This document shows, in pieces, positions 1 through 64,000 of a stretch of DNA of 64,000 nt. The position numbers and the translations under genes were made by a program. The notes under the pieces are model-generated. The model was not told the DNA's origin and searched no databases. It saw only the letters and a list, made by a program, of their open reading frames with translations. Every line of letters starts with the position of its first letter. Position 1 is the first letter of the stretch. The stretch covers positions 173,613 through 237,612 of the forward strand of contig JADHOM010000001.1 of the NCBI GenBank assembly GCA_016778985.1. The letters are read 5' to 3'. The stretch comes from Alphaproteobacteria bacterium. GTDB lineage: Bacteria; Pseudomonadota; Alphaproteobacteria; Puniceispirillales; UBA1172.

Positions 1-2375
<2,375 letters not shown>

Positions 2376-2389
2376 TCACAAGCGAAAGG

Positions 2390-3697
2390 ATGGAAATGCC
2401 ACATCAGGATTACTCCTTTCTCAAAATTGATGATCTGATCAATAGTGGTCAATTGGCCATGGTGCGATGGATGGCGCTAGGTGGTCAGTTACTGACCGTG
2501 CTCGTGGTATATTTTGCGCTTGACCTAGATATTCCGATTGACTGGTTAATGCTCGTCATCTTGATTTCTGCGATTGTTGGCATTTGGCATCATCTGGCTA
2601 GCCAGACGCGAGTTCGGATTAATAATTATCAGGCGTTTTTCCTGCTTGGTTTTGATACGCTTCAGCTCTTTGCCTTATTATTTCTAACAGGTGGGCTGAC
2701 CAATCCTTTTGCCTTGCTTTTGCTGGCACCGGTAGCGGTCTCCGCCTCGCTTCTATCCATGCGCTATACGATTTCGCTGATCTTGATGGCGGCATTGCTG
2801 GCTAGTCTGTTATCGGTTTATCATTTGCCGTTGCCGTGGCCGGATAAAACGCCCGAATGGCCGGGTCTATATTTGGTTGGGTTATGGGTAGCAATTGTTT
2901 TCGCAGTCGGTTTTATTGGAATTTACACAGGGCTTTTGACAAATCATGCGCGGCATATTGTGCGCGGACTGTCTGATGCGCGGGTTAATATTGCCCATGA
3001 ACAACAAATGGTCTCATTAGGTAGCCTTGCCACGGTCGCCGCGCATAAATTGGGCTCACCTCTCAATACCATTACCCTAATCACCCATGAGCTAGCAGAA
3101 ATGCTTGACGAAAAGGCCGATTACCAAATCTTAGCTAATGAGATTACAGCGCTGAAAGCTGAAACTGAACGTTGCCGCATGATCTTGGCTGGATTGAGCG
3201 AAGATGCCAATCAGATTGATCAAATGAGCCATGACCCGGTGGCGGCTATTGCCTTGGTGCAAGGGCTGATTGATGACCGCTTTGCTGATATTCGCGATAT
3301 GATTACTTTGCAGATGCTGCCTACAATAGAGGGCGAATCTCCAATCCTTGGGCGGCGGCCTGATATTATTTACAGCCTTGAGATGATGATTGATAATGCT
3401 GCGCAATTTGCCAAAAATAAGGTTACTGTAGCCCTTGGCTGGGATCAGAATGACCTGTTTATTTGCATCACTGATGATGGTCCGGGCTTTACCAGCTCTG
3501 TTCTAAATCGTCTTGGTGAGCCATATAATTCATCACGAAAAGGTATTGATGGTCATATGGGACTAGGGTTGTTTATTACGACCACGATGATCGAAGGTCT
3601 GGGTGGTAAAATTGTTATCAGAAATGTCAAACCGGCTGGGGCGGAAGTCACATTTGTTCTGCCACGGGCGGATGTTGATGTTGGATACGCAAAGTAA
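2390..3697 (+). CDS. regB: Redox-responsive sensor histidine kinase, RegB/PrrB/ActS family
   Basis: The N-terminal half is multi-TM and contains a GGxxNPF-type heptapeptide (GGLTNPF). It has an H-box (AAHKLGSPLNTI), a Cys shortly downstream (ETERCRMIL), and HATPase boxes (DDGPGF, GLGLF). A RegA-type regulator follows directly. Confidence 0.85.
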   Translation: MEMPHQDYSFLKIDDLINSGQLAMVRWMALGGQLLTVLVVYFALDLDIPIDWLMLVILISAIVGIWHHLASQTRVRINNYQAFFLLGFDTLQLFALLFLTGGLTNPFALLLLAPVAVSASLLSMRYTISLILMAALLASLLSVYHLPLPWPDKTPEWPGLYLVGLWVAIVFAVGFIGIYTGLLTNHARHIVRGLSDARVNIAHEQQMVSLGSLATVAAHKLGSPLNTITLITHELAEMLDEKADYQILANEITALKAETERCRMILAGLSEDANQIDQMSHDPVAAIALVQGLIDDRFADIRDMITLQMLPTIEGESPILGRRPDIIYSLEMMIDNAAQFAKNKVTVALGWDQNDLFICITDDGPGFTSSVLNRLGEPYNSSRKGIDGHMGLGLFITTTMIEGLGGKIVIRNVKPAGAEVTFVLPRADVDVGYAK

Positions 3698-3765
3698 GCT
3701 CACGCGCCCTTTTTTAAAACCTTGTGTTTATTGCTTTTCTACCTATATAGAATAGTAGGAAAATT

Positions 3766-4305
3766 ATGATGCATAAAACTGAACACAAACTACTGATTGT
3801 TGATGATGATGAACCTTTACTAGGCCGCTTAGCGCGCGTCATGGAGCGTAAGGGGTTTATTGTAACAATGGCATCGGGCATTGCTGATGCGCGTGAATGC
3901 ATAAAGACAGAGCAATTTACCCATGCCATTCTTGACCTTAAACTGGAACAAGGCAGTGGGCTGGATATTGTCCAAATCCTGCAAGATAATCAACCTGGCT
4001 GTCGCGTGGTTATGCTGACAGGCTTTGGCAACATAGCTACGGCTGTGTCTGCTGTTAAGGCAGGGGCAGTTGACTATCTTCCAAAACCGGCTGATCCAGA
4101 TGCTATTGTGGCGGCGTTATTGCAAAAGGGTGAGTCTATGCCGCCGCCACCTGAAGACCCTATGTCGGCTGACCGCGTGCGCTGGGAACATATTCAGCGC
4201 GTCTATGAGCAATGCGGCAGAAATGTATCCGAAACAGCACGTCGGCTGAAATTACATCGCCGCACATTGCAAAGAATTCTTGCAAAACATGCTCCAAGAC
4301 CCTAA
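3766..4305 (+). CDS. regA: Response regulator, RegA/PrrA/ActR family (REC + Fis-type HTH)
   Basis: The receiver domain shows LLIVDDDE, ILDLKL and LPKP. A short C-terminal HTH (NVSETARRLKLHRRTLQRIL) follows. The length of about 180 aa is typical of RegA/ActR. Confidence 0.88.
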   Translation: MMHKTEHKLLIVDDDEPLLGRLARVMERKGFIVTMASGIADARECIKTEQFTHAILDLKLEQGSGLDIVQILQDNQPGCRVVMLTGFGNIATAVSAVKAGAVDYLPKPADPDAIVAALLQKGESMPPPPEDPMSADRVRWEHIQRVYEQCGRNVSETARRLKLHRRTLQRILAKHAPRP

Positions 4306-4339
4306 GCATGGGGATATATTGATCATTTAAGCTGAATAA

Positions 4340-5530
4340 ATGAATAAAAATAAATCATATCACCCTGATACACTCGCGGTTCGTGATGGGGTTAACCGTT
4401 CACCATTTGATGAAACCGCCGAAGCGTTATATTTAACATCAGGCTATGTCTATGGCTCTGCCCAAGAGGCAGCTGATGCGTTTAGTGGTGATATCGACCG
4501 ATTTGTCTATTCGCGATATGGCAATCCAACCGTCACCATGTTGCAGGAACGGATGGCGTTGTTAGAAGGCGCTGAGGCCTGCCGTATGACCGCATCTGGT
4601 ATGGCGGCGGTATTTGCGACTATGGCCAGTTTACTGAAAACAGGTGATCGGGTTGTGGCTAGCCGTGCTTTGTTTGGCGCTTGTCATGCTATATTGACGC
4701 ATATTCTGCCGCAATGGGGTATTCAGACAGAACTCGTGGATGGCACCGATTTGAGCGCTTGGGAAGCTGCCTTATCAGCGCCGGCGCAAATGGTCTTTGT
4801 TGAAACACCGTCCAATCCGCTGCTTGAATTAGTTGATCTGGAGGCGGTAACAGAACTAGCGCATAAGGCTGGTGCCTTGATGGTTGTTGATAATGTTTTT
4901 GCCACTCCACTTGGTCAAAACCCTATGAAATATGGGGCTGATTTGGTTGTCTATTCAGCCACGAAACATATTGATGGGCATGGACGTGTGCTTGGCGGGG
5001 CTATTCTTGGTGCGGCTGAATTGGTTGATGAGGTGATATTCAAGTTTCTGTGTCGGACAGGGCCATCCATCAGCCCATTTAATGCTTGGGTCTTACTGAA
5101 ATCGCTGGAAAGTCTATCGTTGCGTGTTGATCGTATGGCGGCAACGGCAAGCCATATCGCCACATATATCGAACAGAATTGTCCCGATATTACGGTAAGA
5201 TATCCATGGCTGGAAAGTCACCCTCAATATGCTCTCGCCAAAAAACAAATGCATCATGGCAGCAATGTTATTGCTCTGGAATTACCCGGCGGGCAAGCTG
5301 CCTGTTTTCGGTTTCTGGATGCTCTGAACGTCATTGATATTTCAAACAATTTAGGTGATGCAAAATCCCTCATTTGTCATCCGTTTACAACAACCCATAG
5401 TAATCTTGATGCCAAAGATCGAGCCCTGCTTGGAATAACCGAAGGTCATATCCGTCTTTCTGTTGGGCTTGAACATGGCGGCGATCTGATTGACGATCTG
5501 ATGACTGGATATACCGCACTCAAGGCTTGA
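4340..5530 (+). CDS. metZ: O-succinylhomoserine sulfhydrylase-like PLP enzyme (Cys/Met metabolism family)
   Basis: The N-terminus (DTLAVRDG..ALYLTSGYVY..SRYGNPTV) and the PLP-lysine context (YSATKHIDGHG) are typical of the trans-sulfuration family. Size is 396 aa. Confidence 0.8.
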   Translation: MNKNKSYHPDTLAVRDGVNRSPFDETAEALYLTSGYVYGSAQEAADAFSGDIDRFVYSRYGNPTVTMLQERMALLEGAEACRMTASGMAAVFATMASLLKTGDRVVASRALFGACHAILTHILPQWGIQTELVDGTDLSAWEAALSAPAQMVFVETPSNPLLELVDLEAVTELAHKAGALMVVDNVFATPLGQNPMKYGADLVVYSATKHIDGHGRVLGGAILGAAELVDEVIFKFLCRTGPSISPFNAWVLLKSLESLSLRVDRMAATASHIATYIEQNCPDITVRYPWLESHPQYALAKKQMHHGSNVIALELPGGQAACFRFLDALNVIDISNNLGDAKSLICHPFTTTHSNLDAKDRALLGITEGHIRLSVGLEHGGDLIDDLMTGYTALKA

Positions 5531-5691
5531 GCTGACCCATATATTCGAAATTTCTAATATTATTACCTGCTAATATCCTACCAATTAGGTAAAGATGACA
5601 CTTCCCGTCTTATCAATTCATCCCTCTGCATCATATGAAAGGTCGCATCTGTCTCTGATAATACCCTTTTTGGATAGGTTAGGTGGTGCAG

Positions 5692-7842
5692 ATGTTGAAT
5701 GTTTTTCCGAAAAAGCCTTTATGTATTGTTATCCTTTTTGCCAGCACAGCATTAACAGCCTGTGGCGGCGGCGGCACTTCATTTTCAGTGACCAAAGATA
5801 ACCAAGGCGTAACCCAACCGCAAATTGGTCCCTTTACCCCTGATCCTAATGTTGCCGCTTTCGATCAAACAGCAACTGAATACCGCGCCACGCCTAGTTT
5901 GAAGGCCATGGGATTAACCCCGTTTTATGCGCTGGGTTTATCAGGGTCGGGGGTTACTGTTGGTGTTCTTGATAGCGGTGTTGATGGGGATCATGAAGAG
6001 TTAGATGGCAGGGTAGCTGGTGGCGGCGACTGGCAAGGTAGCGGTCAGGGGTCGGATGATCCGTTTGGTCATGGCACCCATGTTGCCAGCATTATAGCGG
6101 CGGCTCGCAATCAGCGCGGCATTCATGGTATTGCACCGCTTGCACATCTTGTCAGCTATCGAATTCTAAACGCAGAAGGAAAGTTTGGAAGCCAGTCTGG
6201 TAACGTCATGGTGCCAGCGATATTTGGTAACGCGCAGACCAGAGGATTGCCCGTTATCAATAATTCATGGGCATCAATTTATGAAATTAATGATATTTCG
6301 AAGTCTTCCCTAGACAATATCTTGCGCCAAGAATTACAGAGTTATTCACAAATTGCCCATGCGCGAGGGCCAATTATTGTCTGGGCAGCAGGCAATGATA
6401 GCGATGATCAGGTCTCAATCCGTAGTGGGCTTCCCTATCATTATCCGCATTTAAGACAAAACTGGTTGGCTGTTGTGGCGGCTGATCATCAGTTGCATGA
6501 ACCACGCTACACCAATAGATGTGGCGTGGCGCAGGCATGGTGCATTACTGCCCCTGGCGGTGGTGACAATCAATATTATGACGGTGTTTATGCGGCAATC
6601 CCTGATGACAGATATTCGCGTAAATCAGGGACATCTATGGCGGCACCATTTATTTCTGGCTCACTGGCGTTATTGCTTGAACGATTTCCCGGCATGACGC
6701 CACGGCAAGCCGCTGCTCGGCTTTTGGCTACTGCAGATTATGATGGTCTTGTAACGGCGGATGGGTGTTCGATACAAACATGTAGCGAAGCCACTATGGC
6801 AGCAGTATTTGGTCAGGGTTTAGTCAATCTTGCTGATGCTCTTGATCCAATTGGTTCAACGAGTATTGAAACATCACCTTATTTCAAATTGCCGTTAAAG
6901 CAATCGGTTTTAGTAACCCCGCATGTCCTTGGCGGCTCGGTTCGCGATGCCATAAAAAGCAAAACCATAATTGTCCGTGATAGTTTTGACAATGCGCCAT
7001 TTGCTATGGCACTTGATACAAAAATTATGGCTTCACGCTGGCGTTATCAAACGGGATACAGCCTCATTAAATCAGTAGATGGGGAAAGTCTTGGGCAATC
7101 TGGCTTTCGTTATGCGGAGGCTGGAGGGGTACCTTTATCAATCAAAATACCGGCACGGCTAATTGATCCTGGCCAAGGCAATGATGGTAATTGGATTGGC
7201 TATGAGCTGATTAATGGCAGCAGGCATCAGCAAATCCTTTTTAGTCAAGGCAGAGAGCGCAAGGTTGTCCATGGTCTGATTAGCCAACATAACCCTGATC
7301 AGAAAAAATGGATTGGCGTCGGCTTTGATCATCATAACAGCTGGCTCGATGGTCATGCTGAGGGGGCTTTTGATACGGCATCATCGTCTTTATGGGGATT
7401 TGCTGGCATCAAACAGCATACGCAAAGCATGAGCTTTACCGCCGAAGCCTTGCTAGGGCTAACACAATTAAACCCTGCAACACATAGCTTGATTACATCT
7501 GGCGATTATCAGTTTAATGCCTTTCGTTTAGGAGCAACAATTAATCAAGGAAAAGCCATGCAATGGCATCTTGATTTCATGTTGCCGCCTGCGGTGCAGT
7601 CTGGACAGATCAATTTTCGCCTGCCATCACAAATTGATCTAGCAACAGGGAAAACTCATTTCACCAATTACCGAGCTGATCTGGATTTACAACAAAGAGA
7701 GCGGCGCATTGATCTTACCCTCAATTATATTTGGTCTGAGGATGCCTTTATCTTTGGTGGATTTGGCTATCGCATCAATGATGGCCATAAAAAAGGCGAT
7801 ACGACTGAGGTAATCATGTTTGGTATTAGCAAAACGTTTTAA
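5692..7842 (+). CDS. Lipoprotein S8 (subtilisin-family) serine protease with a large beta-rich C-terminal domain
   Basis: ATG at 5692 follows AGGTGG. The signal peptide ends in lipobox LTAC, followed by a GGGG linker. The D/H/S triad motifs are VLDSGVD, HGTHVASI and SGTSMAAPFISG. About 330 aa of C-terminal sequence has alternating-hydrophobic strands and ends ...MFGISKTF (terminal Phe, outer-membrane-barrel-like). Confidence 0.85.
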   Translation: MLNVFPKKPLCIVILFASTALTACGGGGTSFSVTKDNQGVTQPQIGPFTPDPNVAAFDQTATEYRATPSLKAMGLTPFYALGLSGSGVTVGVLDSGVDGDHEELDGRVAGGGDWQGSGQGSDDPFGHGTHVASIIAAARNQRGIHGIAPLAHLVSYRILNAEGKFGSQSGNVMVPAIFGNAQTRGLPVINNSWASIYEINDISKSSLDNILRQELQSYSQIAHARGPIIVWAAGNDSDDQVSIRSGLPYHYPHLRQNWLAVVAADHQLHEPRYTNRCGVAQAWCITAPGGGDNQYYDGVYAAIPDDRYSRKSGTSMAAPFISGSLALLLERFPGMTPRQAAARLLATADYDGLVTADGCSIQTCSEATMAAVFGQGLVNLADALDPIGSTSIETSPYFKLPLKQSVLVTPHVLGGSVRDAIKSKTIIVRDSFDNAPFAMALDTKIMASRWRYQTGYSLIKSVDGESLGQSGFRYAEAGGVPLSIKIPARLIDPGQGNDGNWIGYELINGSRHQQILFSQGRERKVVHGLISQHNPDQKKWIGVGFDHHNSWLDGHAEGAFDTASSSLWGFAGIKQHTQSMSFTAEALLGLTQLNPATHSLITSGDYQFNAFRLGATINQGKAMQWHLDFMLPPAVQSGQINFRLPSQIDLATGKTHFTNYRADLDLQQRERRIDLTLNYIWSEDAFIFGGFGYRINDGHKKGDTTEVIMFGISKTF

Positions 7843-7918
7843 GGCTACATAATTTGGGGAGTTGTGTTTCTTCATCCTGTTAAGTTTTTGTTAATGGTTG
7901 CTATGTCATTGTCATGGC

Positions 7919-9274
7919 ATGAAATCATCGATTTTCACCACCATTATCATTTGTCTTTTTCTTTTATGTGCTGGCATTAGTATGGCAGATACCCAGATTC
8001 TTTCAAAAGATGTGATTGCGTCCAATAGCTCAACTATTATAGATGACGATGCGCTGCTGACCAAAGCCTTAATCATTTTAAGATTAGATGGATTTTATGA
8101 TGAGGCGCTAGCATTAGGGCTGGCGGCAGCGCGCCAGCGTGAATTGTCACGGCGTAATCGTTATGAGCTGGCATTAATTCATGTATCGAAAGGGCGATGT
8201 GATCTGGCGAAACCGTATTTTCGCAATATCTCTGCCTATAACAATGACTGGATGGCGCAAGATAGCAAACGGTTTTTGCGCCAATGTGTGAGCCAATCGC
8301 ATTACCGTTTGCTGTTTGATATCAGTACTGGTTATGATCGGAATCTGGCTCTTACCACGGAACAACATACGATTACTGCTGAGACGGGCTCTCAACTTGA
8401 CCAAACAATAAGACGGATTGAGTCTAATTTAAGCGGTATTAGCATCAGTCCTGATTTTAATATTGGCGAGCCATCAATATCGGGATGGTATACAGATACC
8501 TATGCAATCTTAGGCTATGTTATCCCCAGAGGACAGCATCGATATCGTACAAATGTCATGATATATCAGCGGCTGACATCGCCAAGAGGCTATGATCGCC
8601 GCGGGGTAGGTTTAGGCAGCGCATGGCAATATCGCACGCAATGGGCTGTTTTTGAAAGTCGCGCTAACTTTAAACGGTTGGTTTATCAACGTGGACAAAA
8701 TCTGGCCTCGATCAGGCATCAAACGGATGCTGCTCAAGTTATTTCTATTCCCCTATCTGAGCTATCATATGTGCGTTTATCTGTTCTAGGGATGCGGCAA
8801 ACGCTGCCGCGTCAACCGAACAGAACCCTGCAAGATCAAGGCTATTCCGTTGGCTATCATTACACGAACCCGCAAATGCTTGGTGCCGATAGGGATAAAG
8901 CGTGGTGGCAAAGCTGGTATACAGAAATATCGTCAAGTAAACGCCGGACATCCCCAAAAGATAATAGCTCAGATAGTTTGGGTATTACTGGTTTAGTTCA
9001 TCTTAAGCATCCCAGTTCGGCTAATAAATTACGGTTTCAGCTTAATTTAACCAAAGAAAGCCTCATCCATCCTAGGTCTTGGCGTCTTCATCCGCATAAT
9101 TTATGGCACGTTTCGAGTAAGTTAGTATTTAAGCCAGATTGGCCAGATTGGCTAGAGCAATATCCGCTAACTCTCGAATTAAATTGGAAAAACACGCGAT
9201 CGAAAGATTCCCTAGATGAAAGGCATAGATGGAATTTTACGCTTCGTTATCAGTTTGATAATGCTAAACGATAA
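7919..9274 (+). CDS. Outer-membrane protein: signal peptide + TPR-like N-domain + C-terminal beta-barrel (possible Slam/DUF560-like translocon)
   Basis: ATG at 7919 gives MKSSIFTTIIICLFLLCAGISMA|D. A helical-repeat region follows (LTKALIILRLDGFYDEALALGLAAARQ...ELALIHVSKGRCDLAKPYF). Then about 320 aa of beta-strand-like alternation begins FDISTGYDRNLALT. The Slam assignment is from remembered architecture only. Confidence 0.5.
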   Translation: MKSSIFTTIIICLFLLCAGISMADTQILSKDVIASNSSTIIDDDALLTKALIILRLDGFYDEALALGLAAARQRELSRRNRYELALIHVSKGRCDLAKPYFRNISAYNNDWMAQDSKRFLRQCVSQSHYRLLFDISTGYDRNLALTTEQHTITAETGSQLDQTIRRIESNLSGISISPDFNIGEPSISGWYTDTYAILGYVIPRGQHRYRTNVMIYQRLTSPRGYDRRGVGLGSAWQYRTQWAVFESRANFKRLVYQRGQNLASIRHQTDAAQVISIPLSELSYVRLSVLGMRQTLPRQPNRTLQDQGYSVGYHYTNPQMLGADRDKAWWQSWYTEISSSKRRTSPKDNSSDSLGITGLVHLKHPSSANKLRFQLNLTKESLIHPRSWRLHPHNLWHVSSKLVFKPDWPDWLEQYPLTLELNWKNTRSKDSLDERHRWNFTLRYQFDNAKR

Positions 9275-9312
9275 TAATTAATCAAAAAAATAATACATAA
9301 GACAAAAATTAT

Positions 9313-9328
9313 GAGTATTATAATACTC
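9313..9328. promoter_or_regulatory. Perfect 16-bp palindrome GAGTATTATAATACTC with TATAAT at its centre
   Basis: Read directly from the sequence; it equals its own reverse complement. It lies 69 bp upstream of the ATG at 9397 and 39 bp after the stop of the preceding gene. Confidence 0.3.
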
Positions 9329-9396
9329 AATGTTGATGAATAGTGTGTTTTAGGCTTTATTTTTTCCCGACAATCAGCAGATCGTGCAACGAACTG

Positions 9397-10044
9397 ATGG
9401 AGAACAATGTGGAAATCATACTCGCTTATGCAAATGTCTTTTCTCGTGATTTAATCATTGAGGAATCTCATCAACGTGACGAAACGATGGAGATACTTCC
9501 GGCAAATAGAATTAGTGAGGTGACAGCACTCATTAACAGAGGGGTAAGTCCTGCCCTAATTATTCTGGACGCAGGGTTATCCGATATCAAGGGACTAGCA
9601 GGCTTGACCCGAATAATCGAAGTAACTCGCCGTGAGGTTCCTGTTGCTATTATGGGTGTGCCAACAAGTAATTCGGAAATGCGCATGGTGTTAGAAGCAG
9701 GTTCAATGGGATATATTCCTAAGAATATTGGTATTAAAGCCTTTTTCAGTGCCATAACACTGATGATCGAAGGGCAAATTTTCATGCCACAAGAAACCAG
9801 CCACCACAATAATGAGAAGCATTTCTTACCAATTAATGATCTGACTGGCCGTGAAATAGATATGCTATCTGGTCTGCTTGCAGGTAAATCTGATAAAGAG
9901 ATTGCCATTAAATTTGGGATTGCCCTTGTCATAGTAAAACATCACCTCAAAAGCTTACGAGGTAAACTAGGCGCGAAAAACCGCACCCATGCTGTTTGCC
10001 GTGCTATTGAATTAGGATTAACCCAAGAAGCGTCAGAAAGTTAA
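9397..10044 (+). CDS. LuxR/FixJ-type transcriptional regulator with an atypical receiver-like domain
   Basis: The first ATG in the ORF is at 9397; the listed start at 9343 is a GTG immediately after a stop. The C-terminal LuxR HTH reads [22 protein letters not shown]...[13 protein letters not shown]. The receiver-like N-domain keeps LIILDAG and GYIPK, but beta-1 reads IILAYAN instead of an acidic pair. Confidence 0.8.
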
Positions 10045-11987
10045 TCGCCATTCGGTCGGTTGGCCACAAGATCATCAACCACAGCAGGGTCTGCTAAGGT
10101 TGATGTATCACCTAGGCTGTCAATTTCATTTGAAGCAATTTTACGCAGAATACGCCGCATAATTTTACCAGATCGTGTTTTTGGCAGTCCAGGTGCCCAT
10201 TGCAGAACATCGGGGGTAGCAATTGGGCCAATATCCTTACGCACCCATTGCCTAAGCTCAGCCAACAAGGCCTCATCGCCTTCCAGCCCAGCTAGCAAAG
10301 TGACATAAGCATAAATTCCTTGGCCTTTGATATCATGCGGATAGCCAACAACCGCCGCCTCAGCGACTTTCGGGTGCGCGACCAGTGCCGATTCGACCTC
10401 AGCTGTGCCAAGCCGATGCCCCGACACATTGATGACATCATCGACACGGCCAGTAATCCAGTAATAGCCATCTTCGTCACGGCGACAGCCATCACCAGTG
10501 AAATAGTGGCCGGGGAAAGTGGTGAAATAGGTATTGATAAACCGCTCATGATCACCATAGACGGTGCGCATTTGTCCTGGCCATGATCGATTAATACATA
10601 GATTGCCCGAAACCGCGCCATCGAGAGGCGTATTTTCATTATCAACAAGGATCGGCTCAATACCAAAAAATGGCCGTGTTGCTGATCCGGGTTTTAATGT
10701 TGTCGCGCCGGGTAATGGCGTGATCATGATACCACCTGTTTCGGTTTGCCACCATGTATCAACAATCGGACAACGGCCTTCGCCAACAACATCATGATAC
10801 CACATCCATGCTTCTGGATTGATAGGCTCACCGACTGATCCTAATGTTCGGAGCGAAGACCGGTCATAACGTGTCACAAAATCATTGCCTTCACGCATGA
10901 GCGCACGAATAGCGGTTGGGGCTGTATAAAATGTGTTGACGTTATGTTTTTCAACAACCTGCCAGAATCGGCCCGCATCAGGATAGGTAGGGACACCTTC
11001 AAAAATGACACCTGTTGCGCCCGTCGCTAATGGCCCATAGACGATATAGCTATGTCCCGTTACCCATCCGACATCGGCGGTACACCAATAGACATCCCCT
11101 GGCTGATAGTCAAAGACATATTTGAACGTCATGCTGGCATACACCATATAGCCGCCGGTTGTGTGCAACACGCCTTTGGGTTTGCCTGTTGAGCCAGAGG
11201 TATATAGAATGAACATCGGGTCTTCGGCTCCAACCTCAGCAGGTGGGCAATTAGCATCAACCTTAGCCATTTCCTCATGATACCAATAATCACGGCCATC
11301 TTGCCAGTCGATATCGCCACCTGTCCGCTTGACAACAATGACAGTTTTACAATCGGGGCACATATCAAGGGCTTTATCAGTGTTGGCTTTAAGGGGAATG
11401 GTTTTGCCGCCGCGAACACCTTCATCAGCGGTAATGATATAGGCGGATGCGCAGTCAACAATCCGGCCGGCCAGCGAATCAGGGGAAAACCCGCCAAAGA
11501 CAACCGAATGCACCGCCCCAATTCGAACGACTGCCAACATGGCAACAACCGCTTCAACAATCATTGGCATATAAATAGTGACGCGGTCGCCAGCCTTAAC
11601 GCCGCGGGCTTTCAGGACATTGGCAAAACGGCAGACCTCGTCATGCAATTCACGATAGCTGATATGACGGCTAACCGATGGGTCATCGCCTTCAAAAATA
11701 AGCGCAGTTTGATCGCCGCGCGTCGCCAAATGCCTATCCAGACAATTGGCGCTGGCGTTTAAGGTGCCATCTTCATACCATTTGATAGATAGCGATGCCG
11801 CATCATAAGTCGAATTATTAACCTTAGTATAGGGTTTCATCCAGTCAATCTGCTGGCGTCCCATGTCATCCCAGAATGCATCAGGCTGTTCAATTGACCG
11901 TTTATACATATCCAGATAGGTAGCATTATCAACTAATGCTGATTTTGCGCGTGCATCAGATGGTGGAAATTGGTGATGTTCTGACAT
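10041..11987 (-). CDS. acs: Acetyl-CoA synthetase (AMP-forming acetate--CoA ligase)
   Basis: At 648 aa it carries the AMP-binding motif [19 protein letters not shown] and the C-terminal [13 protein letters not shown] typical of Acs. Confidence 0.95.
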
Positions 11988-12058
11988 TTTGCCCCCCTCT
12001 TAATTTCAATAAATCTACCTATTTTGAGCCTGATTAACAATAGCCTCAATCATCAATT

Positions 12059-12610
12059 TTAGTCATCATACTCCGTAAACAGAACCAATTTTGAAACATC
12101 AAACCCAAAACCAGCTCGCACCATACTTGCCAGATGGCGATTTTCCCAATTGGGTTTAGAACGGCTATGTGAGCTTGCATATTGCCCTAATTTACGCCGC
12201 CGTGCATATGTTTTCGCGGCTTCGGCTTCGGCATCGTGGCTACCGATATCGTCATCATCCATAGTTTGCGTAATGATTTCCTTCTCCACGCCTTTAGCTC
12301 TCAAATATTGGCTGATCTTGCGGCCTGATGTTCCGCGCACACGCATGCCTCGGGCGCGGCCTTGGGCGTATGCTGCATCATCAACATAGCCTAGCTTGGC
12401 ATAGCGGCTAACCAAGTGGTCAATGGCTTGATTGAGTTGCATGAGAAACTTGTCTTCAAGCGCTGGATCAGCATCTTTTGGCCAGCATTTGCGGCGACCA
12501 AAACGGCTAAGGACTTGTTTCAAATTCGCTTCGCTTGAGGTAAATCTAGCCAGATAACTCAAGGCTTTATTTTCAAGCCGTCGGTTAAGTTTATCATCAG
12601 AAATCACCAT
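12059..12610 (-). CDS. recX: RecX-like regulatory protein
   Basis: It is a 183-aa helical-repeat protein. The N-terminal ALSYLARFTSSEANLKQVL and YVDDAAYA repeats are typical of RecX. No recA is adjacent. Confidence 0.7.
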   Translation of the reverse strand: MVISDDKLNRRLENKALSYLARFTSSEANLKQVLSRFGRRKCWPKDADPALEDKFLMQLNQAIDHLVSRYAKLGYVDDAAYAQGRARGMRVRGTSGRKISQYLRAKGVEKEIITQTMDDDDIGSHDAEAEAAKTYARRRKLGQYASSHSRSKPNWENRHLASMVRAGFGFDVSKLVLFTEYDD

Positions 12611-12733
12611 AAATGCGCATCCCTTACTTTAGTTCAGTTTGGTCCATTTTTAAGTAATATCATCTGCAACCGAAGCGGTTTCCAGCTTTATACAATCCTT
12701 GCTTTCTACAAATATAGCGAATATGTTGCGCCC

Positions 12734-13570
12734 ATGTCGAGAAACAACAGCAAATCATCCTCTGCCCCTTCAGCATCGGTGATCAGACCTATTCATATTG
12801 GTTTGATTAATTGGGTTGGGCTGACGACGCTCTATAAGCGTGAAGTCATGCGGTTTGTGAAGATTCTTGGTCAAACTGTTGCCGCGCCAGTCATAACAAC
12901 ATGGCTTTTCCTGACAATTTTTGCGGTGGCTATCGGTGATCGGGTAGATGTCATGGGTGATATGAGCCTGCTTACCTTTCTGGCACCCGGATTGATCATG
13001 ATGACGGTCTTGCAAAATGCCTTTGCTAATACCTCATCATCATTGGTTATTGGCAAGGTTCAGGGCAATATTGTTGATCTGATTATGCCGCCGATGAGCG
13101 CTTATGAGCTGTTTTTAGGGATGGTTGCGGCGGGGATTACGCGCGGCCTGATGGTCGCTATTGCGGCTATTTTAACGCTACCATTGCTGGGGATTAATAT
13201 TATTCCGGCGAATATATTTGCGGCACTGGCGTTCCTCTTGCTTGGCGGCGGTATTATGGCGGTGATTGGCTTGATTGCCGGTATATGGGCAGATAAGTTT
13301 GATAGTCTGGCGACAATCACCAACTTTGTCATTCAGCCTTTGGTGTTTCTTTCGGGAACATTCTACACAATAGACCGATTACCGGAACCGATTGCCTTCA
13401 TCGCCTATTTTAATCCAATTTTTTATATGATTGATGGTTTTCGCTATGCTATGACAGGGTTTAGTTCAGCGTCGCCTTTATGGGGAGGCTTGATTTTATC
13501 ACTGACAATGCTTTTTCTATCTGGGCTCGGTATGTATTTGTTGAAGACTGGATATAAACTCAAGAGCTAG
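12734..13570 (+). CDS. ABC-2 type transporter permease (no adjacent ATPase)
   Basis: About 6 TM segments. The N-terminus has the ABC-2 look (LYKREVMRFVKILGQTVAAPVITTWLFL). Size is 278 aa. Confidence 0.75.
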   Translation: MSRNNSKSSSAPSASVIRPIHIGLINWVGLTTLYKREVMRFVKILGQTVAAPVITTWLFLTIFAVAIGDRVDVMGDMSLLTFLAPGLIMMTVLQNAFANTSSSLVIGKVQGNIVDLIMPPMSAYELFLGMVAAGITRGLMVAIAAILTLPLLGINIIPANIFAALAFLLLGGGIMAVIGLIAGIWADKFDSLATITNFVIQPLVFLSGTFYTIDRLPEPIAFIAYFNPIFYMIDGFRYAMTGFSSASPLWGGLILSLTMLFLSGLGMYLLKTGYKLKS

Positions 13571-13583
13571 AACGGTTTCGGTC

Positions 13584-14747
13584 ATGAACGCACCATCAGC
13601 ATCATCCCTTTCCTATCCACCTGGGATTTTATCGCAGCCTCAATTAGAAGATGCTTTTGCGAAAGGGTTTCTGGTCAACTCCGCGCCACTCACAGATGGC
13701 CAGATTCAACCCGCATCAGTGGATTTACGCTTAGGGGCAAAAGCCTGGCGGGTGCAAGCCTCTTTCCTGCCTGGTGCTGAACATCGGGTTGCTGATAAAC
13801 TGGCTGATCTGGCGATGCATGAAATTGATCTGAGCAATGGGGCGGTACTGGAAAAAGGCTGTGTCTATATAGCCGAGCTGATGGAGTCAGCGTATCTGCC
13901 AGATGGCTTAACCGCTATCGCTAATCCCAAAAGCTCAACAGGTCGGCTCGATGTTTTCACCCGCATGATTGCCGATTATGCGGATGAGTTTGAAATGGCG
14001 CCAGCTGGATATAAAGGCAGGCTTTATGCAGAAATTAGCCCACGGACATTTTCTGTTCTTGTTAGGCAAGGCTCACGGCTATCACAGCTTCGCTTGCGGT
14101 CAGGGCAGGCACATATCAGTGATGATGCTATGGCAGCGCTTCAAAACAAAGCTGGATTGACACATGGCGAAGGCATTATCCATCATAAAATCAAAGATGG
14201 TATTCCGCTTAGTGTTGATCTGTCTGGTAAGGCTCATGGTCTGATGCCGGGGCTGGTCGGCTGGCGCGCGCGTAAGCATGCGGGGTTGATTGATGTTGAT
14301 CGGGTTGGCGTTTATCCGGTATCGGCGTTCTGGGAAAAAGTGACATCAGCAGACCTTAACGCGGGCGGATTAGTATTAAATCCTGATGAGTTTTATATTC
14401 TGGCTAGTCAAGAATATGTTACTGTACCAGCTGAATATGCTGCCGAAATGACCGCTTATGACACCCGAATTGGTGAGTTTAGAGCCCATTATGCAGGCTT
14501 CTTTGATCCGGGGTTTGGCATGCCTGAATTAGGTGCCGGTGAGACTAGAGCCGTGTTAGAGGTGCGCTCACATGATGTGCCGTTCTTGATCGAAGAAGGT
14601 CAGACCGTGTGCCGACTTGTCTATGAACCTTTATCGGTTGTGCCAGAGGCGCTCTATGGCGCGCGAGGAAGCGGCTCACATTATCAGGCGCAAGGCCTTC
14701 AACTGGCAAAACATTTCATGCCAATTGCTGATGGGGCAACTCCATGA
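13584..14747 (+). CDS. 2'-deoxycytidine 5'-triphosphate deaminase-like protein (long, two-domain DCD family)
   Basis: The 387-aa protein shows the IQPASVDLRLG motif and dUTPase-fold-like repeats. It matches my memory of the alphaproteobacterial long dCTP deaminase family. Confidence 0.75.
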   Translation: MNAPSASSLSYPPGILSQPQLEDAFAKGFLVNSAPLTDGQIQPASVDLRLGAKAWRVQASFLPGAEHRVADKLADLAMHEIDLSNGAVLEKGCVYIAELMESAYLPDGLTAIANPKSSTGRLDVFTRMIADYADEFEMAPAGYKGRLYAEISPRTFSVLVRQGSRLSQLRLRSGQAHISDDAMAALQNKAGLTHGEGIIHHKIKDGIPLSVDLSGKAHGLMPGLVGWRARKHAGLIDVDRVGVYPVSAFWEKVTSADLNAGGLVLNPDEFYILASQEYVTVPAEYAAEMTAYDTRIGEFRAHYAGFFDPGFGMPELGAGETRAVLEVRSHDVPFLIEEGQTVCRLVYEPLSVVPEALYGARGSGSHYQAQGLQLAKHFMPIADGATP

Positions 14748-15997
14748 GTAAGCCAGGAAGCAAGTCATCAAGTAACCTGAAGACCAGTAATCACGCGGTG
14801 ATGGGGAATTATGGCCGGGCAGAATTGGCGTTTTCTCATGGTGAGGGGAGCTGGCTTATCAGCACAGAAGGCCATCGCTACCTTGATTTTGCGACAGGCA
14901 TTGCTGTCAATACGCTTGGCCATAGCCATCCTAAACTGGTTGCGGCGCTTACCCAGCAAGCAAGTAAATTGTGGCATATATCCAATTTATATGAAATCCC
15001 GGAACAGGCAGAATGTGCTAGCCGACTAGCTGAGCGGTCGGGATTGGATAAAGCGTTTTTCTGTAATTCTGGTGCTGAGGCGACCGAAGCGGCGGTTAAA
15101 ATGGCGCGCCGTGCGATGTATCATATGGGATATCAAAACCGCCATAAAATCTTATGCGCGGAAGGCGCATTTCATGGCCGCACCATAGCCATGCTAGCGG
15201 CAACAGATCGGCCTGTGTTTCGGGAAGGCTTTGGGCCCATGCCTGATGGCTTTGATCATTTTCCCTTTGGCAATATGAATGCGCTACGTGATCAATTGAT
15301 CAAAGATGCCGAAAGCGGCAGTCCAGAAATTGCTGCGGTCATGGTCGAAACGGTGCAGGGTGAAGGTGGCGCCAGACCCTTGCCAGACGGATTCATGGCT
15401 GAATTGAGAGCGGTAACCGATGAGGTGGGGTGCTTGCTTATTGCTGATGAAGTCCAGATTGGCGTTGGCCGATCTGGGCATTTATTCTCGTTCGAGCCAA
15501 GTGGCATCAAGCCAGATATTATCGCTATGGCTAAAGGCCTTGCGGGCGGCTTTCCCATTGGCGCGGTGATTGCAACAGATGCCGTGGCAGCTGCCATGAC
15601 GCCAGGAAGCCATGGATCGACATTTGGCGGCAATCCCCTTGCCATGAAGGCGGCATTGACTGTCCTAGATATTCTGGATGAGGATTTTCTGGCTGATATG
15701 CGGTCACGTAGTGCTGACTTGATGACAGAATTAAAAACGCTTAGCCAGAAATATAATGCTGTTGCTGATATTCGCGGAAATGGGTTTTTGATCGGGATTG
15801 TGCTTGCTGATGGCATTACCCCTATTGAGATCATGACTAGCTTGCGCCAGCATAACATGCTGGTTGTGCCAGCGGCGGGTAATACGATCCGTTTGCTGCC
15901 GCCATTAAATGTCAGCCGCGCCGATATTCATCACGCCGTAGCAACGCTTGATGCTGTATTTGGCGCATGTGATCACAACGCGATTACCACGCGATGA
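14744..15997 (+). CDS. argD: Acetylornithine aminotransferase (class III aminotransferase)
   Basis: The start overlaps the upstream stop (ATGA). Motifs include SGAEATEAAVKMAR, DEVQIGVGRSG and the PLP-Lys context MAKGLAGGFP. It lies upstream of argF. Confidence 0.85.
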   Translation: MSKPGSKSSSNLKTSNHAVMGNYGRAELAFSHGEGSWLISTEGHRYLDFATGIAVNTLGHSHPKLVAALTQQASKLWHISNLYEIPEQAECASRLAERSGLDKAFFCNSGAEATEAAVKMARRAMYHMGYQNRHKILCAEGAFHGRTIAMLAATDRPVFREGFGPMPDGFDHFPFGNMNALRDQLIKDAESGSPEIAAVMVETVQGEGGARPLPDGFMAELRAVTDEVGCLLIADEVQIGVGRSGHLFSFEPSGIKPDIIAMAKGLAGGFPIGAVIATDAVAAAMTPGSHGSTFGGNPLAMKAALTVLDILDEDFLADMRSRSADLMTELKTLSQKYNAVADIRGNGFLIGIVLADGITPIEIMTSLRQHNMLVVPAAGNTIRLLPPLNVSRADIHHAVATLDAVFGACDHNAITTR

Positions 15998-16014
15998 CCA
16001 CGCGATGATAGGGG

Positions 16015-16968
16015 ATGATGAAAGAAGTGAAGCCGATGATTAAGCATTTTCTTAATATTGCCGATTATTCATCTGATCAGCTCAAGCAGATTATCAGAGA
16101 TGCGCTGGCATTAAAGTCAAGTCCAGATAGAGGCAATAATATGCTCAATGCCAAGACCATTGCGCTGTTGTTTGAAAAGCCCTCGACTCGGACACGCATA
16201 TCATTTGAGGTTGGGGTTCATCAACTTGGCGGCGCGCCGATTGTGTTGGATAATAAATCAATGCAGCTTGGACGTGGCGAAACGGTTGCTGATACCGCAA
16301 AAGTCATGTCACGTTACGTCGATGCCATCATGATCCGTGCTGATAGTCATGATACTGTTCTTGAATTAGCTGACCATGCCGCCATTCCGGTCATCAATGG
16401 TCTGACCGATCAAAGTCACCCGTGTCAGGTGATGGCAGATGTTATGACGGTGGCTGAATACAAAGCTCCTGATCTCAACTTCGCCAATATCAAAGTCGCT
16501 TGGCTTGGTGAAGGCAATAATGTCTCGCATAGCTGGATCGAGGCGGCGGCTAGATTTGGCTTCACGCTATCCCTTGCGACGCCAGATCAATTACAGCCTG
16601 ATGCTAATATAATAGCCAAGGCGCAAGCCGAAGGCGGAGCCATAACCCTGACCAATGATCCAGCCGATGCGATCAAAGATGCTGATGTTGTTGTCACGGA
16701 TACATGGCTTTCTATGAGTAACTTTGGGAGTGCTTCAGGTCAGAAAGATATTGACGCTCATAAAGATAAGCTGACCCCATATAGGGTCACCGCCATACGC
16801 ATGAAAGAGGCGGCGGCAGATGCTATATTTATGCATTGTCTGCCTGTCTATCGCGGCAATGAAGCCGATGCTGAGGTGGTTGATGGGGCGCAGTCGGTGA
16901 TCTGGGATGAGGCTGAAAACAGACTTCATGTTCAGAAAGCCATTATGTGTTTTTGCCTAAACTCATAA
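16015..16968 (+). CDS. argF: Ornithine carbamoyltransferase
   Basis: STRTR, HPCQ and HCLP motifs are present. The start could instead be the Met at 16036 (MIKHFLNI...). Confidence 0.93.
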   Translation: MMKEVKPMIKHFLNIADYSSDQLKQIIRDALALKSSPDRGNNMLNAKTIALLFEKPSTRTRISFEVGVHQLGGAPIVLDNKSMQLGRGETVADTAKVMSRYVDAIMIRADSHDTVLELADHAAIPVINGLTDQSHPCQVMADVMTVAEYKAPDLNFANIKVAWLGEGNNVSHSWIEAAARFGFTLSLATPDQLQPDANIIAKAQAEGGAITLTNDPADAIKDADVVVTDTWLSMSNFGSASGQKDIDAHKDKLTPYRVTAIRMKEAAADAIFMHCLPVYRGNEADAEVVDGAQSVIWDEAENRLHVQKAIMCFCLNS

Positions 16969-17024
16969 TGTGTCATCTGTGGCATAAGAACGGTGTAAAC
17001 AGTAAGTAGTAGGAATGAGGCATT

Positions 17025-17963
17025 ATGGCTGATCCAAATCTGTCTGGAGTTCTGTCTGGAGTTCTGCCCTTTGTTATTGACGCAGGCCCAGGGCGGCAGG
17101 CGGCAATTCGTGGGCGACTGGCGCGAATGGATGATGTTGTTAATGGGATTCTTGGTCGTCATAACTATCCTGATGCTATGGCCAAACTGGCGGCAGAAGC
17201 AGTCGTATTAGCCTCATGCCTTGCCAGCACCATGAATTATGATGGTATTTTTTCGCTGCAGGCAAAAGGCGATGGCATCGTCAATACCTTACTTGCTGAT
17301 GTGACAACGGATGGCGCCACGCGCGGCTATATGAGCTACGACCAAGACGCCAATTTGGATCATATTGATACGGACAGTAATAGCTCTGCACCAATGATGC
17401 AGCTCATGGGGGGTGGCCATTTGGCGTTTACCGTCGATCAAGGCAAGAAAGGCCGCTATCAGGGTATTGTTCCTATTGAAGCGCAGGCGATTACTGATGT
17501 CGCCTTACGCTATTTCCGCGATTCTGAACAGATTGATACAGCCTTAATGCTTGCCGCTGATATCCAAGATGATGGCTGGCATGCCACGGGATTATTGCTC
17601 CAGCGGATACCTGAAACGGGCGGCAATTATGATGATGTTCTGCCCATGAGTGATGTTGAAGAAGATATCTGGCATACGGCTTGTACCATGATGGCAACAT
17701 GTGAACGCCGTGAAATGCTTGATCCGGCGCTGACGCCTGAGATGCTGGTGCATCGGTTATTTCATGAACTTGATGCCAGACTGCTGCCTTGGCGGATGCG
17801 GCGGGATGAATGTCGATGTTCGTCACAACGCGCTGAGCAAATCATTGCTTCGCTCAGTGATGATGAAAAAAGAGATTTAGCCAATGAGCATAATCAACTG
17901 GTCATGTCATGTGAGTTTTGTAAATCAGAATGGGTCTGGGATGTTGCCCCTAATAACACATAA
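17025..17963 (+). CDS. hslO: Redox-regulated chaperone Hsp33
   Basis: C-terminal zinc-centre cysteines are present (CRCS ... CEFC). The gene sits in the argD-argF-hslO order common in Alphaproteobacteria. Confidence 0.9.
   Translation: MADPNLSGVLSGVLPFVIDAGPGRQAAIRGRLARMDDVVNGILGRHNYPDAMAKLAAEAVVLASCLASTMNYDGIFSLQAKGDGIVNTLLADVTTDGATRGYMSYDQDANLDHIDTDSNSSAPMMQLMGGGHLAFTVDQGKKGRYQGIVPIEAQAITDVALRYFRDSEQIDTALMLAADIQDDGWHATGLLLQRIPETGGNYDDVLPMSDVEEDIWHTACTMMATCERREMLDPALTPEMLVHRLFHELDARLLPWRMRRDECRCSSQRAEQIIASLSDDEKRDLANEHNQLVMSCEFCKSEWVWDVAPNNT
17040..17066 (+). repeat. In-frame tandem 12-nt repeat (CTGTCTGGAGTT, 2.25 copies) inside the hslO 5' end
   Basis: Read directly: ctgtctggagtt ctgtctggagtt ctg. 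It encodes LSGV-LSGV-L. Confidence 0.9.
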
Positions 17964-18035
17964 CCTTTTGTTATTTAAGCCAGCTATTGCATCATGATGA
18001 ACACCAGCATACAATAAATATAGGGGGCGGCAATT

Positions 18036-18647
18036 ATGACACATATCACTCAAAAGCTGATCCAATTCATCACACTAGCTATGCTCATGATAGCACCGCT
18101 TATCTTGACTTCATGTAAGACGCCAGTGCCGCCTGTCTTAGTGTCTACTCCAATAGGCGCATCAATACCGATCCAAGTGGCTGATATTGATTTTTTCAAT
18201 GATCACGATCCGCAAGCGATTGAGCCATATATCGACCATCTTTACTATCCAACCTTGTCCGATATGTTGATGACATGGGGGACAGCTACGCTCATCCCTA
18301 GTGATGCTAATGGCAATCTGTTGATGACCATTGCCAAGGCAGATTTGCGCGAGCTTGATATTGCCTCAAATGATGATCTGAAATCCTTATTTACGAACGA
18401 GCAGAGAAAACTGATTATTGCTGATTTGGAAGCGGTGTTTAGCTTTACCCATCCGGTTGAAAACCGAACGGCTAGTATTGTCGTAAAATCAAGTTATCAA
18501 AACACGATTGCCGATTATACTACCCCTGCCGAATCAGAACGTATACGTCAATTTGTCATGACTGAGGCGATAGCGCGGTTTGATGGGGAGTTTCGCCGCC
18601 AGATCGCGGATATCTCGGCATCACAAGACTGGCCTGTTGCGCCCTAA
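18036..18647 (+). CDS. Hypothetical lipoprotein
   Basis: A signal peptide with lipobox (LILTSC) is present. I recognised no family. Confidence 0.6.
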   Translation: MTHITQKLIQFITLAMLMIAPLILTSCKTPVPPVLVSTPIGASIPIQVADIDFFNDHDPQAIEPYIDHLYYPTLSDMLMTWGTATLIPSDANGNLLMTIAKADLRELDIASNDDLKSLFTNEQRKLIIADLEAVFSFTHPVENRTASIVVKSSYQNTIADYTTPAESERIRQFVMTEAIARFDGEFRRQIADISASQDWPVAP

Positions 18648-18668
18648 ATCTTGGCCTTTATCATGAAT

Positions 18669-20117
18669 TTAACGCCGCCAAAATCCCGGCATCAGAATAA
18701 CCAGCACGGTAAATAGCTCAAGCCGACCTAAAATCATACCAGCGACCATGATCCATTTGGCGGCAGCGTTAACGTCCTCAAAACTGCCTGATGGGCCAAT
18801 CATTTCACCCAAGCCAGGGCCAACATTACTGATTGAAGTCGCCGCACCCGATAAAGCGGTTATAAAATCTAAGCCGGTCAGACCGAGCATGATGGCAATC
18901 AGCACAAAGCTCAAAATATATAGATAGAAAAACCCCATCACGGCATCCATGACTGTTTCGGGCACTGGCCGCCGATTGTAATAGACAACATTAACCGCAT
19001 GTGGCCGCAACAAGCGTGCCATCTGAACTTTCGCGGTGGCCGCTAATACTTGCAAACGGAACATCTTGATCCCGCATGTCGTTGATCCGGCACAGCCGCC
19101 AATGAACATGGCAATCAGTAAGATGACGGTTGTCTGCCCGCCCCATAACTCATAATCGGTACTGCTATAACCAGTGCCAGTCATTAATGATACGGTATTG
19201 AAACTGGCTTGCCGCAGGGCATCCAGAAATGTCAGATCAATGCTCGACATGAGCTGAAAGGTAATGAGCAAGCTAACCGTAGCAACAATCGCCACAAACC
19301 AGCGCACTTGCGGGTCCTCGATCAGATTTTTCCAGCCGCCACGAGTCATCGCCAGATAATGCGCAAAAGGCAGGCTGCCAACAACCATGCCGCCAATAAC
19401 CAGCATTTCAACAATGCTATTATCAAAAGACCCGATTGACGCGGTGCGGGTCGAAAACCCACCTGTCGCTAAGGTCGTCATAGCATGCGTGATGGCATCA
19501 AAGCCGGGCATGCCAGCAAAGGTGAACATCAATGCCCAGATCAGGGTAAGCAGGGTGTAGATAACAAAAATGCCGCCAGCTAGTTCGGTTGCTCGCGGGA
19601 TAACCTTATCAGGGGTTTCATATGACTCAGTGCGAAAGAGCTGCATGCCGCCAATGCTCAACATAGGCAAAACCGCTAACGCCATAACAATAATTCCAAT
19701 GCCGCCAAGCCATTGCAGAACCGCACGCCATATCAAAATGCCGCGTGACATCACCTCTAATAGTGGGATAACGGTTGAGCCGGTTGTGGTGACGCCAGAA
19801 ACAGATTCAAAAACCGCATCATGGATATCCATATCCGTATCACAGAGCAGAAACGGCAGCGCCCCAAAAAGCCCAATACTCATCCATGCCAGATTGGTCA
19901 GCAAAAAGGCTTGTCGGAGATTAATATTGTCAGAATTATTGAGCCGCGTTGACAGCAATAGCCCAAAGCCAAAAAACATCGTGATAGCAGCTGATCCGAA
20001 AAAACCGCTCCAGTTTTCGTGGCCATCATAGAAATCTAGCCCAGCCGGTATAAGCATGGCCATGGCCAGCAAGGAAAGCAGAATTCCAAGAATATACATG
20101 ACCGGGCTTAAGGGCAT
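18669..20117 (-). CDS. trkH: Trk-type potassium uptake protein TrkH
   Basis: The 482-aa polytopic protein has repeated pore-loop motifs (TTTGST, ATGGFS, TGTGYS, NVGPGLG). Confidence 0.9.
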   Translation of the reverse strand: MPLSPVMYILGILLSLLAMAMLIPAGLDFYDGHENWSGFFGSAAITMFFGFGLLLSTRLNNSDNINLRQAFLLTNLAWMSIGLFGALPFLLCDTDMDIHDAVFESVSGVTTTGSTVIPLLEVMSRGILIWRAVLQWLGGIGIIVMALAVLPMLSIGGMQLFRTESYETPDKVIPRATELAGGIFVIYTLLTLIWALMFTFAGMPGFDAITHAMTTLATGGFSTRTASIGSFDNSIVEMLVIGGMVVGSLPFAHYLAMTRGGWKNLIEDPQVRWFVAIVATVSLLITFQLMSSIDLTFLDALRQASFNTVSLMTGTGYSSTDYELWGGQTTVILLIAMFIGGCAGSTTCGIKMFRLQVLAATAKVQMARLLRPHAVNVVYYNRRPVPETVMDAVMGFFYLYILSFVLIAIMLGLTGLDFITALSGAATSISNVGPGLGEMIGPSGSFEDVNAAAKWIMVAGMILGRLELFTVLVILMPGFWRR

Positions 20118-20238
20118 TTATCAGTCCGTCAGACACTATTTGCCCAAGAATAAAGCGAAAGTAATGAAATGTCCACATTAAGCCTTTTAAAGGCAGGACG
20201 TTTTGAGGGGTGGTTTAGCCGCCCGTTATAAAGCGTGA

Positions 20239-20853
20239 TTAATTCTGGCCAGCTTGGATAAGAAACCGGTTGCGCAAATCTTGATCCTGCTCAAAGGCTC
20301 CGGTGAAACGTGTCGTCACCATGGAAACCCCTTGTTTTTGAACCCCACGAGTCGTCATGCATTGATGCGCGGCATCAATCAGCAAGGCCACCCCTTTCGG
20401 CTCTAGTACAGTTTGGATCGTTTGTGCGATTTGGGCGGTCATAGTTTCTTGTGTTTGCAGACGTTTGGCAAAAATATCAACGACACGCGCCAGTTTTGAT
20501 ATGCCGACTACGCGGCGATCAGGCAAATAGGCTATCGTGGCTGACCCAATGATTGGCACCATATGATGTTCACAATGTGAAACTAATCTGATGTCTTTGA
20601 GCATGACCAGATCATCATAGCCCTCAACCTCTTCAAAGACGCGACTAAGCATATGTTCAGGGTTTTCATGATAGCCGCCAAAAAACTCTTCATATGAGCG
20701 CACAACCCGCGCTGCTGTTTCTTTCAGCCCCTCACGTTCTGGGTTATCGCCAGCCCACTTAATTAGTGTCCGAACAGCATCTTCTGCTTCTTCGCGCGAA
20801 GGGGTCGGCTCAACCGCAACAAGATTAATTTTATCAGCTTCGTAGGGGGTCAT
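20239..20853 (-). CDS. folE: GTP cyclohydrolase I
   Basis: Zinc-site motif [12 protein letters not shown] is present, along with HQCMTTRG. Size is 204 aa. Confidence 0.93.
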
Positions 20854-21027
20854 AAAATTTTCCTGAATGATCTTTTCAATTCACATAAATACCTGCTGAT
20901 AAAACACATCAACACAGTTCATACGAATATGGGCTATTGAAACCTAAAATCAACCAGAAATGGGCTATTTCCATCAAAAATATGGACAACCATACGGAAA
21001 CATAACGCCCCAGGGGTTGAAATGGCA

Positions 21028-22779
21028 TCACACCCTTGATTTGGCATGACTTCGCTGGGCTGTTGTTGCCGATATATCGACCTCGCCATTGGCGGTTAAA
21101 ATAACGCCGAAATAGTTTTTCGCCTGTTCTTTCGTATAGCGTTCCAGCATAACATCGCACCTGACGGCTTCTGGATCACGCATCATGGGATCACCATAGC
21201 CGCCACCGCCGGGGGTCGCGACAACCACCCGATCACCTGACTGAAGTGGAATATCCTGTTGTTTTGATAAATGAGGTGGGATAGACGGCTCACCATTGCG
21301 CCAGACAGTCACCGTATTTACTGCGCCATCCTTGCCGCCGCGCACCCCCTGAGGGCCATAGCGTCCATGATCCATGACAAAACTTGCCCGTGCCTCTGCT
21401 TGACGTAATTCAACCTCATATTCCAGACCAAAGCCGCCCCGATGATAGCCAGCACCGCCAGAACCTTCACGCAACGCATAACGATGGTACAGGACAGGAA
21501 AACTTTGTTCCATAATCTCAATAGGTGGGGCTTTTGAGATACCAATGGTTGAGCATCCATTGGCTAGGCCATCATGATCAGCGTTACCGCCATAGCCACC
21601 ACCTGATAGCTGATACATGACAAAATCCTGACCTTTTTCAGCATTATGACCACCGAGAGCAAAATTGCCGCTGGTGCCTGCGGGGGCGGCCGTAACGCGA
21701 TCTGGCAGGGCATCAACCAGCGCCGCAAAAACCGCTTCGGCTATGCGCTGTGAGACTTCGGCGGCGCATCCAGACACTGGCCGCGGGTACTGCGCATCCA
21801 GAAACGTGTTGTTAACGCCGGTCACTTCTAGTGGCTCAAAGGCGCCAGCGCTGATCGGTACTTCGGGAAAGATATGCCGCATCGCCAGATAAACAGAGCT
21901 AAGTGTTGTTGCCAGAACAGAGTTCATGGGGCCAATACAAGGCGGGCTTGAGCCAGCAAAATCAAAGGTCAGCGTATCATCTGATTTGTGAATGGCTAGA
22001 CGAATGGCAAGCGGCTCATTGACCACACCATCACTATCGACCCATGCGACTGACGAGTAGACTCCATCCGGAATATCCCGAATTAACGCCCGCATCTGGT
22101 TTGCTGCTCTTATCCGCAATTCAGCAATGGCGGCAACCATGACATCATCACCATATCTATCCATCAAGGCATTGAGCCTATCCTCACCGACTTTGAGCGC
22201 AGCAGCCTGTGCCATGACATCACCAATGCGCTGATCCGCGACACGAATATTACTGCATATAATGGCATATATTTCTTCGTCTAACTGGCCTTGTTTGAAT
22301 AATCGGACAGGCGGCAGGCGCAGCCCTTCTTGTTCAACGGCGGTGGCGGCGGCGGAAAATCCACCTGGAACGGCCCCGCCTGTATCAGGCCAGTGACCTG
22401 TATTTGATAACCAGCAGAACAATTTGCCGTGACGATAAAATGGCCGCGCAAACCGGACATCCATCAAATGCGTGCCGCCAAGATAGGGATCATTGACAAT
22501 ATAGATATCATCAGGTTGCGGAGGCGGGGTTAATCCATCACGAATACGTTCTATCAGCACCCGCGTTGAATATTGCATCGTGCCAACAAACACCGGTAAG
22601 CCGCCTGCCCCTTGCGCAATCAAAGCGCCGTCTTGAGCCGAATAAATGCCGTCAGAGCGGTCATTGGCCTCAGCTATAACAGGTGAGAAAGCGGCGCGCG
22701 AAAAACTTAAATCCATTTCATCACAGACTTGCTGTAAGCCAAACTGAATGACGCTTAGGGTAATCGGATCAAGTGCCAT
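21028..22779 (-). CDS. hyuB: Hydantoinase B/oxoprolinase family protein (HyuB-like subunit)
   Basis: The most likely start is ATG at 22779 (MALDPITLSVIQ...), preceded by GGAG and placed 1 nt after the hyuA stop. The longer ORF to 22866 would overlap hyuA. The N-terminus is typical HyuB (DPITLSV..L..VCDEM). Confidence 0.88.
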   Translation of the reverse strand: MALDPITLSVIQFGLQQVCDEMDLSFSRAAFSPVIAEANDRSDGIYSAQDGALIAQGAGGLPVFVGTMQYSTRVLIERIRDGLTPPPQPDDIYIVNDPYLGGTHLMDVRFARPFYRHGKLFCWLSNTGHWPDTGGAVPGGFSAAATAVEQEGLRLPPVRLFKQGQLDEEIYAIICSNIRVADQRIGDVMAQAAALKVGEDRLNALMDRYGDDVMVAAIAELRIRAANQMRALIRDIPDGVYSSVAWVDSDGVVNEPLAIRLAIHKSDDTLTFDFAGSSPPCIGPMNSVLATTLSSVYLAMRHIFPEVPISAGAFEPLEVTGVNNTFLDAQYPRPVSGCAAEVSQRIAEAVFAALVDALPDRVTAAPAGTSGNFALGGHNAEKGQDFVMYQLSGGGYGGNADHDGLANGCSTIGISKAPPIEIMEQSFPVLYHRYALREGSGGAGYHRGGFGLEYEVELRQAEARASFVMDHGRYGPQGVRGGKDGAVNTVTVWRNGEPSIPPHLSKQQDIPLQSGDRVVVATPGGGGYGDPMMRDPEAVRCDVMLERYTKEQAKNYFGVILTANGEVDISATTAQRSHAKSRV

Positions 22780-22780
22780 C

Positions 22781-24874
22781 TTATGCTCCTTCCCCAGACG
22801 CTTTACGGTCATTTTGCCCAACATGGATAAACAGATTACCCTCACTATCGGATGACACAGTGTCATCAGCTTCGACCAAAATAGTCGTGTCCATTTGCTG
22901 TATCATGGCCGGGCCATTAAGCGTGACGTCAAGTGGCAGGGATTCGCGCTGATAGATCGGCGTATCAATAAATTGCCCGCCAATATGGACTTGCCGAATA
23001 CCGATTTGGGCAGCCTCAAGGCTATCTTTGCGGCCGCTTGGCTGAATAAGCTGAGACAGGTCAAAGGCTTTGCGTTTGCCAATGACAGAGGTGTTTACAT
23101 TGACAATATTGGCATTGATTTTATCCAGCTTAACGCGGAAGCGATTAAAATACACCTCCTCAAATAGGGCTTGGATAGCGTTTTTACTGGCCGGCATCGG
23201 CATATTGTCTAAATTAACATTAAGGATATGGGTTTGGCCAATGAACTGCATATCCAGGCTACGGCTGACAATCATCTGATCAATGTCAACAGGCTCTTTA
23301 TTAATGATCGCGCGGCCGTGTTGTTCTTGTTGGATAAAAACATCATGGAGGCTATTCGCGTCCATTTTTGCAAGTGGTGTGTTGATTGTCTGGACAAAAT
23401 CTTGGCGCAAATCTGCAACCACGCAGCCGAGGGCATTGGTAATCCCCGGACGTGCAGGAACCAGAACGGTTGGAATGCCTAACTCCTTGGCAATCGCGGC
23501 AGCATGTAATGGCCCGGCACCACCAAAGGCAAAGAGGCTGAAGTCACGTGGGTCGGCGCCCAATGAAACCAGCACCATGCGGATAGCGCCCGCCATTTTT
23601 GCATTAGCGACACGCACCACCGCATCCGCCGCAGACACAGCATTCATCTGTAAATGCTGGCCAAGAGTTTGCTCAAAAACTGATTTGATATGATCAAGAC
23701 TGACACCGCCTTCAACCGATTTAACGGCGGTTAATTCAAGCCTGCCAAGGATCATATTAGCATCCGAAATTGTTGGTTCGGTGCCGCCACGACCATAACA
23801 AATAGGTCCTGGGTCTGCGCCAGCACTGTCAGGGCCTACTTCTAATAATCCGGCGGCATTAACGCGCGCAATTGAGCCGCCGCCAGCGCCAACAGTTCGG
23901 ACATCAATCATCGGGACATGAATAGGCATGGCATATTCAATCTCAATCTCATTTGAAACAGAAGGCTTGCCGTTTCTGATGACGGAAACATCAGTTGAGG
24001 TGCCGCCCATATCATATGTGATCAGATGATTATGATTGGTAGCTTTCCCGGTATTAATGGCGGCGATGACGCCTGATGCTGGGCCTGACATGACGGTTTT
24101 AGCGGCTTCTCGGGCAACATCTTGGCTTGATACAGTGCCACCATTGCCATTCATGACCAGCATTTCGCTTTTATATCCGTTGGCTTTCAGCTCACTGACC
24201 AGCCGCTGAATATAGCGTTCCAGCAATGGCTGAACCGAGGCATTTACCGCCGCCGTGACACCGCGTTCAAACTCACGGCTTTCTGATAATAATGCATGCC
24301 CCATCGTGATATATTGATTTGGCCATAGCTCGGCGGCTATCTCGGCAGCCTGATTTTCATGATCAGGATTGGCATAGGCATGAAGGAAATGAATGACCAG
24401 AGATTCGCAACCAGCATCAAGTAATTTTTGAACCGCCTGCCGCATCCCTGCCTGATCAAGAGGGGTGACAACACGGCCGGCATAATCCATTCTCTCGGCA
24501 ACCTCAAGGCGTAAATTGCGGGGAATAATGGGGGTAAACATGCCTTTCATGCCATAGGCTTGCGGGCGTGTTCGGCGGCCCAATTCCAGCACATCACGAA
24601 AGCCCTGGGTGGTGATTAATCCGGTTCGCGATAACTTGCGCTCTAGCACTGCATTAGTTGTTGTCGTGGTGCCGTGAATAATCAGATCAACTGAGCTGAG
24701 ATCAGCATCAGCCTCTTGCAACGCATTAAGCACGCCATAGGCTTGGTTGTCTGGGGTCGTTGGGACTTTGGCAATGGTGACAGAACCGCTATGCGATTCC
24801 AGCATCACTAAATCTGTAAATGTACCGCCGACATCAATGCCAATGACATGCTGGGCTAATGGTGGTTTTGTCAT
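22781..24874 (-). CDS. hyuA: Hydantoinase A/oxoprolinase family protein (HyuA-like, ATP-binding subunit)
   Basis: The N-terminal ASKHA-fold motif IGIDVGGTFTDLV and YDMGGTSTDVS are present. Size is 697 aa. Confidence 0.9.
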   Translation of the reverse strand: MTKPPLAQHVIGIDVGGTFTDLVMLESHSGSVTIAKVPTTPDNQAYGVLNALQEADADLSSVDLIIHGTTTTTNAVLERKLSRTGLITTQGFRDVLELGRRTRPQAYGMKGMFTPIIPRNLRLEVAERMDYAGRVVTPLDQAGMRQAVQKLLDAGCESLVIHFLHAYANPDHENQAAEIAAELWPNQYITMGHALLSESREFERGVTAAVNASVQPLLERYIQRLVSELKANGYKSEMLVMNGNGGTVSSQDVAREAAKTVMSGPASGVIAAINTGKATNHNHLITYDMGGTSTDVSVIRNGKPSVSNEIEIEYAMPIHVPMIDVRTVGAGGGSIARVNAAGLLEVGPDSAGADPGPICYGRGGTEPTISDANMILGRLELTAVKSVEGGVSLDHIKSVFEQTLGQHLQMNAVSAADAVVRVANAKMAGAIRMVLVSLGADPRDFSLFAFGGAGPLHAAAIAKELGIPTVLVPARPGITNALGCVVADLRQDFVQTINTPLAKMDANSLHDVFIQQEQHGRAIINKEPVDIDQMIVSRSLDMQFIGQTHILNVNLDNMPMPASKNAIQALFEEVYFNRFRVKLDKINANIVNVNTSVIGKRKAFDLSQLIQPSGRKDSLEAAQIGIRQVHIGGQFIDTPIYQRESLPLDVTLNGPAMIQQMDTTILVEADDTVSSDSEGNLFIHVGQNDRKASGEGA

Positions 24875-25004
24875 GTTGTTGCCAAACTATATTTATTTGT
24901 ACACAAATGATTTGAAGATTTCTTTATATTTGTCAAGATAGCAAAATCATCTTAGCATCGGAACGGTTATGATTAACTCAAAAATGCTACTCCGAAAGAT
25001 TTGG

Positions 25005-25049
25005 GCGCAAATGATACTAGTACAAATGATATATGCGCAAATATTGGCA
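25005..25049. repeat. Three imperfect tandem repeats with a 15-bp period (GCGCAAATGATACTA / GTACAAATGATATAT / GCGCAAATATTGGCA)
   Basis: Read directly. They lie in the divergent region between hyuA (start 24874) and the membrane-protein/ABC operon. A fourth related copy, ACACAAATGATT, is at 24901-24912. Confidence 0.6.
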
Positions 25050-25079
25050 AAGATAATATATCGCTGGCGGCAATCTGTC

Positions 25080-26510
25080 ATGGCAATGCTGATAATTCTG
25101 GTCGCTTCATTGCTTATGCCTATTAAATTGAGTTTTGCGCATGCTTCAGGGCAAAGTTTTGTCATGCTGTTGCCAACAGATTTTTATACTCTTGGCGGCG
25201 TTTTTGTTGTTGCATTAACTATTGTTTTATTAGCATTAGTGCCTGTCACGGGAACGTCTGGGCTGCATCACAGTTTGGCTTTATGTCGGATAAAGCGGCG
25301 TCGAGGCGTCGCCAAGAGCATTCATTTCTTGGCCTTTATCACTTTTTTCTGGCTCTTATCATCAGGCTGGTATGGCACGACTGATCCATTAAAAAATCCA
25401 CTCACGCTAGGGTTCTGGACAGTGTTTTGGATGGCTCTGGTGATGGTAGAAGGGCTATTTTTCGGGGTTTGGCGATGGCTTAATCCATGGGTCTTCGCCT
25501 ATCACCTGTCTCGCCGAATAATAGAGAGATTAATCGGCAGACAAAAGGTCATGCCATGGCCTCAGCGCCTATCATATTGGCCGGGGGTTTTGTTGTTATT
25601 TGGGTTTGCGGCGTTTACTTTGGCTGATCCAGCTCCCACTGATCCATCACGACTCGCCAGTATTATATTCTGCTATTGGCTGATCACGTTAATCGGCATG
25701 GTGGTCTTCGGGTTCCGCACATGGTCGCGTCATGCGGAGCTGTTTTCAATGATTATGCTTAGCTTTGGCGCATTGCGCGTGATATCAATTTGCGCTGGTC
25801 AATTGCGGCTGGGGATGCCGGGCTGGCGGGTTATGAGAAACCGTCAGGTCGGGGTTGTGAAACCGCATCTGTCAGCGGCGTTTTTCTTGCTCATGCTATT
25901 AGGGGTAGGTTCTTTTGATGGATTTAATGAAACCTTTGTGTGGCTTTCATGGATTAATGTGAATCCCTTAGATTTTCCGGGGCGGTCAGCGATTATTGTG
26001 CCTACACTTAGCGGCATCGTATTCGCTAATCTGATCTTAATAATGATCTTTGGCGTATTGATCTGGCTCGGCATGATGGCAGCATCTGATAGCCCGCAAT
26101 ATCGGTTATCCTTAACCCGTTTGATTAGCCTTTATGCGGCTTCTCTACTGCCGATTGCGCTGGCATATCATGTTGCGCATTATCTGCCATCACTGCTGGT
26201 TGAGATACAGTATGTTGGGCTGGCGATTGATGGCATGTTTGGCAAGAATGTGCATATTCTTGGCTTGCAAGATTTCCATGTTACGGATGGGTTTTTCAAG
26301 CATCTGGATTGGGTGCGTATGATCTGGCTAACGCAAGCTGGAATTGTTGTTGCTGGTCATGTTATTTCGGTGCTGATGGCGCATCACTTGGCCGCTGGAC
26401 GGTATAGCAATCGCTTTGAAACGCTGGTCAGCCAGTTGCCAGTAGCGCTATTTATGATTGGATATACTTGGCTTGGCTTATGGTTGTTGGCGGCGCCAAA
26501 AGGGGGCTAG
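25080..26510 (+). CDS. Hypothetical polytopic membrane protein with N-terminal signal peptide
   Basis: The preferred start at 25080 gives MAMLIILVASLLMPIKLSFAHA. The upstream part of the listed ORF is the repeat-containing AT-rich spacer. About 10-12 hydrophobic segments are present, with conserved-looking His in TM segments (AYHVAHYLP, AGHVISVLMAHHLA). I recognised no family. Confidence 0.6.
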   Translation: MAMLIILVASLLMPIKLSFAHASGQSFVMLLPTDFYTLGGVFVVALTIVLLALVPVTGTSGLHHSLALCRIKRRRGVAKSIHFLAFITFFWLLSSGWYGTTDPLKNPLTLGFWTVFWMALVMVEGLFFGVWRWLNPWVFAYHLSRRIIERLIGRQKVMPWPQRLSYWPGVLLLFGFAAFTLADPAPTDPSRLASIIFCYWLITLIGMVVFGFRTWSRHAELFSMIMLSFGALRVISICAGQLRLGMPGWRVMRNRQVGVVKPHLSAAFFLLMLLGVGSFDGFNETFVWLSWINVNPLDFPGRSAIIVPTLSGIVFANLILIMIFGVLIWLGMMAASDSPQYRLSLTRLISLYAASLLPIALAYHVAHYLPSLLVEIQYVGLAIDGMFGKNVHILGLQDFHVTDGFFKHLDWVRMIWLTQAGIVVAGHVISVLMAHHLAAGRYSNRFETLVSQLPVALFMIGYTWLGLWLLAAPKGG

Positions 26511-26592
26511 ACAAAACCTGCATTTTATGGGCAGACTGTTTGTATACATATGTTCTTACGGAAAATATTATTCTGTTTGTAGGGAGGAAAAT

Positions 26593-27912
26593 ATGACTAA
26601 AACATCAAAACCAATTTTGAAGCCTCTTTTAACGCCCCGTCTGACAGGGCGTCGTCAAGTCCTTAAAGGCGCTGCCGCTAGTCTGGCGCTTGGCGCAGTA
26701 TCAATGCCGCTGATGGGTCGTTATGCCCAAACGCAAAGCGCGGAGCCTATCAAGATTGGCTTTCAGGTTCACCGGACGGGTATCGGCGCTGCTTATGGGC
26801 GTTGGTATGATCGCACAACTATGGCAGCTGTTGATAAGATTAACAGCGAGGGTGGGATCAATGGTCGGCCGATTGAAATTATTGCCGAGGATGATGGTAC
26901 AGACCCAAAACGTGGCGCCGAAGTCGTCGAAAAATTCGCTACTCAGCATAATGCTGATTTGGCTTTTGGCACGTTATTCAGCCATGTCGTTTATGGGTCA
27001 GCGCCACGTGCAGGTGAACTCAAGATACCATATTTTGTTGTCTCCGAAGGGCATCATGTTGCTAGTGGGGCGCTTAACCGCTACACCCTGCAACCGGGTA
27101 TTACCGATGTGAAAAGTCAGGTTCAGGCGATGGCACCATTCGTTGCTGATAACTTAGGTAAAAAAGTGACGATGGTATATCCTGATTTTGCCTTTGGTCA
27201 TGATCATAGAGATTATTTTTCTGCGGCTATCGAAGCGCAAGGTGGAAAGGTGATTGAGAAAATCGCAATTCCCCCAACAGAAACATCATTCACCAAATAC
27301 TTTCCGAAAATTCCGCGTGATACCGAAGTCATCTATCATGTCATGGTCGGGCCTGCGGTGCTGACCTTTGTTAAAGAAATGGGTGAGTTCTTTGGTAGCT
27401 CACGCCCAGAAATTTTTGGCTTTATTGATAGCCTTGAGGCAACGGATTTATCTAGCCCAGGTCTTGAGTTCCTAGAGGGCACATATTTCTGGGAAGGCAA
27501 CCCACGTTATGCGCAAGCCAATCAATCAGAATATGATAAAGCCTATCGTGCGGCTGTTGGGGTTGACGCTAATGGGGCGTCGGTTTCGGACACCAAGGAT
27601 GTGTCCACCTATGCCCATATGTTTGGCTGCTGGGAGACCTTGCATATTGTTAAGGCCGGCATGGAAGCATCTGGATATAGTGGCACTGGTGATCGGGCAA
27701 AACTGATCGAAGCTGTTGAAGCTATGACAGATATGCCGCATTCGCATGCACATCCGCAAGGTGCCAAGCGCTTTAACGGCAAGACGCATCAGACGTTTGG
27801 CCATCAATATATCACCAGAGTTAATAACAGCAGACTTGATCTGGTGCACACAACCTCTATCGAAGATACGCTTTATCCAGACGAAGTGGATTACACAAAG
27901 CAATCTTTCTAA
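26593..27912 (+). CDS. ABC transporter substrate-binding protein, Liv/amide-urea type (Peripla_BP_6-like), with twin-arginine signal
   Basis: ATG at 26593 follows GGGAGG. The Tat-like motif is TGRRQVLKGAAASLALGA. The mature part begins EPIKIGFQVHRTGIGAAYG, typical of LivJ/AmiC-type binding proteins. Confidence 0.85.
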   Translation: MTKTSKPILKPLLTPRLTGRRQVLKGAAASLALGAVSMPLMGRYAQTQSAEPIKIGFQVHRTGIGAAYGRWYDRTTMAAVDKINSEGGINGRPIEIIAEDDGTDPKRGAEVVEKFATQHNADLAFGTLFSHVVYGSAPRAGELKIPYFVVSEGHHVASGALNRYTLQPGITDVKSQVQAMAPFVADNLGKKVTMVYPDFAFGHDHRDYFSAAIEAQGGKVIEKIAIPPTETSFTKYFPKIPRDTEVIYHVMVGPAVLTFVKEMGEFFGSSRPEIFGFIDSLEATDLSSPGLEFLEGTYFWEGNPRYAQANQSEYDKAYRAAVGVDANGASVSDTKDVSTYAHMFGCWETLHIVKAGMEASGYSGTGDRAKLIEAVEAMTDMPHSHAHPQGAKRFNGKTHQTFGHQYITRVNNSRLDLVHTTSIEDTLYPDEVDYTKQSF

Positions 27913-27922
27913 TACTAATATT

Positions 27923-27971
27923 GCCCTTCCCTGTTGATCAATACAGCAATGGGGAGTTAATGGGGAAGGGC
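27923..27971 (+). terminator. Intra-operon stem-loop (9-bp GC-rich stem GCCCTTCCC/GGGAAGGGC, about 31-nt loop) followed by TTCATTTT
   Basis: Read directly. It lies between the binding-protein gene and the first permease gene, and may be an attenuator or mRNA-stability element. Confidence 0.4.
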
Positions 27972-27997
27972 TTCATTTTGAATAGATTTTTTAGCTA

Positions 27998-28924
27998 ATG
28001 GAACTAGCACCTTATCTGATACTTGGCAGCATTGAGGGACTGGTCACCGCCGCCGTACTGGCGCTGATGGCTGTTGGGTTGAGCCTGGTCTTTGGGGTCA
28101 TGCGGGTCGTCAATGTTGCCCATGGTGAGTTCTTCATGCTTGGCGCGGTCTTGGCGTGGTTTGTTGCGGATATGATTGGCGGTCATCCGGCGATATCTTT
28201 TATTGCCGCCTTATTTATTGCGCCAATGCTGGTCGGCAGTCTGGCCATTGTCGCCGATACGACCATTTTGAAGCGCATCAATTATGATCCTGAGCGTACT
28301 ATCGTTGCCACGATAGGGCTGCTTTATATAATTCAGCAGGTCACCTTGATGACCTATGGGTCTAACGCCCGCCCTGTTGAGCCACCCTTTAATCAGCGCA
28401 TTTCTATTCCGTGGTTTGAATGGACAGAAAGCGGCTTGTCTATGTATTGGCCGTGGGGGCTGGGCACAACTACCTATAAGCTAGCGGTAATAGGTTTCGC
28501 CATTATTTTACTACTGGCTATTTGGCTTTTGATGACGCGAACACGCATTGGTTTGATCATGCGGGCGACACAACTTGATCGTGATGTTGCACAGGCTTAC
28601 GGGATCAATGTTGATCGTGTTTATGCTATGGTGTTTGGGCTTGGTGCTGGGCTTGCTGCTCTGGCGGCGGTGCTAATCGTGCCTATTCAGCAGGCGCATT
28701 ATTTAATGGGGCATGACCCCTTATTATTATCCTTTATTGTAGTGATTATTGGCGGTTTAGGCAGCCTTGCCGGAACGGTAGTGGCGGCGGTCTTAATCGG
28801 ATTAAGCGATGGTCTCATCTCGGTATTCTTTACGCCGACACTTGCGAAAATTATTGCCACATTAATTGTGACTTTTGTGTTGATTTTCAGACCTTCCGGA
28901 CTGCTTGGGAAGCATCGCCCATGA
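27998..28924 (+). CDS. Branched-chain amino acid-type ABC permease (LivH family)
   Basis: The 308-aa polytopic protein contains the VNVAHGEFFMLGA motif. Confidence 0.88.
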   Translation: MELAPYLILGSIEGLVTAAVLALMAVGLSLVFGVMRVVNVAHGEFFMLGAVLAWFVADMIGGHPAISFIAALFIAPMLVGSLAIVADTTILKRINYDPERTIVATIGLLYIIQQVTLMTYGSNARPVEPPFNQRISIPWFEWTESGLSMYWPWGLGTTTYKLAVIGFAIILLLAIWLLMTRTRIGLIMRATQLDRDVAQAYGINVDRVYAMVFGLGAGLAALAAVLIVPIQQAHYLMGHDPLLLSFIVVIIGGLGSLAGTVVAAVLIGLSDGLISVFFTPTLAKIIATLIVTFVLIFRPSGLLGKHRP

Positions 28925-29910
28925 GTGTGTCTGAAACAAATGCAACTAGGCCAGCCGCCAAACCGCTGACAAATGTTAAAAAGTCGCTGTATTTTCATGT
29001 TGGGTTAATCGGTGTTTTATTCCTCTTGCAATTTATCTTGCCAGCCTATCATCACGGCAATCTGGCGCGCATTATGGTGCTTGCCAGCTATGCGATGGGC
29101 TACAATATTCTCTTTGGCTATACCGGATTATTGAGCCTTGGCCATGCCATGTTTTTTGCTGCTGGCATGTATGGGATGGGATTGCCGATGGCGCATCTCG
29201 GCTGGACGCCGGAGCCAGCTTTAGTGGCTGGATTTGTTGCCGGCATAGTGGTTTCAGCAAGCATTGGCTTCCTTGCTTTACGGACAAGTGGGGTGTCATT
29301 CATGATTGTCACATTGATGTTCGCGCAAGCTGGATTTTTGACCATTTTATATTTCGGAGAATGGACACGCGGCGATGAGGGTTTTGTCATTCAGCAAGCT
29401 GAGCGTGTCATGGCAGGGTTTGATTTAAGCCAGCCTGCTAATCGCTATAACGCCGCGCTGATTTTGTTTTCGCTCTGTCTAATCTTCACCCTCAAGCTGG
29501 TTCATAGCCGCTTTGGCCGTGTCATGATTGCTATACGTGAAAACGAAGAGCGCACTCAAATGTTAGGTTATGATGTGCATTTCCATAAATGGATGGCTGT
29601 CATTATGTCGGGCACTATGGCGGCATTGGCAGGTGCCGCTTATGCGCTGCTATTTGGTTATGCGGGGGCGACGTTTGCATCGGTGCAGTATTCTATTTTC
29701 CCGCTTTTATGGGTGTTACTTGGTGGTGCCGGGACAGCATTAGGGCCGTTTATTGGCACCTTGTTTATGTTCTATCTGATTGATCTATCCAGTTCATTCA
29801 CAACAGCATATATGCTAATCGCCGGCCTCGCTTTAGTGTTGTTAACACTGTTTTTACCGCAAGGGCTGGTTGGTGAATTAAGACGGAGGGTGATGCCTTG
29901 GCTGACATGA
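28921..29910 (+). CDS. Branched-chain amino acid-type ABC permease (LivM family)
   Basis: The start overlaps the upstream stop (ATGA). The motif GYTGLLSLGHAMFFAAGMY is present. Confidence 0.88.
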   Translation: MSVSETNATRPAAKPLTNVKKSLYFHVGLIGVLFLLQFILPAYHHGNLARIMVLASYAMGYNILFGYTGLLSLGHAMFFAAGMYGMGLPMAHLGWTPEPALVAGFVAGIVVSASIGFLALRTSGVSFMIVTLMFAQAGFLTILYFGEWTRGDEGFVIQQAERVMAGFDLSQPANRYNAALILFSLCLIFTLKLVHSRFGRVMIAIRENEERTQMLGYDVHFHKWMAVIMSGTMAALAGAAYALLFGYAGATFASVQYSIFPLLWVLLGGAGTALGPFIGTLFMFYLIDLSSSFTTAYMLIAGLALVLLTLFLPQGLVGELRRRVMPWLT

Positions 29911-30632
29911 CAAAACCACATATCAGCACAAGTTCGGTGAGCCGTCATTTTGGTGGCTTGATAGCCGTTGATCAGGTTGATTTTGCTGTTCCTCGGGGTG
30001 AGATTCGCGCTATTATTGGTCCGAATGGCGCTGGTAAATCCACTTTTGTTGGCATGTTATGTGGCCGCATCCCTGTTTCTTCTGGCAAGATTATGTTTAA
30101 CGGCAAAGACGTGACCGTATTACCTGCCCATAAACGCATCCGCCAAGGCATTGCCTACACGTTTCAAATTACGTCAATTTATGGCCGCCTAAGTCTCAAG
30201 GATAATGTTCGGCTATCAACATCATGGCGTTGGGGCAGTGATGAGGCGGCACTCGAAAACAGCATAGATGAGGCGCTAAGCCGTGTCGGGCTAGAAGATC
30301 GCATGGATCAAATGGCTGGTGATTTGAGTTATGGGCATCAGCGGTTGCTAGAGATTGCTATGGGCATTAGCCAACATCCGCAACTGCTCATTCTTGATGA
30401 GCCAACGCAAGGATTAGCAGATAGTGAGATTGCCGATTTTGTTACATTAATCCGTGAGCTGGGCGGTGACATGACCATTTTGCTCATCGAACATAATATG
30501 AATGTGGTGATGGATACGGCGGATCAGATTACCGTCTTGAATCTTGGCAAAGTGCTGGCGACAGGAACGCCAGACGAGATCAGAGCTAATCGTGAGGTGC
30601 AGATTGCCTATCTGGGAGAGACTCATGCTTGA
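29907..30632 (+). CDS. ABC transporter ATP-binding protein (LivG family)
   Basis: ATG at 29907 overlaps the livM-type stop. Walker A is GPNGAGKST, the signature is LSYGHQRLLEIA, and Walker B is LLILDEP. Confidence 0.9.
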   Translation: MTKPHISTSSVSRHFGGLIAVDQVDFAVPRGEIRAIIGPNGAGKSTFVGMLCGRIPVSSGKIMFNGKDVTVLPAHKRIRQGIAYTFQITSIYGRLSLKDNVRLSTSWRWGSDEAALENSIDEALSRVGLEDRMDQMAGDLSYGHQRLLEIAMGISQHPQLLILDEPTQGLADSEIADFVTLIRELGGDMTILLIEHNMNVVMDTADQITVLNLGKVLATGTPDEIRANREVQIAYLGETHA

Positions 30633-31320
30633 GCTGATATCCGTATCATCGGGCTATGCAGACGCGCAAGTGTTAAGACAAGTCTCGCTGCAACTTAATG
30701 CCGGAGAAATCGTCTGTATTCTTGGCCGCAATGGTGCTGGTAAAACGACAATGATGAAAACAATCATGGGTCTGCTGAAAGCTGACGCCGGCCAGATCAT
30801 GTATAATGGAACTGATTTAACGACGCTATCACCGCATAAAATCGCAGGTTTTGGGATTGGCTATATCCCGCAGGGCAGACGACTTTTTGCTGAGCTTACA
30901 GTTGCCGAAAATCTTGAGATTGGATTAATGGCTGGTGGTAAATCAGTTGCAACCCGTGATAAGGTGCTGGCGATGTTTCCGCGACTGGCGGAACGGCTTG
31001 ACCAACGCGCTGATACCCTATCAGGTGGTGAGCAGCAAATGCTAGCCACTGGCCGTGCCTTATGCCTTGAGCCGCAATTATTGCTATTGGATGAGCCAAC
31101 CGAAGGTCTTCAGCCGTCAATGATTGCGTTGATCCGCGATACGGTTGTGGCGTTAAAACAGCAAGGTGTTGGTATTTTATTGGTTGAGCAGAGGGTTGAT
31201 GCGGTGCTGTCAATCGCTGATAAAGTGATGTTTCTTGAAAACGGCATGAGCCGCGATATCATGTCAGCGGATCATTTGCGTAAAAATCCAGATTTGCTGA
31301 AGAAATATATTGGCGTTTAG
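30625..31320 (+). CDS. ABC transporter ATP-binding protein (LivF family)
   Basis: ATG at 30625 overlaps the upstream stop. Walker A is GRNGAGKTT, the signature is LSGGEQQMLA, and Walker B is LLLLDEP. Confidence 0.9.
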   Translation: MLELISVSSGYADAQVLRQVSLQLNAGEIVCILGRNGAGKTTMMKTIMGLLKADAGQIMYNGTDLTTLSPHKIAGFGIGYIPQGRRLFAELTVAENLEIGLMAGGKSVATRDKVLAMFPRLAERLDQRADTLSGGEQQMLATGRALCLEPQLLLLDEPTEGLQPSMIALIRDTVVALKQQGVGILLVEQRVDAVLSIADKVMFLENGMSRDIMSADHLRKNPDLLKKYIGV

Positions 31321-31346
31321 CAGATCAGCACCAGATCAATATCTGA

Positions 31347-31829
31347 TTAGCGTAACTTCATTAGCAACCGAAAGAAGAGATGTCTTTCTTTATCGCTAAG
31401 AGGCTTTAATGTTTCTTCCGATACCGCAAGGGCGGCAACTCTGATCTGGTCAAATAATTGTCTGCCTTTGGCAGTTGGCTTGAGGATAAGCCGCCGCAGG
31501 TCAGAAGGCTGGCTTTCTGATGAGATAAGCCCACGCAGTTTGAGCCTGTCGACAACGCCTTTAATGGTCGCCGCATCAATGGCAATCATCCGCCCGAGTT
31601 CATTCTGTGAGGCTTGCCCATTCTCACAAAGCTTGGTTAATGCAGAAAATTGGGTTGGGGTCAAATCTGGGATGAGGCGGCTAAATATCGACAAATGGCG
31701 TTGATTGACACAGCGCAAGATAAAACCAACTTGGTCTTCAAGCTGATAGTCAGATGTGATATCAGCCGCCATAGTGGTGGCGTCGGCATCTTGCTGTTTT
31801 TCGGTAATGGCATGAAAGACTTTGTTCAT
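31347..31829 (-). CDS. MarR family transcriptional regulator
   Basis: The 160-aa protein has a winged-HTH core (LTPTQFSALTKLCENGQASQNELGRMIAIDAATIKGVVDRLKLRGLI). It is divergent from the hydroxylase operon. Confidence 0.85.
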   Translation of the reverse strand: MNKVFHAITEKQQDADATTMAADITSDYQLEDQVGFILRCVNQRHLSIFSRLIPDLTPTQFSALTKLCENGQASQNELGRMIAIDAATIKGVVDRLKLRGLISSESQPSDLRRLILKPTAKGRQLFDQIRVAALAVSEETLKPLSDKERHLFFRLLMKLR

Positions 31830-31872
31830 CCTAACCCTTTCTATAATCTATATTGACAGCAACTCATCAAAA

Positions 31873-31894
31873 TAGCAAATTAGTTTGTATGCTA
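31873..31894. promoter_or_regulatory. Inverted repeat TAGCA-N12-TGCTA in the marR/hydroxylase divergent spacer (candidate operator)
   Basis: Read directly. The half-sites are short, so this is weak. Confidence 0.2.
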
Positions 31895-31901
31895 ACAGTT
31901 T

Positions 31902-32789
31902 ATGATGTCTGTCATGTCCTCTAATACTACATATATTCGGCCTTTAACCATAGAAGATGCTGTTGATGTGCTATCGACTTCGGCGGCAGCGGTTATTGCG
32001 GCTGGTTGCACGGATTTATTTCCCCTGACGTCCGCCCCTCGCATGACTGGTCAGGTGCTGGATGTAACTGGCATTAAAGACATGCGCGGCATTACTGATA
32101 ATGGTGACATGCGCAGATTTGGCGGTGCTACTACATGGACAGATATTATCCGCGCTGATCTGCCGCCGGCCTATGATATGCTCAAATTAGCAGCCCGCGA
32201 AATTGGCTCTATTCAAATTCAAAATGCTGGAACGATTGCAGGTAATCTCTGTAATGCGTCACCGGCGGCGGATAGTATTCCGTGCTTGCTGGCGCTGGAT
32301 GCGTCTGTTGAGCTGACCTCAGCATCTGGCTTAAGGCAACTGCCGCTTAGTGATTTTATTGTCGGTCCTCGGAAAACGTTGCGCCAAGCAGATGAGATTA
32401 TGACAGCGGTGTTGGTGCCAAAATCCTCTGAGACGGGAGTATCATCTTTCCGTAAACTGGGGACACGCAAATATCTTATTATTTCTATCGTCATGGCCGC
32501 CGCGCGAATTGAGGTCAAAGATAACCGCATTACCCATGCCGCGCTATCATTAGGGTCGTGCAGTCCGGTTGCGGTCAGGCTAGATAAGGTTGAGGCAGAT
32601 TTGATCGGCATGGATATCCACAACGCCACTATCCCGGCATCACATTATGTTGAGGAGACAGATATTGAGGCGACAATTAATCCTATTGACGATGTGCGCG
32701 GCACTGCCAGCTATCGAATTACGGCGGCAAAAACGCTGTTATGTGAGGCGATTGATAACTGCCTCAATCAGGTGAGGAGTGGGGGATGA
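31902..32789 (+). CDS. Xanthine dehydrogenase family FAD-binding (medium, CoxM-like) subunit
   Basis: It has an FAD_binding_5-like N-terminus (AAGCTDLFPL) and a C-terminal CO-dehydrogenase-flavoprotein-like domain (DDVRGTASYR). Its stop overlaps the next start. Confidence 0.85.
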   Translation: MMSVMSSNTTYIRPLTIEDAVDVLSTSAAAVIAAGCTDLFPLTSAPRMTGQVLDVTGIKDMRGITDNGDMRRFGGATTWTDIIRADLPPAYDMLKLAAREIGSIQIQNAGTIAGNLCNASPAADSIPCLLALDASVELTSASGLRQLPLSDFIVGPRKTLRQADEIMTAVLVPKSSETGVSSFRKLGTRKYLIISIVMAAARIEVKDNRITHAALSLGSCSPVAVRLDKVEADLIGMDIHNATIPASHYVEETDIEATINPIDDVRGTASYRITAAKTLLCEAIDNCLNQVRSGG

Positions 32790-35545
32790 GTGATCAGGAA
32801 CAGTTTACGCTAACCGTAAATGGCACCAAAGCAAATGTGTCCCGCCCAGCTGGTATGCGGCTAAGCGAAGTCTTGCGTGAGGAATTGCATCTGACGGGTA
32901 CAAAAATAGGATGCAATGCTGGCGATTGTGGGGCCTGTACCGTTCTTGTTGATGGTGAGCCTGTGTGTTCATGTCTGATGACGCTGGCGAAAGCCGATGG
33001 CTGTCATATTGAAACGGTGGAAAGCTTGGCTAATGGATCAAAGCTATCGTTACTGCAACAAGCCTTTAGTCGTCATGGTGCGGCTCAATGTGGAATTTGT
33101 ACACCGGGGATGTTGATGGCGGCGGCACCTTTAATTCGCGCCAACAAAGCCCCAAGCCGTGCCGAGGTTGAGGACGCGCTTGGTGGGGTTCTCTGCCGCT
33201 GTACGGGTTATGCTAAGATTATTGATGCGGTGATGGATGCCGCGATGGAAAAACCTGCCATGCCTATGCCTGTCCGACATGGTGCTGTTGGGGCAAGGGT
33301 GGAACGGCTTGACGGCATCCCTAAACTTAATGGTGATGAGGTTTTTGGTGCTGATTACTGGCCCGAAAATGCGCTTTACCTGCGGGTGCTTCGCTCCCCT
33401 TATCATTCGGCACAATTTACCATTGGGGATGTAGCAGCATGGGTGGCTAAGCATGATCTCATTAGTCATGTTTTTTTAGCTAGTGATATTGATGGTGAAA
33501 ATCAGTTTGGCGTTATCCCGCCAATGGCTGATCAGCCAGCGCTTGCCGTTGATGCGGCGAGATTCAAGGGCGAAGCGGTCGCCATCATCGTCGGCCAGTC
33601 GCAGGATGTCGCGGCAATGGATATATCCGACTTTCCCATTGAATGGACGGAATTGCCAGCCATTATGGATGTCGATGTGGCGCTTGCCGATGGCACAACA
33701 TTGATCCATGCGCATCGTGAAAACAATATCCTGATCAGTGGCATCGTCAAACATGGCGATATTGATAAGGGATTTGGAGCAGCAGATCATATTGCTGAGA
33801 TGTCATTTTCTACCAGTTATGTAGAGCATGCTTATATCGAGCCAGAAGCAGGGGTGGCGTGGATGGATGGCGATACGGTTGTCATTCAAGCCTGTACCCA
33901 GGCGCCGATTATGGATCGTGATGATACCGCCAAGGTGCTTGGTTTGCCGGTGGAGAAAATACGCATTATTCCCTCAGCAACAGGTGGCGGCTTTGGCGCA
34001 AAGCTAGATGTCTCTGTTCAGCCCTTGCTTGGTCTGGTGGCGCTCAAAACCGGTCAGCCATGCCGCATTGTCTATTCGCGAAACGAGTCTATGATGTCAA
34101 CGACGAAACGCCATCCGGGGGTTATGCAGGCGCGCATTGCGGCTGATAAAAAAGGCCATATCACGGCAATGGAATTCCAAGGTGATTTTAATACCGGTGC
34201 CTATGCCAGTTGGGGGCCGACGGTTGCATCACGGGTACCTATCCATGCCTCTGGCCCATATAAAACGCCAAATTATTTAGCCAAAGCTCGCGCCATTCAT
34301 ACCAATGGCCCGCCATCAGGGGCGTTTCGCGGCTTTGGTGTACCGCAGTCAACGATCATTCAAGAAGCGCTATATGATGAACTGGCAGAAAAATGTGGTA
34401 TCGATCGATTAGCCTTCAGACGTCTCAACGCCTTAAAGAATAATGATATCACGATCTGTAACCAAACGCTACCAGCGGTCGGTATCGATGATTGTCTGGC
34501 GGCGTTAGAGCCGTTCTGGCAAAAGCACCAGCAACAGATTGCTGATTTTAATGCTAAGAATAGCCGCAAAAAACGCGGTATTGGCGTGTCATCATGTTGG
34601 TATGGATGCGGTAATACGGCTTTGCCAAACCCGTCGACGATCAGGCTGGGGATTACAGCAGATGGTCAGGTTGTCTTGCATCAAGGGGCGGCAGATATTG
34701 GTCAAGGCTCAAACACGGTCATACCCCAGATTTGCGCTGATGCGCTCGGCCTCCCATTAGCGCATATCTCAATTATTGGCGGCGATACAGCTATCACCCC
34801 CGATTGCGGCAAGACCTCGGCTTCACGCCAGACTTTCATAACAGGTAAAGCCGCTATGTTAGCAGGACAAGCCCTACGCCGACAGATTCTGCGGCTCAGT
34901 AATCTAGGTGATGATGCGATTATTGAAATGGCAGAAGGGTCTATTCATGTCAGCCACGGCGATAAGCAGCATGAGATTGCGCTTAGTGAGATGGCAGCAA
35001 ATCCCTATGGCTATGTACTGATGGCAGAGGAAACCTATAACCCGCCAACTGAGGAGCTGGATGCGTTTGGTCAGGGTAAGCCTTATGCGCTTTATGGGTT
35101 TGGGGCACATGCCGCCGTGGTTGAGGTGGATATGCATTTAGGGACGGTGAAGGTATTACATATTTCCGCCGCTCATGATTTGGGCAAGGTCGTCAATCCG
35201 CTATTGGCAGAAGGACAAATAGATGGCGGTATTGCGCAAGGGCTAGGTATGGCCTTGATGGAAGAATATATCCCTGGCCGCACCGAAAACCTGCATGATT
35301 ATCTCATCCCGTCTATCGGCGATATGCCAGAGATTGAATATCATCTGATTGAAGTGCCAGACCCTGAAGGCCCGATGGGTGTTAAGGGGTTGGGTGAGCA
35401 TGTCTTGATCCCAACCGCCCCGGCTATTCTTAATGCTATTACCAATGCCACTGGCGGCGCTAGATTATATCAAACACCTGCTGTTCCGCATCGGGTATTG
35501 GCGGCCATTCAGGCAAATAATAATGTCAATGAGGCCGCAGAATGA
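32786..35545 (+). CDS. Molybdenum hydroxylase: fused [2Fe-2S] small-subunit domain + molybdopterin-binding large subunit (aldehyde oxidase/xanthine dehydrogenase family)
   Basis: The two FeS motifs are CNAGDCGAC and CGICTPGM...CRCTGY. These are followed by a/b-hammerhead and Moco domains, and a C-terminal catalytic-Glu context (GLGEHVLIPTAPAILNAITNATG). No CODH AYxCSFR loop was seen. Confidence 0.9.
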   Translation: MSDQEQFTLTVNGTKANVSRPAGMRLSEVLREELHLTGTKIGCNAGDCGACTVLVDGEPVCSCLMTLAKADGCHIETVESLANGSKLSLLQQAFSRHGAAQCGICTPGMLMAAAPLIRANKAPSRAEVEDALGGVLCRCTGYAKIIDAVMDAAMEKPAMPMPVRHGAVGARVERLDGIPKLNGDEVFGADYWPENALYLRVLRSPYHSAQFTIGDVAAWVAKHDLISHVFLASDIDGENQFGVIPPMADQPALAVDAARFKGEAVAIIVGQSQDVAAMDISDFPIEWTELPAIMDVDVALADGTTLIHAHRENNILISGIVKHGDIDKGFGAADHIAEMSFSTSYVEHAYIEPEAGVAWMDGDTVVIQACTQAPIMDRDDTAKVLGLPVEKIRIIPSATGGGFGAKLDVSVQPLLGLVALKTGQPCRIVYSRNESMMSTTKRHPGVMQARIAADKKGHITAMEFQGDFNTGAYASWGPTVASRVPIHASGPYKTPNYLAKARAIHTNGPPSGAFRGFGVPQSTIIQEALYDELAEKCGIDRLAFRRLNALKNNDITICNQTLPAVGIDDCLAALEPFWQKHQQQIADFNAKNSRKKRGIGVSSCWYGCGNTALPNPSTIRLGITADGQVVLHQGAADIGQGSNTVIPQICADALGLPLAHISIIGGDTAITPDCGKTSASRQTFITGKAAMLAGQALRRQILRLSNLGDDAIIEMAEGSIHVSHGDKQHEIALSEMAANPYGYVLMAEETYNPPTEELDAFGQGKPYALYGFGAHAAVVEVDMHLGTVKVLHISAAHDLGKVVNPLLAEGQIDGGIAQGLGMALMEEYIPGRTENLHDYLIPSIGDMPEIEYHLIEVPDPEGPMGVKGLGEHVLIPTAPAILNAITNATGGARLYQTPAVPHRVLAAIQANNNVNEAAE

Positions 35546-37005
35546 CCAAAAAAGCATCAGAAAAAATTAGATGCGATGCCTGTCCGGTGATGTGTTATAT
35601 CGCTGATGGCAATTCAGGTGCTTGTGATCGTTATGCAAACAAAGATGGCCAGATTATCCGGCTTGACCCTCTGACAATTTTGGATCGCCGAATAGCCGCA
35701 GGCGATGCTGTCAAACCATTTCTAGGAGCTAGCTGGGATGGTAGCCTCGGCCAAGAAAATGAGATGTTTGTTACCGCCATTGGGGCAGGCACAACCTATC
35801 CAGACTATAAGCCGGCGCCATTTATTGTTGGGCAATATCACAATGATGCTGATTTTGTGACGGTTGTAACCGAAGCTATTTTTTCCTATTGTGGGGTTAA
35901 GGTTAAAATTGATACTGATCGCCATCTCGGAAAAGAAGGTGCGGTTATTCGCGTTAATGATGAGCCTGTGGGCTTGGTCATTACCAGTGAATATGGCTCT
36001 CAAATGCTATCATTGGGCGGTGTTGATCATCTGACGGGCGGCAGCAAAGCCGAAGGTCGAGTGACGTGTGATACGCTGATGAAGCTGTGTAATAAAGAAG
36101 CTGTTGAGCTAACCATTGATGATGGCTCTACGGTCGTGGTGCAAGCTGGCAAGCCGCCAATTGTTGATGGTAAAGCGGAAATGAGAATGCGGGTTGGCTG
36201 CGGCTCGGCAACAATCGGTATGTTTGCCTCGCAATGGGTTGGGCTGGTTGATGAGGTTGTTGTTGTCGATGATCATATCACTGGCGTTGTCTCTGAGCAC
36301 CAAGCCGGCAAGGTGCTGGATTGGCCTGATACCGGCATCACGATAAATGGCCGCAGATCAACACCTGGCCGCTATTTTCAAGTGGCAGAGCCGGGGCTGG
36401 GATGGGGCGGCACCGACCTAGAGGATCCGCTAAAAATACTTGGCGCATGGCGACCAGCCAAAGGCGCAAGACCTGGGCTAACGTTGTTAATGGTATCGAC
36501 AACGGGTGAGCATTCTGGCTATTTTGTTCTTGATGATGATCTAACGCCGCAGCCACATCCAATGCCGAAAGCCTTGCAGGATAGCGTTAATTTGATCTCA
36601 GAAAATTGTGAACCGGCGCTTTGCACAGTTATGTTTATGGGGGGTGCTGGTGGCTCATTACGGTCGGGGGTAACCAAGAACCCGATCCGCTTGACCGCAT
36701 CGGTACAGGCCCGAAAAACCAAAGTCACTTGCGGCGGCATAGAAGGTTTTGTCTGGCCGGGTGGCGGTATCACGATTATGGTCGATGTATCAAAAATGCC
36801 AGATCAGGCTTTTGGCTATGTGCCGACGCCGGCGATTGTGGCGCCGCTGGAGTTTACCGTACCCAAAGACGAATATATTGCGCTTGGCGGTCATCAAGAT
36901 GCCATCCGCTCAGTGGCTGATATTATGGCAACAGGTGGCGAGTATTCCAAAAATAGTCAGGTCGTATTAACCACAGATACTGAAGATTTTGACCATGATG
37001 ATTAA
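35542..37005 (+). CDS. Cys-rich Fe-S protein resembling entries annotated as 6-hydroxynicotinate reductase (HNR-like)
   Basis: The start overlaps the hydroxylase stop (ATGA). The N-terminal cluster motif is C11-x2-C14-x3-C18-x9-C28 (CDACPVMCYIADGNSGAC). Family naming is from memory of similar N-termini and of the same neighbours (UPF0280, AA_synth); it was not verified. Confidence 0.5.
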   Translation: MTKKASEKIRCDACPVMCYIADGNSGACDRYANKDGQIIRLDPLTILDRRIAAGDAVKPFLGASWDGSLGQENEMFVTAIGAGTTYPDYKPAPFIVGQYHNDADFVTVVTEAIFSYCGVKVKIDTDRHLGKEGAVIRVNDEPVGLVITSEYGSQMLSLGGVDHLTGGSKAEGRVTCDTLMKLCNKEAVELTIDDGSTVVVQAGKPPIVDGKAEMRMRVGCGSATIGMFASQWVGLVDEVVVVDDHITGVVSEHQAGKVLDWPDTGITINGRRSTPGRYFQVAEPGLGWGGTDLEDPLKILGAWRPAKGARPGLTLLMVSTTGEHSGYFVLDDDLTPQPHPMPKALQDSVNLISENCEPALCTVMFMGGAGGSLRSGVTKNPIRLTASVQARKTKVTCGGIEGFVWPGGGITIMVDVSKMPDQAFGYVPTPAIVAPLEFTVPKDEYIALGGHQDAIRSVADIMATGGEYSKNSQVVLTTDTEDFDHDD

Positions 37006-37025
37006 ACTTTGATGAAAGTCATTCT

Positions 37026-37946
37026 ATGCTAGCAACAGCCTCATCGCTTCAGGCCAGTTGGCTGGCTCCTGATAACCGCCTGCATTTGTCGCATGGGCCT
37101 ATTGATTTGATCATTAAGGCAGAGGGGCAATCCGCGCAACTTGCCTATCGCAAAGCCGTTCATGCTATGCAGCATTTACTTGAACGGCTCGTTGTTGAGC
37201 TGCCTGATTTGCGCCTGCGAACGGCTAGACCGGAACGCTATCTGCACCCGATTGCACGGCGCATGGCGCGGGCAACAGGCGGTTATGGCAAGCGCTTTGT
37301 TACCCCTATGGCGGCGGTCGCAGGGGCAGTAGCGGATCATGTGCTTGCGGCAATGACTGCCGAAGCCGGGCTGACCAAGGCCAGCGTCAATAATGGTGGT
37401 GATATCGCGTTTTGGCTGGCTGATGGTCATAAGGTAACGGCATTAATGGCCAATCTGGATACCGCAAAATGCACTATCTGCTCAGATACTATCTGGCGCG
37501 GCATGGCGACATCTGGATTTAGCGGGCGTAGTTTTTCGCTTGGTATTGCTGATGCGGTTGTTGTGCTTGCCGATAACGCGGCGAATGCAGATGCTGCGGC
37601 AACTATGATCGCTAATGCGGTAAACCTGCCCCCTGATCTGCCGCCATATCATCCTGATATGCAAGCGATCAGCCGTATTCCTGCCCATGATCTTTTGCCC
37701 GAAAGTGATCTAGGCAACCAGCTGGTGACGCGCCAAGTCGGGGCGCTATCTGCGGCGTCAATCAATTATGCCTTAAATGCTGGCGAAGACGAAACACGGG
37801 CAATTATGGCGATTAAACCCATCGCAGGTGCATTAATTAGGGTCAAAGATCATATCCGTGTTGTTGGTCTGAATCATAACTTGGATCAGAACCTTGGATC
37901 AAACTTTCTATGCCAACGCTACCACCAAAAGGAGATGATACCGTGA
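37026..37946 (+). CDS. UPF0280-like (ApbE-related fold) protein
   Basis: The 306-aa protein has ApbE-like stretches (MAAVAGAVAD, NNGGDIA). It sits between the HNR-like and AA_synth genes. The assignment is from memory. Confidence 0.5.
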   Translation: MLATASSLQASWLAPDNRLHLSHGPIDLIIKAEGQSAQLAYRKAVHAMQHLLERLVVELPDLRLRTARPERYLHPIARRMARATGGYGKRFVTPMAAVAGAVADHVLAAMTAEAGLTKASVNNGGDIAFWLADGHKVTALMANLDTAKCTICSDTIWRGMATSGFSGRSFSLGIADAVVVLADNAANADAAATMIANAVNLPPDLPPYHPDMQAISRIPAHDLLPESDLGNQLVTRQVGALSAASINYALNAGEDETRAIMAIKPIAGALIRVKDHIRVVGLNHNLDQNLGSNFLCQRYHQKEMIP

Positions 37947-37948
37947 CA

Positions 37949-38524
37949 ATGTTCCCCATTCGGAAAACCCAGCTTTTTCTTGAAACGATTTTTCACGAAG
38001 GTGGGCCAGCCCCTGAAACGCCGCGCCTGCGTGCTGCTATGGTCGCTGTTGTCAGCAATCCCTTTGCCGGGGCTTATCATGAGGATTTACAATCTGCTAT
38101 GGATGATTTGAAACCGCTGGGGCTGATGATGACGGATGAGCTGATTGATTCGCTAGGGGGATTAGATGGTATTGATGGCTATGGCAAAGCTGGGCTTGCT
38201 GGCGAAGATGGTGAGCTCGAACAAACCGCACTTTGGCATGTGCCGGGCGGCTATGCGATGCGCGAAAGATTAGGTGAGGCTAAGGCGATTGTGCCGTCTT
38301 CAATGAAAGTGGGTGGCGCCGGATGCGCTATTGATATCCCGTTAGGGCATATTAATGCCGCCTATGTCAGGAGCCATTTTGATGCTATGGAAGTGCGTCT
38401 GTCTGATGCCCCTCGGCGTGGTGAGATTATGTTCTGTCTGGCCATGACCAAGGGGCCACGTATTCATCACCGCATGGGGGGATTAGGTGTTGAAGATGTT
38501 AAGGGTGAGGATGGCTTGCGCTAA
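37949..38524 (+). CDS. Amino-acid-synthesis (AA_synth/DUF1185) family protein, paralog 1
   Basis: The start is ATG at 37949, or GTG at 37943 overlapping the upstream TGA, with AAGGAG at 37929. The sequence (MFPIRK..NPFAG..GKAGLAGEDGELE..SHFDAMEV..DAP..GPRIHHRMGG) is clearly homologous to the ORF at 44212-44814. Confidence 0.6.
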   Translation: MFPIRKTQLFLETIFHEGGPAPETPRLRAAMVAVVSNPFAGAYHEDLQSAMDDLKPLGLMMTDELIDSLGGLDGIDGYGKAGLAGEDGELEQTALWHVPGGYAMRERLGEAKAIVPSSMKVGGAGCAIDIPLGHINAAYVRSHFDAMEVRLSDAPRRGEIMFCLAMTKGPRIHHRMGGLGVEDVKGEDGLR

Positions 38525-38557
38525 GTCGCCAAGTTTGTGCGCCGCAGGCAAACCAAT

Positions 38558-39340
38558 TTAATCAACAAATGCGCGTTCAACAACATATTGCCCGGGCATG
38601 CTGTTTGAGCCTTCGGTAAATTGCGCCGCATCTAAGATCGCCTTAACATCCTTGAGCATCGCCATTGACCCACATATCATGACGCGATCATGTGCTGGAT
38701 CAAGCGGCGGCAGATTGAGATGGGCATAGAGCTGGCCATTTTCCATGAGTGTCGTAATACGCCCCATAAAGCTGGATTCTTCCCGCGTTGTCGTTGTCAC
38801 CAGCGTTAAGCGGTCGGCAAGTTCACCGACTAATGGGTCTGTCTTGGTCGCCGCAACCGTATTGATGGAATAGGCTAGCTCTGCCACTTCACGGCAACTA
38901 TGGGTGACAATCAGAGCTTCAAACTTGTCATAGGCTTCGGGGTCACGGATAAGTGATGCAAATGGCGCAAATCCTGTCCCTGTTGAGATCATCCAAAGCC
39001 TCTTGCCTGGCAATAGCGCATCAAGAACTAGGGTGCCGGTCGGTTTTTTGCGGAACCAAACCTGATCACCGACTTTGATATTTTGCAGATGTTCGGTTAA
39101 AGGCCCGCCCGGAACTTTGATTGAATAAAACTCCAGCGTTTCATCCCATGATGGGCTGGCGATGGAATAGGCGCGCCAGACAGGTTTTTCCCCGGGCAGG
39201 CCAATCATCACAAACTCACCTGACCGAAAACGGAAACTCGCTGGCCGCGTTAAGCGGAAACGGAATAAGCGGTCAGTATAATGTTCAACCTCGGTAACGG
39301 TTTCAGAAAAAGCAGAATCAGGACAGGTGAAGCTCATCAT
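38558..39340 (-). CDS. fpr: Ferredoxin--NADP(+) reductase (bacterial Fpr type)
   Basis: The likely start is the ATGATG at 39340. The FAD motif is RAYSIAS and the NADP motif is GTGFAPF. The C-terminus is ...YVVERAFVD. Confidence 0.88.
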   Translation of the reverse strand: MMSFTCPDSAFSETVTEVEHYTDRLFRFRLTRPASFRFRSGEFVMIGLPGEKPVWRAYSIASPSWDETLEFYSIKVPGGPLTEHLQNIKVGDQVWFRKKPTGTLVLDALLPGKRLWMISTGTGFAPFASLIRDPEAYDKFEALIVTHSCREVAELAYSINTVAATKTDPLVGELADRLTLVTTTTREESSFMGRITTLMENGQLYAHLNLPPLDPAHDRVMICGSMAMLKDVKAILDAAQFTEGSNSMPGQYVVERAFVD

Positions 39341-39482
39341 ATTCTCACTTAGTTTTGTTGGTTTTGGTATTGCGCTACTGACCAATCTTGGGGTTGACTA
39401 TTCTTTATCTTGATTACAGGGTTAAAGCGGATAACGCGGTTATAATTTGTTTGTATACGAATGAATTATAAACCTCAAGTTA

Positions 39483-40127
39483 TTATTTTATCACGGTCTT
39501 CCAGGTGCGATTATCCACTATATTTTTTAAATCATCTGGCGTATCAACATCAAGAAAGCATCTGCTATCATTTATAGCAAGTGGGTTAATTGCCTCAGGG
39601 TGTGTTTTGATAATATCTCTGCCGCCTTTATCCCCTGTTATTTGTTCAAGCATCGGGAAAAATCGTTGCCCCCAGATAACAGGATGTGCGGTTCTATCCG
39701 CAATCACTGGCTCCGCAATTATTGGCAGGGTAATCGCCTCATCAGGTTGTGTGAGGCGCTTATGGTGGCGGATCAAATCATTGACCAGTGGCACTGTGAT
39801 ATTGGGCATATCTCCCAGCATGATCATGACATCAGTGGTGCGCGCATTTATATGACTAAGCCCATGTCGGATAGAGCCGCTCATGCCTTCAGCATAATCA
39901 GAATATTCGTGCAAATCTAATGGCATATCAGATAAGGCAGCGGCGATAAGATTGGCGTCATGACCTAGAATAACCATAACCTCATCAAGCCCACTAGCCA
40001 GCATAGTATTGGCGATGCGGCGAATCATTGGCTGGTTGCTGTTATCAGCAGGCATGAGCAGTTTATTAGCTTTGCCCATGCGTTTGGATTGTCCAGCGGC
40101 TAATAGGATTCCGCATATATATCGCAT
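39483..40127 (-). CDS. mocA: MobA-like nucleotidyltransferase, probable molybdenum cofactor cytidylyltransferase
   Basis: The N-terminal motif GILLAAGQSKRMG is present. It sits immediately downstream of xdhC on the same strand. Confidence 0.78.
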   Translation of the reverse strand: MRYICGILLAAGQSKRMGKANKLLMPADNSNQPMIRRIANTMLASGLDEVMVILGHDANLIAAALSDMPLDLHEYSDYAEGMSGSIRHGLSHINARTTDVMIMLGDMPNITVPLVNDLIRHHKRLTQPDEAITLPIIAEPVIADRTAHPVIWGQRFFPMLEQITGDKGGRDIIKTHPEAINPLAINDSRCFLDVDTPDDLKNIVDNRTWKTVIK

Positions 40128-40131
40128 TGCT

Positions 40132-41133
40132 TTATCCGTTTGTTGTCATTGCTGCTGATATCTTGCCCCGATAGACAGCGATCAGTTGCGCCAGAATTGA
40201 AACGGCAATCTCAGCCGGAGTTTTCGCCATAATTGCTAATCCGGCGGGGGCGTTAATGCGGGCAAGCTGATCATCATTAAAGCCATTTGCTTTTAATCGC
40301 TCACAGCGTTTGGCGTGAGTGCGCGTGCTGCCTAAACTGGCGATATAAAACGCTGGTTTTCCAAGTGCCACCTGTAGCGCCGCATCATCGAGTTTAGGAT
40401 CATGGGTTAGTGTCACAATCGCTGTATGCTCATCAATATTGGCACTCTCTAATAACTCATCAGGCCAGTCGGTGATAATGGCGATATTAGGAAAGCGCTC
40501 AGCATTGGCAAAATGGCGGCGCGGATCAATGATAGTGGTGTTAAAGCCAGCAGCAATGGCCATGGGGGCGAGATGCTGGCTGATATGTACCCCGCCAATG
40601 ATATAAAACCTTGGTTCAGGTGGGATAACCAAATAAAAATGCTTAGCATCATCATTACATTGATTGGTTGGATATAGATTTGCCGCCTGCTCTGGGCTTG
40701 CCACCCGCATCTGATGCTGATGGAGCTGGCAATCAATAGCAATCATTTGGTGCTGCGCCGACTGTGTTTTGACATAAGAAAACAGTTGAGCCGCATCATT
40801 CTCAAAGGCAGAGGCGGCACAGACCCAAACCGATATTGCGCCGCCACAAGATAATCCGACTTGCCAAGCATCGGCGTCAGCAACCGCAAAATCTAATCTT
40901 TGCGATGTTTTTCTGGCCATAACGTCATGTGCGGCTGTGATAACAGCGCTTTCAACACAGCCGCCAGACACTGAACCTGCAATCTGTTCATCATCACGGA
41001 TAATCATGATGCTGCCTGCTGGCCGTGGTGATGACCCCCATGTCTGGATAACAATAGCAATAGCCAGATTATGCCCAGACTGATGCCAGTCAGCGGCAAT
41101 GGTCAGAATATTGTCATTAGATAATGGCCGCAT
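40132..41133 (-). CDS. xdhC: XdhC/CoxI family molybdoenzyme maturation protein
   Basis: Two-domain architecture: XdhC_CoxI N-domain (WGSSPRPAGS...GSVSGGCVE) and a Rossmann-like C-domain (FYIIGGVHISQ). Confidence 0.85.
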   Translation of the reverse strand: MRPLSNDNILTIAADWHQSGHNLAIAIVIQTWGSSPRPAGSIMIIRDDEQIAGSVSGGCVESAVITAAHDVMARKTSQRLDFAVADADAWQVGLSCGGAISVWVCAASAFENDAAQLFSYVKTQSAQHQMIAIDCQLHQHQMRVASPEQAANLYPTNQCNDDAKHFYLVIPPEPRFYIIGGVHISQHLAPMAIAAGFNTTIIDPRRHFANAERFPNIAIITDWPDELLESANIDEHTAIVTLTHDPKLDDAALQVALGKPAFYIASLGSTRTHAKRCERLKANGFNDDQLARINAPAGLAIMAKTPAEIAVSILAQLIAVYRGKISAAMTTNG

Positions 41134-41265
41134 AGCTGTCCCCGGCTAAAATATTTCACGTTGCATCAGAATACAATTTTATCTTAGAACATGCATCAGA
41201 TGTTAACAATGACGCTGAAACACGCTAAGATATTATTAATTAATACCTTATATAAAGGGGGTAAC

Positions 41266-41763
41266 ATGCGGTCTTTCTCATTATTGATTATTGGCGGTAT
41301 TTTTGGTGCCATGATCGGGTTTTTAGTAGCAGCAGGTTATGGCATTACACTGGATGGGCATGACCATGCAACAGACCATCATAATCCTGGTGCCCATGAT
41401 AGTGCAGAAAAAACAGAACATAAGCATGATAAGATGATTGATCTTTCTGCTATGGCTAACCCGCCATCGGTTAAACTAATGGCGGTGGAAGACAGCGTAT
41501 CGGGCTGGAATCTTCATGTCCAAACTGAGCATTTTACGTTTTCTGCTGATCAGGCAGGAGGCGAACATGCGCCTGGGTTCGGGCATGCGCATCTCTATGT
41601 TGATGGCGTTAAACTATCTAGACTTTATGGAGAATGGGCGCATTTAGGTGGCTTGGCGCCGGGCGAGCATGTGATCCGTGTCACCTTAAATGCCAATAGT
41701 CATGAAGCGCTCACCGTTGGCGGTAATATGATCGCTGCAGACATCACCGTCATGCAAAAATAA
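41266..41763 (+). CDS. Hypothetical membrane-anchored His-rich protein
   Basis: ATG at 41266 follows AAAGGGGG. One N-terminal TM segment is followed by a His-rich stretch (GHDHATDHHNPGAHDSAEKTEHKHD). A beta-rich domain with GFGHAHLYVDG follows. Confidence 0.5.
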   Translation: MRSFSLLIIGGIFGAMIGFLVAAGYGITLDGHDHATDHHNPGAHDSAEKTEHKHDKMIDLSAMANPPSVKLMAVEDSVSGWNLHVQTEHFTFSADQAGGEHAPGFGHAHLYVDGVKLSRLYGEWAHLGGLAPGEHVIRVTLNANSHEALTVGGNMIAADITVMQK

Positions 41764-41845
41764 ATACACTTGATACCCCTATTGTGACGACCTGAGCATG
41801 TCATGATAAGGGGCATGCCATAATAAGGGAAAATCAGAGTAATAT

Positions 41846-42601
41846 ATGACGTTATACATAGTCACCATGCTTGCCATTGGGGCACTGGCTGGTGGATTTA
41901 TTACTGGTCTGGCGGGCTTTGGCACAGCCTTATTTGCCTTGGGCTGGTGGCTCGTTGTTCTGCCGCCCAAAGATGCGGTGACCGTGGTTATTATCATGTC
42001 ATTAATCGGCGGCATTCAAGGCATGATTGAGGTCAGGCATGTCATAAACCCAAGCCGACTTGCCCGCTATACTGTGCCTGCCTTGCTTGGGGTGCCGTTT
42101 GGGATAGCTGGTCTGGCTGTGATCAATGTCTTTATCTTAAAGCTGATTATCGGCTGTTTGCTGATTATGTTTGGCCTCTATTCCATTTTGCGCTGGCATA
42201 TGCCCCGCATATCATCATCCACCCCTTGGATTGATGTCTTAATTGGCAGCATTGGCGGCGTGTTAGGTGGTCTGGCTGGCCTGTCTGGGGCGATACCAAC
42301 GATGTGGGTAACTCTGCATGACTGGAATAAAGCTGATAGGCGCGCGATTCTGCAACCCTTTAATATGCTGGTTTTAGGGGCGGTATTAATTGCCTTTGTG
42401 ATTCAAGGCAAGGTGACGAGGGATGTGCTATTTCTTGCTTTGCTGGCTTTTCCATTTACTTTGCTTGGTGCGCGGCTAGGGCTTTTGCTTTATCGCCGCG
42501 TCAATGATGAGCAATTTTTGCGGATTATCATCTGGCTTATCCTGATATCAGGTGTCGTTCTGGTTAGTCGGGAATGGGCATATGTGATTAGCCAAATATA
42601 A
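41846..42601 (+). CDS. TauE/SafE (DUF81) family anion exporter
   Basis: The 251-aa protein has 7-8 TM segments. The N-terminal motif is GGFITGLAGFGTAL, with an internal repeat GGVLGGLAGLSGA. Confidence 0.83.
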   Translation: MTLYIVTMLAIGALAGGFITGLAGFGTALFALGWWLVVLPPKDAVTVVIIMSLIGGIQGMIEVRHVINPSRLARYTVPALLGVPFGIAGLAVINVFILKLIIGCLLIMFGLYSILRWHMPRISSSTPWIDVLIGSIGGVLGGLAGLSGAIPTMWVTLHDWNKADRRAILQPFNMLVLGAVLIAFVIQGKVTRDVLFLALLAFPFTLLGARLGLLLYRRVNDEQFLRIIIWLILISGVVLVSREWAYVISQI

Positions 42602-42710
42602 GCCCAAATATAAATACAGCCACCATGACAGGCATCGGATATAGCCTATACTTTGCTTCATCTTTATGTCTTAATACCCCCTAACATTAATTATTAATTA
42701 TATATTTTAC

Positions 42711-44150
42711 ATGACAGATTTTTGTAATATGACAGCAACCGCATTGGTTGCTGGGATTCAAGCTGGTGACTTTGCATGTGCCGAAGTGATGGCAGCATCC
42801 ATTGCCAGAATTGAGGCAGTTGATCCGGCGGTTAATGCCATGGTAACACGTGATTTTGATCGCGCCATGGCCAGCGCAAAGGCGGTTGACGCCAAACGCC
42901 TAAGCAACGAAGATATTGGGCCGCTAGCTGGCCTGCCCATAGGAATTAAAGACCTCGAAGCAACCAAAGGCATAACAACAACCTATGGATCACTGCCGCA
43001 TAAAGACCATGTTCCTGATCAGGATGATGTGTCAGTTGCCAATGTAAAGGCTAAGGGCGGCATTGTTATCGGCAAAACTAATACCCCTGAATATGGTACT
43101 GGTGGCAACACATGGAATAATGTATTCGGCGTCACCACCAATCCATTTGATACAGATAAAACGCCTGCTGGCTCATCTGGTGGGTCTGCCGTGGCATTAG
43201 CAACTGGCATGGTACCGCTGGCCACAGGATCAGATTTTGGTGGCAGTCTGCGCACGCCTGCTAGCTTCTGCGGGGTTGTTGGCTTCCGCCCTAGCCCTGG
43301 TCTCGTTCCCGATGAAAATAAAGCGGTTGGTCTGGCGCCTTTTGCAGTATTAGGGCCGATGGCACGGGTGGTTGCTGATGCTGTGCTGTTATGTGACGCG
43401 CAATCATCATTTGATGCGCGTGATCCGTTCTCAAGGGCGAGGCAAGGCGCTATGGCACCGTCCATGCAAGCGGCTGATTTGAGCCAGATGACAGCGGCGA
43501 TATCAGCTGATTTAGGAGTTGCTCCGGTTGCTAAGGCGATTAGGCAGCTGTTTGATCAGCGGATGCGGTATCTGACATCAAGCTTTGCTGAGGCACAAAA
43601 ACGTGATCCGGTGTTTGATCATATCCATGATTGTTTTGAGGTTTTGCGTGGTGTCAGTTATGTCGCTGGATGTAAAGATATTGTCGACAAGCACCGTGAT
43701 GTTGTCAGCCCATTGATGATTGATAATGTTGATAGAGCTTTAGCATACAGCCTTGCCGATGTTGCCGATGCCTCGCATACACAAAGCATTTTGGCGAAAG
43801 CATGGCTAGCCTTATTTGATGAGGTTGATGTTGTCATTTGTCCAGCTGCGTCGGTAGCACCTTATCCGCATAAGGATAAGTTTGTCGCCGAAATTGATGG
43901 GGTTAAAATGCCAACTTATATGACATGGCTGGCACTCAGCTATGCGCCAACTATGGTCATGGCATGTTCGCTGGTTGTCCCATGTGGGGTTGATGCTGAT
44001 GGCCTGCCCTTTGGGATACAGTTGCTAGGGCCGCCGGGGGGTGATCGCAAATTGCTGGAAATCGGCCTTGCCATAGAAGCCGTGTTAGCGGCAGAACCAG
44101 AAACCATGCGCCCCCACCCAGACATCAATAAGCTGATATCAGCACGCTAA
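42711..44150 (+). CDS. Amidase-signature family amidase
   Basis: The Ser-cisSer-Lys signature is present: IGIKD ... GSSGGSAVALATGMVPLATGSDFGGSLRTPASFCG. Confidence 0.9.
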   Translation: MTDFCNMTATALVAGIQAGDFACAEVMAASIARIEAVDPAVNAMVTRDFDRAMASAKAVDAKRLSNEDIGPLAGLPIGIKDLEATKGITTTYGSLPHKDHVPDQDDVSVANVKAKGGIVIGKTNTPEYGTGGNTWNNVFGVTTNPFDTDKTPAGSSGGSAVALATGMVPLATGSDFGGSLRTPASFCGVVGFRPSPGLVPDENKAVGLAPFAVLGPMARVVADAVLLCDAQSSFDARDPFSRARQGAMAPSMQAADLSQMTAAISADLGVAPVAKAIRQLFDQRMRYLTSSFAEAQKRDPVFDHIHDCFEVLRGVSYVAGCKDIVDKHRDVVSPLMIDNVDRALAYSLADVADASHTQSILAKAWLALFDEVDVVICPAASVAPYPHKDKFVAEIDGVKMPTYMTWLALSYAPTMVMACSLVVPCGVDADGLPFGIQLLGPPGGDRKLLEIGLAIEAVLAAEPETMRPHPDINKLISAR

Positions 44151-44211
44151 TATTAACACCATAATATAAACTAAGCCGATATCAGCACTTTTATTGATCT
44201 GGAGGCTGGGG

Positions 44212-44814
44212 TTAGACGCCAGCCGGATTTTCCAGATCAGCCCCAATCGCGGCTAAATCAGAATAGCGATCACCAATGCGGTGATGCGGTCTGCCACCGG
44301 TTGAGCCAGCAAAGGCAACGATCAATTCATGATTTGTCGGTGCATCATGGATATGCATCTGGACTGTCAGATAATGTGACCGCCTGCCTGTATCATTTTT
44401 ATCCATGAGCGGAATACTGATCTGCGTATTGGCAGGGCCGCGGGTATTCGTAAATCCGAGATAGGCTTTGCCGCCAATCGCCTTGCGCAAGGCATTGCCA
44501 TAATTAACGGTATGGATAATGGCTGATGCATGTTCAAGTTCACCTTCAAGCCCTGCCATAGACGCCTTGCCAATGGCTTCGATAGCTTCCCCTCCGCCGC
44601 CAAGTTCTAGCATTTGGTCAGTCAGAATCTGTCCCAATTTAGGCCCAAATGCCTTGATCTCTGGCATCAGGTCATCAACAAACCCACGGCCTGACCATGG
44701 ATTTTGAATGACGGCGGCGGCGGCAAAAAGCACTAATGGCGCCTCCGCTGCTTTGCCGCCATCTGATGTGATGACTTCTTTATAGGTAACGATTTTTCTA
44801 ATCTGTGGTTCCAT
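44212..44814 (-). CDS. Amino-acid-synthesis (AA_synth/DUF1185) family protein, paralog 2
   Basis: It shares IRK, NPW/F.G, GKA.(M)AG.EGELE, SH, DAP and RPHHRIG blocks with the ORF at 37949-38524. It is last in the ridA-hydrolase operon. Confidence 0.6.
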   Translation of the reverse strand: MEPQIRKIVTYKEVITSDGGKAAEAPLVLFAAAAVIQNPWSGRGFVDDLMPEIKAFGPKLGQILTDQMLELGGGGEAIEAIGKASMAGLEGELEHASAIIHTVNYGNALRKAIGGKAYLGFTNTRGPANTQISIPLMDKNDTGRRSHYLTVQMHIHDAPTNHELIVAFAGSTGGRPHHRIGDRYSDLAAIGADLENPAGV

Positions 44815-44846
44815 GAAGGTGATTTCCTTTCTCTAATTCACTCTTA

Positions 44847-45653
44847 CTAGTAATGATGCTTTTTCAAAAAACTGATCAGCATGGTGTTAAATCGTTCAGG
44901 CGCTTCCATCATGGCCATATGCCTAAGGCCGTTTACAATGACACATTCAGATTGCGGTATCTCAGCGGCAATGGCGGCACTCATATCAGGATTATTGCCG
45001 AAATCTTCATCACCAGTCATGACTAGTGCTGGGCAGGATATCGGCGGCTGTGGGGCGATTAGTTCATCGACGCCATCAACCAGCACCTGATAAATTGCTG
45101 GATAAATAGCCTTATCATTGGCTTTTACCCAAGATCGGATGAGATCTAGTGTTGCTGGCATGGCTTCCCTGAAATCATCAGTAAACCAACGGATTAATGC
45201 GTCTTCGACGGTGGCATCTGGGCCATCTTTCTGGGCTTGATAGACACGGCTTTGGATATGATCATGCGCGGCTTTGCTGCGTTTGTGAGGAGAATGTAAA
45301 ATGCCAATGCTGGCGACTTTGTCTGGATAATCCATGGCAAAGCGGCGCGTAATCATGCCGCCAAGCGAAAATCCCATGACGCTAGCACTGGCGATGTTCA
45401 ACGCCTCCATAATATCAGCAAGTTGCTGTGAAAACATCCGTAAACTAGGTTTTTCAGGCGGTGGCGGTGATGCCCCATGACCATAAAGATCATAGCAGAT
45501 GACTTGATTATAGGCGGTTAGCGGCTTTATCTGATGCTCCCACATACCCTTATTCAGCCCAAGTCCATGTATCAAGATGATCGGCGGGGTATTAGCATCA
45601 GCGCGATGCCCATGCAGCTCAACATAAGTACCATTTTCGGTAACGGTAATCAT
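44847..45653 (-). CDS. Alpha/beta-fold hydrolase
   Basis: HGLGLN oxyanion region, nucleophile elbow GFSLGG, and C-terminal His context GLRHMAMME. The start overlaps the ridA stop. Confidence 0.85.
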   Translation of the reverse strand: MITVTENGTYVELHGHRADANTPPIILIHGLGLNKGMWEHQIKPLTAYNQVICYDLYGHGASPPPPEKPSLRMFSQQLADIMEALNIASASVMGFSLGGMITRRFAMDYPDKVASIGILHSPHKRSKAAHDHIQSRVYQAQKDGPDATVEDALIRWFTDDFREAMPATLDLIRSWVKANDKAIYPAIYQVLVDGVDELIAPQPPISCPALVMTGDEDFGNNPDMSAAIAAEIPQSECVIVNGLRHMAMMEAPERFNTMLISFLKKHHY

Positions 45654-46039
45654 GCGGATAAAGGGCGGTATGCGACGACTTCAACTTCAACCCGAACATC
45701 GACCAAAAGCTCACTGATAACGGCAGATCGGGCAGGTGGGTCTTGAGGAAAATAGTCAGCATAGACGCTATCGAAACCCGGGAAATCAGCGCGCTCCCGC
45801 AGCCATACCATAGATTTGACAACATCAGATAGAGAGCAATCAGCAAGCGCCAGCGTGGCTTTTATCGCCTCCAGAACAACTTGCGTTTGCTGCTCTATTG
45901 TGCCTTCGGTCATGACCACCCCATCTTGCATTGGTATCTGCCCGGTTAAATAGACAAAATCTCCGGCTCTGATCGCCCGTGATAATGACAAGGTTCGGCC
46001 ATTAATGACCAAAGGATCACCGATAACAGTTTTCATCAT
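45650..46039 (-). CDS. ridA: RidA/YjgF family reactive-intermediate (enamine/imine) deaminase
   Basis: The 129-aa protein has typical YjgF blocks (GDFVYLTGQIP, PARSAV...EVEVVA). Confidence 0.85.
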   Translation of the reverse strand: MMKTVIGDPLVINGRTLSLSRAIRAGDFVYLTGQIPMQDGVVMTEGTIEQQTQVVLEAIKATLALADCSLSDVVKSMVWLRERADFPGFDSVYADYFPQDPPARSAVISELLVDVRVEVEVVAYRPLSA

Positions 46040-46106
46040 TTCCTCTTTTTAATATCCAGCAACAATATCTCACTGATGGTCACTGGCATTTGATGATCTG
46101 ATTTTC

Positions 46107-46121
46107 ATTTTTTCGCCAAAA
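46107..46121. promoter_or_regulatory. Motif ATTTTTTCGCCAAAA in the ridA/ALDH divergent spacer (shared with 51965 and 59304)
   Basis: Read directly. The 10-mer TTTTTCGCCA is identical to the one at 51967-51976. Confidence 0.3.
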
Positions 46122-46220
46122 CATGGCTAAAAACTTAATCTTGGGCTTTCATCACTTCTTACCATAATATGCACAAGATACCACTTTTATATAATGCTTT
46201 TTAATTTGGAGGAATGAGCA

Positions 46221-47705
46221 ATGGCAGATCAGAAAACCTATCAGATGCTGATTGATGGAGCGTGGGTAGATGCCAGCGATGGGAAGACGTTTCCTAGCAT
46301 TAACCCAACCACTGAACAGCCATGGTGCCATATTCCGGAGGCGACCGAAAGTGATGTCAATCAAGCGGTTGAGGCCGCGCATCGCGCCTTTAGTGAAGGC
46401 GCCTGGGCCAGGATGACGCCAACTGATCGTGGCCGCCATTTGCGGCGGTTAGCCGAATTGCTTAGTGAAAAATCAGAAGAATTAGGGCGCACAGAAACCA
46501 TTGATACGGGCAAAATGCTCAAAGAAACCCGTTGGCAGGCAAAGTATATTGCTGAGTTTTTCCATTTTTATGCCGGCTGCGCGGATAAGGTTCATGGCGA
46601 AACTCTGCCCATTGATAAACCAGACATGATGACCATGACATTTCGTGAGCCACTTGGTGTGGTGGCGGCGGTGGTGCCATGGAATTCACAATTATTTCTG
46701 GTCGCGGTCAAGATTGGCCCGGCATTGGCGGCTGGCAATACGGTGGTGCTGAAAGCATCTGAACATGCTTCTGCCGCTATGCTTGAGTTTGGCAGGCTGA
46801 TTGAGCAGGCAGGCTTCCCGCCGGGGGTGGTTAACATTATAACTGGCCATGCTGATCCTTGTGGTAAGGTGCTGACCTCGCATCCCTTGGTGGCACGAAT
46901 TAGCTTTACAGGCGGTACTGGTGCGGCTCGCCATGTGGTCCGGAACTCGGCTGAAAACTTTGCCGAAGTCTCACTTGAGCTAGGCGGCAAATCGCCATTT
47001 ATTGTCTTTGATGATGCCAATATTGAAAGCGCGGTTAACGGCTCTATCGCTGGTATTTTTGGGGCTAGTGGACAAAGCTGTGTGGCTGGCTCACGGCTAT
47101 ATTTGCATAATCGCATTGCTGATCAGTTTCTCGATAAGATGCTTGATCAGGTCAACCAGATTAGGATCGGTGACCCATTAGAAGACGCTACCCAAATGGG
47201 GCCTTTGGCAACAATGGATCAGATTAATCATATTGAAAATCAGGTCAAAATTGCAAAAGCCGAAGGTGCCGATATTCTGACGGGTGGCAAGCGACCATCG
47301 ACACCTAACCAAGGCTGGTTTTATGAGCCAACAATTATTTCTTGCCCTGATCAAAACTTGACGATTGTTGATACGGAATTGTTTGGCCCTGTCCTTAGCG
47401 TCATGCGTTTTGATGATGAGGCTGAGGTTTTGCAACGTGCTAATGACAGTAAATATGGTCTGGCGGCAGGCATATTTACGGCCAATCAAGCGCGCGCTAT
47501 GCGGATGACACAATCGGTTAATGCTGGCATTGTTTGGGTCAATACCTATCGCATGGTATCACCGATCGCACCGTTTGGCGGGTTCAAGGATTCAGGCTAT
47601 GGCCGGGAAAGTGGAATGCAGGCGATTTATGATTATACGCGGCCGAAAACGGCATGGATTAATATCTCAGATGATCCTATCACCAATCCATTTGTCATGC
47701 GCTAA
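46221..47705 (+). CDS. NAD(P)-dependent aldehyde dehydrogenase
   Basis: GGAGG lies upstream. ELGGKSP and the catalytic Cys context GQSCVAGSR are present. Size is 494 aa. Confidence 0.92.
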   Translation: MADQKTYQMLIDGAWVDASDGKTFPSINPTTEQPWCHIPEATESDVNQAVEAAHRAFSEGAWARMTPTDRGRHLRRLAELLSEKSEELGRTETIDTGKMLKETRWQAKYIAEFFHFYAGCADKVHGETLPIDKPDMMTMTFREPLGVVAAVVPWNSQLFLVAVKIGPALAAGNTVVLKASEHASAAMLEFGRLIEQAGFPPGVVNIITGHADPCGKVLTSHPLVARISFTGGTGAARHVVRNSAENFAEVSLELGGKSPFIVFDDANIESAVNGSIAGIFGASGQSCVAGSRLYLHNRIADQFLDKMLDQVNQIRIGDPLEDATQMGPLATMDQINHIENQVKIAKAEGADILTGGKRPSTPNQGWFYEPTIISCPDQNLTIVDTELFGPVLSVMRFDDEAEVLQRANDSKYGLAAGIFTANQARAMRMTQSVNAGIVWVNTYRMVSPIAPFGGFKDSGYGRESGMQAIYDYTRPKTAWINISDDPITNPFVMR

Positions 47706-47738
47706 CAGCAAGACAAAGCTGATATAGAGAGGGGTTGA

Positions 47739-49841
47739 TCAGGCTTGGCGGTGGATAACCGCATCGGCAATAATGGCGCTGTTCGCCGTTATCATCAGCG
47801 GATTGATTTCAATCATATGGATATCATGGTGATGCGCCATCAGATCAGTTAACGTGTTGATCACTCGGATAACGGCGCTCATATCACCGCCCGCCTTGCC
47901 GCGATAGCCATAGATCAGTTTTGCTGTGGCCAGCTGATCAAGCGCATCAGCAAGCTGGCTTTCATCACTTGGCATGATCAGCGTTTTTGCATCCTTGATC
48001 AGCTCAACCAAAATACCGCCAGAAGCGATAGTTAAGATACAGCCAAATTGCTTATCACGGCGCAAGCTAATCATCAGCTCGGCAATGCTATCCGCCACAT
48101 ATTCTTCAATCATAATGGCGTCCAGCCGCGCATTGGGGGCAAGCTGGGCACAATTTTTCTGGATATCTTGACATGCCAAGATTACCGCAGGCCAGTCTGC
48201 CAGCCCTATTTTCACCGCACCAAGTTCTGTTTTATGCGGCATATCAGGGCTAACCGCTTTTGCTACCAAAGGAAAACGCAGATCAGGTGGCATGGGGCTA
48301 GCGGCTATATTCGCTAAATCAGAAATCAGAAAAGCGCGCGGGATATCTAACCCGGCTTTTGCCAAAAGTAACTTGCTGTCATGTTCATCCAGCATAATGC
48401 TGCTAGCCGATAGCTCAGCTTTATCAAGCATGAGCTGGGGCGGCGGTGAGGTCAGCAAATATGCTCGTGCCTTGGCATATTGTGCGGCGGCTTTCATCGC
48501 TTTCATACAGTCGCCAATCCCCTGCATAGGGGCAACGCCCTCAGCGATAAGCTCATTACGAATATCTTGATCGAGATTTTCGGCAATCGTGGAACAAACG
48601 GCGGCAGGGATGCTGTAGCGTTTGGTGGCGCGAACAAATGCCATCGCATCATTATAATAATAGCAACGGCTTTCATCTAATCCGGGGGCAGGATAATCCT
48701 GAATAAGAACCGCCATATCGGTTTCCGATTTCAACATAAGATCAAAAACAGGCTCAGTTTTTTCGGGCATACCCCAGATCGGGGTGGTGTAATCAAGCGG
48801 ATTAGAAACCGTTGCCGTATGCGGTAATAATGGTTTTAGCCCTGACTGCTTTCGGTTATCAGGACGCGGATATTCTAGCCCCAGCTCTTCGCCATAATCG
48901 GCCAGCATGGTTGCGCCGCCACCCGAACAGGTAAAGCCCGTGACCTGATAGCCATTGGGACGGGCGGTAATGGTTAAGTATTTCAAAATCTCAAGAAAGT
49001 CGCCCGGCTCTTTGGCTCGGATAATGCCTAATCGGTCAAACAAGGCTTGATAGACATCATCTGTACCCGATAGTGACCCGGTATGGCTTACGGTTAGCTC
49101 GGCACCAATCGCCGATGTGCCTGTTTTCAGAACAACGATAGGCTTATCAGCGGCGAGCGCTTTCATGGCGGCGGCGGCAAAGGCATTGGGGTCTTTCAAG
49201 CCCTCAATATGAATACCAATGGCACGAACTTCGGGGCGGTCAACTAAGCTGTCGATACAGTCTTCTATGCGCATCATCGCCTGATTGCCAATTGACAACA
49301 TATAGGCTAGTGGCAGTGACCGCATACTCATAGTCAAGTCAGATGACAACATCCCGCTTTGGGTAATCACAGCCGCACCATAGCCTGGAAAGCTGCCGCC
49401 ATGGGCAAACGGCCATAACGCAACCTTATCAACATAATTGATAAGGCCATAGCAATTCGGCCCAATAACCGCCATATCACCAGCCGCTTCGATGAGCCGG
49501 GCTTCTTTTTTGGCGCCATCATCGCCAATCTCGCCAAATCCGGCGGTATAGATAACCGCACCGCCGGCACCCATGGCATTTAATTTAGCCATGCTATCAA
49601 TAGCGGCATCAATCGGCACCGCAATAAAGCAAGCATCAGGAGGTTCTGGCAAATCCTCAACAGCGGCATAACAGCGATGCCCGCCAATCGTCTGACGCTT
49701 TGGATTGACAGGCCAGAACGGCCCCTCATATCCGATCCGCGCACATTCGGTGGCGACAGTCACTGCATCCGTGCCGCCGATCACCGCCACATGGCGCGGC
49801 TGAAACAACCGTTTCAGGTTAGCCTTTTGTTCAGGGGTCAT
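47739..49841 (-). CDS. ADP-forming (NDP-forming) acyl-CoA synthetase, fused alpha/beta domains
   Basis: The 700-aa protein has an N-terminal CoA-binding domain (PRHVAVIGG), a succinyl-CoA-synthetase-like ligase domain and a C-terminal ATP-grasp. The start overlaps the ACAD stop (ATGA). Confidence 0.85.
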   Translation of the reverse strand: MTPEQKANLKRLFQPRHVAVIGGTDAVTVATECARIGYEGPFWPVNPKRQTIGGHRCYAAVEDLPEPPDACFIAVPIDAAIDSMAKLNAMGAGGAVIYTAGFGEIGDDGAKKEARLIEAAGDMAVIGPNCYGLINYVDKVALWPFAHGGSFPGYGAAVITQSGMLSSDLTMSMRSLPLAYMLSIGNQAMMRIEDCIDSLVDRPEVRAIGIHIEGLKDPNAFAAAAMKALAADKPIVVLKTGTSAIGAELTVSHTGSLSGTDDVYQALFDRLGIIRAKEPGDFLEILKYLTITARPNGYQVTGFTCSGGGATMLADYGEELGLEYPRPDNRKQSGLKPLLPHTATVSNPLDYTTPIWGMPEKTEPVFDLMLKSETDMAVLIQDYPAPGLDESRCYYYNDAMAFVRATKRYSIPAAVCSTIAENLDQDIRNELIAEGVAPMQGIGDCMKAMKAAAQYAKARAYLLTSPPPQLMLDKAELSASSIMLDEHDSKLLLAKAGLDIPRAFLISDLANIAASPMPPDLRFPLVAKAVSPDMPHKTELGAVKIGLADWPAVILACQDIQKNCAQLAPNARLDAIMIEEYVADSIAELMISLRRDKQFGCILTIASGGILVELIKDAKTLIMPSDESQLADALDQLATAKLIYGYRGKAGGDMSAVIRVINTLTDLMAHHHDIHMIEINPLMITANSAIIADAVIHRQA

Positions 49842-51007
49842 GCGCCCAGCGGTCTCAAAATTGACCGTGTAATGATATGCCGCTGTATCTCAGACGTGCC
49901 ATCCCAAATACGTTCTAATCGGGCATCACGCCATAGCCGGTGGATAGGCAGTTCTTCCATCAGCCCCATACCGCCATAGATTTGAACCGTATGATCAGCG
50001 ACGCGGCCAAGCATTTCAGAACAATATAATTTAACCATAGCCGCATCGGCATCTGTCATCACGCCCTGATTGGCTTTCTGGATCGCATCTTTGACCAACA
50101 GATTAGCTGCCCGCATTTCAACAGCCATATCAGCCAGCTTAAATCCGGTGGCTTGGAAGCGGCCAATAGGCTGACCAAATTGTTTGCGATTAGCCGCCCA
50201 GTCACAGGCTAAGTCATACATTCTTTCTGCCTTGCCGCAACAGGTCGCGCCAACCCATATCCGCCCCATGCCGAGCCATTTTCCGGATAGCTCGAGGCCT
50301 TTACCAACTTCACCCAAAACATGGGCATCACTGAGCCTGACATCATTAAAATCGAGCTTGAAATTGAGATAGCCGCGATAGCTGACACAATTATAGCCGA
50401 TATCAATATCAAACCCCTTCATTCCGACATCAACCAAAAACGCGGTGATTTGCGGGCGTTTGGATGTGCTGGTCTCATCATATCCGGTGGCGGCAAAGAC
50501 AATGGCAAAATCAGGCATGACAGGCCCAGATACAAAATGTTTTGTGCCATTGAGTATCCAGTCCTTGCCATCACGTTTGGCAAAGCTCCGCATCGACATA
50601 ATATCCGACCCTGCTTCGGGTTCAGATAAGGCAAATAATTCTCTTTTCTCACCACTGACGCAAGGCATCAGATATTGCTCGCGCTGGTCGCCTTCGGTGG
50701 CTAGCAGAATCTCAGTTGGTCGGGCAATCCATGAATGAAGGGCGTGTGTAGTTTTGCCAAACTCTTGTTCAATCAGGGCCATTTGCTCATAATCAAGACC
50801 GCCGCCACCAATCTCAACAGGCAAATTAGCGGCAAATAATCCTACTTCTTTGGATCTTTCCTCAATCTGCCGGCCTAGTTCAATTGGAACCGCGCCATCA
50901 CGATCAACCTGATCTTCATAAGGGAATATTTCTTCTGCCATGAAGCGGCGAACACTTTCGGTCAAAAGTTCGTTTTCATGGCTTCCTTGATTATATTGAT
51001 CTGGCAT
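49838..51007 (-). CDS. Acyl-CoA dehydrogenase
   Basis: The preferred start is ATG at 51007 (MPDQYNQ...), preceded by GGAGG. ACAD blocks are present, including the C-terminal IWDGTSEIQRHII. Confidence 0.9.
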   Translation of the reverse strand: MPDQYNQGSHENELLTESVRRFMAEEIFPYEDQVDRDGAVPIELGRQIEERSKEVGLFAANLPVEIGGGGLDYEQMALIEQEFGKTTHALHSWIARPTEILLATEGDQREQYLMPCVSGEKRELFALSEPEAGSDIMSMRSFAKRDGKDWILNGTKHFVSGPVMPDFAIVFAATGYDETSTSKRPQITAFLVDVGMKGFDIDIGYNCVSYRGYLNFKLDFNDVRLSDAHVLGEVGKGLELSGKWLGMGRIWVGATCCGKAERMYDLACDWAANRKQFGQPIGRFQATGFKLADMAVEMRAANLLVKDAIQKANQGVMTDADAAMVKLYCSEMLGRVADHTVQIYGGMGLMEELPIHRLWRDARLERIWDGTSEIQRHIITRSILRPLGA

Positions 51008-51018
51008 TAAAACCTCCA

Positions 51019-51906
51019 TCAAGATTGTTTTTTAAGTCCAAGTTTTTGTCTGGCTTCTTCGGCAGTAAGAACACGCGCTCCCATGCGTTCAATAATCTCA
51101 CGGGCACGTTCTACCAGCTGAGCATTTGTCGCCAGCACGCCTTTTTCCAGATAGATATTATCCTCAAGCCCAACCCGAACATTGCCGCCCATAGCAACCG
51201 CGGCGGCGGCCATCGGCATTTGCATTCGCGATATCCCAAAAGATGCCCATGATGCATTCGCAGGAAGCTCATCTTTCATGACTTTCATCGTATCAACAGA
51301 TTGATCGGCGCCCCACGGAATGCCCATGCAAATTTGGAACATTGGCGGCTCATCAATCAGCCCCTCGGCAATCATCTGCTTAGCAAAACGGATATGACCT
51401 AGCTCAAACACTTCCAGTTCAGGCTTGACACCTAATTCCTGCACCATAGCCGCCATCTTGCGCAAATAGGCAGGCGTGGAAATATAAATCTCATTGCCAT
51501 TACCAAAGTTCATGGTGCCGCAATCAAGACTACAAATCTCTGGTTTAAGAGCCGTCACATGAGCCAGCCTTTGTTCGGCGTGGATCATATCGGTGCCGGG
51601 GCCAGGCATTGCTGGATTAGTCTCATCAGGAACCCAATCACCACCCATACCAGCGGTTAGGTTAATCACAACATCAGTATCACTAGACCGCACTTTATCA
51701 ACAACCTGACGGAATAGCTCGACATCCCGTGATCCTTTGCCAGTCGCTGGATCACGAACATGGATATGTGCCGCGGTTGCGCCAGCCTTTGCTGCCTCGA
51801 TTGAGGCTTTGGCAATTTCATCAGGCGTCACCGGAACATGCTCGCTTCTGCCTGTTGTATCACCTGCCCCGGTAACAGCGCAGGTTAAGATAACATCCAT
51901 ATTCAT
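51019..51906 (-). CDS. Beta-keto acid cleavage enzyme (BKACE/DUF849; 3-keto-5-aminohexanoate cleavage family), candidate dehydrocarnitine cleavage enzyme
   Basis: The N-terminus ([11 protein letters not shown]...[29 protein letters not shown]) is typical of DUF849 TIM-barrel enzymes. Confidence 0.85.
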
Positions 51907-51964
51907 GGCTAATCTCCCTCAATGTTTACATCTATACTTTGCATGATACAGGCTTGCAGTTATC

Positions 51965-51997
51965 AATTTTTCGCCATAATATTTTCTTTTTCGATAG
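51965..51997. promoter_or_regulatory. Paired motif AATTTTTCGCCATAA-N6-CTTTTTCGATAG between the BKACE operon and the AraC/GlxA-type regulator gene
   Basis: Read directly. The TCG cores are 20 bp apart. The same two-part arrangement occurs at 59304-59337. Confidence 0.35.
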
Positions 51998-52020
51998 TTT
52001 TATGATCATGAGCATATCTT

Positions 52021-53061
52021 ATGTCTGAACACCCATTTTCAAAAGCCGCTGATGAAAAACTGATTTGCGTAGTCTTACCGCGGTTTAATATGAACAGCCT
52101 GACGATGCTGATTGAACCCTTGCGGATTGCTAATTATATCTCTGACAAGCCGCTTTATGAATGGCAATTTCTGACCCCCGGCGGCGGTAAAATAACCGCT
52201 AGTAATGGCATGGCCGTAGAATGTGATGATTTGAGGGACATCCCGCATACGGCAACCATTATCCTGTTTGGCAGTTGGGGGGCAGAACGTAATACCGATC
52301 ATCATCTGATTAGCTGGCTGCGGCAATCGGCGCGCCATGGCATCCGTCTGATAGGGGTGGAAACAGGCGCTTATATTCTGGCACGGGCAGGATTGCTCTA
52401 TGGCAAACAAGCCACAACGCATTGGTCGCTTTATCCCGGATTTTCCGAAACCTTTTCGGATATTGAGCCGTCAGAACAGCTTTACACCATAGATAAGCAG
52501 ATCATGACCTGCGCTGGCGGCACGGCGACTGCTGATCTGATGCTCCATCTCATGCAAGGCCAGCATAGTCCTGATCTGGCGAGCGAGGTATCAAGCCAGA
52601 TGTTGCACCAAAGCATCCGCGCGCCCGAAACCTTACAGCGGCCAATTGTTAATACCGGATCAGGCCATATTAACCCCATTATCCTGGAGGTTACGCGGTT
52701 CCTTGAACGCCATATCGAAGATCATATCCCGATCCCTGATCTGTGTCGGCGAACAGGCGTGCCACAACGAAAATTGGAACGGTTATTTCGGCGTGATTTG
52801 GGATGTACCGTGGTGCAGTTTTATCGCCAGTTAAAATTACAATATGCACGCACTTTATTGGTCAGCACGAATATGAATATTCGCGAAATATCGGTCGCCT
52901 GTGGATTTAATTCGATGTCTTATTTCTCACATTGTTTCAGCAGGACTTTTGGCCGCAAGCCGAGTCTTTATCGAATGTCATGGCCAGATGATCAGCCTGA
53001 GCCTATCTGGCATGGCACGATCTATAGCTTTATCAAGAAACCCGAAAAAGATATCGCCTAA
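52021..53061 (+). CDS. AraC-family regulator with N-terminal DJ-1/PfpI (GATase1-like) domain (GlxA/CdhR/GbdR type)
   Basis: The N-domain resembles class-I amidotransferase (VVLPRFNMNSL..., GAYILARAGLL). The C-terminal dual HTH includes ...ISVACGFNSMSYFSHCFSRTFGRKPSLYR. Confidence 0.88.
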   Translation: MSEHPFSKAADEKLICVVLPRFNMNSLTMLIEPLRIANYISDKPLYEWQFLTPGGGKITASNGMAVECDDLRDIPHTATIILFGSWGAERNTDHHLISWLRQSARHGIRLIGVETGAYILARAGLLYGKQATTHWSLYPGFSETFSDIEPSEQLYTIDKQIMTCAGGTATADLMLHLMQGQHSPDLASEVSSQMLHQSIRAPETLQRPIVNTGSGHINPIILEVTRFLERHIEDHIPIPDLCRRTGVPQRKLERLFRRDLGCTVVQFYRQLKLQYARTLLVSTNMNIREISVACGFNSMSYFSHCFSRTFGRKPSLYRMSWPDDQPEPIWHGTIYSFIKKPEKDIA

Positions 53062-53070
53062 AGTGGGGAA

Positions 53071-54015
53071 TTAGAGCGGGTCATTGGCGGCTTTCAGAAT
53101 GGCAACAATGCGCCGATCACGGTCTGCCGCCATATCTTCAAAATGTTTGCCCGCAGCCATGGCATTACAGCCATCAACCATAGCATTACGTAACTCCGGC
53201 GTCAGCTCAGGCGCCTCCAGACGTGTCCAAGGCAGCTTCAAGGCCGGGCCAAACTGATCTAAATTAGTCGCCATACCGCCAGCCCCGCAAGCGACATGAA
53301 AGGCCATACACTGCCCTTGAACGGCCATCCGTGGGGCAGGGCCAAAACGTAAGGCGCGGTCAATATCTTCGGGTGATGCCTCGCCATTGGCAACCATGTG
53401 CAAGGCTTCGCGCCACAGCGCTTCTTGCAGACGTGTTGCAATAAATCCTGGAATTTCTTTTTTCAAACGGATCGGTTCTTTACCAGCAACAGCATAGAAT
53501 GCCATCACCCAATCTAGCGCCTCATCAGCGGTTTTGTCGCCACCAATAACCTCAACAAGCGGCAACAGATAGGGCGGATTAAAGGGATGCCCGACAACAC
53601 AGCGGTCAGGCGTGCTGGATTTGACCTGAATATCGGTCATTGGCAGGCCTGATGTGCTTGATGCGATAACAACCTCAGGCGCTGTGATGCGGCCAAGGGT
53701 TTCATAAAGGTCTTTCTTGATCGGTAATCGTTCGGGCGCACTTTCTTGAATAAACTGGGCGTCTTTAACGGCGGCTGATAAATCATCGGTAATGACTAGC
53801 CGATCCAGACTAGCCGCCGGTGCCAAACCTAGATCAATCAGGCATGGCCATGCGGTATTGACCACCGACATGAATATGGCTTCTTCGTCCTTATGATGCA
53901 AATAGGCGGTGACGTCATAGCCACGTGCCAGAAAATGTGCCGCCCAGCCGGCACCGATAGGGCCCGCCCCAATACTCGTAACATGTTTGACCTGATCACT
54001 GGCTATGCGCATCAT
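53071..54015 (-). CDS. 3-hydroxyacyl-CoA dehydrogenase family protein, L-carnitine dehydrogenase-like
   Basis: The Rossmann N-terminus GAGPIGAGWAAHFLARGYDV matches my memory of carnitine dehydrogenases. Size is about 314 aa. The start overlaps the stop of the upstream hydratase gene. Confidence 0.7.
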   Translation of the reverse strand: MMRIASDQVKHVTSIGAGPIGAGWAAHFLARGYDVTAYLHHKDEEAIFMSVVNTAWPCLIDLGLAPAASLDRLVITDDLSAAVKDAQFIQESAPERLPIKKDLYETLGRITAPEVVIASSTSGLPMTDIQVKSSTPDRCVVGHPFNPPYLLPLVEVIGGDKTADEALDWVMAFYAVAGKEPIRLKKEIPGFIATRLQEALWREALHMVANGEASPEDIDRALRFGPAPRMAVQGQCMAFHVACGAGGMATNLDQFGPALKLPWTRLEAPELTPELRNAMVDGCNAMAAGKHFEDMAADRDRRIVAILKAANDPL

Positions 54016-54818
54016 TATTTTCCTTTGAAAACCGGCTCTCTTTTTTCAACAAAGGCTTTAATCCCCTCTGCCGCGTCTTCTGATGTAAGCATCGACCGGT
54101 ATGTTGGTAGATCATCCTCACGCATGGCTGAAAATGATTTCTGCATCGGCTGACATTCAATATGGCGTAAGACTTCTTTGACAGATTGCATGGCAAGTGG
54201 TGCCGCCCAAGCCAGTCGTTCTGCCCAATCCATCGCTTCGGTCATCAGATCAGCATGCGCAACAACTTTATTGATAAGGCCATAATGTGCGGCTTCATCT
54301 GCTTTCATACGGCGACCAAGCAGCAACATTTCCATCGCAATATTATAAGGGATACGCCGTGGCAGACGTTGGATAGCGCCAGCATCAGGAATTATTCCCA
54401 ATGGCATTTCAGGCAAAGCAAACTCAACATGCTCACTAGCAATCAACAGATCACAGGCAAGCGCAATCTCAAAACCGCCGCCAATGACTAATCCGTTTAA
54501 TGCCCCGATGACAGGTTTATTGAGTGACCAGTTTTCGGTTAATCCGGCAAAGCCGCCATCCCCATAATCACCATCATTCCACCATTCATCTAGCTTCGCC
54601 TCGCCGCTATTCAGCGATTTCAGATCCCAGCCTGCAGAAAAGATGCGGTCGCCTTCCGCGGTGATAATGCCAACGCGCAAATCATGTTCATCACGTAATC
54701 TGGCAAAGGCGGCACCCAGTGCGCGGCTCATTTCATGGTCAATGGCATTGACTTTAGGTTTATTCAAGGTCACGACCAGAACATGGCCGTGAGTTTCTAC
54801 GCGGACGCTATCTGACAT
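54015..54818 (-). CDS. Crotonase-fold enoyl-CoA hydratase, CaiD-like (carnitinyl-CoA dehydratase / crotonobetainyl-CoA hydratase type)
   Basis: The block LNKPKVNAIDHEMSRALGAAFARLRDEHDLRVGIITAEGDRIFSAGWDLK closely parallels the E. coli CaiD N-terminal region as I remember it (RPKANAID...FSAGWDLK). Confidence 0.8.
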   Translation of the reverse strand: MSDSVRVETHGHVLVVTLNKPKVNAIDHEMSRALGAAFARLRDEHDLRVGIITAEGDRIFSAGWDLKSLNSGEAKLDEWWNDGDYGDGGFAGLTENWSLNKPVIGALNGLVIGGGFEIALACDLLIASEHVEFALPEMPLGIIPDAGAIQRLPRRIPYNIAMEMLLLGRRMKADEAAHYGLINKVVAHADLMTEAMDWAERLAWAAPLAMQSVKEVLRHIECQPMQKSFSAMREDDLPTYRSMLTSEDAAEGIKAFVEKREPVFKGK

Positions 54819-54830
54819 GGTTTTATCCTT

Positions 54831-56138
54831 TTAGATATCTAGAGTATTGTCTTTTTCCCACTGGCTGAAATGTGATGCATAGGCATTCCATTCTTGATGC
54901 TTGAGCTTGAGATAGGCGGCGGCAAAATCATTGCCAATAGCCGCTTTAAGCCCCTTGTCACGGTCAAATGCCCGCAACGCATCCAACATATTTAACGGTA
55001 ATTTCGGGGCACCCCTAACCTTATATCCTTCGGCGTACATATCAATATCATAACGTTTGCCGGGGTCAGCTTTATGAGCTAGCCCATCGAGACCTGCCGC
55101 CATAATAACCGCCTGTAACAGATAGGGATTAGCGGCGCCATCAGGTAGTCGTAATTCAAATCGGCCAGGCCCCGGAACCCGCACCATATGGGTGCGGTTA
55201 TTGCCTGTCCATGTCACCGTATTAGGCGCCCATGTTGCGCCTGATGTGGTGCGCGGGGCATTAATCCGCTTATAGCTGTTAACTGTTGGATTGGTAATTG
55301 CCGCCATAGCAGTAGCATGGCGCATAATACCGCCGAGGAAATGTCGGCCATCTTGGGATAAGCCAAGCTCCATCGCGTCATCGGCAAACATATTTGTGTT
55401 GCCCGATTTATCCCAGACAGAGACATGAACATGACAGCCATTACCCGTCAGACCCTCGATAGGCTTAGGCATGAAAGTCGCTCGATAACCATGTTTTTCA
55501 GCGACTGATTTTGTCATAAACTTGAAAAAGGAATGTTTGTCTGCGGTGCGCAAGACATCATCAAACTGCCAATTCATTTCAAACTGGCCATTGGCATCTT
55601 CGTGGTCATTCTGATAGGGCTTCCAGCCCAGCTCCAGCATGTAATCACATATCTCAGCAATAACATCATAGCGTCGCATAACCGCTTGCTGATCATAGCA
55701 TGGCTTCTCGGCGGTATCGAAATGATCAGAAATCTGATCACCTGCGGGCGTCAGCAGAAAGAACTCCGCCTCAACACCAGACTTGATATAATAGCCTTGG
55801 GCTTCGGCACGATTAATCATGGCTTTTAAGACATTGCGCGGGGCTTGCATGACGGTTTCATCTTCCATGATGCAATCGGCGGCTACCCACGCGACGTCTT
55901 TTTTCCAGGGCAGTTGTATCACTGATGAGGCATCAGGAACCGCCAACATATCAGCATGGGCAGGCGTTAAATCAAGCCATGACGCAAATCCAGCAAAGCC
56001 AGCACCATCGGTTTGCATATCAGCAATAGCTTGTGTCGGGACAAGCTTGGCGCGTTGATATCCAAACAAGTCTGTATAGGATATCATAAAATATTTAATA
56101 CCGTTTTTCTTTCCATATTCTGCTAGATCAATAGCCAT
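54831..56138 (-). CDS. glnT: Type III glutamine-synthetase-like ligase (GlnT / gamma-glutamylmethylamide synthetase-like)
   Basis: The 435-aa protein has GS catalytic-domain blocks (GNGCHVHVSVW, NSYKRI). It lies directly downstream of three GltB-fragment genes. Confidence 0.85.
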   Translation of the reverse strand: MAIDLAEYGKKNGIKYFMISYTDLFGYQRAKLVPTQAIADMQTDGAGFAGFASWLDLTPAHADMLAVPDASSVIQLPWKKDVAWVAADCIMEDETVMQAPRNVLKAMINRAEAQGYYIKSGVEAEFFLLTPAGDQISDHFDTAEKPCYDQQAVMRRYDVIAEICDYMLELGWKPYQNDHEDANGQFEMNWQFDDVLRTADKHSFFKFMTKSVAEKHGYRATFMPKPIEGLTGNGCHVHVSVWDKSGNTNMFADDAMELGLSQDGRHFLGGIMRHATAMAAITNPTVNSYKRINAPRTTSGATWAPNTVTWTGNNRTHMVRVPGPGRFELRLPDGAANPYLLQAVIMAAGLDGLAHKADPGKRYDIDMYAEGYKVRGAPKLPLNMLDALRAFDRDKGLKAAIGNDFAAAYLKLKHQEWNAYASHFSQWEKDNTLDI

Positions 56139-56180
56139 CTGTCTTCTCCCCTCAGTCGATAGTCTTGTATGCCCCTAATC

Positions 56181-57521
56181 TTATATTCCCTTGCCGGGTA
56201 TCCAATCGGTGCCAGCTAGCGGCACTCTTGCCATCGCCGCCGCCTCAATGGTCAACGCGCAAAGGTCTTCGGGCTCCAGATTATGAACGTGACTTTTGCC
56301 ACATGCGCGGGCAATCGTCTGCGCCTCTAAAGTCATTACTTTGAGATAATTTGCCAGCCGCTTACCAGCAAGTAAAGGATCAAGCCGCGCCGCCAGTTCC
56401 GGGTCTTGGGTGGTGATGCCTGCTGGATCACGGCCTTCATGCCAGTCATCATAGGCGCCTGCGGTTGTCCCCAGTTTTTGATATTCCGCTTCCCATTTCG
56501 GGTCATTATCACCCATAGCAATCAATGCTGCCGTCCCGATAGACACCGCATCTGCACCTAATGCTAAGGCTTTGGCAACATCGGCGCCATTGCGGATACC
56601 ACCCGATACAATCAGTTGTACTTTGCGGTGCATGCCCAGCTCTTGCAGAGCCTGAACGGCAGGACGGATACAAGCTAATGTCGGGATGCCAACATGCTCA
56701 ATAAAGACATCTTGAGTTGCCGCGGTACCGCCTTGCATACCATCAAGGACAACAACATCAGCCCCCGCCTTGACGGCAAGAGCAGTGTCAAAATACGGCC
56801 GCGCCCCGCCAACCTTGATATAGATTGGCTTTTCCCAGCCAGTAATCTCACGAAGCTCAAGAATCTTAATTTCCAGATCATCAGGCCCTGTCCAGTCAGG
56901 ATGCCGACAGGCCGAGCGTTGATCAATACCAGCAGGAAGATCACGCATATCAGCAACCCGGTCACTGATTTTCTGGCCAAGCAGCATACCGCCTCCGCCA
57001 GGCTTTGCGCCTTGCCCAACAACAACCTCAATCGCATCAGCGCGGCGCAGATCATCAGGGTTCATGCCATAACGTGATGGTAAATATTGATACACCAGCT
57101 TATTAGAATGGCCGCGTTCTTCTTCGGTCATGCCGCCATCACCTGTGGTTGTTGATGTGCCAGCGGCGGTCGCTCCGCGCCCTAAGCCCTCTTTCGCGGC
57201 TCCTGATAAAGCCCCAAAGCTCATCCCTGCGATGGTGATCGGGATATCAAGCTCTATTGGATTTTTGGCAAAGCGCGTGCCTAGAGTGACGTTAGTTGCA
57301 CATTTTTCCCGATAGCCTTCAAGCGGATAGCGCGAAATAGAGGCACCTAAAAATAATAGATCATCAAAATGCGGAACACGGCGTTTCGCCCCACCACCAC
57401 GGATATCATAAATGCCCGTATCGGCGGCACGCCGGATCTCGGCATTGACCGCTTTCGTAAATGTGGCTGATTGAACAGGTTCGGTTTGCGATTTTGAATG
57501 GGTTTTTTTCGCTTCGGTCAT
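56181..57521 (-). CDS. FMN-binding glutamate-synthase-domain protein (GlxD / MgsC-like)
   Basis: The preferred start is ATG at 57521 (MTEAKK...), preceded by GAGGA. The longer ORF would overlap the upstream gene. A GltS FMN-domain block is present (GAKPGGGG...). Confidence 0.8.
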   Translation of the reverse strand: MTEAKKTHSKSQTEPVQSATFTKAVNAEIRRAADTGIYDIRGGGAKRRVPHFDDLLFLGASISRYPLEGYREKCATNVTLGTRFAKNPIELDIPITIAGMSFGALSGAAKEGLGRGATAAGTSTTTGDGGMTEEERGHSNKLVYQYLPSRYGMNPDDLRRADAIEVVVGQGAKPGGGGMLLGQKISDRVADMRDLPAGIDQRSACRHPDWTGPDDLEIKILELREITGWEKPIYIKVGGARPYFDTALAVKAGADVVVLDGMQGGTAATQDVFIEHVGIPTLACIRPAVQALQELGMHRKVQLIVSGGIRNGADVAKALALGADAVSIGTAALIAMGDNDPKWEAEYQKLGTTAGAYDDWHEGRDPAGITTQDPELAARLDPLLAGKRLANYLKVMTLEAQTIARACGKSHVHNLEPEDLCALTIEAAAMARVPLAGTDWIPGKGI

Positions 57522-57528
57522 AATATCC

Positions 57529-58242
57529 TCAATAGGCTGAAACATTATCAACATCAAAATGATAGAGCTGGCGGGCTGAGCCATAGCGGCGAAAGCTTGC
57601 CGGATCAGCATCCATATCAGCCCGTTCAAGCAGCTCTGCTAGCTGCTTGATATGTTCCTCTTTCATGTCTTTTTCAATGCAATCGGCACCGAGACTTTTG
57701 ACTGAGCCGCGAACATATAGACGCGCTTCATATAGCGAATCCCCTAACGCTTCACCAGCATCACCAAGCACCACCAGATTACCTTTCTGTGCCATAAAAG
57801 CCGACATATGGCCAATATTTCCGGCAACAATAATATCAATCCCCTTCATCGAGATGCCGCAACGTGAGGCGGCATTACCGCGAATGACAAGGGTGCCGCC
57901 ATGACCAGTTGCTCCCGCATATTGACTGGCATCACCCTCAACCACTACCATGCCTGAGGTCATGTTTTCAGCAACCCCAGGGCCAACAGAGCCATTTACC
58001 GTGATCGTCGCCTGCTTATTCATGCCGCCACAATAATATCCGGTCGAGCCATTAACCGTCACCCGGATAGGTGCGTCTAACCCAACCGCAATCGCATGGC
58101 TGCCACGCGGATTTATGATAGTCCAGTCTTGCTGGTTCGTGCCTGCGGATTGCTGTTGTAAGGTCTCATTCAGATAGCGCAATCCTTGTTCGGTCAAATC
58201 TATGGTCGTCATATCTTGTGATGTTATATCTAGTGTTGTCAT
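57529..58242 (-). CDS. GXGXG-motif protein (glutamate synthase alpha-subunit C-terminal domain; GlxC / MgsB-like)
   Basis: It has repeated beta-helix GxGxG-type segments (VNGSTGYYCGGMN, VNGSVGPGVAE, VEGDASQYAGA, IRGNAASRCG). Confidence 0.8.
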   Translation of the reverse strand: MTTLDITSQDMTTIDLTEQGLRYLNETLQQQSAGTNQQDWTIINPRGSHAIAVGLDAPIRVTVNGSTGYYCGGMNKQATITVNGSVGPGVAENMTSGMVVVEGDASQYAGATGHGGTLVIRGNAASRCGISMKGIDIIVAGNIGHMSAFMAQKGNLVVLGDAGEALGDSLYEARLYVRGSVKSLGADCIEKDMKEEHIKQLAELLERADMDADPASFRRYGSARQLYHFDVDNVSAY

Positions 58243-59148
58243 TTAGTGGCTCCAGAAATAGACTTCTGCTGGTTCAGGTTCCCACACTTTGGCTGCCTCA
58301 ATCGCTGGCAAATTGACCAATGCCCGATATTCAGACCCAAAGGCAACATAGGCATCGGTTTCTGCCATGACAGCAGGTTTGCAAGCAATCGGGTCACGCA
58401 AGACGCCAAACCCGGTTTTTGTTCCAACAACAAAGGTGAAAAACCCATCCAGATCATTGAGACCAGACGTTAATGCCTCACCTAGGGTTTGCCCTTCGCT
58501 CATCCGTGCGGTTAAATAGGCGGCAGCGACTTCGCTATCGTTTTCGGTCTGAATATCAATGCCCTCAGCGCGCAGATGGCGGCGCATCATATTATGATTT
58601 GATAATGACCCATTATGGACAAGGCACTGATCTTGGCCGGTGGAAAATGGATGCGCGCCGAGCGTTGTAATCGCCGACTCGGTTGCCATTCTTGTATGCC
58701 CAATCCCATGACTGCCAGAGGCGTCGGTCAGGCCAAATCGCTGTACCACATCTTTGGGCAGGCCGACTTCTTTATAAATCTCAATAGATTGGCCTTGGCT
58801 CATAATACGGATAGTGGGAAACTGGCTCTTTATAATGCTAAGGATTATATCCTTATCCGTCTCCATCACCTGTATGACAGCATGAGTATCGCGAGCGGTG
58901 ATACTAAAAGCCTTGCTATTGAGATTAGCATGATCATGGAGATGTTGCTCAAGGGCGGGAAAATCAACATCGGGCTGCCCCGACTGAATGGTCAGTTTCC
59001 ACATGCCTTTAGACTCATCCCCATAGATGGCAATTCCGGCGCTATCCGGCCCCCGATCAGTCATCGTTATTAACATTGCACTTAGCATTTCACCAAGCTC
59101 AGGTTTTAATGCTTCATCCTTTAAGAAAAGTCCAACAATGCCACACAT
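58243..59148 (-). CDS. Class-II (Ntn) glutamine amidotransferase-domain protein (GlxB / MgsA-like)
   Basis: The preferred start at 59148 gives MCGIVG..., with the catalytic Cys directly after Met. AGGA lies 8 nt upstream. Confidence 0.8.
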   Translation of the reverse strand: MCGIVGLFLKDEALKPELGEMLSAMLITMTDRGPDSAGIAIYGDESKGMWKLTIQSGQPDVDFPALEQHLHDHANLNSKAFSITARDTHAVIQVMETDKDIILSIIKSQFPTIRIMSQGQSIEIYKEVGLPKDVVQRFGLTDASGSHGIGHTRMATESAITTLGAHPFSTGQDQCLVHNGSLSNHNMMRRHLRAEGIDIQTENDSEVAAAYLTARMSEGQTLGEALTSGLNDLDGFFTFVVGTKTGFGVLRDPIACKPAVMAETDAYVAFGSEYRALVNLPAIEAAKVWEPEPAEVYFWSH

Positions 59149-59303
59149 GTATTTGTCCTGTATGTATTCACTAATTTGCATCTGCCACATTTGCTAACAT
59201 GGCTGGATGGATAAATTGATATGATTTCCAATACCGATTTTGACGACTCATCTTGATCAGTAATATAGATTATAGCTTCGCCTAGTTTATATCATCAGAT
59301 ATA

Positions 59304-59337
59304 AATTTTTCGACAAAAAATGACATTTTCGATATTT
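59304..59337. promoter_or_regulatory. Paired motif AATTTTTCGACAAAA-N4-ACATTTTCGATATTT upstream of the glxB/mgsA-like operon
   Basis: Read directly. The TCG cores are 19 bp apart. It lies 156-189 bp upstream of the ATG at 59148. Confidence 0.35.
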
Positions 59338-59340
59338 CTG

Positions 59341-60954
59341 TTACTGGCATAACCAATCATCATTTTCACAAATATGAATAAGCGTGGGTCTGTCTGCTGC
59401 TAATGCCGCTTTCAGGCCAGTGGTAAATTGATCCGCGTCTTTGGGCGCGATAAAATGACAATGACATGCCTTTGCCAGCAATTCAAAATCAGGGTTTATC
59501 CCTTCAACCCCAATCCGTGAAATTTGCCGTGCATCCATATCATCTCTGATCTGCTTATAGCCGCCATTATCCCAAATAATCATCGGGATCGGCATGTGAT
59601 GCTCGGCGGCAACCAGTAATTCGGGCATGGTGAACATAAATCCGCCATCACCTGCGATGGCGATAACATCATGATCTGGCTTTGCCATTTTAGCGCCAAT
59701 CGCATTTGGCAAGGCATTGCCAAGCGCACAATAGCCGGCCGGGAAAAACCATGATCTTGGGGCGCGTGACGGGATGGCAAATGTTCCCGTATAGGCAATC
59801 TGGCAAGCATCATTTGACATAATGGTGTGATCAGACAAACACGCCCGCATCAATGTCAGCAAACGGGCATGTTGTTTTTCAGAGGCATTTAGCTTTGCTG
59901 TTATCGCGGCTTTGGTTGAGGCAATGATGGTTTTATTCTGTGTGCTGATCTGCTCACTATGTCCGGCAATAGCATCTTTGAGCGCGCGCATAGCAATAGC
60001 GGCATCAGAGACAATGCCGATATCGGCAGGAAACTGATCACTGATCTTTAATGGATCAATATCAACGCGAATGATTTGACCCGGAATATGGAGCGGCCCC
60101 GCAAAACTATCGGTTTCTGCAAGTTCGGTTCCGACCGCCAGCACAACATCGGCTTTGGCGATAATATCATGACCATCAGCCGTCACCACCCCCGCCGATA
60201 ATGATAGCGGATGATCATCGGCAACAATGCCCTTGCCGGCGGTTGATGTCGTCACAATCGCGCCCAGTGTTTCCACAATAGCGCGAATATCAGCAGCCGC
60301 ATCTGCGGCACCACCGCCAACCATGATGAGCGGGTTTTTGGCATCAGTTAGCAGCTTTGCGGCTTGCCTGATCATATCAGGCTGGCAAGCTGGACGTGGC
60401 GGTAGCGCAATAGGCTCCCACAACTCATCAACTGGCATGGCCTGAACATCAATAGGGATGGAAATATGACATGGCCGCGGCCGTTCACTGGCAAAATGGG
60501 AAAATGCTCTAGCCATTAAATCAGGAATATCGGATGGCCGCATCGCTGTTGCCGAAAATGCGGTTATTGGTTCTGTTACTTTTTTCTGTTCAGTAATTTC
60601 ATGCAAGACGCCCCAACCTTTGCCGAGAGTATCTGATGGGGGTTCTGCCGAGATCAGCAACATTGGCAAGCTTTCGGCATAGCATTGTGCTAGGGCAGTC
60701 GTGGCATTAGTCACGCCAGGGCCAGAGATGACAATAGCCACCCCAACCTCACCAGTAGCGCGCGCCCAGCCTTCAGCCATAAAGCCTGCTCCAAGTTCAT
60801 GCCGTGCCTGAATATGCTGAACAGCACCAGCGTTGCCGCCGCCGGTTAAACCTCTGCACATATCCAATGTATGAACACCGGGGATACCAAAGACATGGGT
60901 AACCCCATAACGTGACAACAACCGTATCGTGGCTTCTCCGCATGTCATAGTCAT
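59341..60954 (-). CDS. Thiamine-diphosphate-dependent enzyme (acetolactate synthase / 2-oxoacid decarboxylase superfamily)
   Basis: The preferred start is ATG at 60954 (MTMTCGEATIRLLSRYGVTHVFGIPGVHT), preceded by AAGGA. The ThDP motif GDGGFMF...NN/DNGGY is present. The N-terminus resembles remembered 5-guanidino-2-oxopentanoate decarboxylase-like proteins. Confidence 0.85.
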   Translation of the reverse strand: MTMTCGEATIRLLSRYGVTHVFGIPGVHTLDMCRGLTGGGNAGAVQHIQARHELGAGFMAEGWARATGEVGVAIVISGPGVTNATTALAQCYAESLPMLLISAEPPSDTLGKGWGVLHEITEQKKVTEPITAFSATAMRPSDIPDLMARAFSHFASERPRPCHISIPIDVQAMPVDELWEPIALPPRPACQPDMIRQAAKLLTDAKNPLIMVGGGAADAAADIRAIVETLGAIVTTSTAGKGIVADDHPLSLSAGVVTADGHDIIAKADVVLAVGTELAETDSFAGPLHIPGQIIRVDIDPLKISDQFPADIGIVSDAAIAMRALKDAIAGHSEQISTQNKTIIASTKAAITAKLNASEKQHARLLTLMRACLSDHTIMSNDACQIAYTGTFAIPSRAPRSWFFPAGYCALGNALPNAIGAKMAKPDHDVIAIAGDGGFMFTMPELLVAAEHHMPIPMIIWDNGGYKQIRDDMDARQISRIGVEGINPDFELLAKACHCHFIAPKDADQFTTGLKAALAADRPTLIHICENDDWLCQ

Positions 60955-61065
60955 AATATTCATCCTTATATGTATAGTATTATATTCATATGGCATACTT
61001 AGCGCATATGGATGTAATGATGTTACGTTGAAGCAATCGGTTTGACCATAATAATTATGCTTTAA

Positions 61066-61102
61066 TGATCATGAATGAACATCTCATATTGATCATGAAT
61101 GA
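61066..61102. repeat. Two perfect 13-bp direct repeats TGATCATGAATGA (61066-61078 and 61090-61102)
   Basis: Read directly. The second copy covers the stop codon of the DMT gene. They lie in the spacer before the TPP-enzyme gene. Confidence 0.6.
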
Positions 61103-62034
61103 TCGGGGCTGTTCTGATCAGATGAGGTTGCTAGCCAGATGGCAAATATCATGAGCGACAATACAATCAGCATCCACCAAGGATGAGTTTCACCAAAAAA
61201 CACCATGCCAAAGCCAACACCTGCAATCAGCGAGATGAAGCCAGCCAGGCTGACAAAAATCGGGCCGCCTTTATCAATGAGATAGAAATACAGATAAATA
61301 GAAATAGCACTCAAGATAACATATCCCATCATCACCAACCATAAACCGGTTTCTATAATTGGCGTTGGGTCAAACCCATAAATCAGGAAAGTGATCGGCA
61401 TGATGGTGAAAAAACCAACCATGGCCTCACCGCTTGCTAATTGCCAGCCATCCTCGCCTGTCGGCCAGAACTTTGAAATTACATTGTGGTAGATGCCATA
61501 GCATAGCGGCACCAGACAAGCGATGATCAGCCCTATCACAGCCATTTCAGGAACAGGGATAGACAGGTTTTCGCCCAGTAAAATTGGCATCATGGCTATA
61601 CTGGCAAGGATAATACCTATGACTTTACGGCGGCTAAGCACGTCGGTTTTCATCAGAAAAGCAAAAATCATAGTAACGATGGGCGAAATTGAAACAACAA
61701 TGGTGAGTAGCCCGGCACCAATCAAGGGCGCAGAATAAAGCTCTAATACGGCGGGAATCATATATCCCAAAATACCGGCGACCAGATAAAAGATTAAGCT
61801 GGCTGGCCTAAACAAACGCGGATACCGCCCGCGTATCATGCAGATCATGCCAAAGATCGGAATTTCAGCAAGCAAAGCAAAACTTAGGATCACCATAGGC
61901 TCAATCCCGGTTTCACCAGCAATCCGCGATAAAGAGAAAAATAGACCCCATGTCAGGCCAAGCACAATTAGTCCAAGAATGGCATAATTAGAGATTTGTT
62001 TTGGCACCATCGCCGTTTGATCAGGCTGTTCCAT
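61093..62034 (-). CDS. DMT (EamA-like) family transporter
   Basis: About 10 TM segments with two EamA-like halves. The start is ambiguous: TTG at 62046, ATG at 62034 or ATG at 62010. Confidence 0.78.
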   Translation of the reverse strand: MEQPDQTAMVPKQISNYAILGLIVLGLTWGLFFSLSRIAGETGIEPMVILSFALLAEIPIFGMICMIRGRYPRLFRPASLIFYLVAGILGYMIPAVLELYSAPLIGAGLLTIVVSISPIVTMIFAFLMKTDVLSRRKVIGIILASIAMMPILLGENLSIPVPEMAVIGLIIACLVPLCYGIYHNVISKFWPTGEDGWQLASGEAMVGFFTIMPITFLIYGFDPTPIIETGLWLVMMGYVILSAISIYLYFYLIDKGGPIFVSLAGFISLIAGVGFGMVFFGETHPWWMLIVLSLMIFAIWLATSSDQNSPDHS

Positions 62035-62046
62035 AAGCGCGATCAA

Positions 62047-63273
62047 TCACAGAATATCATCAAGCGCGGCGATAGCCTGATTGATCTCATCAGGGCTTGT
62101 ATAATGAACAAAAGACAGCCGGACAGCGCCATCTTCTGGGGATATCCCCATTGTCTCCAATAAACGCACAGCATAAAAATCACCTACTCCAGCCATAATT
62201 TTGCGGTCAGCTAGTTGCCGTCCGATCTCTTGTGAGCTTAGCCGTGATGAAACAAAGCTAACGGTTGGTGCCCGCCTAGTTGGATCATTTGGGCCGAGCA
62301 AACGCAGATCATTGCGGTTGCTCAGATAATCCAGAAGCATCTTAAGATTGCTGCGTTCAGCCATATGGAAAAGGCTTTCGAGGCGCCGTGGCCGCATCGC
62401 ATCATCGCTGCCGCCATGATGCTTATCCAGCGCATCAAAATAATCTAGCATACCGTTCATAGCGGCTATCTGAACATGATCAGGGCCTGCCGGGATCATC
62501 CATTTTGATGGCACATCACGATTAAAATAATGACTTTGCGGCTCAAGCACAGAAGTGGCAGATTTGCGCACCACCATCACCCCCTGATGTGGGCCATAAG
62601 TTTTATAGCTGGAAAACAGATAGATATCTGCCCCCAGCGCATCAACATCTGGCAGGCCATGGGGGCAATAGGACACCCCATCAACAAGCAAGATAGCATT
62701 GGCAGCATGAACAATATCTGCAATCTCTCGCACTGGATTAATATCAGCCACGAGGTTCGAGCAATGGGTCATAGCAACCATAGTAATGCGGTCATCTAAT
62801 AATTGCGTCAGATCATCCAAATCAAGTTCACCAGTATCGGCATTAACTTCCCAGATAAGAACCCGCATCCCACTTGCCTCAAGTCGTCGCCAAACACCGG
62901 CATTAGCCTCATGCTCTTGTCCTGATACGATAATGCCGTCACCTGCGGTCATGCGCGCCAATAATGCCTGTGCCAGTACATAAGTATTTTGTGATGTTGA
63001 TGGGCCAAACATAACTTCATCAGCGCCAACATTAAGATAGCGCGCCATGCGTTCATGAGCTTGATCCATTTCCATGCCAAGATCAGCCGATGCCTTAAAG
63101 GCATAATAGGGCTGTAACTTGCGCTGGTGAAAAATCGTTGTGAAGCGATCAATGACCTGCCGGCACATATATGAGCCGCCGGCATTTTCAAAAAAAGCCT
63201 GCCCATCTAAGCTTGCTTCTGAAAAAGCAGGAAATTGTTGCCTGACAAAATTAAGGTCTAAGGTCGTTGTCAT
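62047..63273 (-). CDS. Class-V aminotransferase-fold PLP enzyme (cysteine-desulfurase-like family)
   Basis: The N-terminus (VRQQFPAF...FFENAGGSYMCRQV) and the PLP-Lys region (FSSYKTYGPHQG) are present. Size is 408 aa. Confidence 0.85.
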   Translation of the reverse strand: MTTTLDLNFVRQQFPAFSEASLDGQAFFENAGGSYMCRQVIDRFTTIFHQRKLQPYYAFKASADLGMEMDQAHERMARYLNVGADEVMFGPSTSQNTYVLAQALLARMTAGDGIIVSGQEHEANAGVWRRLEASGMRVLIWEVNADTGELDLDDLTQLLDDRITMVAMTHCSNLVADINPVREIADIVHAANAILLVDGVSYCPHGLPDVDALGADIYLFSSYKTYGPHQGVMVVRKSATSVLEPQSHYFNRDVPSKWMIPAGPDHVQIAAMNGMLDYFDALDKHHGGSDDAMRPRRLESLFHMAERSNLKMLLDYLSNRNDLRLLGPNDPTRRAPTVSFVSSRLSSQEIGRQLADRKIMAGVGDFYAVRLLETMGISPEDGAVRLSFVHYTSPDEINQAIAALDDIL

Positions 63274-63294
63274 GCTCCACCTCTTAAGATTATT

Positions 63295-64000
63295 TTAATA
63301 TCTGATCAGATACCATAATCGACCGATTAGCTCGCGTATAGCAAATGATGTTTGATTTAATCCTGATGCCTGCGGAATAAACTTCATGACAGAAAAAGAC
63401 CCATCACTAGCTCTGAAATCAACAGCATGGGGGATAACGTTAAAGCCATTACCTTCAAAGATTTGTCGGGCACGAGGCATATGAAAGGCTGATGTAATAA
63501 GAATAATAGTCGGCTCAGACGGCGCTAGCATAGTTTTAATCGCCGCCGCTTCTTCGGCAGTGTTCGCAACAATATCGGTTAGGTGAATACGGCTAGTTGG
63601 GATACCGGCCTGTTTCGCGGTATCGGCCAGAATATCCCCCTCTGGAACGCCTTTCTGCCAAGGTAAAATCCCACGAGTAAGAATAAGAACAGGAGCCTTA
63701 TCGGCTTTCATGGTATCAATGCCAGCAAATATCCGATCGACAGCATCATTCCATTCCATGACCATACCGTCTTCGGTTGGGATGCGCCGCATCATGCCAC
63801 TCAAGACAACAACAGCATCAGCTTTGGGTAAAGTGTCGAGGGACTGAAAATGCTGATCTTTTTCCAAATATTGCAATAAGTTGTTGCCTGTGATCGGCAT
63901 GGCAGCAATATATATAATAGCCGCTGCCATGATTCCATAGCGCCGCCGCCGTGTTAGAATGAAAAAGATGAGGAGAGCAAGGCTGATAAATAACGGGCTA
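63295..64000 (-). CDS. DUF218 (YdcF/ElyC-like) domain membrane protein, 5' end beyond the window
   Basis: The frame stays open to the right edge (..SPLFISLALLIFFILTRRRRYGIMAAAIIYIAA..). DUF218 blocks are present (AVVVLSG, ILITSAFHMPRA). Confidence 0.7.
   Translation of the reverse strand, partial: SPLFISLALLIFFILTRRRRYGIMAAAIIYIAAMPITGNNLLQYLEKDQHFQSLDTLPKADAVVVLSGMMRRIPTEDGMVMEWNDAVDRIFAGIDTMKADKAPVLILTRGILPWQKGVPEGDILADTAKQAGIPTSRIHLTDIVANTAEEAAAIKTMLAPSEPTIILITSAFHMPRARQIFEGNGFNVIPHAVDFRASDGSFSVMKFIPQASGLNQTSFAIRELIGRLWYLIRY

Follow-up and report, generated by a model that had tools for sequence, protein, structure and literature searches.

The locus analysed here lies in a 64,000-nt stretch of DNA (the window) from a marine SAR116-type alphaproteobacterium. 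It probably encodes the upper part of the reductive nicotinate pathway (Eubacterium barkeri / Azorhizobium type), with the HyuAB pair opening the ring. The substrate is almost certainly nicotinate, as judged from homology and gene context.

In the proposed pathway, nicotinate would be imported by a Liv-type ABC system (26.5-31.3 kb) and hydroxylated at C6 by the FAD subunit and the fused FeS-Moco subunit, which MocA and XdhC would mature. The 487-aa Hnr homologue would then reduce 6-hydroxynicotinate to 1,4,5,6-tetrahydro-6-oxonicotinate (THON), with electrons passing from NADPH through Fpr to Hnr. The lactam ring of THON would be opened by ATP-dependent HyuAB (21.0-24.9 kb) instead of an enamidase. 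The resulting enamine/2-formylglutarate would be processed further, possibly with DUF1185, and the whole unit may be under MarR control.

Gene organization and conservation

Domains of the locus genes were assigned with Pfam and NCBIfam (Table 1). A direct ORF check (31347-41133) gave the same positions as the sequence-only reading, and the gene order, ATGA overlaps, short gaps, divergent MarR gene and convergent fpr/mocA/xdhC genes described there are all present. Read directly at the junctions, the ATGA overlaps join the FAD subunit to the fused FeS-Moco subunit (32786-32789) and the latter to the 487-aa protein (35542-35545). The UPF0280 gene (start 37026) follows after 20 nt. Only a 2-nt gap, CA, separates its stop codon (37944-37946) from ATG 37949 of the DUF1185 gene; an AAGGAG box lies 5' of this ATG, and a metagenome gene caller used an overlapping GTG start instead. 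The binding-protein start is 26458 for the mechanical ORF and 26593 in the metagenome gene call of L092, where the Fpr gene call is 259 aa with its end at 39337. The 5' end of the listed HyuA ORF overlaps hyuB (22781-22866), and the ORF limits there are provisional.

Table 1. Predicted features of the nicotinate locus and its surroundings in the window
Feature	Position	Strand	Basis and remarks
HyuB (hydantoinase B/oxoprolinase family)	21028..22866	-	Pfam Hydantoinase_B, E 1e-153
HyuA (hydantoinase A/oxoprolinase family)	22781..24874	-	Pfam Hydant_A_N/Hydantoinase_A/Hydant_A_C
Polytopic membrane protein	24969..26510	+	Hydrophobic sequence
Periplasmic substrate-binding protein, Liv/urea-type ABC importer	26593..27912	+	Pfam Peripla_BP_6
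Two permeases of Liv/urea-type ABC importer	27998-28924, 28921-29910	+	Pfam BPD_transp_2 x2
Two ATPases of Liv/urea-type ABC importer	about 29907-30632, 30625-31320	+	Pfam ABC_tran x2
MarR-family regulator	31347..31829	-	Pfam MarR; divergent from catabolic operon, 72-nt intergenic region
FAD subunit of predicted nicotinate hydroxylase, NdhF-like	31902..32789	+	Pfam FAD_binding_5 + CO_deh_flav_C
Fused iron-sulfur + molybdopterin subunit of predicted nicotinate hydroxylase, 919 aa	32786..35545	+	Pfam Fer2, Fer2_2, Ald_Xan_dh_C, MoCoBD_1, MoCoBD_2
Hnr homologue, 487 aa	35542..37005	+	Family name and homologues
UPF0280 / 'AbpE_bact' protein, 306 aa	37026..37946	+	NCBIfam NF003322, PF27030
DUF1185 / AA_synth protein, copy 1	37949..38524	+	Pfam AA_synth, E 1e-62
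Fpr-type ferredoxin/flavodoxin-NADP+ reductase	38558..39385	-	Pfam FAD_binding_6 + NAD_binding_1
MocA-like molybdenum cofactor cytidylyltransferase	39483..40127	-	Pfam NTP_transf_3
XdhC-family Moco insertion chaperone	40132..41133	-	Pfam XdhC_CoxI + XdhC_C
Amidase	42711-44150	+	Pfam/NCBIfam; possible downstream module (weak)
DUF1185 copy 2	44212-44814	-	Pfam/NCBIfam; possible downstream module (weak)
Alpha/beta hydrolase	44847-45653	-	Pfam/NCBIfam; possible downstream module (weak)
RidA	45650-46039	-	Pfam/NCBIfam; possible downstream module (weak)
Aldehyde dehydrogenase	46221-47705	+	Pfam/NCBIfam; possible downstream module (weak)

Conservation was counted in 53 loci from related genomes whose 10-kb flanks were complete, and the wider comparison covered 84 loci. 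The FAD and Moco subunits were each found in 52 of the 53 loci, UPF0280 in 53 (after hnr in every one, as in the Firmicutes clusters), AA_synth in 44, MarR in 42, and the permeases and ATPases of the ABC importer in 40-45. Nearly all of 80 alphaproteobacterial loci contained the five-gene core, mostly accompanied by this ABC transporter and by MarR. The place of the MarR gene was variable, always inside the cluster. The core genes keep their order in these loci and are not chance neighbours. The sequence-only reading had called for such a comparison and had named a core confined to this genome, or a 487-aa protein unrelated to Hnr within an operon that serves a described pathway such as purine or CO oxidation, as speaking against it; neither was found, since the five genes co-occur widely and the protein is Hnr-like. 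The accessory genes are less evenly distributed: many genomes have fpr within the cluster, mocA/xdhC occupy the window's position only in the closest SAR116 relatives (where XdhC is syntenic), and the amidase-hydrolase-RidA-ALDH module (42711..47705) keeps its synteny in the closest SAR116 contigs alone, in 1-3 of the 84 loci.

The molybdenum hydroxylase and the 487-aa protein

The fused 2x[2Fe-2S]-Moco chain of 919 aa corresponds to NdhS, NdhL and NdhM of E. barkeri nicotinate dehydrogenase in one polypeptide. Its matches to chains L, M and S of PDB 3hrd (253+213+126 bits) gave the highest summed PDB score, and in its C-terminal third NdhM scored 216 bits vs 143 for the next match. Tyr13M of the E. 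barkeri enzyme, which contacts the ring nitrogen of nicotinate (PMC5746545), aligns with Tyr606 and is conserved. The FAD subunit shares 31-32% identity with NdhF from the nicotinate clusters of Sporomusa and Thermanaeromonas. The MocA-like protein matched TIGR03310 at 128 bits, short of the 186-bit cutoff. With E. barkeri NdhL/M/S as the nearest solved structure and Tyr13M kept, the earlier assignment as an N-heterocycle hydroxylase holds, and from homology and context we infer Ndh activity.

The 487-aa protein matched no Pfam or NCBIfam model. It has more than 8000 homologues, and those that are 75-89% identical carry the NCBI name 6-hydroxynicotinate reductase. It is 42% identical to Sporomusa ovata Hnr over residues 9-467. 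A proteobacterial homologue that is 42% identical to E. barkeri Hnr comes from a strain that consumes nicotinate via 6-hydroxynicotinate (PMC3511419); the link to the characterised E. barkeri enzyme runs through named homologues and this one paper. The protein contains 11 Cys, of which Cys11, 14, 18, 28 and 220 do not vary within the Hnr family. Its AF2 model is confident (pLDDT 87.6) and had no fold match in the PDB. The family name and the identity to the Hnr of complete Firmicutes fermentation clusters bear out the claim that it is Hnr-like, and we infer Hnr activity from homology and context. The idea of a hydroxylate-then-reduce module is likewise supported. More divergent homologues occur in other gene contexts, with RidA recurring beside distant ones, so the Hnr family is not confined to one substrate.

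The window Hnr is a short form that lacks the N-terminal 2x[4Fe-4S] ferredoxin domain built into the clostridial enzyme, and some homologues carry a fused GltD/PreT-like NAD(P)H-FAD-FeS module. Because this domain is missing, Fpr is most likely the route for NADPH electrons to Hnr, as the gene context suggests. Fpr matched the NCBIfam ferredoxin-NADP reductase model at 135 bits, below cutoff. Its gene adjoins hnr or hyuAB in Mesorhizobium, Sagittula, Sulfitobacter, Neorhizobium and Comamonadaceae clusters, and this recurrence agrees with its earlier placement in the module.

Comparison with known nicotinate clusters

The Sporomusa and Thermanaeromonas clusters have the order ndhF/S/L/M, enamidase, hnr, UPF0280, AA_synth, and their later genes carry domains of the late E. 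barkeri fermentation enzymes (B12 mutase, PrpF, ICL/PEP mutase, aconitase). The core proteins of the window all share 31-52% identity with their counterparts in these clusters, and the succession hnr, UPF0280, DUF1185 is common to the window and these complete E. barkeri-type clusters. Of the 84 loci, 24 have a nicotinamidase gene (PDB 2wt9, E 1e-73) next to the cluster, SAR116 loci included; sister SAR116 loci have it where the window has fpr-mocA-xdhC, and the window itself contains no pncA. In Neorhizobium and Comamonadaceae clusters, the XDH-type enzyme is replaced by a NicAB-type (P. putida-type) nicotinate hydroxylase. The sequence-only reading had left the substrate open and proposed an uncharacterised N-heterocycle pathway. 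The Ndh match with Tyr13M, the Firmicutes trio, the adjoining nicotinamidase and the NicAB replacement point to nicotinate instead.

UPF0280 scored 285 bits against NF003322 (cutoff 290) and matched PDB 2o34 in a profile search (E 9e-12). PF27030 AbpE_bact is precomputed on the 306-aa gene at the same position in contigs with identical Hnr. From its context, we propose that this ApbE-like protein may serve in Hnr maturation by flavin transfer, or else as an Hnr subunit. DUF1185 copy 1 matched PDB 3byq and 2qtp and shares 47-51% identity with the product of the gene that follows UPF0280 in the Firmicutes nicotinate clusters; its context suggests a putative handler of the ring-opened enamine/2-formylglutarate. 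The two window copies share 37% identity, and comparison ruled out copy 2 as an orthologue of the second in-operon DUF1185 copy of plasmids.

The binding-protein gene is syntenic in related loci. Directly 5' of it, in about 30 of these loci, lies the polytopic membrane protein, which had no Pfam or NCBIfam match. A 'putative nicotinate ABC transporter' has been reported within the cluster (PMC3511419), and we propose that the Liv/urea-type system imports nicotinate.

Proposed ring opening by HyuAB

The Firmicutes clusters carry an enamidase, the customary ring opener, whereas the window has HyuAB upstream and no enamidase homologue in its 64 kb even at E<=10. The earlier statement that the rest of the known nicotinate routes is missing thus stands for the enamidase, but the conserved HyuAB (21028-24874) and transporter (26458-31320) upstream belong to the cluster. 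The best PDB matches of HyuA were N-methylhydantoinase 7hk5 (E 2e-121) and 6yra, deposited as 5-oxoprolinase (E 2e-99); its closest solved relatives hydrolyse cyclic amides. HyuB matched the NCBIfam caprolactamase beta model at 311 bits (cutoff 1000), and the NCBIfam scores of HyuAB, Fpr and MocA are all below equivalog cutoffs. HyuB orthologues adjoin hnr clusters (median identity 77%), and HyuAB lies directly at the hnr operon, co-oriented or divergent, in many genera. Within 8 kb of hnr on plasmids, an enamidase was found in 16/26 and a HyuA orthologue in 10/26, never both and never neither, in a census that includes many near-identical Sulfitobacter plasmids and comprises about 5 enamidase lineages vs about 9 HyuAB lineages. 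The linkage is not universal, because some Mesorhizobium loci have neither within 10 kb. From this context, HyuAB seems to be an ATP-dependent lactam hydrolase that replaces enamidase as ring opener, with HyuA as its putative alpha and HyuB as its putative beta subunit. An orthologous HyuAB-DUF1185-MarR set stands without hnr beside nucleoside hydrolases in Sinorhizobium medicae, so HyuAB may act on a different lactam.

Alternative explanations

The same upper pathway to THON could be followed by another ring opener, either an enamidase elsewhere in the genome or the amidase/hydrolase/RidA/DUF1185-2 module (42.7-46.0 kb); HyuAB would then serve a different lactam or a carboxylation. Most of the genome lies outside the 64-kb window, the nearest relatives show synteny between the module and the cluster, RidA recurs beside distant Hnr homologues, the S. 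medicae set lacks hnr, and the HyuAB family also includes carboxylases. However, each of the 26 hnr plasmids has either enamidase or HyuAB near hnr and never both, HyuAB adjoins the hnr operon in many genera, and the module is confined to the closest SAR116 relatives. We regard this explanation as unlikely, although it is the most serious competitor of ring opening by HyuAB.

It is rather improbable that the enzymes act as proposed on another pyridine/pyridone carboxylate in marine SAR116 (a breakdown product of trigonelline, N-methylnicotinamide or homarine, or else picolinate or isonicotinate). Plasmid clusters have a VanA-like Rieske oxygenase next to the binding protein, which suggests a methylated precursor, and the divergent Hnr contexts and the lack of pncA in the window fit such a substrate; but no Rieske gene lies in the window, sister SAR116 loci carry nicotinamidase, the Tyr in contact with the ring nitrogen of nicotinate is kept, NdhM is far ahead of all other structural relatives, and the counterpart proteins sit inside complete nicotinate fermentation clusters. 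It is hardly credible that the genes form a generic oxidoreductase operon (xanthine/purine, CO or aldehyde) that is followed by chance by unrelated hypothetical genes. The best full-length PDB match of the fused subunit is a Desulfovibrio aldehyde oxidoreductase of the same fused architecture, and NCBIfam ranks aldehyde oxidoreductase and xanthine dehydrogenase models first, none of which comes close to its cutoff. This explanation is contradicted by the NdhS+L+M sum, which exceeds the aldehyde oxidoreductase score, by the dominance of NdhM in the C-terminal part, by the translational coupling of the Mo subunit to hnr, by a five-gene order kept from Firmicutes to Alphaproteobacteria, and by neighbours that include no purine-catabolic or cox genes.

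Significance

The cluster type was already described in 2006 and 2012, and its core is ordinary and named in databases. Less ordinary are HyuAB, which seems to stand in for enamidase, the confident Hnr model with no counterpart among solved folds, and the putative roles of the conserved partners UPF0280 and DUF1185. If Fpr feeds Hnr from NADPH, hydroxylation and reduction together would be redox-neutral.

Organization of the hnr Cluster

The ORF map, the domain scans and the reading of the junctions reproduced what a sequence-only reading had described for this unit: the gene order, domains, overlaps and gaps, the divergent MarR gene, and the convergent fpr, mocA and xdhC genes. The junctions within the catabolic operon consist of two ATGA overlaps, a gap of 20 nt and a gap of 2 nt, the last with an AAGGAG box ahead of the start codon ATG at 37949. 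With the upstream genes recognized in the domain scans, the unit extends beyond the segment from MarR to xdhC that had been assigned to it. Contigs from marine metagenomes carry an identical Hnr protein within the same order of genes, and the closest relatives that bear a name are MAGs of Puniceispirillales (SAR116). Promoter and terminator scans of the window gave results at chance level only, and searches of the window for Rfam families and tRNAs returned no matches.

Features of the hnr cluster and its surroundings in the window
Feature	Position	Strand	Remarks
HyuA/HyuB pair, hydantoinase/oxoprolinase family	21028-24874	-	Divergent from importer and membrane protein
Polytopic membrane protein	24969-26510	+	No Pfam/NCBIfam model; immediately upstream of binding-protein gene
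Liv/urea-type ABC importer (binding protein, two permeases, two ATPases)	26.5-31.3 kb	+	Directly upstream of MarR/operon
MarR	31347-31829	-	Divergent from catabolic operon
XDH-family FAD subunit	31902-32789	+	ORF map, domain scans
Fused 2x[2Fe-2S] and molybdopterin subunit, 919 aa	32786-35545	+	ORF map, domain scans
487-aa protein (Hnr)	35542-37005	+	No Pfam/NCBIfam model
UPF0280 protein	37026-37946	+	Domain scans
AA_synth/DUF1185 copy 1	37949-38524	+	Domain scans
Fpr-type reductase, MocA-like cytidylyltransferase, XdhC	38558-41133	-	Convergent on operon
His-rich membrane protein, 190 aa	41191-41763		Downstream of xdhC
TauE, amidase, DUF1185 copy 2, alpha/beta hydrolase, RidA, aldehyde dehydrogenase			Downstream of xdhC
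ADP-forming acyl-CoA synthetase, acyl-CoA dehydrogenase, BKACE, GlxA-type AraC regulator, 3-hydroxyacyl-CoA dehydrogenase, enoyl-CoA hydratase	47739-54818
Glutamine-synthetase-like gene and three glutamate-synthase-like subunits (GATase, GXGXG, Glu_synthase)	54831-59190
TPP enzyme	59341-60996

The polytopic membrane protein occupies the same position in about 30 related loci, which suggests that it belongs to the nicotinate cluster as an unrecognized transporter component or sensor. The His-rich protein, which adjoins the TauE-family exporter, has a single membrane helix and a segment rich in His (DGHDHATDHHNPGAHD...HKHD). A family search with it gave zero matches. It is syntenic in SAR116 relatives, where it follows the nicotinamidase gene pncA. 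Farther downstream, the acyl-CoA gene set resembles carnitine/gamma-butyrobetaine catabolism and could serve it; alternatively, it could carry out glutarate/beta-oxidation steps downstream of nicotinate. The glutamine-synthetase-like and glutamate-synthase-like genes match the pattern of the N-methylglutamate pathway, through which methylamine is used.

Identity and Structure of Hnr

By homology, the 487-aa protein is a member of the 6-hydroxynicotinate reductase (Hnr) family, and its predicted activity is the reduction of 6-hydroxynicotinate to 1,4,5,6-tetrahydro-6-oxonicotinate (THON). More than 8000 homologues were present in a 90%-clustered collection, and an HMMER scan of 1.84 billion representatives yielded 1245 family members. 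Homologues with 75-89% identity carry the NCBI name 6-hydroxynicotinate reductase, and the identity to Hnr of Sporomusa ovata DSM 2662 was 42% over residues 9-467 (459 residues). These matches support the earlier proposal that the protein is Hnr-like. In S. ovata and Thermanaeromonas toyohensis, the gene order is ndhF, ndhS, ndhL, ndhM (split subunits), enamidase, hnr, UPF0280 and AA_synth, followed, according to their domains, by hydroxyacid dehydrogenase, serine-dehydratase-like, B12 mutase, PrpF, MutL, ICL/PEP mutase and aconitase genes. We take this order to be that of the Eubacterium barkeri nicotinate fermentation cluster of Alhapel et al. 2006. The core proteins of the window are each 31-52% identical to their counterparts in these two species, and the hnr-UPF0280-DUF1185 trio is shared with the E. 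barkeri-type clusters of Firmicutes. The window Hnr was linked to E. barkeri Hnr through the named Firmicutes homologues and a figure in PMC3511419. In that paper, a Bradyrhizobiaceae homologue is 42% identical to E. barkeri Hnr, and the strain degrades nicotinate via 6-hydroxynicotinate (PMC3511419).

Distant Hnr members (30-43% identity) reach about 510 aa and have an extra N-terminal 2x[4Fe-4S] ferredoxin (Fer4 dicluster) domain, which is missing from the window Hnr. The clostridial Hnr reportedly combines a 2x[4Fe-4S] ferredoxin-like domain with a further Fe-S cluster and a covalent flavin. Cys11, Cys14, Cys18 and Cys28 (Cx2Cx3Cx9C), together with Cys220 in GCGSA, are invariant across the family, and the first four are one predicted Fe-S site. 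An AlphaFold model built with 13 close homologues had a pLDDT of only 46; an alignment of 44 sequences gave a pLDDT of 87.6 and a pTM of 0.85. A Foldseek search of the PDB with the latter model returned no match at E<=0.001, with TM scores of at most 0.13, so that mechanistic inference from the fold was impossible.

Ser222 of the GCGSAT motif (residues 219-224) is serine in every examined Hnr with an adjacent UPF0280 gene. In a very small sample of distant homologues without UPF0280, the position is Gly or Ala in three of four. Ser222, next to Cys220, may be a cofactor attachment site.

Several apparent fusions were dismissed. The homologues P0174 and P0005 were frameshift or assembly artefacts, and the ATGA overlap is probably behind the Moco-Hnr fusions. 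Divergent homologues (36-38% identity, loci L086-L089) occur without UPF0280 and DUF1185, next to TctABC or TRAP transporters, Peptidase_M19, Amidohydro_2, carboxyltransferase and RidA genes. These four distant contexts are probably paralogous subfamilies, and the Hnr family probably also reduces other hydroxylated N-heterocycles.

Predicted Nicotinate Hydroxylase and Probable Substrate

The FAD subunit and the fused subunit together contain the full XDH-family domain set (Pfam). The best single PDB match of the fused subunit was the Desulfovibrio aldehyde oxidoreductase, whose domains are fused in the same way (394 bits), but chains L, M and S of E. barkeri nicotinate dehydrogenase (Ndh, 3hrd) scored higher when summed (253 + 213 + 126 bits). 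In the C-terminal third, NdhM scored 216 bits, compared with 143 bits for the next match. Tyr606 of the fused subunit aligns on Tyr13M, within W-Y-G vs. W12-Y13-G14 of NdhM, and in a published model Tyr13M forms a hydrogen bond with the nicotinate ring nitrogen (PMC5746545). The window resembles the E. barkeri cluster in having an Hnr homologue and an XDH-family hydroxylase that finds its closest structure match in Ndh and conserves Tyr13M. It differs in that a single 919-aa chain spans S, L and M; the split L/M and separate S subunits of the E. barkeri-type Ndh are not present. The E. barkeri-type Ndh has a selenium ligand at Mo, a feature that is not encoded in the protein sequence.

The hnr cluster is very common, and its carriers include roseobacters, SAR116 and rhizobia. 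A motif scan that covered a single genome for each species confirmed at least 594 relatives. The 80 best loci, all alphaproteobacterial, were taken for comparison. Related loci were mapped with GC3-filtered gene calling and tblastn. Among 53 loci with full flanks, the FAD and Moco subunits were each found in 52, UPF0280 in 53, DUF1185 in 44 and MarR in 42, and ABC transporter genes were present in 40-45. The gene order was conserved among the compared loci, and the order hnr-UPF0280-AA_synth was found in Alphaproteobacteria, Betaproteobacteria and Firmicutes. The five genes thus co-occur outside this genome (each in 44-53 of 53 loci), and the sequence-only reading stood on this point as it did on the relatedness of the 487-aa protein to Hnr.

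A nicotinamidase gene adjoins the cluster in 24 of 84 loci compared, with an Acinetobacter nicotinamidase as its best solved relative (E 1e-73). Two SAR116 loci have it in the place that fpr-mocA-xdhC take in the window. On Neorhizobium and Comamonadaceae plasmids, NicA/NicB-type genes replace the XDH-type hydroxylase and hnr-UPF0280-DUF1185 is retained. The co-occurrence pattern, the adjacency of nicotinamidase and the NicAB exchange therefore indicate, with high probability, that the substrate is nicotinate (and nicotinamide). The earlier proposal spoke of an uncharacterised pathway for an N-heterocycle and left its substrate open. This claim was overstated, because clusters of this type were published in 2006 and 2012 and RefSeq already names the key gene.

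The Pseudomonas putida nic cluster also converts nicotinate to 6-hydroxynicotinate, and in some hnr clusters NicAB-type genes stand in for the hydroxylase of the XDH type. However, P. putida proceeds by decarboxylative hydroxylation to 2,5-dihydroxypyridine and dioxygenase ring cleavage, whereas the window would reduce the ring via Hnr. No nicC/nicX-type genes were seen in domain scans of the window.

A VanA-like Rieske oxygenase alpha subunit is encoded beside the binding protein in plasmid-borne and some chromosomal hnr clusters (comparison contigs L090, 23529-24599; L091, 24058-25125; L082, 709-1776). This enzyme may remove the methyl group from a methylated pyridine carboxylate, for example trigonelline, and feed the same pathway. 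In Rieske-bearing clusters, Fpr could be the reductase of the oxygenase.

Proposed Electron Supply and Partner Proteins

The gene fpr recurs inside or beside hnr clusters in several genera. In two homologues of about 970 aa (P0128 and P0133), the Hnr core lies behind Fer4, Fer4_20 and Pyr_redox_2 domains, a GltD/PreT-like NAD(P)H-FAD-FeS module. Because the window Hnr has no ferredoxin domain, fpr is recurrent and GltD/PreT-type fusions occur elsewhere, the most economical reading is that electrons would pass from NADPH through Fpr to Hnr. A comparable chain from NAD(P)H via FAD to Fe-S centers, in which a C=C bond within a lactam heterocycle is reduced, is found in dihydropyrimidine dehydrogenase (PreT/PreA). 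In contrast to PreT/PreA, the catalytic part of Hnr has no sequence or fold similarity to that enzyme, and the Hnr model has no PDB match. In the 6.45-Mb genome of L082 (13104-15172), the hnr-UPF0280-DUF1185 operon continues with an aldehyde:ferredoxin oxidoreductase (AFOR_N/C, tungsten/molybdenum) and a 7Fe-type ferredoxin, an arrangement which suggests that aldehyde oxidation may regenerate reduced ferredoxin for Hnr.

The linkage of UPF0280 to hnr extends from Firmicutes to Proteobacteria, and the stop and start codons of the two genes often overlap. E. barkeri Hnr has a covalently bound flavin, which makes a putative flavin-transfer or maturation role for UPF0280 appealing. The window protein gave no match to Pfam ApbE (PF02424). 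A precomputed PF27030 AbpE_bact match exists for a gene of the same length at the UPF0280 position, and the Sporomusa orthologue has a faint PF02424 match. Within the PDB, the UPF0280 profile matches only 2o34, an uncharacterised structure. The flavinylation motif [ST]GA[ST] is not conserved in Hnr, and the nearest sequence, GCGSAT, varies at its last position.

DUF1185 proteins have solved structures with a chorismate-mutase-like fold (PMC2954203). The DUF1185 protein TgnF of Acinetobacter baylyi, which is likewise encoded in a pyridine-ring catabolic cluster, is reported, as cited in PMC7913881, to stimulate the aldehyde dehydrogenase step of trigonelline catabolism. In the same description, this step follows the hydrolytic release of a formyl/enamine dicarboxylate; the upstream chemistry, a flavin oxygenase ring cleavage, differs from that of the window. 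DUF1185 also occurs with HyuAB in the absence of hnr (Sinorhizobium medicae). The TgnF report and this pairing therefore place a putative role of DUF1185, with low confidence, on the ring-opened product, the enamine or 2-formylglutarate. Two other ideas were refuted by the Sporomusa and Thermanaeromonas clusters: that UPF0280 and DUF1185 are restricted to short ferredoxin-less Hnr, and that DUF1185 marks a decarboxylating aerobic route.

Proposed Ring Opening by Enamidase or HyuAB

No homologue of enamidase (PDB 2vun family) was found in the 64-kb window at E<=10, nor was enamidase found in the 80 related genome loci; a Shimia Amidohydro_1 gene 7 kb downstream was compared and is not enamidase. 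Enamidase orthologues are present in clusters of Comamonadaceae, Sulfitobacter, Rhizobium and Firmicutes. The orthologue from Comamonadaceae gave a match to PDB 2vun with E 2e-111, and the other orthologues are 48-71% identical to that protein. At least 24 loci have HyuAB orthologues next to the hnr operon (HyuA about 62% and HyuB about 77% identical), a lower bound because the layout of the window type puts HyuAB just beyond the 10-kb flank. Some Mesorhizobium loci have neither HyuAB nor enamidase within 10 kb. Among all 26 Hnr-encoding plasmids of the plasmid collection, enamidase was found on 16 (about 5 lineages) and a HyuA orthologue with at least 58% identity on 10 (about 9 lineages), 0.5-7.6 kb from hnr; none of the 26 had both and none had neither.

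The domains of HyuA and HyuB are complete (Pfam), and the top PDB matches of HyuA were N-methylhydantoinase and a 5-oxoprolinase. The closest characterised relatives of the pair are ATP-dependent cyclic-amide hydrolases, namely N-methylhydantoinase, 5-oxoprolinase and caprolactamase, with which it shares the two-subunit HyuA/HyuB form and strong sequence similarity. HyuAB scored well below the equivalog cutoffs of the caprolactamase NCBIfam models (483 and 311 bits, cutoffs 1000). Since these relatives cleave cyclic amides and the product of Hnr is a six-membered lactam, we propose HyuAB as a non-orthologous substitute for enamidase, with a proposed ATP-driven hydrolysis of the cyclic amide as in oxoprolinase-family enzymes. 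In the literature searched, we found no description of a THON-type six-membered enamide lactam as a substrate of the HyuAB family or of a HyuAB variant of the nicotinate cluster.

A caveat to this proposal comes from S. medicae pSMED01 (L094, 12001-24539), which has an orthologous hyuAB-DUF1185-marR set. There, hyuA-hyuB is followed on the other strand by genes for DUF1185 (64% identity with the copy in the window), MarR, a hydrolase of the isochorismatase family, two nucleoside hydrolases of the inosine-uridine type and an ABC transporter of the Bmp type, whereas hnr, UPF0280 and ndh are absent. The locus resembles a lactam pathway linked to nucleosides that would share HyuAB and DUF1185.

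Comparison with Known Pathways and Implications

Judged by homology, the region works like the reductive pathway by which E. barkeri and Azorhizobium degrade nicotinate, to which its predicted Ndh and Hnr parts belong. It differs from the E. barkeri cluster in the fusion of NdhS, L and M and in an Hnr without the N-terminal 2x[4Fe-4S] domain. Enamidase and the B12-dependent lower pathway are absent, Fpr and HyuAB are added, and the host is aerobic and marine. A conserved proteobacterial nicotinate cluster has been described in Azorhizobium caulinodans (AZC_2790-2804), Bradyrhizobium (blr3818-3830) and strain SG-6C (PMC3511419). By that description, it has the reductive THON route predicted for the window, likewise in an aerobic alphaproteobacterium. 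However, its third enzyme is an enamidase (PMC3511419), which is absent from the window and the 80 loci, where HyuAB is frequently found instead.

What is new here is the putative HyuAB variant. Because the core cluster is already annotated and known, the value of the region lies in three testable questions: the possible exchange of enamidase for HyuAB, the roles of UPF0280 and DUF1185, and the structure and cofactor arrangement of Hnr. Sagittula, Sulfitobacter and Mesorhizobium are cultured carriers with genetic tools. We consider it possible, at somewhat less than an even chance, that in many marine and soil Alphaproteobacteria ATP-dependent HyuAB opens THON instead of enamidase, UPF0280 installs or holds the flavin of a novel-fold Hnr, and DUF1185 processes the labile enamine or 2-formylglutarate. 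If true, this would give the first functions for two widespread families, UPF0280 and DUF1185, and a new substrate class for the oxoprolinase family. Marine microbes exchange B-vitamins with one another, nicotinate and nicotinamide among them. Since the cluster is carried by roseobacters, SAR116 and rhizobia, it probably sets the consumption of vitamin B3 in seawater and the rhizosphere.

Follow-up and report, generated by a model that had tools for sequence, protein, structure and literature searches.

The UPF0280 protein encoded directly behind a 6-hydroxynicotinate reductase (Hnr) homologue in a SAR116/Puniceispirillales-like alphaproteobacterium is most likely a dedicated maturation factor for that reductase, a conclusion that is well supported by the conserved and co-diverging gene pair, the ApbE-like fold and the retained metal-site residues. 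It is also plausible, if tentative, that maturation consists in the transfer of FMN from FAD to Hnr.

The operon and its probable substrate

Two genes for a molybdenum (Mo) hydroxylase, hnr, the UPF0280 gene and a DUF1185 gene form a tightly, translationally coupled operon in the window, that is, the whole 64-kb stretch of DNA that was analyzed (Table 1). The stop codon of the second Mo hydroxylase gene overlaps the start of hnr (ATGA), 20 nt separate hnr from the UPF0280 gene, and the stop codon of the latter overlaps the start of the DUF1185 gene (GTGA), for which the GTG at 37943 is the likely start, the mechanical ORF beginning at 37910. An earlier reading of the DNA, made from the sequence only, had placed hnr and the UPF0280 gene at the same positions and with the same gap, all of which was confirmed.

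Table 1. Genes and motifs of the hnr operon and its downstream neighbor (positions in the window)
Feature	Position	Strand	Basis or remark
FAD-binding subunit, xanthine-dehydrogenase-family Mo hydroxylase (putative nicotinate dehydrogenase)	31902..32789	+	Pfam FAD_binding_5 and CO_deh_flav_C; first gene of the operon
Mo hydroxylase subunit, fused 2x[2Fe-2S] and molybdopterin-binding	32786..35545	+	Pfam Fer2, Fer2_2, Ald_Xan_dh_C, MoCoBD_1, MoCoBD_2; synteny
Short-form 6-hydroxynicotinate reductase (Hnr) family protein, 487 aa, ATG start	35542..37005	+	Homology; AlphaFold2 model
CX2CX3CX9C motif in Hnr (C11, C14, C18, C28), presumed Fe-S ligands	35572..35625	+	Translation CDACPVMCYIADGNSGAC
GGAGGSLR motif in Hnr, residues 367-374, with Ser372 (candidate flavin acceptor) and nearly invariant Arg374	36640..36663	+	Translation
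UPF0280/COG2122 (Pfam PF27030) ApbE-superfamily protein, 306 aa, ATG start; proposed Hnr maturation factor	37026..37946	+	
ATSGFSGR in UPF0280, residues 161-168; probable counterpart of the ApbE 'ATSG..R' catalytic Ser and phosphate-binding Arg	37506..37529	+	Translation, alignment
D189-A-A-A-T193 in UPF0280; counterpart of the ApbE Mg2+-ligand Asp and Thr	37590..37604	+	Translation, alignment
DUF1185 / 'AA_synth' (PF06684) protein	37943..38524	+	Pfam; PDB 3byq match, E 4e-54
Ferredoxin-NADP reductase-like flavoprotein	38558..39385	-	Pfam FAD_binding_6 and NAD_binding_1

The gene for the FAD subunit of the Mo hydroxylase was found upstream of hnr in most of 80 alphaproteobacterial loci, and a nicotinate-type N-heterocycle is the best explanation for what the operon serves. 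As in the cluster of E. barkeri, hnr stands beside a nicotinate-dehydrogenase-type Mo hydroxylase, whereas the Mo subunits are fused in the window and split in E. barkeri. A further difference is that no enamidase homologue is present in the 64-kb window, and among the 80 related loci just a single one encodes such a protein within 10 kb; judging from the genes downstream, the pathway would continue by a glutarate / acyl-CoA route rather than a B12-dependent fermentation.

Because an enamidase is missing nearby in the window and in 79 of the 80 related loci, one step after Hnr has no assigned enzyme in these marine Alphaproteobacteria, which would favor UPF0280 as a pathway enzyme for a small molecule, such as tetrahydro-6-oxonicotinate or a nucleotide-linked intermediate, and the ApbE relative Ftp of T. 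pallidum can indeed act as an FAD pyrophosphatase (PMC4436053). However, UPF0280 is no less present in clusters that encode enamidase and the rest of the E. barkeri-type set, and its place behind hnr does not depend on which pathway lies downstream. The cluster of Thermanaeromonas toyohensis holds all nine enzymes of the E. barkeri-type nicotinate pathway in addition to UPF0280 and DUF1185, and therefore no catalytic step is left for UPF0280; the nine-enzyme pathway is the one reportedly described by Alhapel in 2006. The ApbE superfamily is not known to have any small-molecule activity besides FAD hydrolysis. A role in the pathway itself is thus considered quite unlikely, and we infer that UPF0280 acts on Hnr and not on a metabolite.

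Linkage of hnr and UPF0280 across genomes

Among 159 assessable loci, 146 have UPF0280 next to hnr, either directly downstream or inside the cluster, and this linkage spans Alphaproteobacteria, Bacillota, and Thermodesulfobacteriota (at least three phyla). Among the alphaproteobacterial loci the two genes adjoin in 76 of 80 (three have no partner and one is truncated), and 70 of the 83 non-truncated loci with a long-form hnr, which were checked for stop-to-stop ORF artefacts, are linked. Gaps of -19 to +9 nt were observed in T. toyohensis, Sporomusa ovata, and two MAGs, and in one locus (L091) the pair is separate from the Mo genes. The cassette hnr-UPF0280-DUF1185 recurs across phyla, DUF1185 following UPF0280 in most loci, and the sequences of Hnr and UPF0280 co-diverge (r = 0.94, 9316 pairs). 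The adjacency on which the sequence-only reading had built is, by these figures, not due to chance; in earlier work the linked genes had been described no further than as "conserved proteins of unknown function".

Between 13 and 17 Hnr-like loci are without UPF0280. Three close relatives among them (L066, L069, and L073) and several Hnr-like clades have none within 10 kb, as might be expected if the adjacency were incidental and had no functional meaning. Such an explanation is effectively refuted by the synteny data, since the linkage extends over so many loci and phyla, the reading frames overlap or nearly do so, and the two proteins co-diverge; its probability is close to nil.

The tight translational coupling, the co-divergence and the recurring cassette could also mean that UPF0280, possibly along with DUF1185, does not work on Hnr as an enzyme but belongs to the reductase complex, either as a stoichiometric subunit or as a partner that binds a ligand, for example a nucleotide or the substrate, or docks the electron donor. 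Nine metagenomic gene calls that join the C-terminus of Hnr to UPF0280 in one polypeptide point in the same direction, but they are fragments and possibly frameshift or gene-calling artefacts. In addition, the conserved residues of UPF0280 are the catalytic metal ligands of ApbE rather than surface patches, and E. barkeri Hnr, as purified, reportedly consisted of one type of subunit; a structural role of this type has a small but real chance of being correct.

UPF0280 as a member of the ApbE superfamily

The UPF0280 protein of the window matched NCBIfam NF003322 (PRK04334.1-2, UPF0280) with an E value of 5.5e-85 over 270 of 295 positions, its score of 285 bits lying just below the curated cut-off of 290 bits, and an identical database protein (P0121) bears Pfam PF27030 'AbpE_bact'. 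When its AlphaFold2 model (pLDDT 90.9) was compared with the PDB by Foldseek, the best match was DVU1097 (2o34, E 2.7e-9), which a profile search of PDB sequences also retrieved (E 1.6e-9), and ranks 3-41 were all ApbE, Ftp or FmnB structures (E 3e-4 to 7e-2, TM 0.25-0.5); besides DVU1097, these were the sole significant PDB matches. Alignment by hhalign with the ApbE proteins of E. coli, Salmonella, and V. cholerae (93.6% probability, E 2e-7) showed that the sequence similarity covers the C-terminal, catalytic half of ApbE. The ApbE-related fold that the earlier reading had ascribed to UPF0280 is supported by the Foldseek matches. The proteins are nevertheless distant, with an identity of just ~10-17%. 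Against the Pfam ApbE profile (PF02424, gathering threshold 25.6 bits) the orthologue from Sporomusa passed with 26.1 bits, whereas the window protein scored 9 bits (E 1.2) and that of locus L174 24.3 bits, and the matches cover just profile positions ~117-243 of 266. Another difference from ApbE/Ftp/FmnB is that UPF0280 of the window is cytoplasmic, and neither a signal peptide nor a lipoprotein signal was found in it.

The catalytic half appears to retain the residues of the Mg2+/diphosphate site. Among 138 partners, T162, S163, G164, G167, and R168, which align to GISTSG of E. coli Ftp, as well as D189 and T193, which align to 'EADAWDT' of E. coli, are at least 95% conserved. S163 aligns within the ApbE 'ATSG' (S240 in T. 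pallidum, S241 in V. cholerae), and R168 is invariant, although it lies one residue out of register with R245 of T. pallidum, at a place where the alignment has gaps; D189 and T193 are, by alignment, the counterparts of T. pallidum Ftp D284 and T288. In that enzyme, S240 is the catalytic Ser, R245 is the phosphate-binding Arg, and D284 and T288 are Mg2+ ligands, the substitutions D284A and T288A abolishing activity (PMC4436053). By contrast, the whole segment that carries the general-base His of ApbE (V. cholerae H257, 'HIIDP'; a loop of ~18 residues) is deleted in the UPF0280 alignment, and no His column exceeds 57% among the 138 partners. The N-terminal half of ApbE, with its pocket for the flavin ring and the adenine, gives no sequence alignment, and no counterparts of E. 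coli Y60 and E169, of K165 or of the Tyr/Asn contacts to the flavin ring were found in UPF0280; it has been suggested that the ApbE homology of COG2122 may not extend to this N-terminal, flavin-ring-contacting part (PMC5764234). Of the ApbE active site, the Mg2+-ligand Asp and Thr are thus kept, the Ser and Arg probably so, and the general-base His loop is gone.

The linkage evidence would be identical for an Hnr-specific maturation or accessory factor with other chemistry, such as Fe-S assembly or repair or sulfur delivery. Among solved structures the nearest is 2o34, that of the COG2122 protein DVU1097 of D. vulgaris Hildenborough. In D. vulgaris, COG2122, DUF39, and NIL/ferredoxin are required for homocysteine synthesis; Rauch and colleagues proposed that COG2122 has a role in persulfide formation (PMC5764234), which would serve the synthesis of homocysteine and cysteine. 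Hnr, for its part, has invariant Cys ligands and the nearly invariant Cys220 and Cys356. However, the best Cys column of the Hnr-linked UPF0280 proteins reaches only 17% of 138, and therefore UPF0280 cannot be the carrier of a persulfide; the hnr cluster has no conserved genes for sulfur transfer, and the conserved ApbE Mg2+/diphosphate site points to nucleotide chemistry. Chemistry of this other kind is regarded as unlikely.

The COG2122 proteins of sulfate reducers and methanogens (DVU1097, DvMF_0044, and MA1715) belong to the same family as UPF0280 of the window according to the NCBIfam PRK04334 models, resemble it in the motifs G[RH]SxSLG and ADAAAT, and likewise occur alongside a ferredoxin-dependent two-electron reduction. 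They differ in that identity is ~20%, the window protein falling into another subfamily (PF27030, NF003322), and in that they are genetically tied to DUF39, NIL/ferredoxin and homocysteine synthesis, not to Hnr. In both D. vulgaris and M. acetivorans, whose COG2122 proteins are the sole members of the family with genetic data, COG2122 functions in homocysteine/sulfide assimilation with DUF39, not known as a flavoprotein (PMC5764234). Because these other members are genetically required for homocysteine synthesis, the function that the earlier reading proposed for UPF0280 cannot be extended to the family as a whole unless a further argument is supplied.

The reductase and its candidate acceptor residues

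The hnr product had no match in Pfam or NCBIfam; close homologues bear the NCBI name '6-hydroxynicotinate reductase', and it shares 41% identity over 456 aa (E 8e-120) with the hnr product of T. toyohensis, which, coming from a complete E. barkeri-type cluster, was used as the reference in place of the E. barkeri sequence itself. For a proteobacterial Hnr, 42% identity to the E. barkeri enzyme has been described (PMC3511419). The earlier reading of the first gene as encoding an HNR-like Fe-S protein thus stands: the homologous core and the four-Cys motif are shared with E. barkeri Hnr (EC 1.3.7.1), and the motif is invariant in all full-length family members, wherever the N-terminus is present. 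Unlike the E. barkeri enzyme, the window protein begins at this motif and has no N-terminal 2x[4Fe-4S] ferredoxin domain, long-form Hnrs having ~55 additional residues with two CxxCxxCxxxC motifs. The ferredoxin-NADP reductase-like flavoprotein encoded downstream, a homologue of which lies no more than 10 kb from hnr in 17 of 80 loci, is a possible electron donor to an Hnr without this domain.

Alhapel et al. in 2006 reportedly found a covalently bound flavin, one [2Fe-2S] and two [4Fe-4S] clusters in E. barkeri Hnr, so that UPF0280 resembles ApbE/Ftp/FmnB in that the adjacent gene codes for a redox protein for which a covalent flavin has been reported. The AlphaFold2 model of the window Hnr (pLDDT 84) gave no PDB fold match and showed no known flavin-binding fold, which would be expected if the flavin is held mainly by the covalent bond. 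In contrast to the partners of ApbE/Ftp/FmnB, Hnr has no FMN_bind domain, and the canonical ApbE target motif D-x-x-[S/T]-G-A-[S/T] is absent from the window protein; across 30 diverse Hnrs it occurred once, by chance and in a variable region. The notion of a flavinylation pair retains the conserved gene pair and the kinship with ApbE, and is weakened by the missing target motif and by the several Hnr-like clades without a partner.

If UPF0280 matures Hnr by flavin transfer, the following scheme may be proposed. Short-form Hnr would reduce a hydroxylated pyridine ring, as in the conversion of 6-hydroxynicotinate to 1,4,5,6-tetrahydro-6-oxonicotinate, and UPF0280 would be a cytoplasmic ApbE-superfamily protein dedicated to it, whose retained Mg2+/diphosphate site (T162-S163-G164...R168, D189...T193) would bind FAD and which would attach the FMN portion to Hnr through a phosphoester bond with a Ser or Thr. 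We infer FMN as the transferred group from the ApbE kinship. The candidate acceptor is Ser372 in GGxGGS(A/L)R, possibly assisted by His245 or Arg374. Against this scheme, the flavin might be bound through Cys220, Tyr151 or a His, and such a link would normally form autocatalytically.

Ser372 occurs in 146 of the 147 Hnrs linked to UPF0280, and in the model it opens a helix that follows a Gly-rich loop; in three independent unlinked Hnr lineages it is replaced by Gly. Similarly, His245 is conserved in 145 of the 147 and lost in unlinked lineages. However, the unlinked close relatives L066, L069, L073, and L166 still keep both residues, and one Hnr that has a UPF0280 partner (P0319) has neither. 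Phylogeny confounds the association of the two residues with UPF0280, and a count by lineage shows no significance.

Implications for the COG2122 family

A broader possibility is that UPF0280/COG2122 proteins are general cytoplasmic, ApbE-derived flavin transferases that attach FMN covalently to ferredoxin-dependent two-electron reductases without a canonical flavin fold, their clients being Hnr (at Ser372) and, in methanogens and sulfate reducers, the DUF39 enzyme that forms homocysteine. Although this generalization is unlikely at present, it would, if true, explain the requirement for COG2122 in homocysteine synthesis and would imply that proteins are flavinylated by a second system, which recognizes a motif of its own.

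Organization and Conservation of the hnr-UPF0280 Pair

The sequence-only reading had placed the gene for an Fe-S protein resembling 6-hydroxynicotinate reductase (Hnr) 20 nt upstream of a gene for a UPF0280 protein, and both open reading frames as well as this spacing were confirmed (table). The two genes lie within a run of same-strand genes with touching ends. The ATGA at the end of the preceding Mo-hydroxylase subunit gene contains the hnr start, and the UPF0280 stop is embedded in a GTGA whose GTG has a Shine-Dalgarno-like AAGGAG nine bases 5' of it, which fits a start of the DUF1185/'AA_synth' (PF06684) gene at position 37943. Scans of the operon detected promoter-like and terminator-like matches inside it at chance level only. 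The genes hnr, UPF0280, and DUF1185 form a three-gene cassette.

Features of the hnr region in the window
Feature	Position	Strand	Remark
Hydantoinase/oxoprolinase A and B genes	21028-24874	-	
ORF with no Pfam match	24969-26510	+	513 aa; directly 5' of ABC-transporter binding protein gene
Liv/urea-type ABC transporter, MarR regulator			Upstream of operon
Mo-hydroxylase subunit	32786-35545		
hnr	35542-37005	+	487 aa
UPF0280	37026-37946	+	306 aa
DUF1185, first paralogue	37943-38524	+	
FNR-like gene	38558-39385	-	FAD_binding_6 + NAD_binding_1; directly after operon
XdhC and MobA-like genes	39483-41133	-	Mo-cofactor maturation; beside operon
DUF1185, second paralogue	44212-44814	-	Further downstream
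Amidase, alpha/beta hydrolase, RidA			Further downstream
Aldehyde dehydrogenase, ADP-forming acyl-CoA synthetase, acyl-CoA dehydrogenase, BKACE, enoyl-CoA hydratase, 3-hydroxyacyl-CoA dehydrogenase	46221-54818		

The first of the two DUF1185 paralogues shows translational coupling to UPF0280 and lies 3' of it in the majority of loci, across a range that extends from Alphaproteobacteria to Bacillota. Structures of this family (PDB 3byq and 2qtp), which has no known function, show a chorismate-mutase-like fold and are described as a hexamer. The sole basis of its Pfam name, 'amino acid synthesis', is the neighboring Liv-type transporters, which are here part of a nicotinate-type cluster.

A genome scan covered the 80 closest loci (79 alphaproteobacterial loci and one gammaproteobacterial MAG, with Hnr 65-79% identical to that of the window), in which the order Mo-FAD, Mo-FeS/MoCo, Hnr, UPF0280, DUF1185 was kept almost everywhere. 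UPF0280 directly followed hnr in 76 of them; one locus was cut at the hnr end, and three (L066 Acidisphaera, L069 Granulosicoccaceae, and L073 Acetobacteraceae) had no UPF0280 within 10 kb. PF27030, the Pfam family of UPF0280, was also found immediately after hnr on long contigs of Thermanaeromonas toyohensis, Sporomusa ovata, and two MAGs, all of which encode a longer form of Hnr (gaps of +9, -14, -19, and -17 nt). In locus L091, the pair has a GntR regulator of its own in front of it and is 7 kb away from the Mo genes; the UPF0280 partner therefore tracks hnr rather than the Mo enzyme. With 80 more long-form loci from a metagenome scan, and after correction of the counts for long stop-to-stop frames in GC-rich DNA, 146 loci were linked, 13 unlinked, and 12 truncated; hence the two genes were linked in 146 of 159 assessable loci. 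Four further look-ups added one linked and three unlinked cases. The unlinked cases were made up of two clades and three singletons, all of them divergent, and of a few recent losses. Over 137 loci, the pairwise identity of Hnr was correlated with that of UPF0280 (r = 0.94; r = 0.59 for distant pairs). Chance adjacency is excluded, and a functional tie of UPF0280 to Hnr is very likely.

In addition, nine metagenomic gene calls (P0274, P0294, P0297, P0299, P0305, P0320, P0336, P0360, and P0369) contained the Hnr C-terminus and UPF0280 in one polypeptide. These calls are fragments and may represent either an artefact (frameshift or gene calling) or a real fusion.

Identity and Architecture of Hnr

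The 487-aa Hnr had no match in Pfam or NCBIfam; however, it has thousands of homologues, the close ones being named '6-hydroxynicotinate reductase' by NCBI, and 1245 relatives were collected in a search of 1.84 billion cluster representatives. Many full-length relatives have about 510 aa, with 35-43% identity and about 55 extra N-terminal residues that align as a 2x[4Fe-4S] ferredoxin domain, whereas the window protein is a short form that lacks this domain. The shared core opens with an invariant CX2CX3CX9C motif (C11, C14, C18, and C28), and Cys220 in 'GCGSA' is almost invariant. The ferredoxin domain and the Cys motif agree with the cofactor set of the E. barkeri enzyme, which reportedly contains one [2Fe-2S] cluster, two [4Fe-4S] clusters, and a covalently bound flavin. 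As E. barkeri was not among the matches listed in the profile search, T. toyohensis served as its proxy: its cluster holds the complete E. barkeri-type set (split Mo hydroxylase, enamidase, Hnr, 2-(hydroxymethyl)glutarate dehydrogenase, serine-dehydratase-like enzyme, B12 mutase, PrpF-type isomerase, isocitrate-lyase-type lyase, and aconitase-type dehydratase), and its Hnr is 41% identical to the window protein (E 8e-120). A similar value, 42%, was published for Bradyrhizobiaceae Hnr against the E. barkeri enzyme (2012 paper, PMC3511419). The names of close homologues, the identity to T. toyohensis Hnr, and the invariant Cys motif thus bear out the earlier description of an HNR-like Fe-S protein.

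The Hnr model (pLDDT 84) had no significant fold match in PDB (best E 0.035, TM <0.12); the GcvT C-terminal barrel gave faint Pfam matches only, in 12 of 30 Hnr members, and was faint in the fold search too. The core of about 450 aa looks like a large family (>1200 cluster representatives) without a solved structure. Of 80 loci, 17 have a homologue of the FNR-like gene that follows the operon, no more than 10 kb away from hnr. Since proteobacterial Hnr has no long-form ferredoxin domain, this protein may deliver electrons from NAD(P)H to it.

Relationship of UPF0280 to ApbE

Within the ApbE superfamily, the window protein belongs to UPF0280/PF27030. It matched NCBIfam NF003322 with an E-value of 5.5e-85, five bits below the curated cut-off; an identical database protein carries the recent Pfam family PF27030 'AbpE_bact', and JGI names its relatives 'ApbE superfamily uncharacterized protein (UPF0280 family)'. 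No signal peptide was found in it. The ApbE-related fold suggested in the sequence-only reading was recovered when an AlphaFold2 model (pLDDT 90.9) was compared with known structures by fold search: the best PDB match was the D. vulgaris COG2122 protein DVU1097 (2o34, E 3e-9), and ranks 3-41 were exclusively the FMN transferases ApbE, Ftp, and FmnB (E 3e-4 to 7e-2, TM 0.25-0.5, identity 9-17%). At the sequence level, a profile of close relatives matched only 2o34 among PDB sequences and did not find ApbE. The Pfam ApbE score was 9 bits for the window protein and 26.1 bits, above threshold, for its Sporomusa orthologue (profile positions 117-243). Likewise, hhalign against the single E. coli ApbE sequence was weak (3% probability), whereas the alignment of 138 Hnr-linked partners against E. 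coli, Salmonella, and V. cholerae ApbE reached 93.6% probability (E 2e-7).

In these alignments, UPF0280 'GIATSG' (159-164) corresponds to ApbE 'GISTSG', and 'AD..V.VlA..AA.ADAAAT' (175-193) to 'SVTVIAPTALEADAWDT'. D189 and T193 match T. pallidum D284 and T288 (published numbering), first-sphere Mg2+ ligands whose mutation abolished activity, and S163 and R168 probably correspond to T. pallidum S240 and R245 (PMC4436053; PMC12052999). Each of the four residues is at least 95% conserved in the Hnr-linked subfamily, and the N-terminal half, which in ApbE contacts the flavin ring (E. coli Y60), could not be aligned in sequence with UPF0280. Therefore, as judged from these alignments, UPF0280 appears to retain that half of the ApbE active site which binds diphosphate and Mg2+. 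Unlike ApbE, it lacks the 'HIIDP' loop of roughly 18 residues that holds the proposed general base V. cholerae H257, and no counterpart of E. coli E169 was identified. No conserved His or Cys was found anywhere in the Hnr-linked subfamily (138 sequences). A statement of 'no flavin-binding homology' is attributed at second hand to Rauch and Perona (2016). An ApbE (PF02424) enzyme label was considered and rejected because the His loop is absent, the score of the window protein falls below the family threshold, and the D-x-x-[S/T]-G-A-[S/T] flavinylation motif was not found as a family motif in Hnr.

Possible Functions of UPF0280

UPF0280 is likely an accessory or maturation factor, because it is present with or without all nine pathway enzymes and whatever the downstream route. 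Its presence even where all nine are encoded also makes it quite improbable that it is itself a small-molecule enzyme. The single best mechanism, unproven and put forward tentatively, is that UPF0280 would transfer FMN in an ApbE-like manner. A structural or ligand-binding subunit is an unlikely alternative, and we give similarly low probability to maturation of another kind. For the latter, a role in persulfide formation was suggested for the M. acetivorans orthologue MA1715, which aids sulfide assimilation (PMC5764234); the lack of a conserved Cys argues against a persulfide carrier in the Hnr-linked subfamily.

In D. vulgaris Miyazaki, COG2122 is needed for homocysteine synthesis, with a fitness profile closely matching that of DUF39 (r = 0.98) (PMC5764234). 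Neither UPF0280 nor nicotinate is mentioned in a 2025 review of ApbE (PMC12052999), and no paper that links UPF0280 to Hnr came up in our literature searches. The expectation that the pair would reveal the function of the entire UPF0280 family was too broad, given that other COG2122 members are needed for homocysteine synthesis. A common flavin-installing role in both contexts is possible, if speculative, because both involve ferredoxin-dependent two-electron reductions, and one-electron chemistry is usually coupled to two-electron chemistry through a flavin.

Candidate Flavin Acceptor in Hnr

If ApbE-like FMN transfer takes place, Hnr would be the target. No canonical flavin fold is visible in its model, which would suit a mainly covalently tethered flavin but proves nothing. 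Among conserved residues, Thr107, Thr110, Thr439, Tyr151, and Cys220 are candidates for a covalent link. Two positions, His245 and Ser372, separate linked from unlinked lineages. His245 occurs in 145 of 147 linked Hnr, and the five divergent unlinked lineages all lack it; Ser372 occurs in 146 of 147 linked Hnr and is replaced by Gly in the divergent clades A and B and in protein P0356, so that linked proteins have 'GGxGGS(A/L)R' and unlinked ones 'GGxGGGV(R/M)'. In the model, Ser372 begins the helix that follows a glycine-rich loop, a position resembling that of the flavinylated Thr of NqrC (PMC4767422). However, both residues are missing from P0319 although it is linked, Ser372 is kept in L083 and L084 although they are unlinked, and a rule that Gly372 means no partner fitted three of four additional proteins. 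Counted by lineage, the association of the two residues with linkage was not significant. Ser372 as the acceptor is a prediction only, a lead rather than a result, because there are few unlinked lineages, these are divergent, and P0319 runs counter to the pattern.

Divergent Hnr-like clades without UPF0280 (L085, L092-L094, L098, L110, L122, L126, L172, L173, and L175) have 'GGxGGGV(R/M)', have lost His245, and neighbor other amidohydrolases, Mo hydroxylases, CN-hydrolase, or transporters. These proteins may reduce other N-heterocycles and have their cofactors arranged differently.

Probable Catabolic Route

As annotated, the gene neighborhood is consistent with breakdown of a nicotinate-type compound via glutarate-like intermediates. 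The block from aldehyde dehydrogenase to 3-hydroxyacyl-CoA dehydrogenase is in keeping with an Azorhizobium-like route leading from the opened ring through glutarate; neither this block nor the XdhC and MobA-like genes were conserved within 10 kb of hnr in other loci. No enamidase homologue was found in the 64-kb window, and among 80 related loci only a single one encodes such a protein. Hydantoinase/oxoprolinase A and B genes are present in the window and in loci L005, L025, L036, and others; 15-25 of the 80 loci have them no more than 10 kb away from hnr. An ATP-dependent lactam hydrolase may here replace enamidase in opening the ring of tetrahydro-6-oxonicotinate. A homologue of the 513-aa ORF is conserved in 12 of 80 related loci.

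Implications

To our knowledge, nearly all known targets of ApbE flavinylation are extracytosolic or have an FMN_bind domain, and one short motif is common to all. If true, the proposed transfer would represent a second version of this system, in which a cytoplasmic His-less ApbE relative serves an Fe-S reductase without a known flavin fold. It would account for flavin acquisition by Hnr of the nicotinate pathway, would make production of recombinant Hnr feasible via co-expression of its partner, and would offer a concrete testable activity for UPF0280/COG2122, whose part in homocysteine synthesis by methanogens and sulfate reducers has been left undefined since 2014-2018. Even without flavin transfer, the near-obligate hnr-UPF0280-DUF1185 cassette adds two accessory proteins to a widespread catabolic route for pyridine rings, which is abundant in marine Alphaproteobacteria.

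Follow-up and report, generated by a model that had tools for sequence, protein, structure and literature searches.

The methylamine assimilation genes mgsABC-gmaS are followed directly by two genes of a carnitine-type catabolic module, and on balance we favor reading this as a genus-specific chimeric operon in which two ordinary, independently conserved gene sets would keep their usual chemistry under new wiring. The fusion hints at joint use of methylamine and the substrate of the carnitine-like pathway. The genes lie in the window, that is, the whole 64,000-nt stretch of DNA that was analyzed (Table 1). A sequence-only reading had listed six same-strand genes with spacers of 0, 7, 42, 12, and −1 nt; rechecking the open reading frames gave identical values with all genes on the minus strand, and Pfam and NCBIfam matches bore out the gene types it named. 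Its range of 54015-59148 holds five of the genes, and the sixth (cdh-like, from 53071) lies just outside the start coordinate. The same check placed the real start of mgsA at MCGIVG, 14 codons within the longest open reading frame.

Table 1. Features of the window, in order of position
Feature	Position	Strand	Basis and remarks
Betaine-aldehyde/aminobutyraldehyde-type aldehyde dehydrogenase	46221-47705	+	TIGR01804, 509 bits, below cutoff of 669
ADP-forming CoA ligase	47739-49841	−	Pfam, NCBIfam
Acyl-CoA dehydrogenase	49838-51022	−	Pfam, NCBIfam
BKACE	51019-51906	−	Pfam, NCBIfam
Predicted operator upstream of BKACE, matching that of mgsA	51965-51995	−	TATCGAAAAA-N12-TGGCGAAAAATT
GlxA/GbdR/CdhR-type regulator (DJ-1/PfpI + AraC HTH)	52021-53061	+	HTH_18, HTH_AraC, DJ-1_PfpI domains
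cdh-like 3-hydroxyacyl dehydrogenase, 314 aa	53071-54015	−	3HCDH_N/3HCDH; 1-nt overlap with caiD
caiD-like enoyl-CoA hydratase	54015-54818	−	ECH_1; 12 nt after gmaS
gmaS (glnT), gamma-glutamylmethylamide synthetase	54831-56138	−	TIGR03105, 658 bits, above cutoff of 470
mgsC (glxD), FMN (GltB-like) subunit	56181-57521	−	Glu_synthase FMN domain, PF01645, 287 bits
mgsB (glxC), GXGXG subunit	57529-58242	−	PF01493
mgsA (glxB), Ntn-amidotransferase subunit of N-methylglutamate synthase	58243-59148	−	GATase_6/7 domains
Candidate −10 hexamer TATAAT	59269-59274	−	Read from sequence; 29 nt downstream of operator; weak −35
Predicted activator operator upstream of mgsA	59304-59334	−	Direct repeats TATCGAAAA-N11-TGTCGAAAAATT
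AruI-like ThDP 2-oxoacid decarboxylase	59341-60996	−	NF005712, 582 bits, above cutoff of 500; directly upstream of mgsA

Judged by sequence, mgsABC-gmaS are canonical orthologues of the N-methylglutamate pathway genes. GmaS matched the crystallized GmaS (PDB 7CQL) with an E value of 1.7e-181 and ∼70% identity (alignment judged by eye), and its top two PDB matches were the two methylamine ligases, ahead of every glutamine synthetase. Identity was 77-89% to 80 genomic orthologues from Rhodobacterales, Rhizobiales, and other SAR116 bacteria, and 78% to Ruegeria relatives of R. pomeroyi, a model for methylamine use. Neither the catalytic residues nor any of the seven residues proposed for the methylamine pocket differ (equivalents of Y147, Q175, D177, E179, E186, N188, K30′, R312, W300, and A48′ were kept). 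MgsA was 62-90% identical to the products of gmaS-adjacent mgsA genes at 80+ loci, and MgsB and MgsC were 62-98% and 84-98% identical, respectively, to their counterparts in syntenic loci. The gene order mgsA-B-C-gmaS was kept in every locus long enough to reveal it. In this pathway, GmaS combines methylamine and glutamate, using ATP, into gamma-glutamylmethylamide, which MgsABC converts to N-methylglutamate. The second alternative of the sequence-only reading, that the GS-like/GltB-like set acts on a different, non-methylamine amine tied to acyl-CoA chemistry, is very improbable: its sole hints are the unusual neighbors and unusual promoter, and against it stand the close GmaS orthology with an unchanged pocket, the 84-92% identity of MgsC to canonical copies, the single copy of gmaS in the genome, and the retention of an mgd orthologue.

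This orthologue would supply the third step, MgdABCD, from another contig. The window itself holds no mgdABCD, as had been noted; however, a genome search located the orthologue at C27:52146-57247. The genome has two soxBDAG-like operons and just two SoxD-family matches, on contigs C9 and C27. The mgs-linked mgd copies of 30 to 31 other genomes resembled those on C27 (B subunit, 71% identity; A subunit, 55%) more closely than those on C9 (55% and 46%). The expectation that the route normally sits with mgd genes did not hold up, since mgd lies within 10 kb at just 33 of the 80 related loci. FMO-type Tmm and Tdm are absent from the genome, so methylamine cannot derive from TMA or TMAO here.

The caiD-like and cdh-like genes are, by family assignment, two of the five enzyme genes of a gamma-butyrobetaine/carnitine-type module, the others encoding the ADP-forming CoA ligase, the acyl-CoA dehydrogenase, and BKACE, with the aldehyde dehydrogenase and the GlxA/CdhR-type regulator in addition. 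The BKACE/acyl-CoA dehydrogenase/CoA ligase block (47739-51906) is syntenic with caiD-cdh in 14+ lineages and the aldehyde dehydrogenase with the module in 7. The regulator gene converges on cdh across a 9-nt gap and diverges from BKACE; it is found with caiD/BKACE in other families as well as in genera g2, g4, g13, and g20. In crotonases, the two catalytic Glu residues usually sit in GGGFE and PEMPLG motifs, both of which were found in the caiD-like protein. The best NCBIfam model for this protein was crotonobetainyl-CoA hydratase (292 bits, below the cutoff of 500), and that for the cdh-like protein was L-carnitine dehydrogenase (317 bits, below the cutoff of 414). The cdh-like protein has no thioesterase domain, unlike its 492-aa paralogue on contig C43, where a complete canonical carnitine cluster resides. 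The window module is a diverged paralogue of that cluster (34-57% identity) and, given this divergence, probably acts on another substrate. Among its companions are a RidA-family deaminase (six lineages) and a PcaD/RutD-like hydrolase (five lineages), and the half-site of the predicted operator is present in the promoter region of these genes. A diverged paralogue with such companions may follow a chemistry different from the canonical route.

Among the genomes compared, gmaS abuts caiD solely in one genus of the marine SAR116 bacteria, to which the studied genome belongs. Nine of its 11 genomes (our own and eight relatives) carry the fusion with intact caiD and cdh, another has the same order with split genes, and gmaS-caiD spacers are ∼12-33 nt. 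Outside the genus, none of 79 loci has caiD/cdh within 10 kb of gmaS, and the gene sets in related genera are separated by 4 kb, 25-28 kb, or 0.5 Mb. One genome, G021, is intermediate: there, caiD and gmaS are separated by a 4-kb cassette for a betaine-type ABC transporter. The caiD-cdh genes with BKACE, acyl-CoA dehydrogenase, CoA ligase, and regulator, but without mgs, occur in G011, G015, G039, G120, and genus g6 and in 12 other alphaproteobacterial genomes. In SAR116 family f2, mgs-gmaS lie within a DMSP-demethylation-like cluster.

A single transcription unit for the six genes is plausible. The 12-nt gmaS-caiD spacer contains only an AAGGA ribosome-binding site and so leaves no room for a terminator and promoter. 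In consensus scans, sites resembling promoters or terminators were no more frequent than chance and all fell within coding sequence, and the last 470 nt of gmaS contain no operator-like half-site. Alternatively, caiD-cdh may be expressed from a promoter within gmaS or by read-through from the upstream ThDP gene. Such a promoter or incidental read-through would also serve if genome streamlining had simply removed the DNA between two unrelated units and the repeat upstream of mgsA were no shared operator. The restriction of direct adjacency to one genus, the very short intergenic spacers throughout the 2.1-Mb genome, and the cassette-bearing intermediate, which fits simple deletion, are compatible with such neutral juxtaposition, as is the proximal half-site, which alone is not overrepresented (10 genome-wide matches versus 2-11 in shuffles). 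We nevertheless regard it as unlikely, because caiD-cdh would still need coexpression with the BKACE operon and because of three features of the control region.

First, the complete dual repeat is confined to two promoters: its two occurrences in the window are the only two in the whole 2.1-Mb genome, with none in shuffles (0 expected). Second, it is the sole conserved block of the otherwise divergent ThDP-mgsA intergenic region in seven species of the genus. In five species, CGGAAAA replaces TCGAAAA as the distal half-site, and two genus members (G006 and G001) have a different gene upstream and lack a clear dual repeat. Upstream of mgsA, the dual repeat was not found at 71 loci outside the genus; the operator upstream of BKACE is kept in genera g1, g2, g4, g13, and g20. 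The ThDP gene (NF005712 is the 5-guanidino-2-oxopentanoate decarboxylase subfamily) ends with its stop codon a few nucleotides before the operator, a position kept within the genus. As far as the sequence allows, operator and candidate −10 appear to be arranged alike at the mgsA and BKACE promoters. Third, the genus is without the usual mgsA controls. Outside the genus, 40 of 71 loci have the promoter element GAA[AT]-N6-TTC..GTTG and most others a near-variant; within the genus, 0 of 11 loci have it (shuffle rate, 0.0007). A PuuR-like regulator gene, which neighbors mgs-gmaS in g2, g12, and g13, is missing from all 11 genomes of the genus. With both lost, some replacement control is needed, and the methylamine genes seem to have come under the control site of the carnitine-like pathway in place of their usual promoter.

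From motif similarity, we infer that the regulator encoded at 52021-53061 binds these repeats. It scored 247 bits against the GbdR model (cutoff, 480) and has just one other paralogue in the genome. In the chimeric operon that we favor, this regulator would bind beside the weak −35 and activate transcription in response to the betaine-like or amine inducer of the module, and one transcript would run from a promoter near 59270 across all six genes. Such shared activation would turn on methylamine assimilation and the degradation of a carnitine-like omega-amino acid at the same time. However, the mgd operon on C27 lacks an operator of the mgsA/BKACE type, so the three pathway steps would not be coregulated, which counts against this explanation. 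The reason for joint wiring could be either regulator economy in a 2.1-Mb genome or a real metabolic link; both are possible.

The distribution of the two gene sets bears on the second of these reasons. Within SAR116, gmaS was detected in 24 of 26 genomes with the module versus 11 of 166 without it (Fisher P = 5e-20, phylogeny ignored); in other Alphaproteobacteria, it was detected in 11 of 12 genomes with the module, drawn from ∼9 families, versus 46 of 387 without it. In a control comparison of 41 relatives, the long carnitine dehydrogenase did not track gmaS (18/22 versus 11/19; P = 0.17). Joint gain or loss is trivial in the genus and G021, where the loci are adjacent or nearly so. In the other alphaproteobacterial families, however, the loci are far apart, and there the co-occurrence goes beyond mere physical linkage. 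This very strong association suggests more than shared wiring, and a purely regulatory account may understate a metabolic link.

That the module substrate releases methylamine is conceivable, though we would not presume it. A fuller account of this kind, which we hold somewhat more doubtful still, is that the substrate of the module is an N-methylated (secondary-amine) omega-amino acid or related compound whose degradation frees methylamine at one step, for example by hydrolysis of an N-methyl enamine or imine after acyl-CoA dehydrogenation. GmaS and MgsABC would capture the methylamine directly and Mgd from C27 would finish the conversion, and the obligatory formation of methylamine by the pathway would account for both fusion and promoter swap. 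DmdC and DmdD free methanethiol by an acyl-CoA dehydrogenase and crotonase mechanism, which we count as a precedent. The asymmetric co-occurrence, seen also where loci are far apart, is in keeping with such coupling, as are the behavior of the long dehydrogenase as a control, the divergence of the module from the C43 cluster, its RidA/RutD-like companions, and the lack of another internal methylamine source (no FMO-type Tmm, no Tdm); enamine/imine chemistry is not expected for quaternary betaines. On the other side, methylamine release by any enzyme of the block is conjecture, and the characterized five-enzyme gamma-butyrobetaine route ends in glycine betaine and produces no methylamine. The co-occurrence is also confounded by phylogeny and ecology, because module and gmaS are both traits of users of methylated compounds, and three genomes have the module without gmaS (G141, 95% complete; G136; and G197). 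The cluster in family f2 suggests that mgs-gmaS tend toward methyl-compound genes generally. In favor of coupling, homarine breakdown offers a precedent by joining the same pathway at N-methylglutamate (PMC13236597).

Homarine catabolism (homABCDER + mgd) feeds N-methylglutamate into the pathway and so shows how a methylated marine osmolyte can reach this node without free methylamine; it is likewise a precedent for mgd unlinked from gmaS/mgs. The hom genes encode an FAD protein, its partner, a peptidase, and an ALDH-like enzyme, unlike the window genes, and no hom operon was identified adjoining the studied genes. Compared with the N-methylglutamate pathway (gmaS, mgsABC, mgdABCD) of Ruegeria pomeroyi, Methylocella silvestris, and Rhodovulum sp. 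12E13 (PMC5520151, PMC7948447), the present system has the same four proteins at high identity, the mgsA-B-C-gmaS order, the proposed pocket and catalytic residues, and mgd in the genome. It differs in that mgd is on another contig, tmm and tdm are absent, the canonical promoter element and a neighboring PuuR-like regulator are lacking, and the caiD-like and cdh-like genes begin 12 nt past gmaS.

In R. pomeroyi, the AraC-family regulator TmaR activates the gmaS-mgs and mgd operons (PMC13390433), and an AraC-family activator is likewise predicted over the methylamine genes here. The window regulator shares its domain architecture with the GATase-1/AraC regulators GbdR and CdhR (SouR belongs to the same group). 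It is only 24-34% identical to the mgs-neighboring GlxA-like regulators of Roseobacters and Rhizobium, and by synteny it is a member of the carnitine-type module, not of the methylamine cluster. The experimentally mapped CdhR site consists of GGTCGC direct repeats with a 15-bp spacer (PMC5806209). Our predicted site similarly has two direct repeats at a distance of ∼20 bp, or about two turns of the helix, with a conserved CG core, whereas its AT-rich half-site, (T/G)(T/G)CGAAAA, is unlike the Pseudomonas sites.

A five-enzyme route from gamma-butyrobetaine through L-carnitine to glycine betaine was reportedly described in Sinorhizobium meliloti by Bazire et al. in 2019. Pseudomonas aeruginosa has caiX-cdhCAB with CdhR (PMC5806209). 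The window shares with these carnitine systems the families of the ADP-forming CoA ligase, acyl-CoA dehydrogenase, crotonase, carnitine-dehydrogenase-like enzyme, and BKACE, as well as a divergent GATase-1/AraC regulator and a direct-repeat operator, here predicted. Unlike in the canonical systems, the window dehydrogenase is short and without the thioesterase domain, and both it and the hydratase fall under the NCBIfam equivalog cutoffs, the closer set, with a long dehydrogenase, being on C43. The window paralogue travels with RidA, an alpha/beta hydrolase, and ALDH, and its module is split by the regulator gene, with one half fused behind gmaS.

The six genes of the block (mgsA-mgsB-mgsC-gmaS-caiD-like-cdh-like) lie in contig C10 of a 2.1-Mb genome (98.6% complete) whose nearest relatives are SAR116/Puniceispirillales metagenome-assembled genomes. 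ORF coordinates confirmed the spacers of 0, 7, 42, 12, and −1 nt described in the sequence-only reading, all six genes being on the minus strand, and Pfam and NCBIfam families agreed with the gene types assigned there. MgsABC consists of three separate subunits beside gmaS: an Ntn amidotransferase with Cys1, a GXGXG protein, and a protein with an FMN Glu_synthase domain. GmaS, encoded by a single gene in this genome, scored 658.1 bits against TIGR03105 (type III GS/GlnT family), above the curated threshold of 469.6. Its top PDB matches were the Rhodovulum GmaS structure 7CQL (E = 1.7e-181) and the glutamate--methylamine ligase 9QUR (1.8e-95), and the best glutamine synthetase ranked behind both methylamine ligases (2.7e-69). 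The Rhodovulum study proposed a methylamine pocket of Y147, Q175, D177, E179, E186, N188, and K30', catalytic residues D177, E186, and R312, and GmaS-specific A48' and W300 in place of the ammonium-binding Asp (Asp50') and flap Glu of GS (PMC7948447). In the alignment to 7CQL, all pocket residues, the catalytic D177/E186/R312, and A48' and W300 were retained in the window GmaS. Scanning species-representative genomes yielded 80 loci with GmaS 77 to 89% identical, in Rhodobacterales, Mesorhizobium, Rhizobium, and other SAR116; the order mgsA-mgsB-mgsC-gmaS was common to every locus long enough to show it, and MgsC was 84 to 92% identical across these syntenic loci.

Features of the block, its surroundings, and the related gene set elsewhere in the genome
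Feature	Coordinates	Strand	Remarks
RidA-family, PcaD/RutD-like alpha/beta-hydrolase, and DUF1185 genes	44212-46039	-	travel with the carnitine-type module
ALDH	46221-47705	+	beyond the CoA ligase
BKACE, acyl-CoA dehydrogenase, and ADP-forming CoA ligase	47739-51906	-	beyond the regulator
GlxA/GbdR/CdhR-type regulator	52021-53061	+	convergent with cdh
cdh-like	53071-54015	-	best model L-carnitine dehydrogenase
caiD-like	54015-54818	-	best model crotonobetainyl-CoA hydratase
gmaS/glnT	54831-56138	-	TIGR03105 match
mgsC/glxD	56181-57521	-	FMN Glu_synthase domain
mgsB/glxC	57529-58242	-	GXGXG subunit
mgsA/glxB	58243-59148	-	true start MCGIVG, giving an N-terminal nucleophile Cys
AruI-like decarboxylase, DMT/EamA transporter, and VC1184-type class-V aminotransferase-like protein	59341-63273	-	directly upstream of the block, same strand
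Second five-gene set: BKACE, 492-aa dehydrogenase, acyl-CoA dehydrogenase, ADP-forming ligase, CaiD	C43:70823-77407	one strand	outside the window

With 80 syntenic loci and the PDB match, the orthology of GmaS is unambiguous at the sequence level; ATP-dependent ligation of methylamine to glutamate is its predicted activity, and the glx/glnT genes are, by homology, ordinary N-methylglutamate-pathway genes. The sequence-only reading had offered as one alternative that this GS-like/GltB-like set acts on a different amine. Given the close orthology, the PDB ranking, and the intact methylamine pocket, we regard that alternative as highly improbable.

The same reading had recognized no mgdABCD genes, which is correct for the window but not for the genome, where an mgd ortholog is found at C27:52146-57247. 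This is one of two soxBDAG-like operons, the other lying at C9:41382-46758. Its distance from mgsABC-gmaS is not unusual: the expectation that the route normally sits with mgd held in 33 of the 80 loci, where a soxBDAG-like operon adjoins mgsABC-gmaS, and failed in the remaining 47, which have none within 10 kb. Across the loci where both paralogs could be compared (30 for one subunit and 31 for the other), the mgs-linked copies were 71% (B subunit) and 55% (A subunit) identical to the C27 operon and 55% and 46% identical, respectively, to the C9 operon. This higher identity marks C27 as the mgd ortholog by synteny, and the N-methylglutamate pathway is, as judged from gene content, complete in this genome. 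The C9 operon adjoins a dimethylglycine dehydrogenase-like gene and a 515-aa gene and presumably encodes sarcosine oxidase. TMA or TMAO was rejected as a source of methylamine: an FMO-like (Tmm) gene had no match in the genome, and Tdm of the DUF1989-GCV_T type was absent, the sole find being a 216-aa DUF1989 protein. The genome can therefore use methylamine, but not TMA/TMAO, by the known route.

The last two genes of the block belong, according to comparative synteny, to a separately conserved unit distinct from mgs-gmaS, the carnitine-type module (caiD-like, cdh-like, BKACE, acyl-CoA dehydrogenase, ADP-forming CoA ligase, ALDH, and regulator). Synteny of BKACE, acyl-CoA dehydrogenase, and ligase with caiD-cdh was kept in 14+ lineages, and orthologous module regions were compared in 19 SAR116 genomes. 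In genus g2 the module has no adjacent mgs genes, and 0.54 Mb separates it from gmaS in G011, a complete genome; in g13 (G039), ALDH, regulator, caiD, cdh, BKACE, acyl-CoA dehydrogenase, and ligase occupy one strand with no mgs adjoining; in g6, caiD, cdh, and BKACE follow one another directly, again with no mgs adjoining; and in g20 the module is 25 to 28 kb from gmaS. Twelve genomes of other alphaproteobacterial families encode cdh homologs 50 to 65% identical, most of them flanked by some mix of BKACE, caiD, acyl-CoA dehydrogenase, and ligase, and canonical mgs-gmaS stood beside the cdh homolog in 0 of these 12. At one locus in another alphaproteobacterial family (L148, G400:C1:2273100-2293000), a 54%-identical cdh homolog adjoins two GS-like paralogs 27 to 31% identical to GmaS, another pairing of a GS-like ligase with a carnitine dehydrogenase-like gene.

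Neither carnitine-type protein of the block reaches equivalog level. The best model for the caiD-like protein, an ordinary two-Glu crotonase, was NF002936 (292 bits versus a cutoff of 500), and the cdh-like protein scored 317 bits against the L-carnitine dehydrogenase model (cutoff, 414), below both carnitine dehydrogenase cutoffs. At 314 aa, it carries only the 3HCDH_N and 3HCDH domains and lacks the C-terminal thioesterase domain of the bifunctional carnitine dehydrogenase. The second set, on contig C43, is 34 to 57% identical to the window set, and its 492-aa dehydrogenase has, by length alone, room for the thioesterase domain that long carnitine dehydrogenases typically have. In S. meliloti, a five-enzyme cluster described by Bazire in 2019 reportedly converts gamma-butyrobetaine to glycine betaine, and we take the C43 set to match that cluster. 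On this comparison, the canonical gamma-butyrobetaine/carnitine route is more likely encoded by the C43 set, which makes the window set a diverged paralog that probably acts on a different but related substrate. Module-linked RidA was found in six lineages and the PcaD/RutD-like hydrolase in five, including a non-SAR116 genome; this linkage suggests enamine or imine hydrolysis within the module's pathway.

Direct abutment of gmaS and caiD was confined to the window's own SAR116 genus, with spacers of about 12 to 33 nt. The fusion is intact in our genome and eight relatives; G004 is also fused, with several block genes split, and G007, the eleventh genome of the genus, has neither mgs-gmaS nor the module. 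At the G004 locus (L137), mgsC, caiD, cdh, the AruI-like (ThDP) decarboxylase gene, and others look split by stops or frameshifts, reflecting either whole-block pseudogenization or a poor-quality assembly (75% complete, 4% contamination). Upstream of mgsA, the AruI-like decarboxylase gene keeps its position within the genus. G021, of genus g4, shows an apparent intermediate state: at its locus L127, a 4-kb, oppositely oriented ABC transporter cassette (positions 9713 to 13738) with a ProX/choline-type substrate-binding protein separates caiD from gmaS. The comparison of genera makes the fusion look genus-specific and derived. The G021 locus also contains TGTCAAAAA direct repeats 20 nt apart and, just upstream of caiD, what looks like the remains of the 3' end of a luciferase-like monooxygenase gene, which precedes caiD in G011, G015, and G120.

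Family f2 of SAR116 was considered as a second, independent adjacency of mgs and acyl-CoA genes. At its loci (L156, G031:C3:1-19000; also L155 and L157), gmaS is 62% identical and acyl-CoA dehydrogenase and crotonase genes lie 5 kb from it. The mgsABC-gmaS neighbors are a GcvT-like aminomethyltransferase, two AMP-forming ligases, an acyl-CoA dehydrogenase, two crotonases, a malonyl-CoA decarboxylase, a Cys/Met PLP enzyme of the Met-gamma-lyase type, and EamA transporters. On annotation, this looks like a DMSP-demethylation (dmdABCD-like) neighborhood rather than a carnitine-type module and so is not a recurrence; the case was rejected. With this DMSP-like cluster in view, a location near methylated-compound genes may be no more than a general tendency of mgs-gmaS.

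Upstream of mgsA we found the direct repeats TATCGAAAA-N11-TGTCGAAAAATTTAT, and upstream of BKACE the repeats TATCGAAAAA-N12-TGGCGAAAAATTGAT, both pairs having one orientation with respect to the gene that follows. At both promoters the paired repeats, which we treat as candidate operators, are about two helical turns apart. The genome contains exactly two copies of the pattern CGAAAA-N11-15-GNCGAAAAA, both in the window, and shuffled sequence contained none. The BKACE copy is kept in genera g1, g2, g4, g13, and g20, and the mgsA copy was present at 8 loci of the window's genus and at none of 71 loci from elsewhere. When the intergenic regions of seven species of the genus were aligned, the mgsA repeat was the only block that had been conserved, the remainder having diverged. 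At mgsA, a TATAAT follows the proximal repeat at a distance of 29 nt, with a weak −35, and the BKACE promoter has equal geometry; we regard the TATAAT-based promoter as a candidate. No such repeat was found at the C27 mgd operon. A half-site of the proximal type occurs in the ALDH/RidA divergent promoter region (46107-46118), but the proximal half-site alone was not enriched genome-wide and was rejected as a regulon predictor, only the dual repeat being specific. The module's regulator, one of only two GlxA-type regulators in the genome, combines a DJ-1/PfpI-like N terminus with a C-terminal AraC HTH (PF01965, PF12833, PF00165). It has GATase-1/AraC domains but scored 247 bits against the GbdR model (cutoff, 480) and so is a family member, not a GbdR equivalog. 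The footprinted CdhR site is GGTCGC with a 15-bp spacer (PMC5806209); the predicted operator likewise consists of two direct repeats ~20 bp apart around CG.

Other lineages have a different element upstream of mgsA: GAA[AT]-N6-TTC(C/T/A)...GTTG, ~80 to 90 nt upstream, with a GNTANCGT-like −10. The loci carrying it (L010 to L088 and L140) range from Rhizobium and Mesorhizobium to Roseobacters and SAR116 genus g2. The strict pattern matched 40 of 71 loci outside the window's genus (shuffle hit rate, 0.0007), with near-variants visible in most others, and 0 of 11 loci within the genus; in the window it is absent at 59149-59340. A gene for a PuuR-like HTH regulator (best NCBIfam model PuuR, with a score below its cutoff) is the immediate upstream neighbor of mgsA in G011, G039, and Ruegeria and adjoins gmaS in G036; all 11 genomes of the genus lack a homolog. 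The protein binding the canonical element could be this PuuR-like protein or TmaR.

These observations bear on whether two units have merely come to lie side by side. Such neutral juxtaposition is unlikely, given that the operator is both unique and conserved and that canonical mgsA control has been lost. The account that we find best supported, and lean toward on balance, is a chimeric operon with regulatory capture, in which the enzymes are ordinary. In this genus, mgsABC-gmaS would have lost its usual control, and a promoter under the module's regulator is predicted to drive its transcription as one unit with caiD-cdh. Cotranscription of the block is predicted from gene arrangement; consensus promoter and terminator scans of the block gave matches only at chance level.

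The main rival to regulatory capture is a metabolic link, in which the paralogous module acts on an N-methylated amino acid and releases methylamine. We hold it possible, though appreciably less probable than the chimeric operon. It draws on the asymmetric co-occurrence of module and gmaS. Among 192 genomes of the order, 24 had both a cdh ortholog and gmaS, 2 the module only, 11 gmaS only, and 155 neither (Fisher p = 5e-20, uncorrected for phylogeny). When 399 other Alphaproteobacteria were sampled evenly, gmaS was present in 11 of 12 module-bearing genomes, from about nine families, and in 46 of 387 module-less genomes (p = 2e-9, uncorrected for phylogeny), the two loci being >100 kb apart or on different contigs. 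Adjacency or near-adjacency makes joint gain or loss trivial in the window's genus and G021. The genomes with the module and without gmaS were G141, G136, and G197. As a control, the long carnitine dehydrogenase, found in 29 of 41 relatives with or without gmaS, does not track gmaS (18/22 versus 11/19; p = 0.17, uncorrected for phylogeny). Also in favor of a metabolic link are the retention of RidA and the hydrolase with the module, the decarboxylase, transporter, and aminotransferase genes directly upstream of the block, and the lack of a TMA-derived methylamine source in the genome. Against it, the methylamine-yielding step in the module is so far hypothetical, and the known five-enzyme route is reported to end in glycine betaine. 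A literature search for a BKACE-type pathway yielding methylamine returned nothing relevant.

Spelled out, the metabolic link would have the module break down an N-methylated omega-amino acid or a relative of the betaines and free methylamine in the process, with GmaS/MgsABC as its dedicated nitrogen-recovery arm, a scheme we put forward tentatively. Candidate substrates are N-methyl-GABA, 5-(methylamino)valerate, or a similar compound. The upstream decarboxylase (582 bits against the AruI-type 5-guanidino-2-oxopentanoate decarboxylase model, above its cutoff of 500), transporter, and aminotransferase, together with ALDH, could trim a cationic amino acid down to the omega-amino acid used by the module; 5-(methylamino)valerate is a candidate product of N-methyl-lysine or N-methyl-ornithine via the aminotransferase, the AruI-like decarboxylase, and ALDH. 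Methylamine would then be released by acyl-CoA dehydrogenation followed by enamine/imine hydrolysis by the crotonase, RidA, and the RutD-like hydrolase.

gmaS serves as a marker gene for oceanic methylamine use, and roughly one in five surface bacteria carry it. Within this SAR116 genus it appears to have lost its usual control and to stand instead under the regulator of a carnitine-like pathway. Should this wiring hold, what gmaS expression signals in these cells is a betaine-like or N-methylated substrate, not methylamine itself. The case also shows, stepwise across related genera, operon merger and an apparent promoter swap in a streamlined genome. If the link is metabolic, it points to a new methylamine-yielding compound and pathway in abundant oligotrophs and, if true, would add to the biological sources of methylamine recognized in the surface ocean. 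The hom (homarine) operon was rejected as an explanation, its protein families differing from those of the block; homarine catabolism is a precedent only for entry into the N-methylglutamate pathway (PMC13236597). A metabolic link would parallel the route of homarine breakdown via N-methylglutamate described in 2026 (PMC13236597) and, if true, would constitute a second noncanonical entry into that pathway, after homarine.
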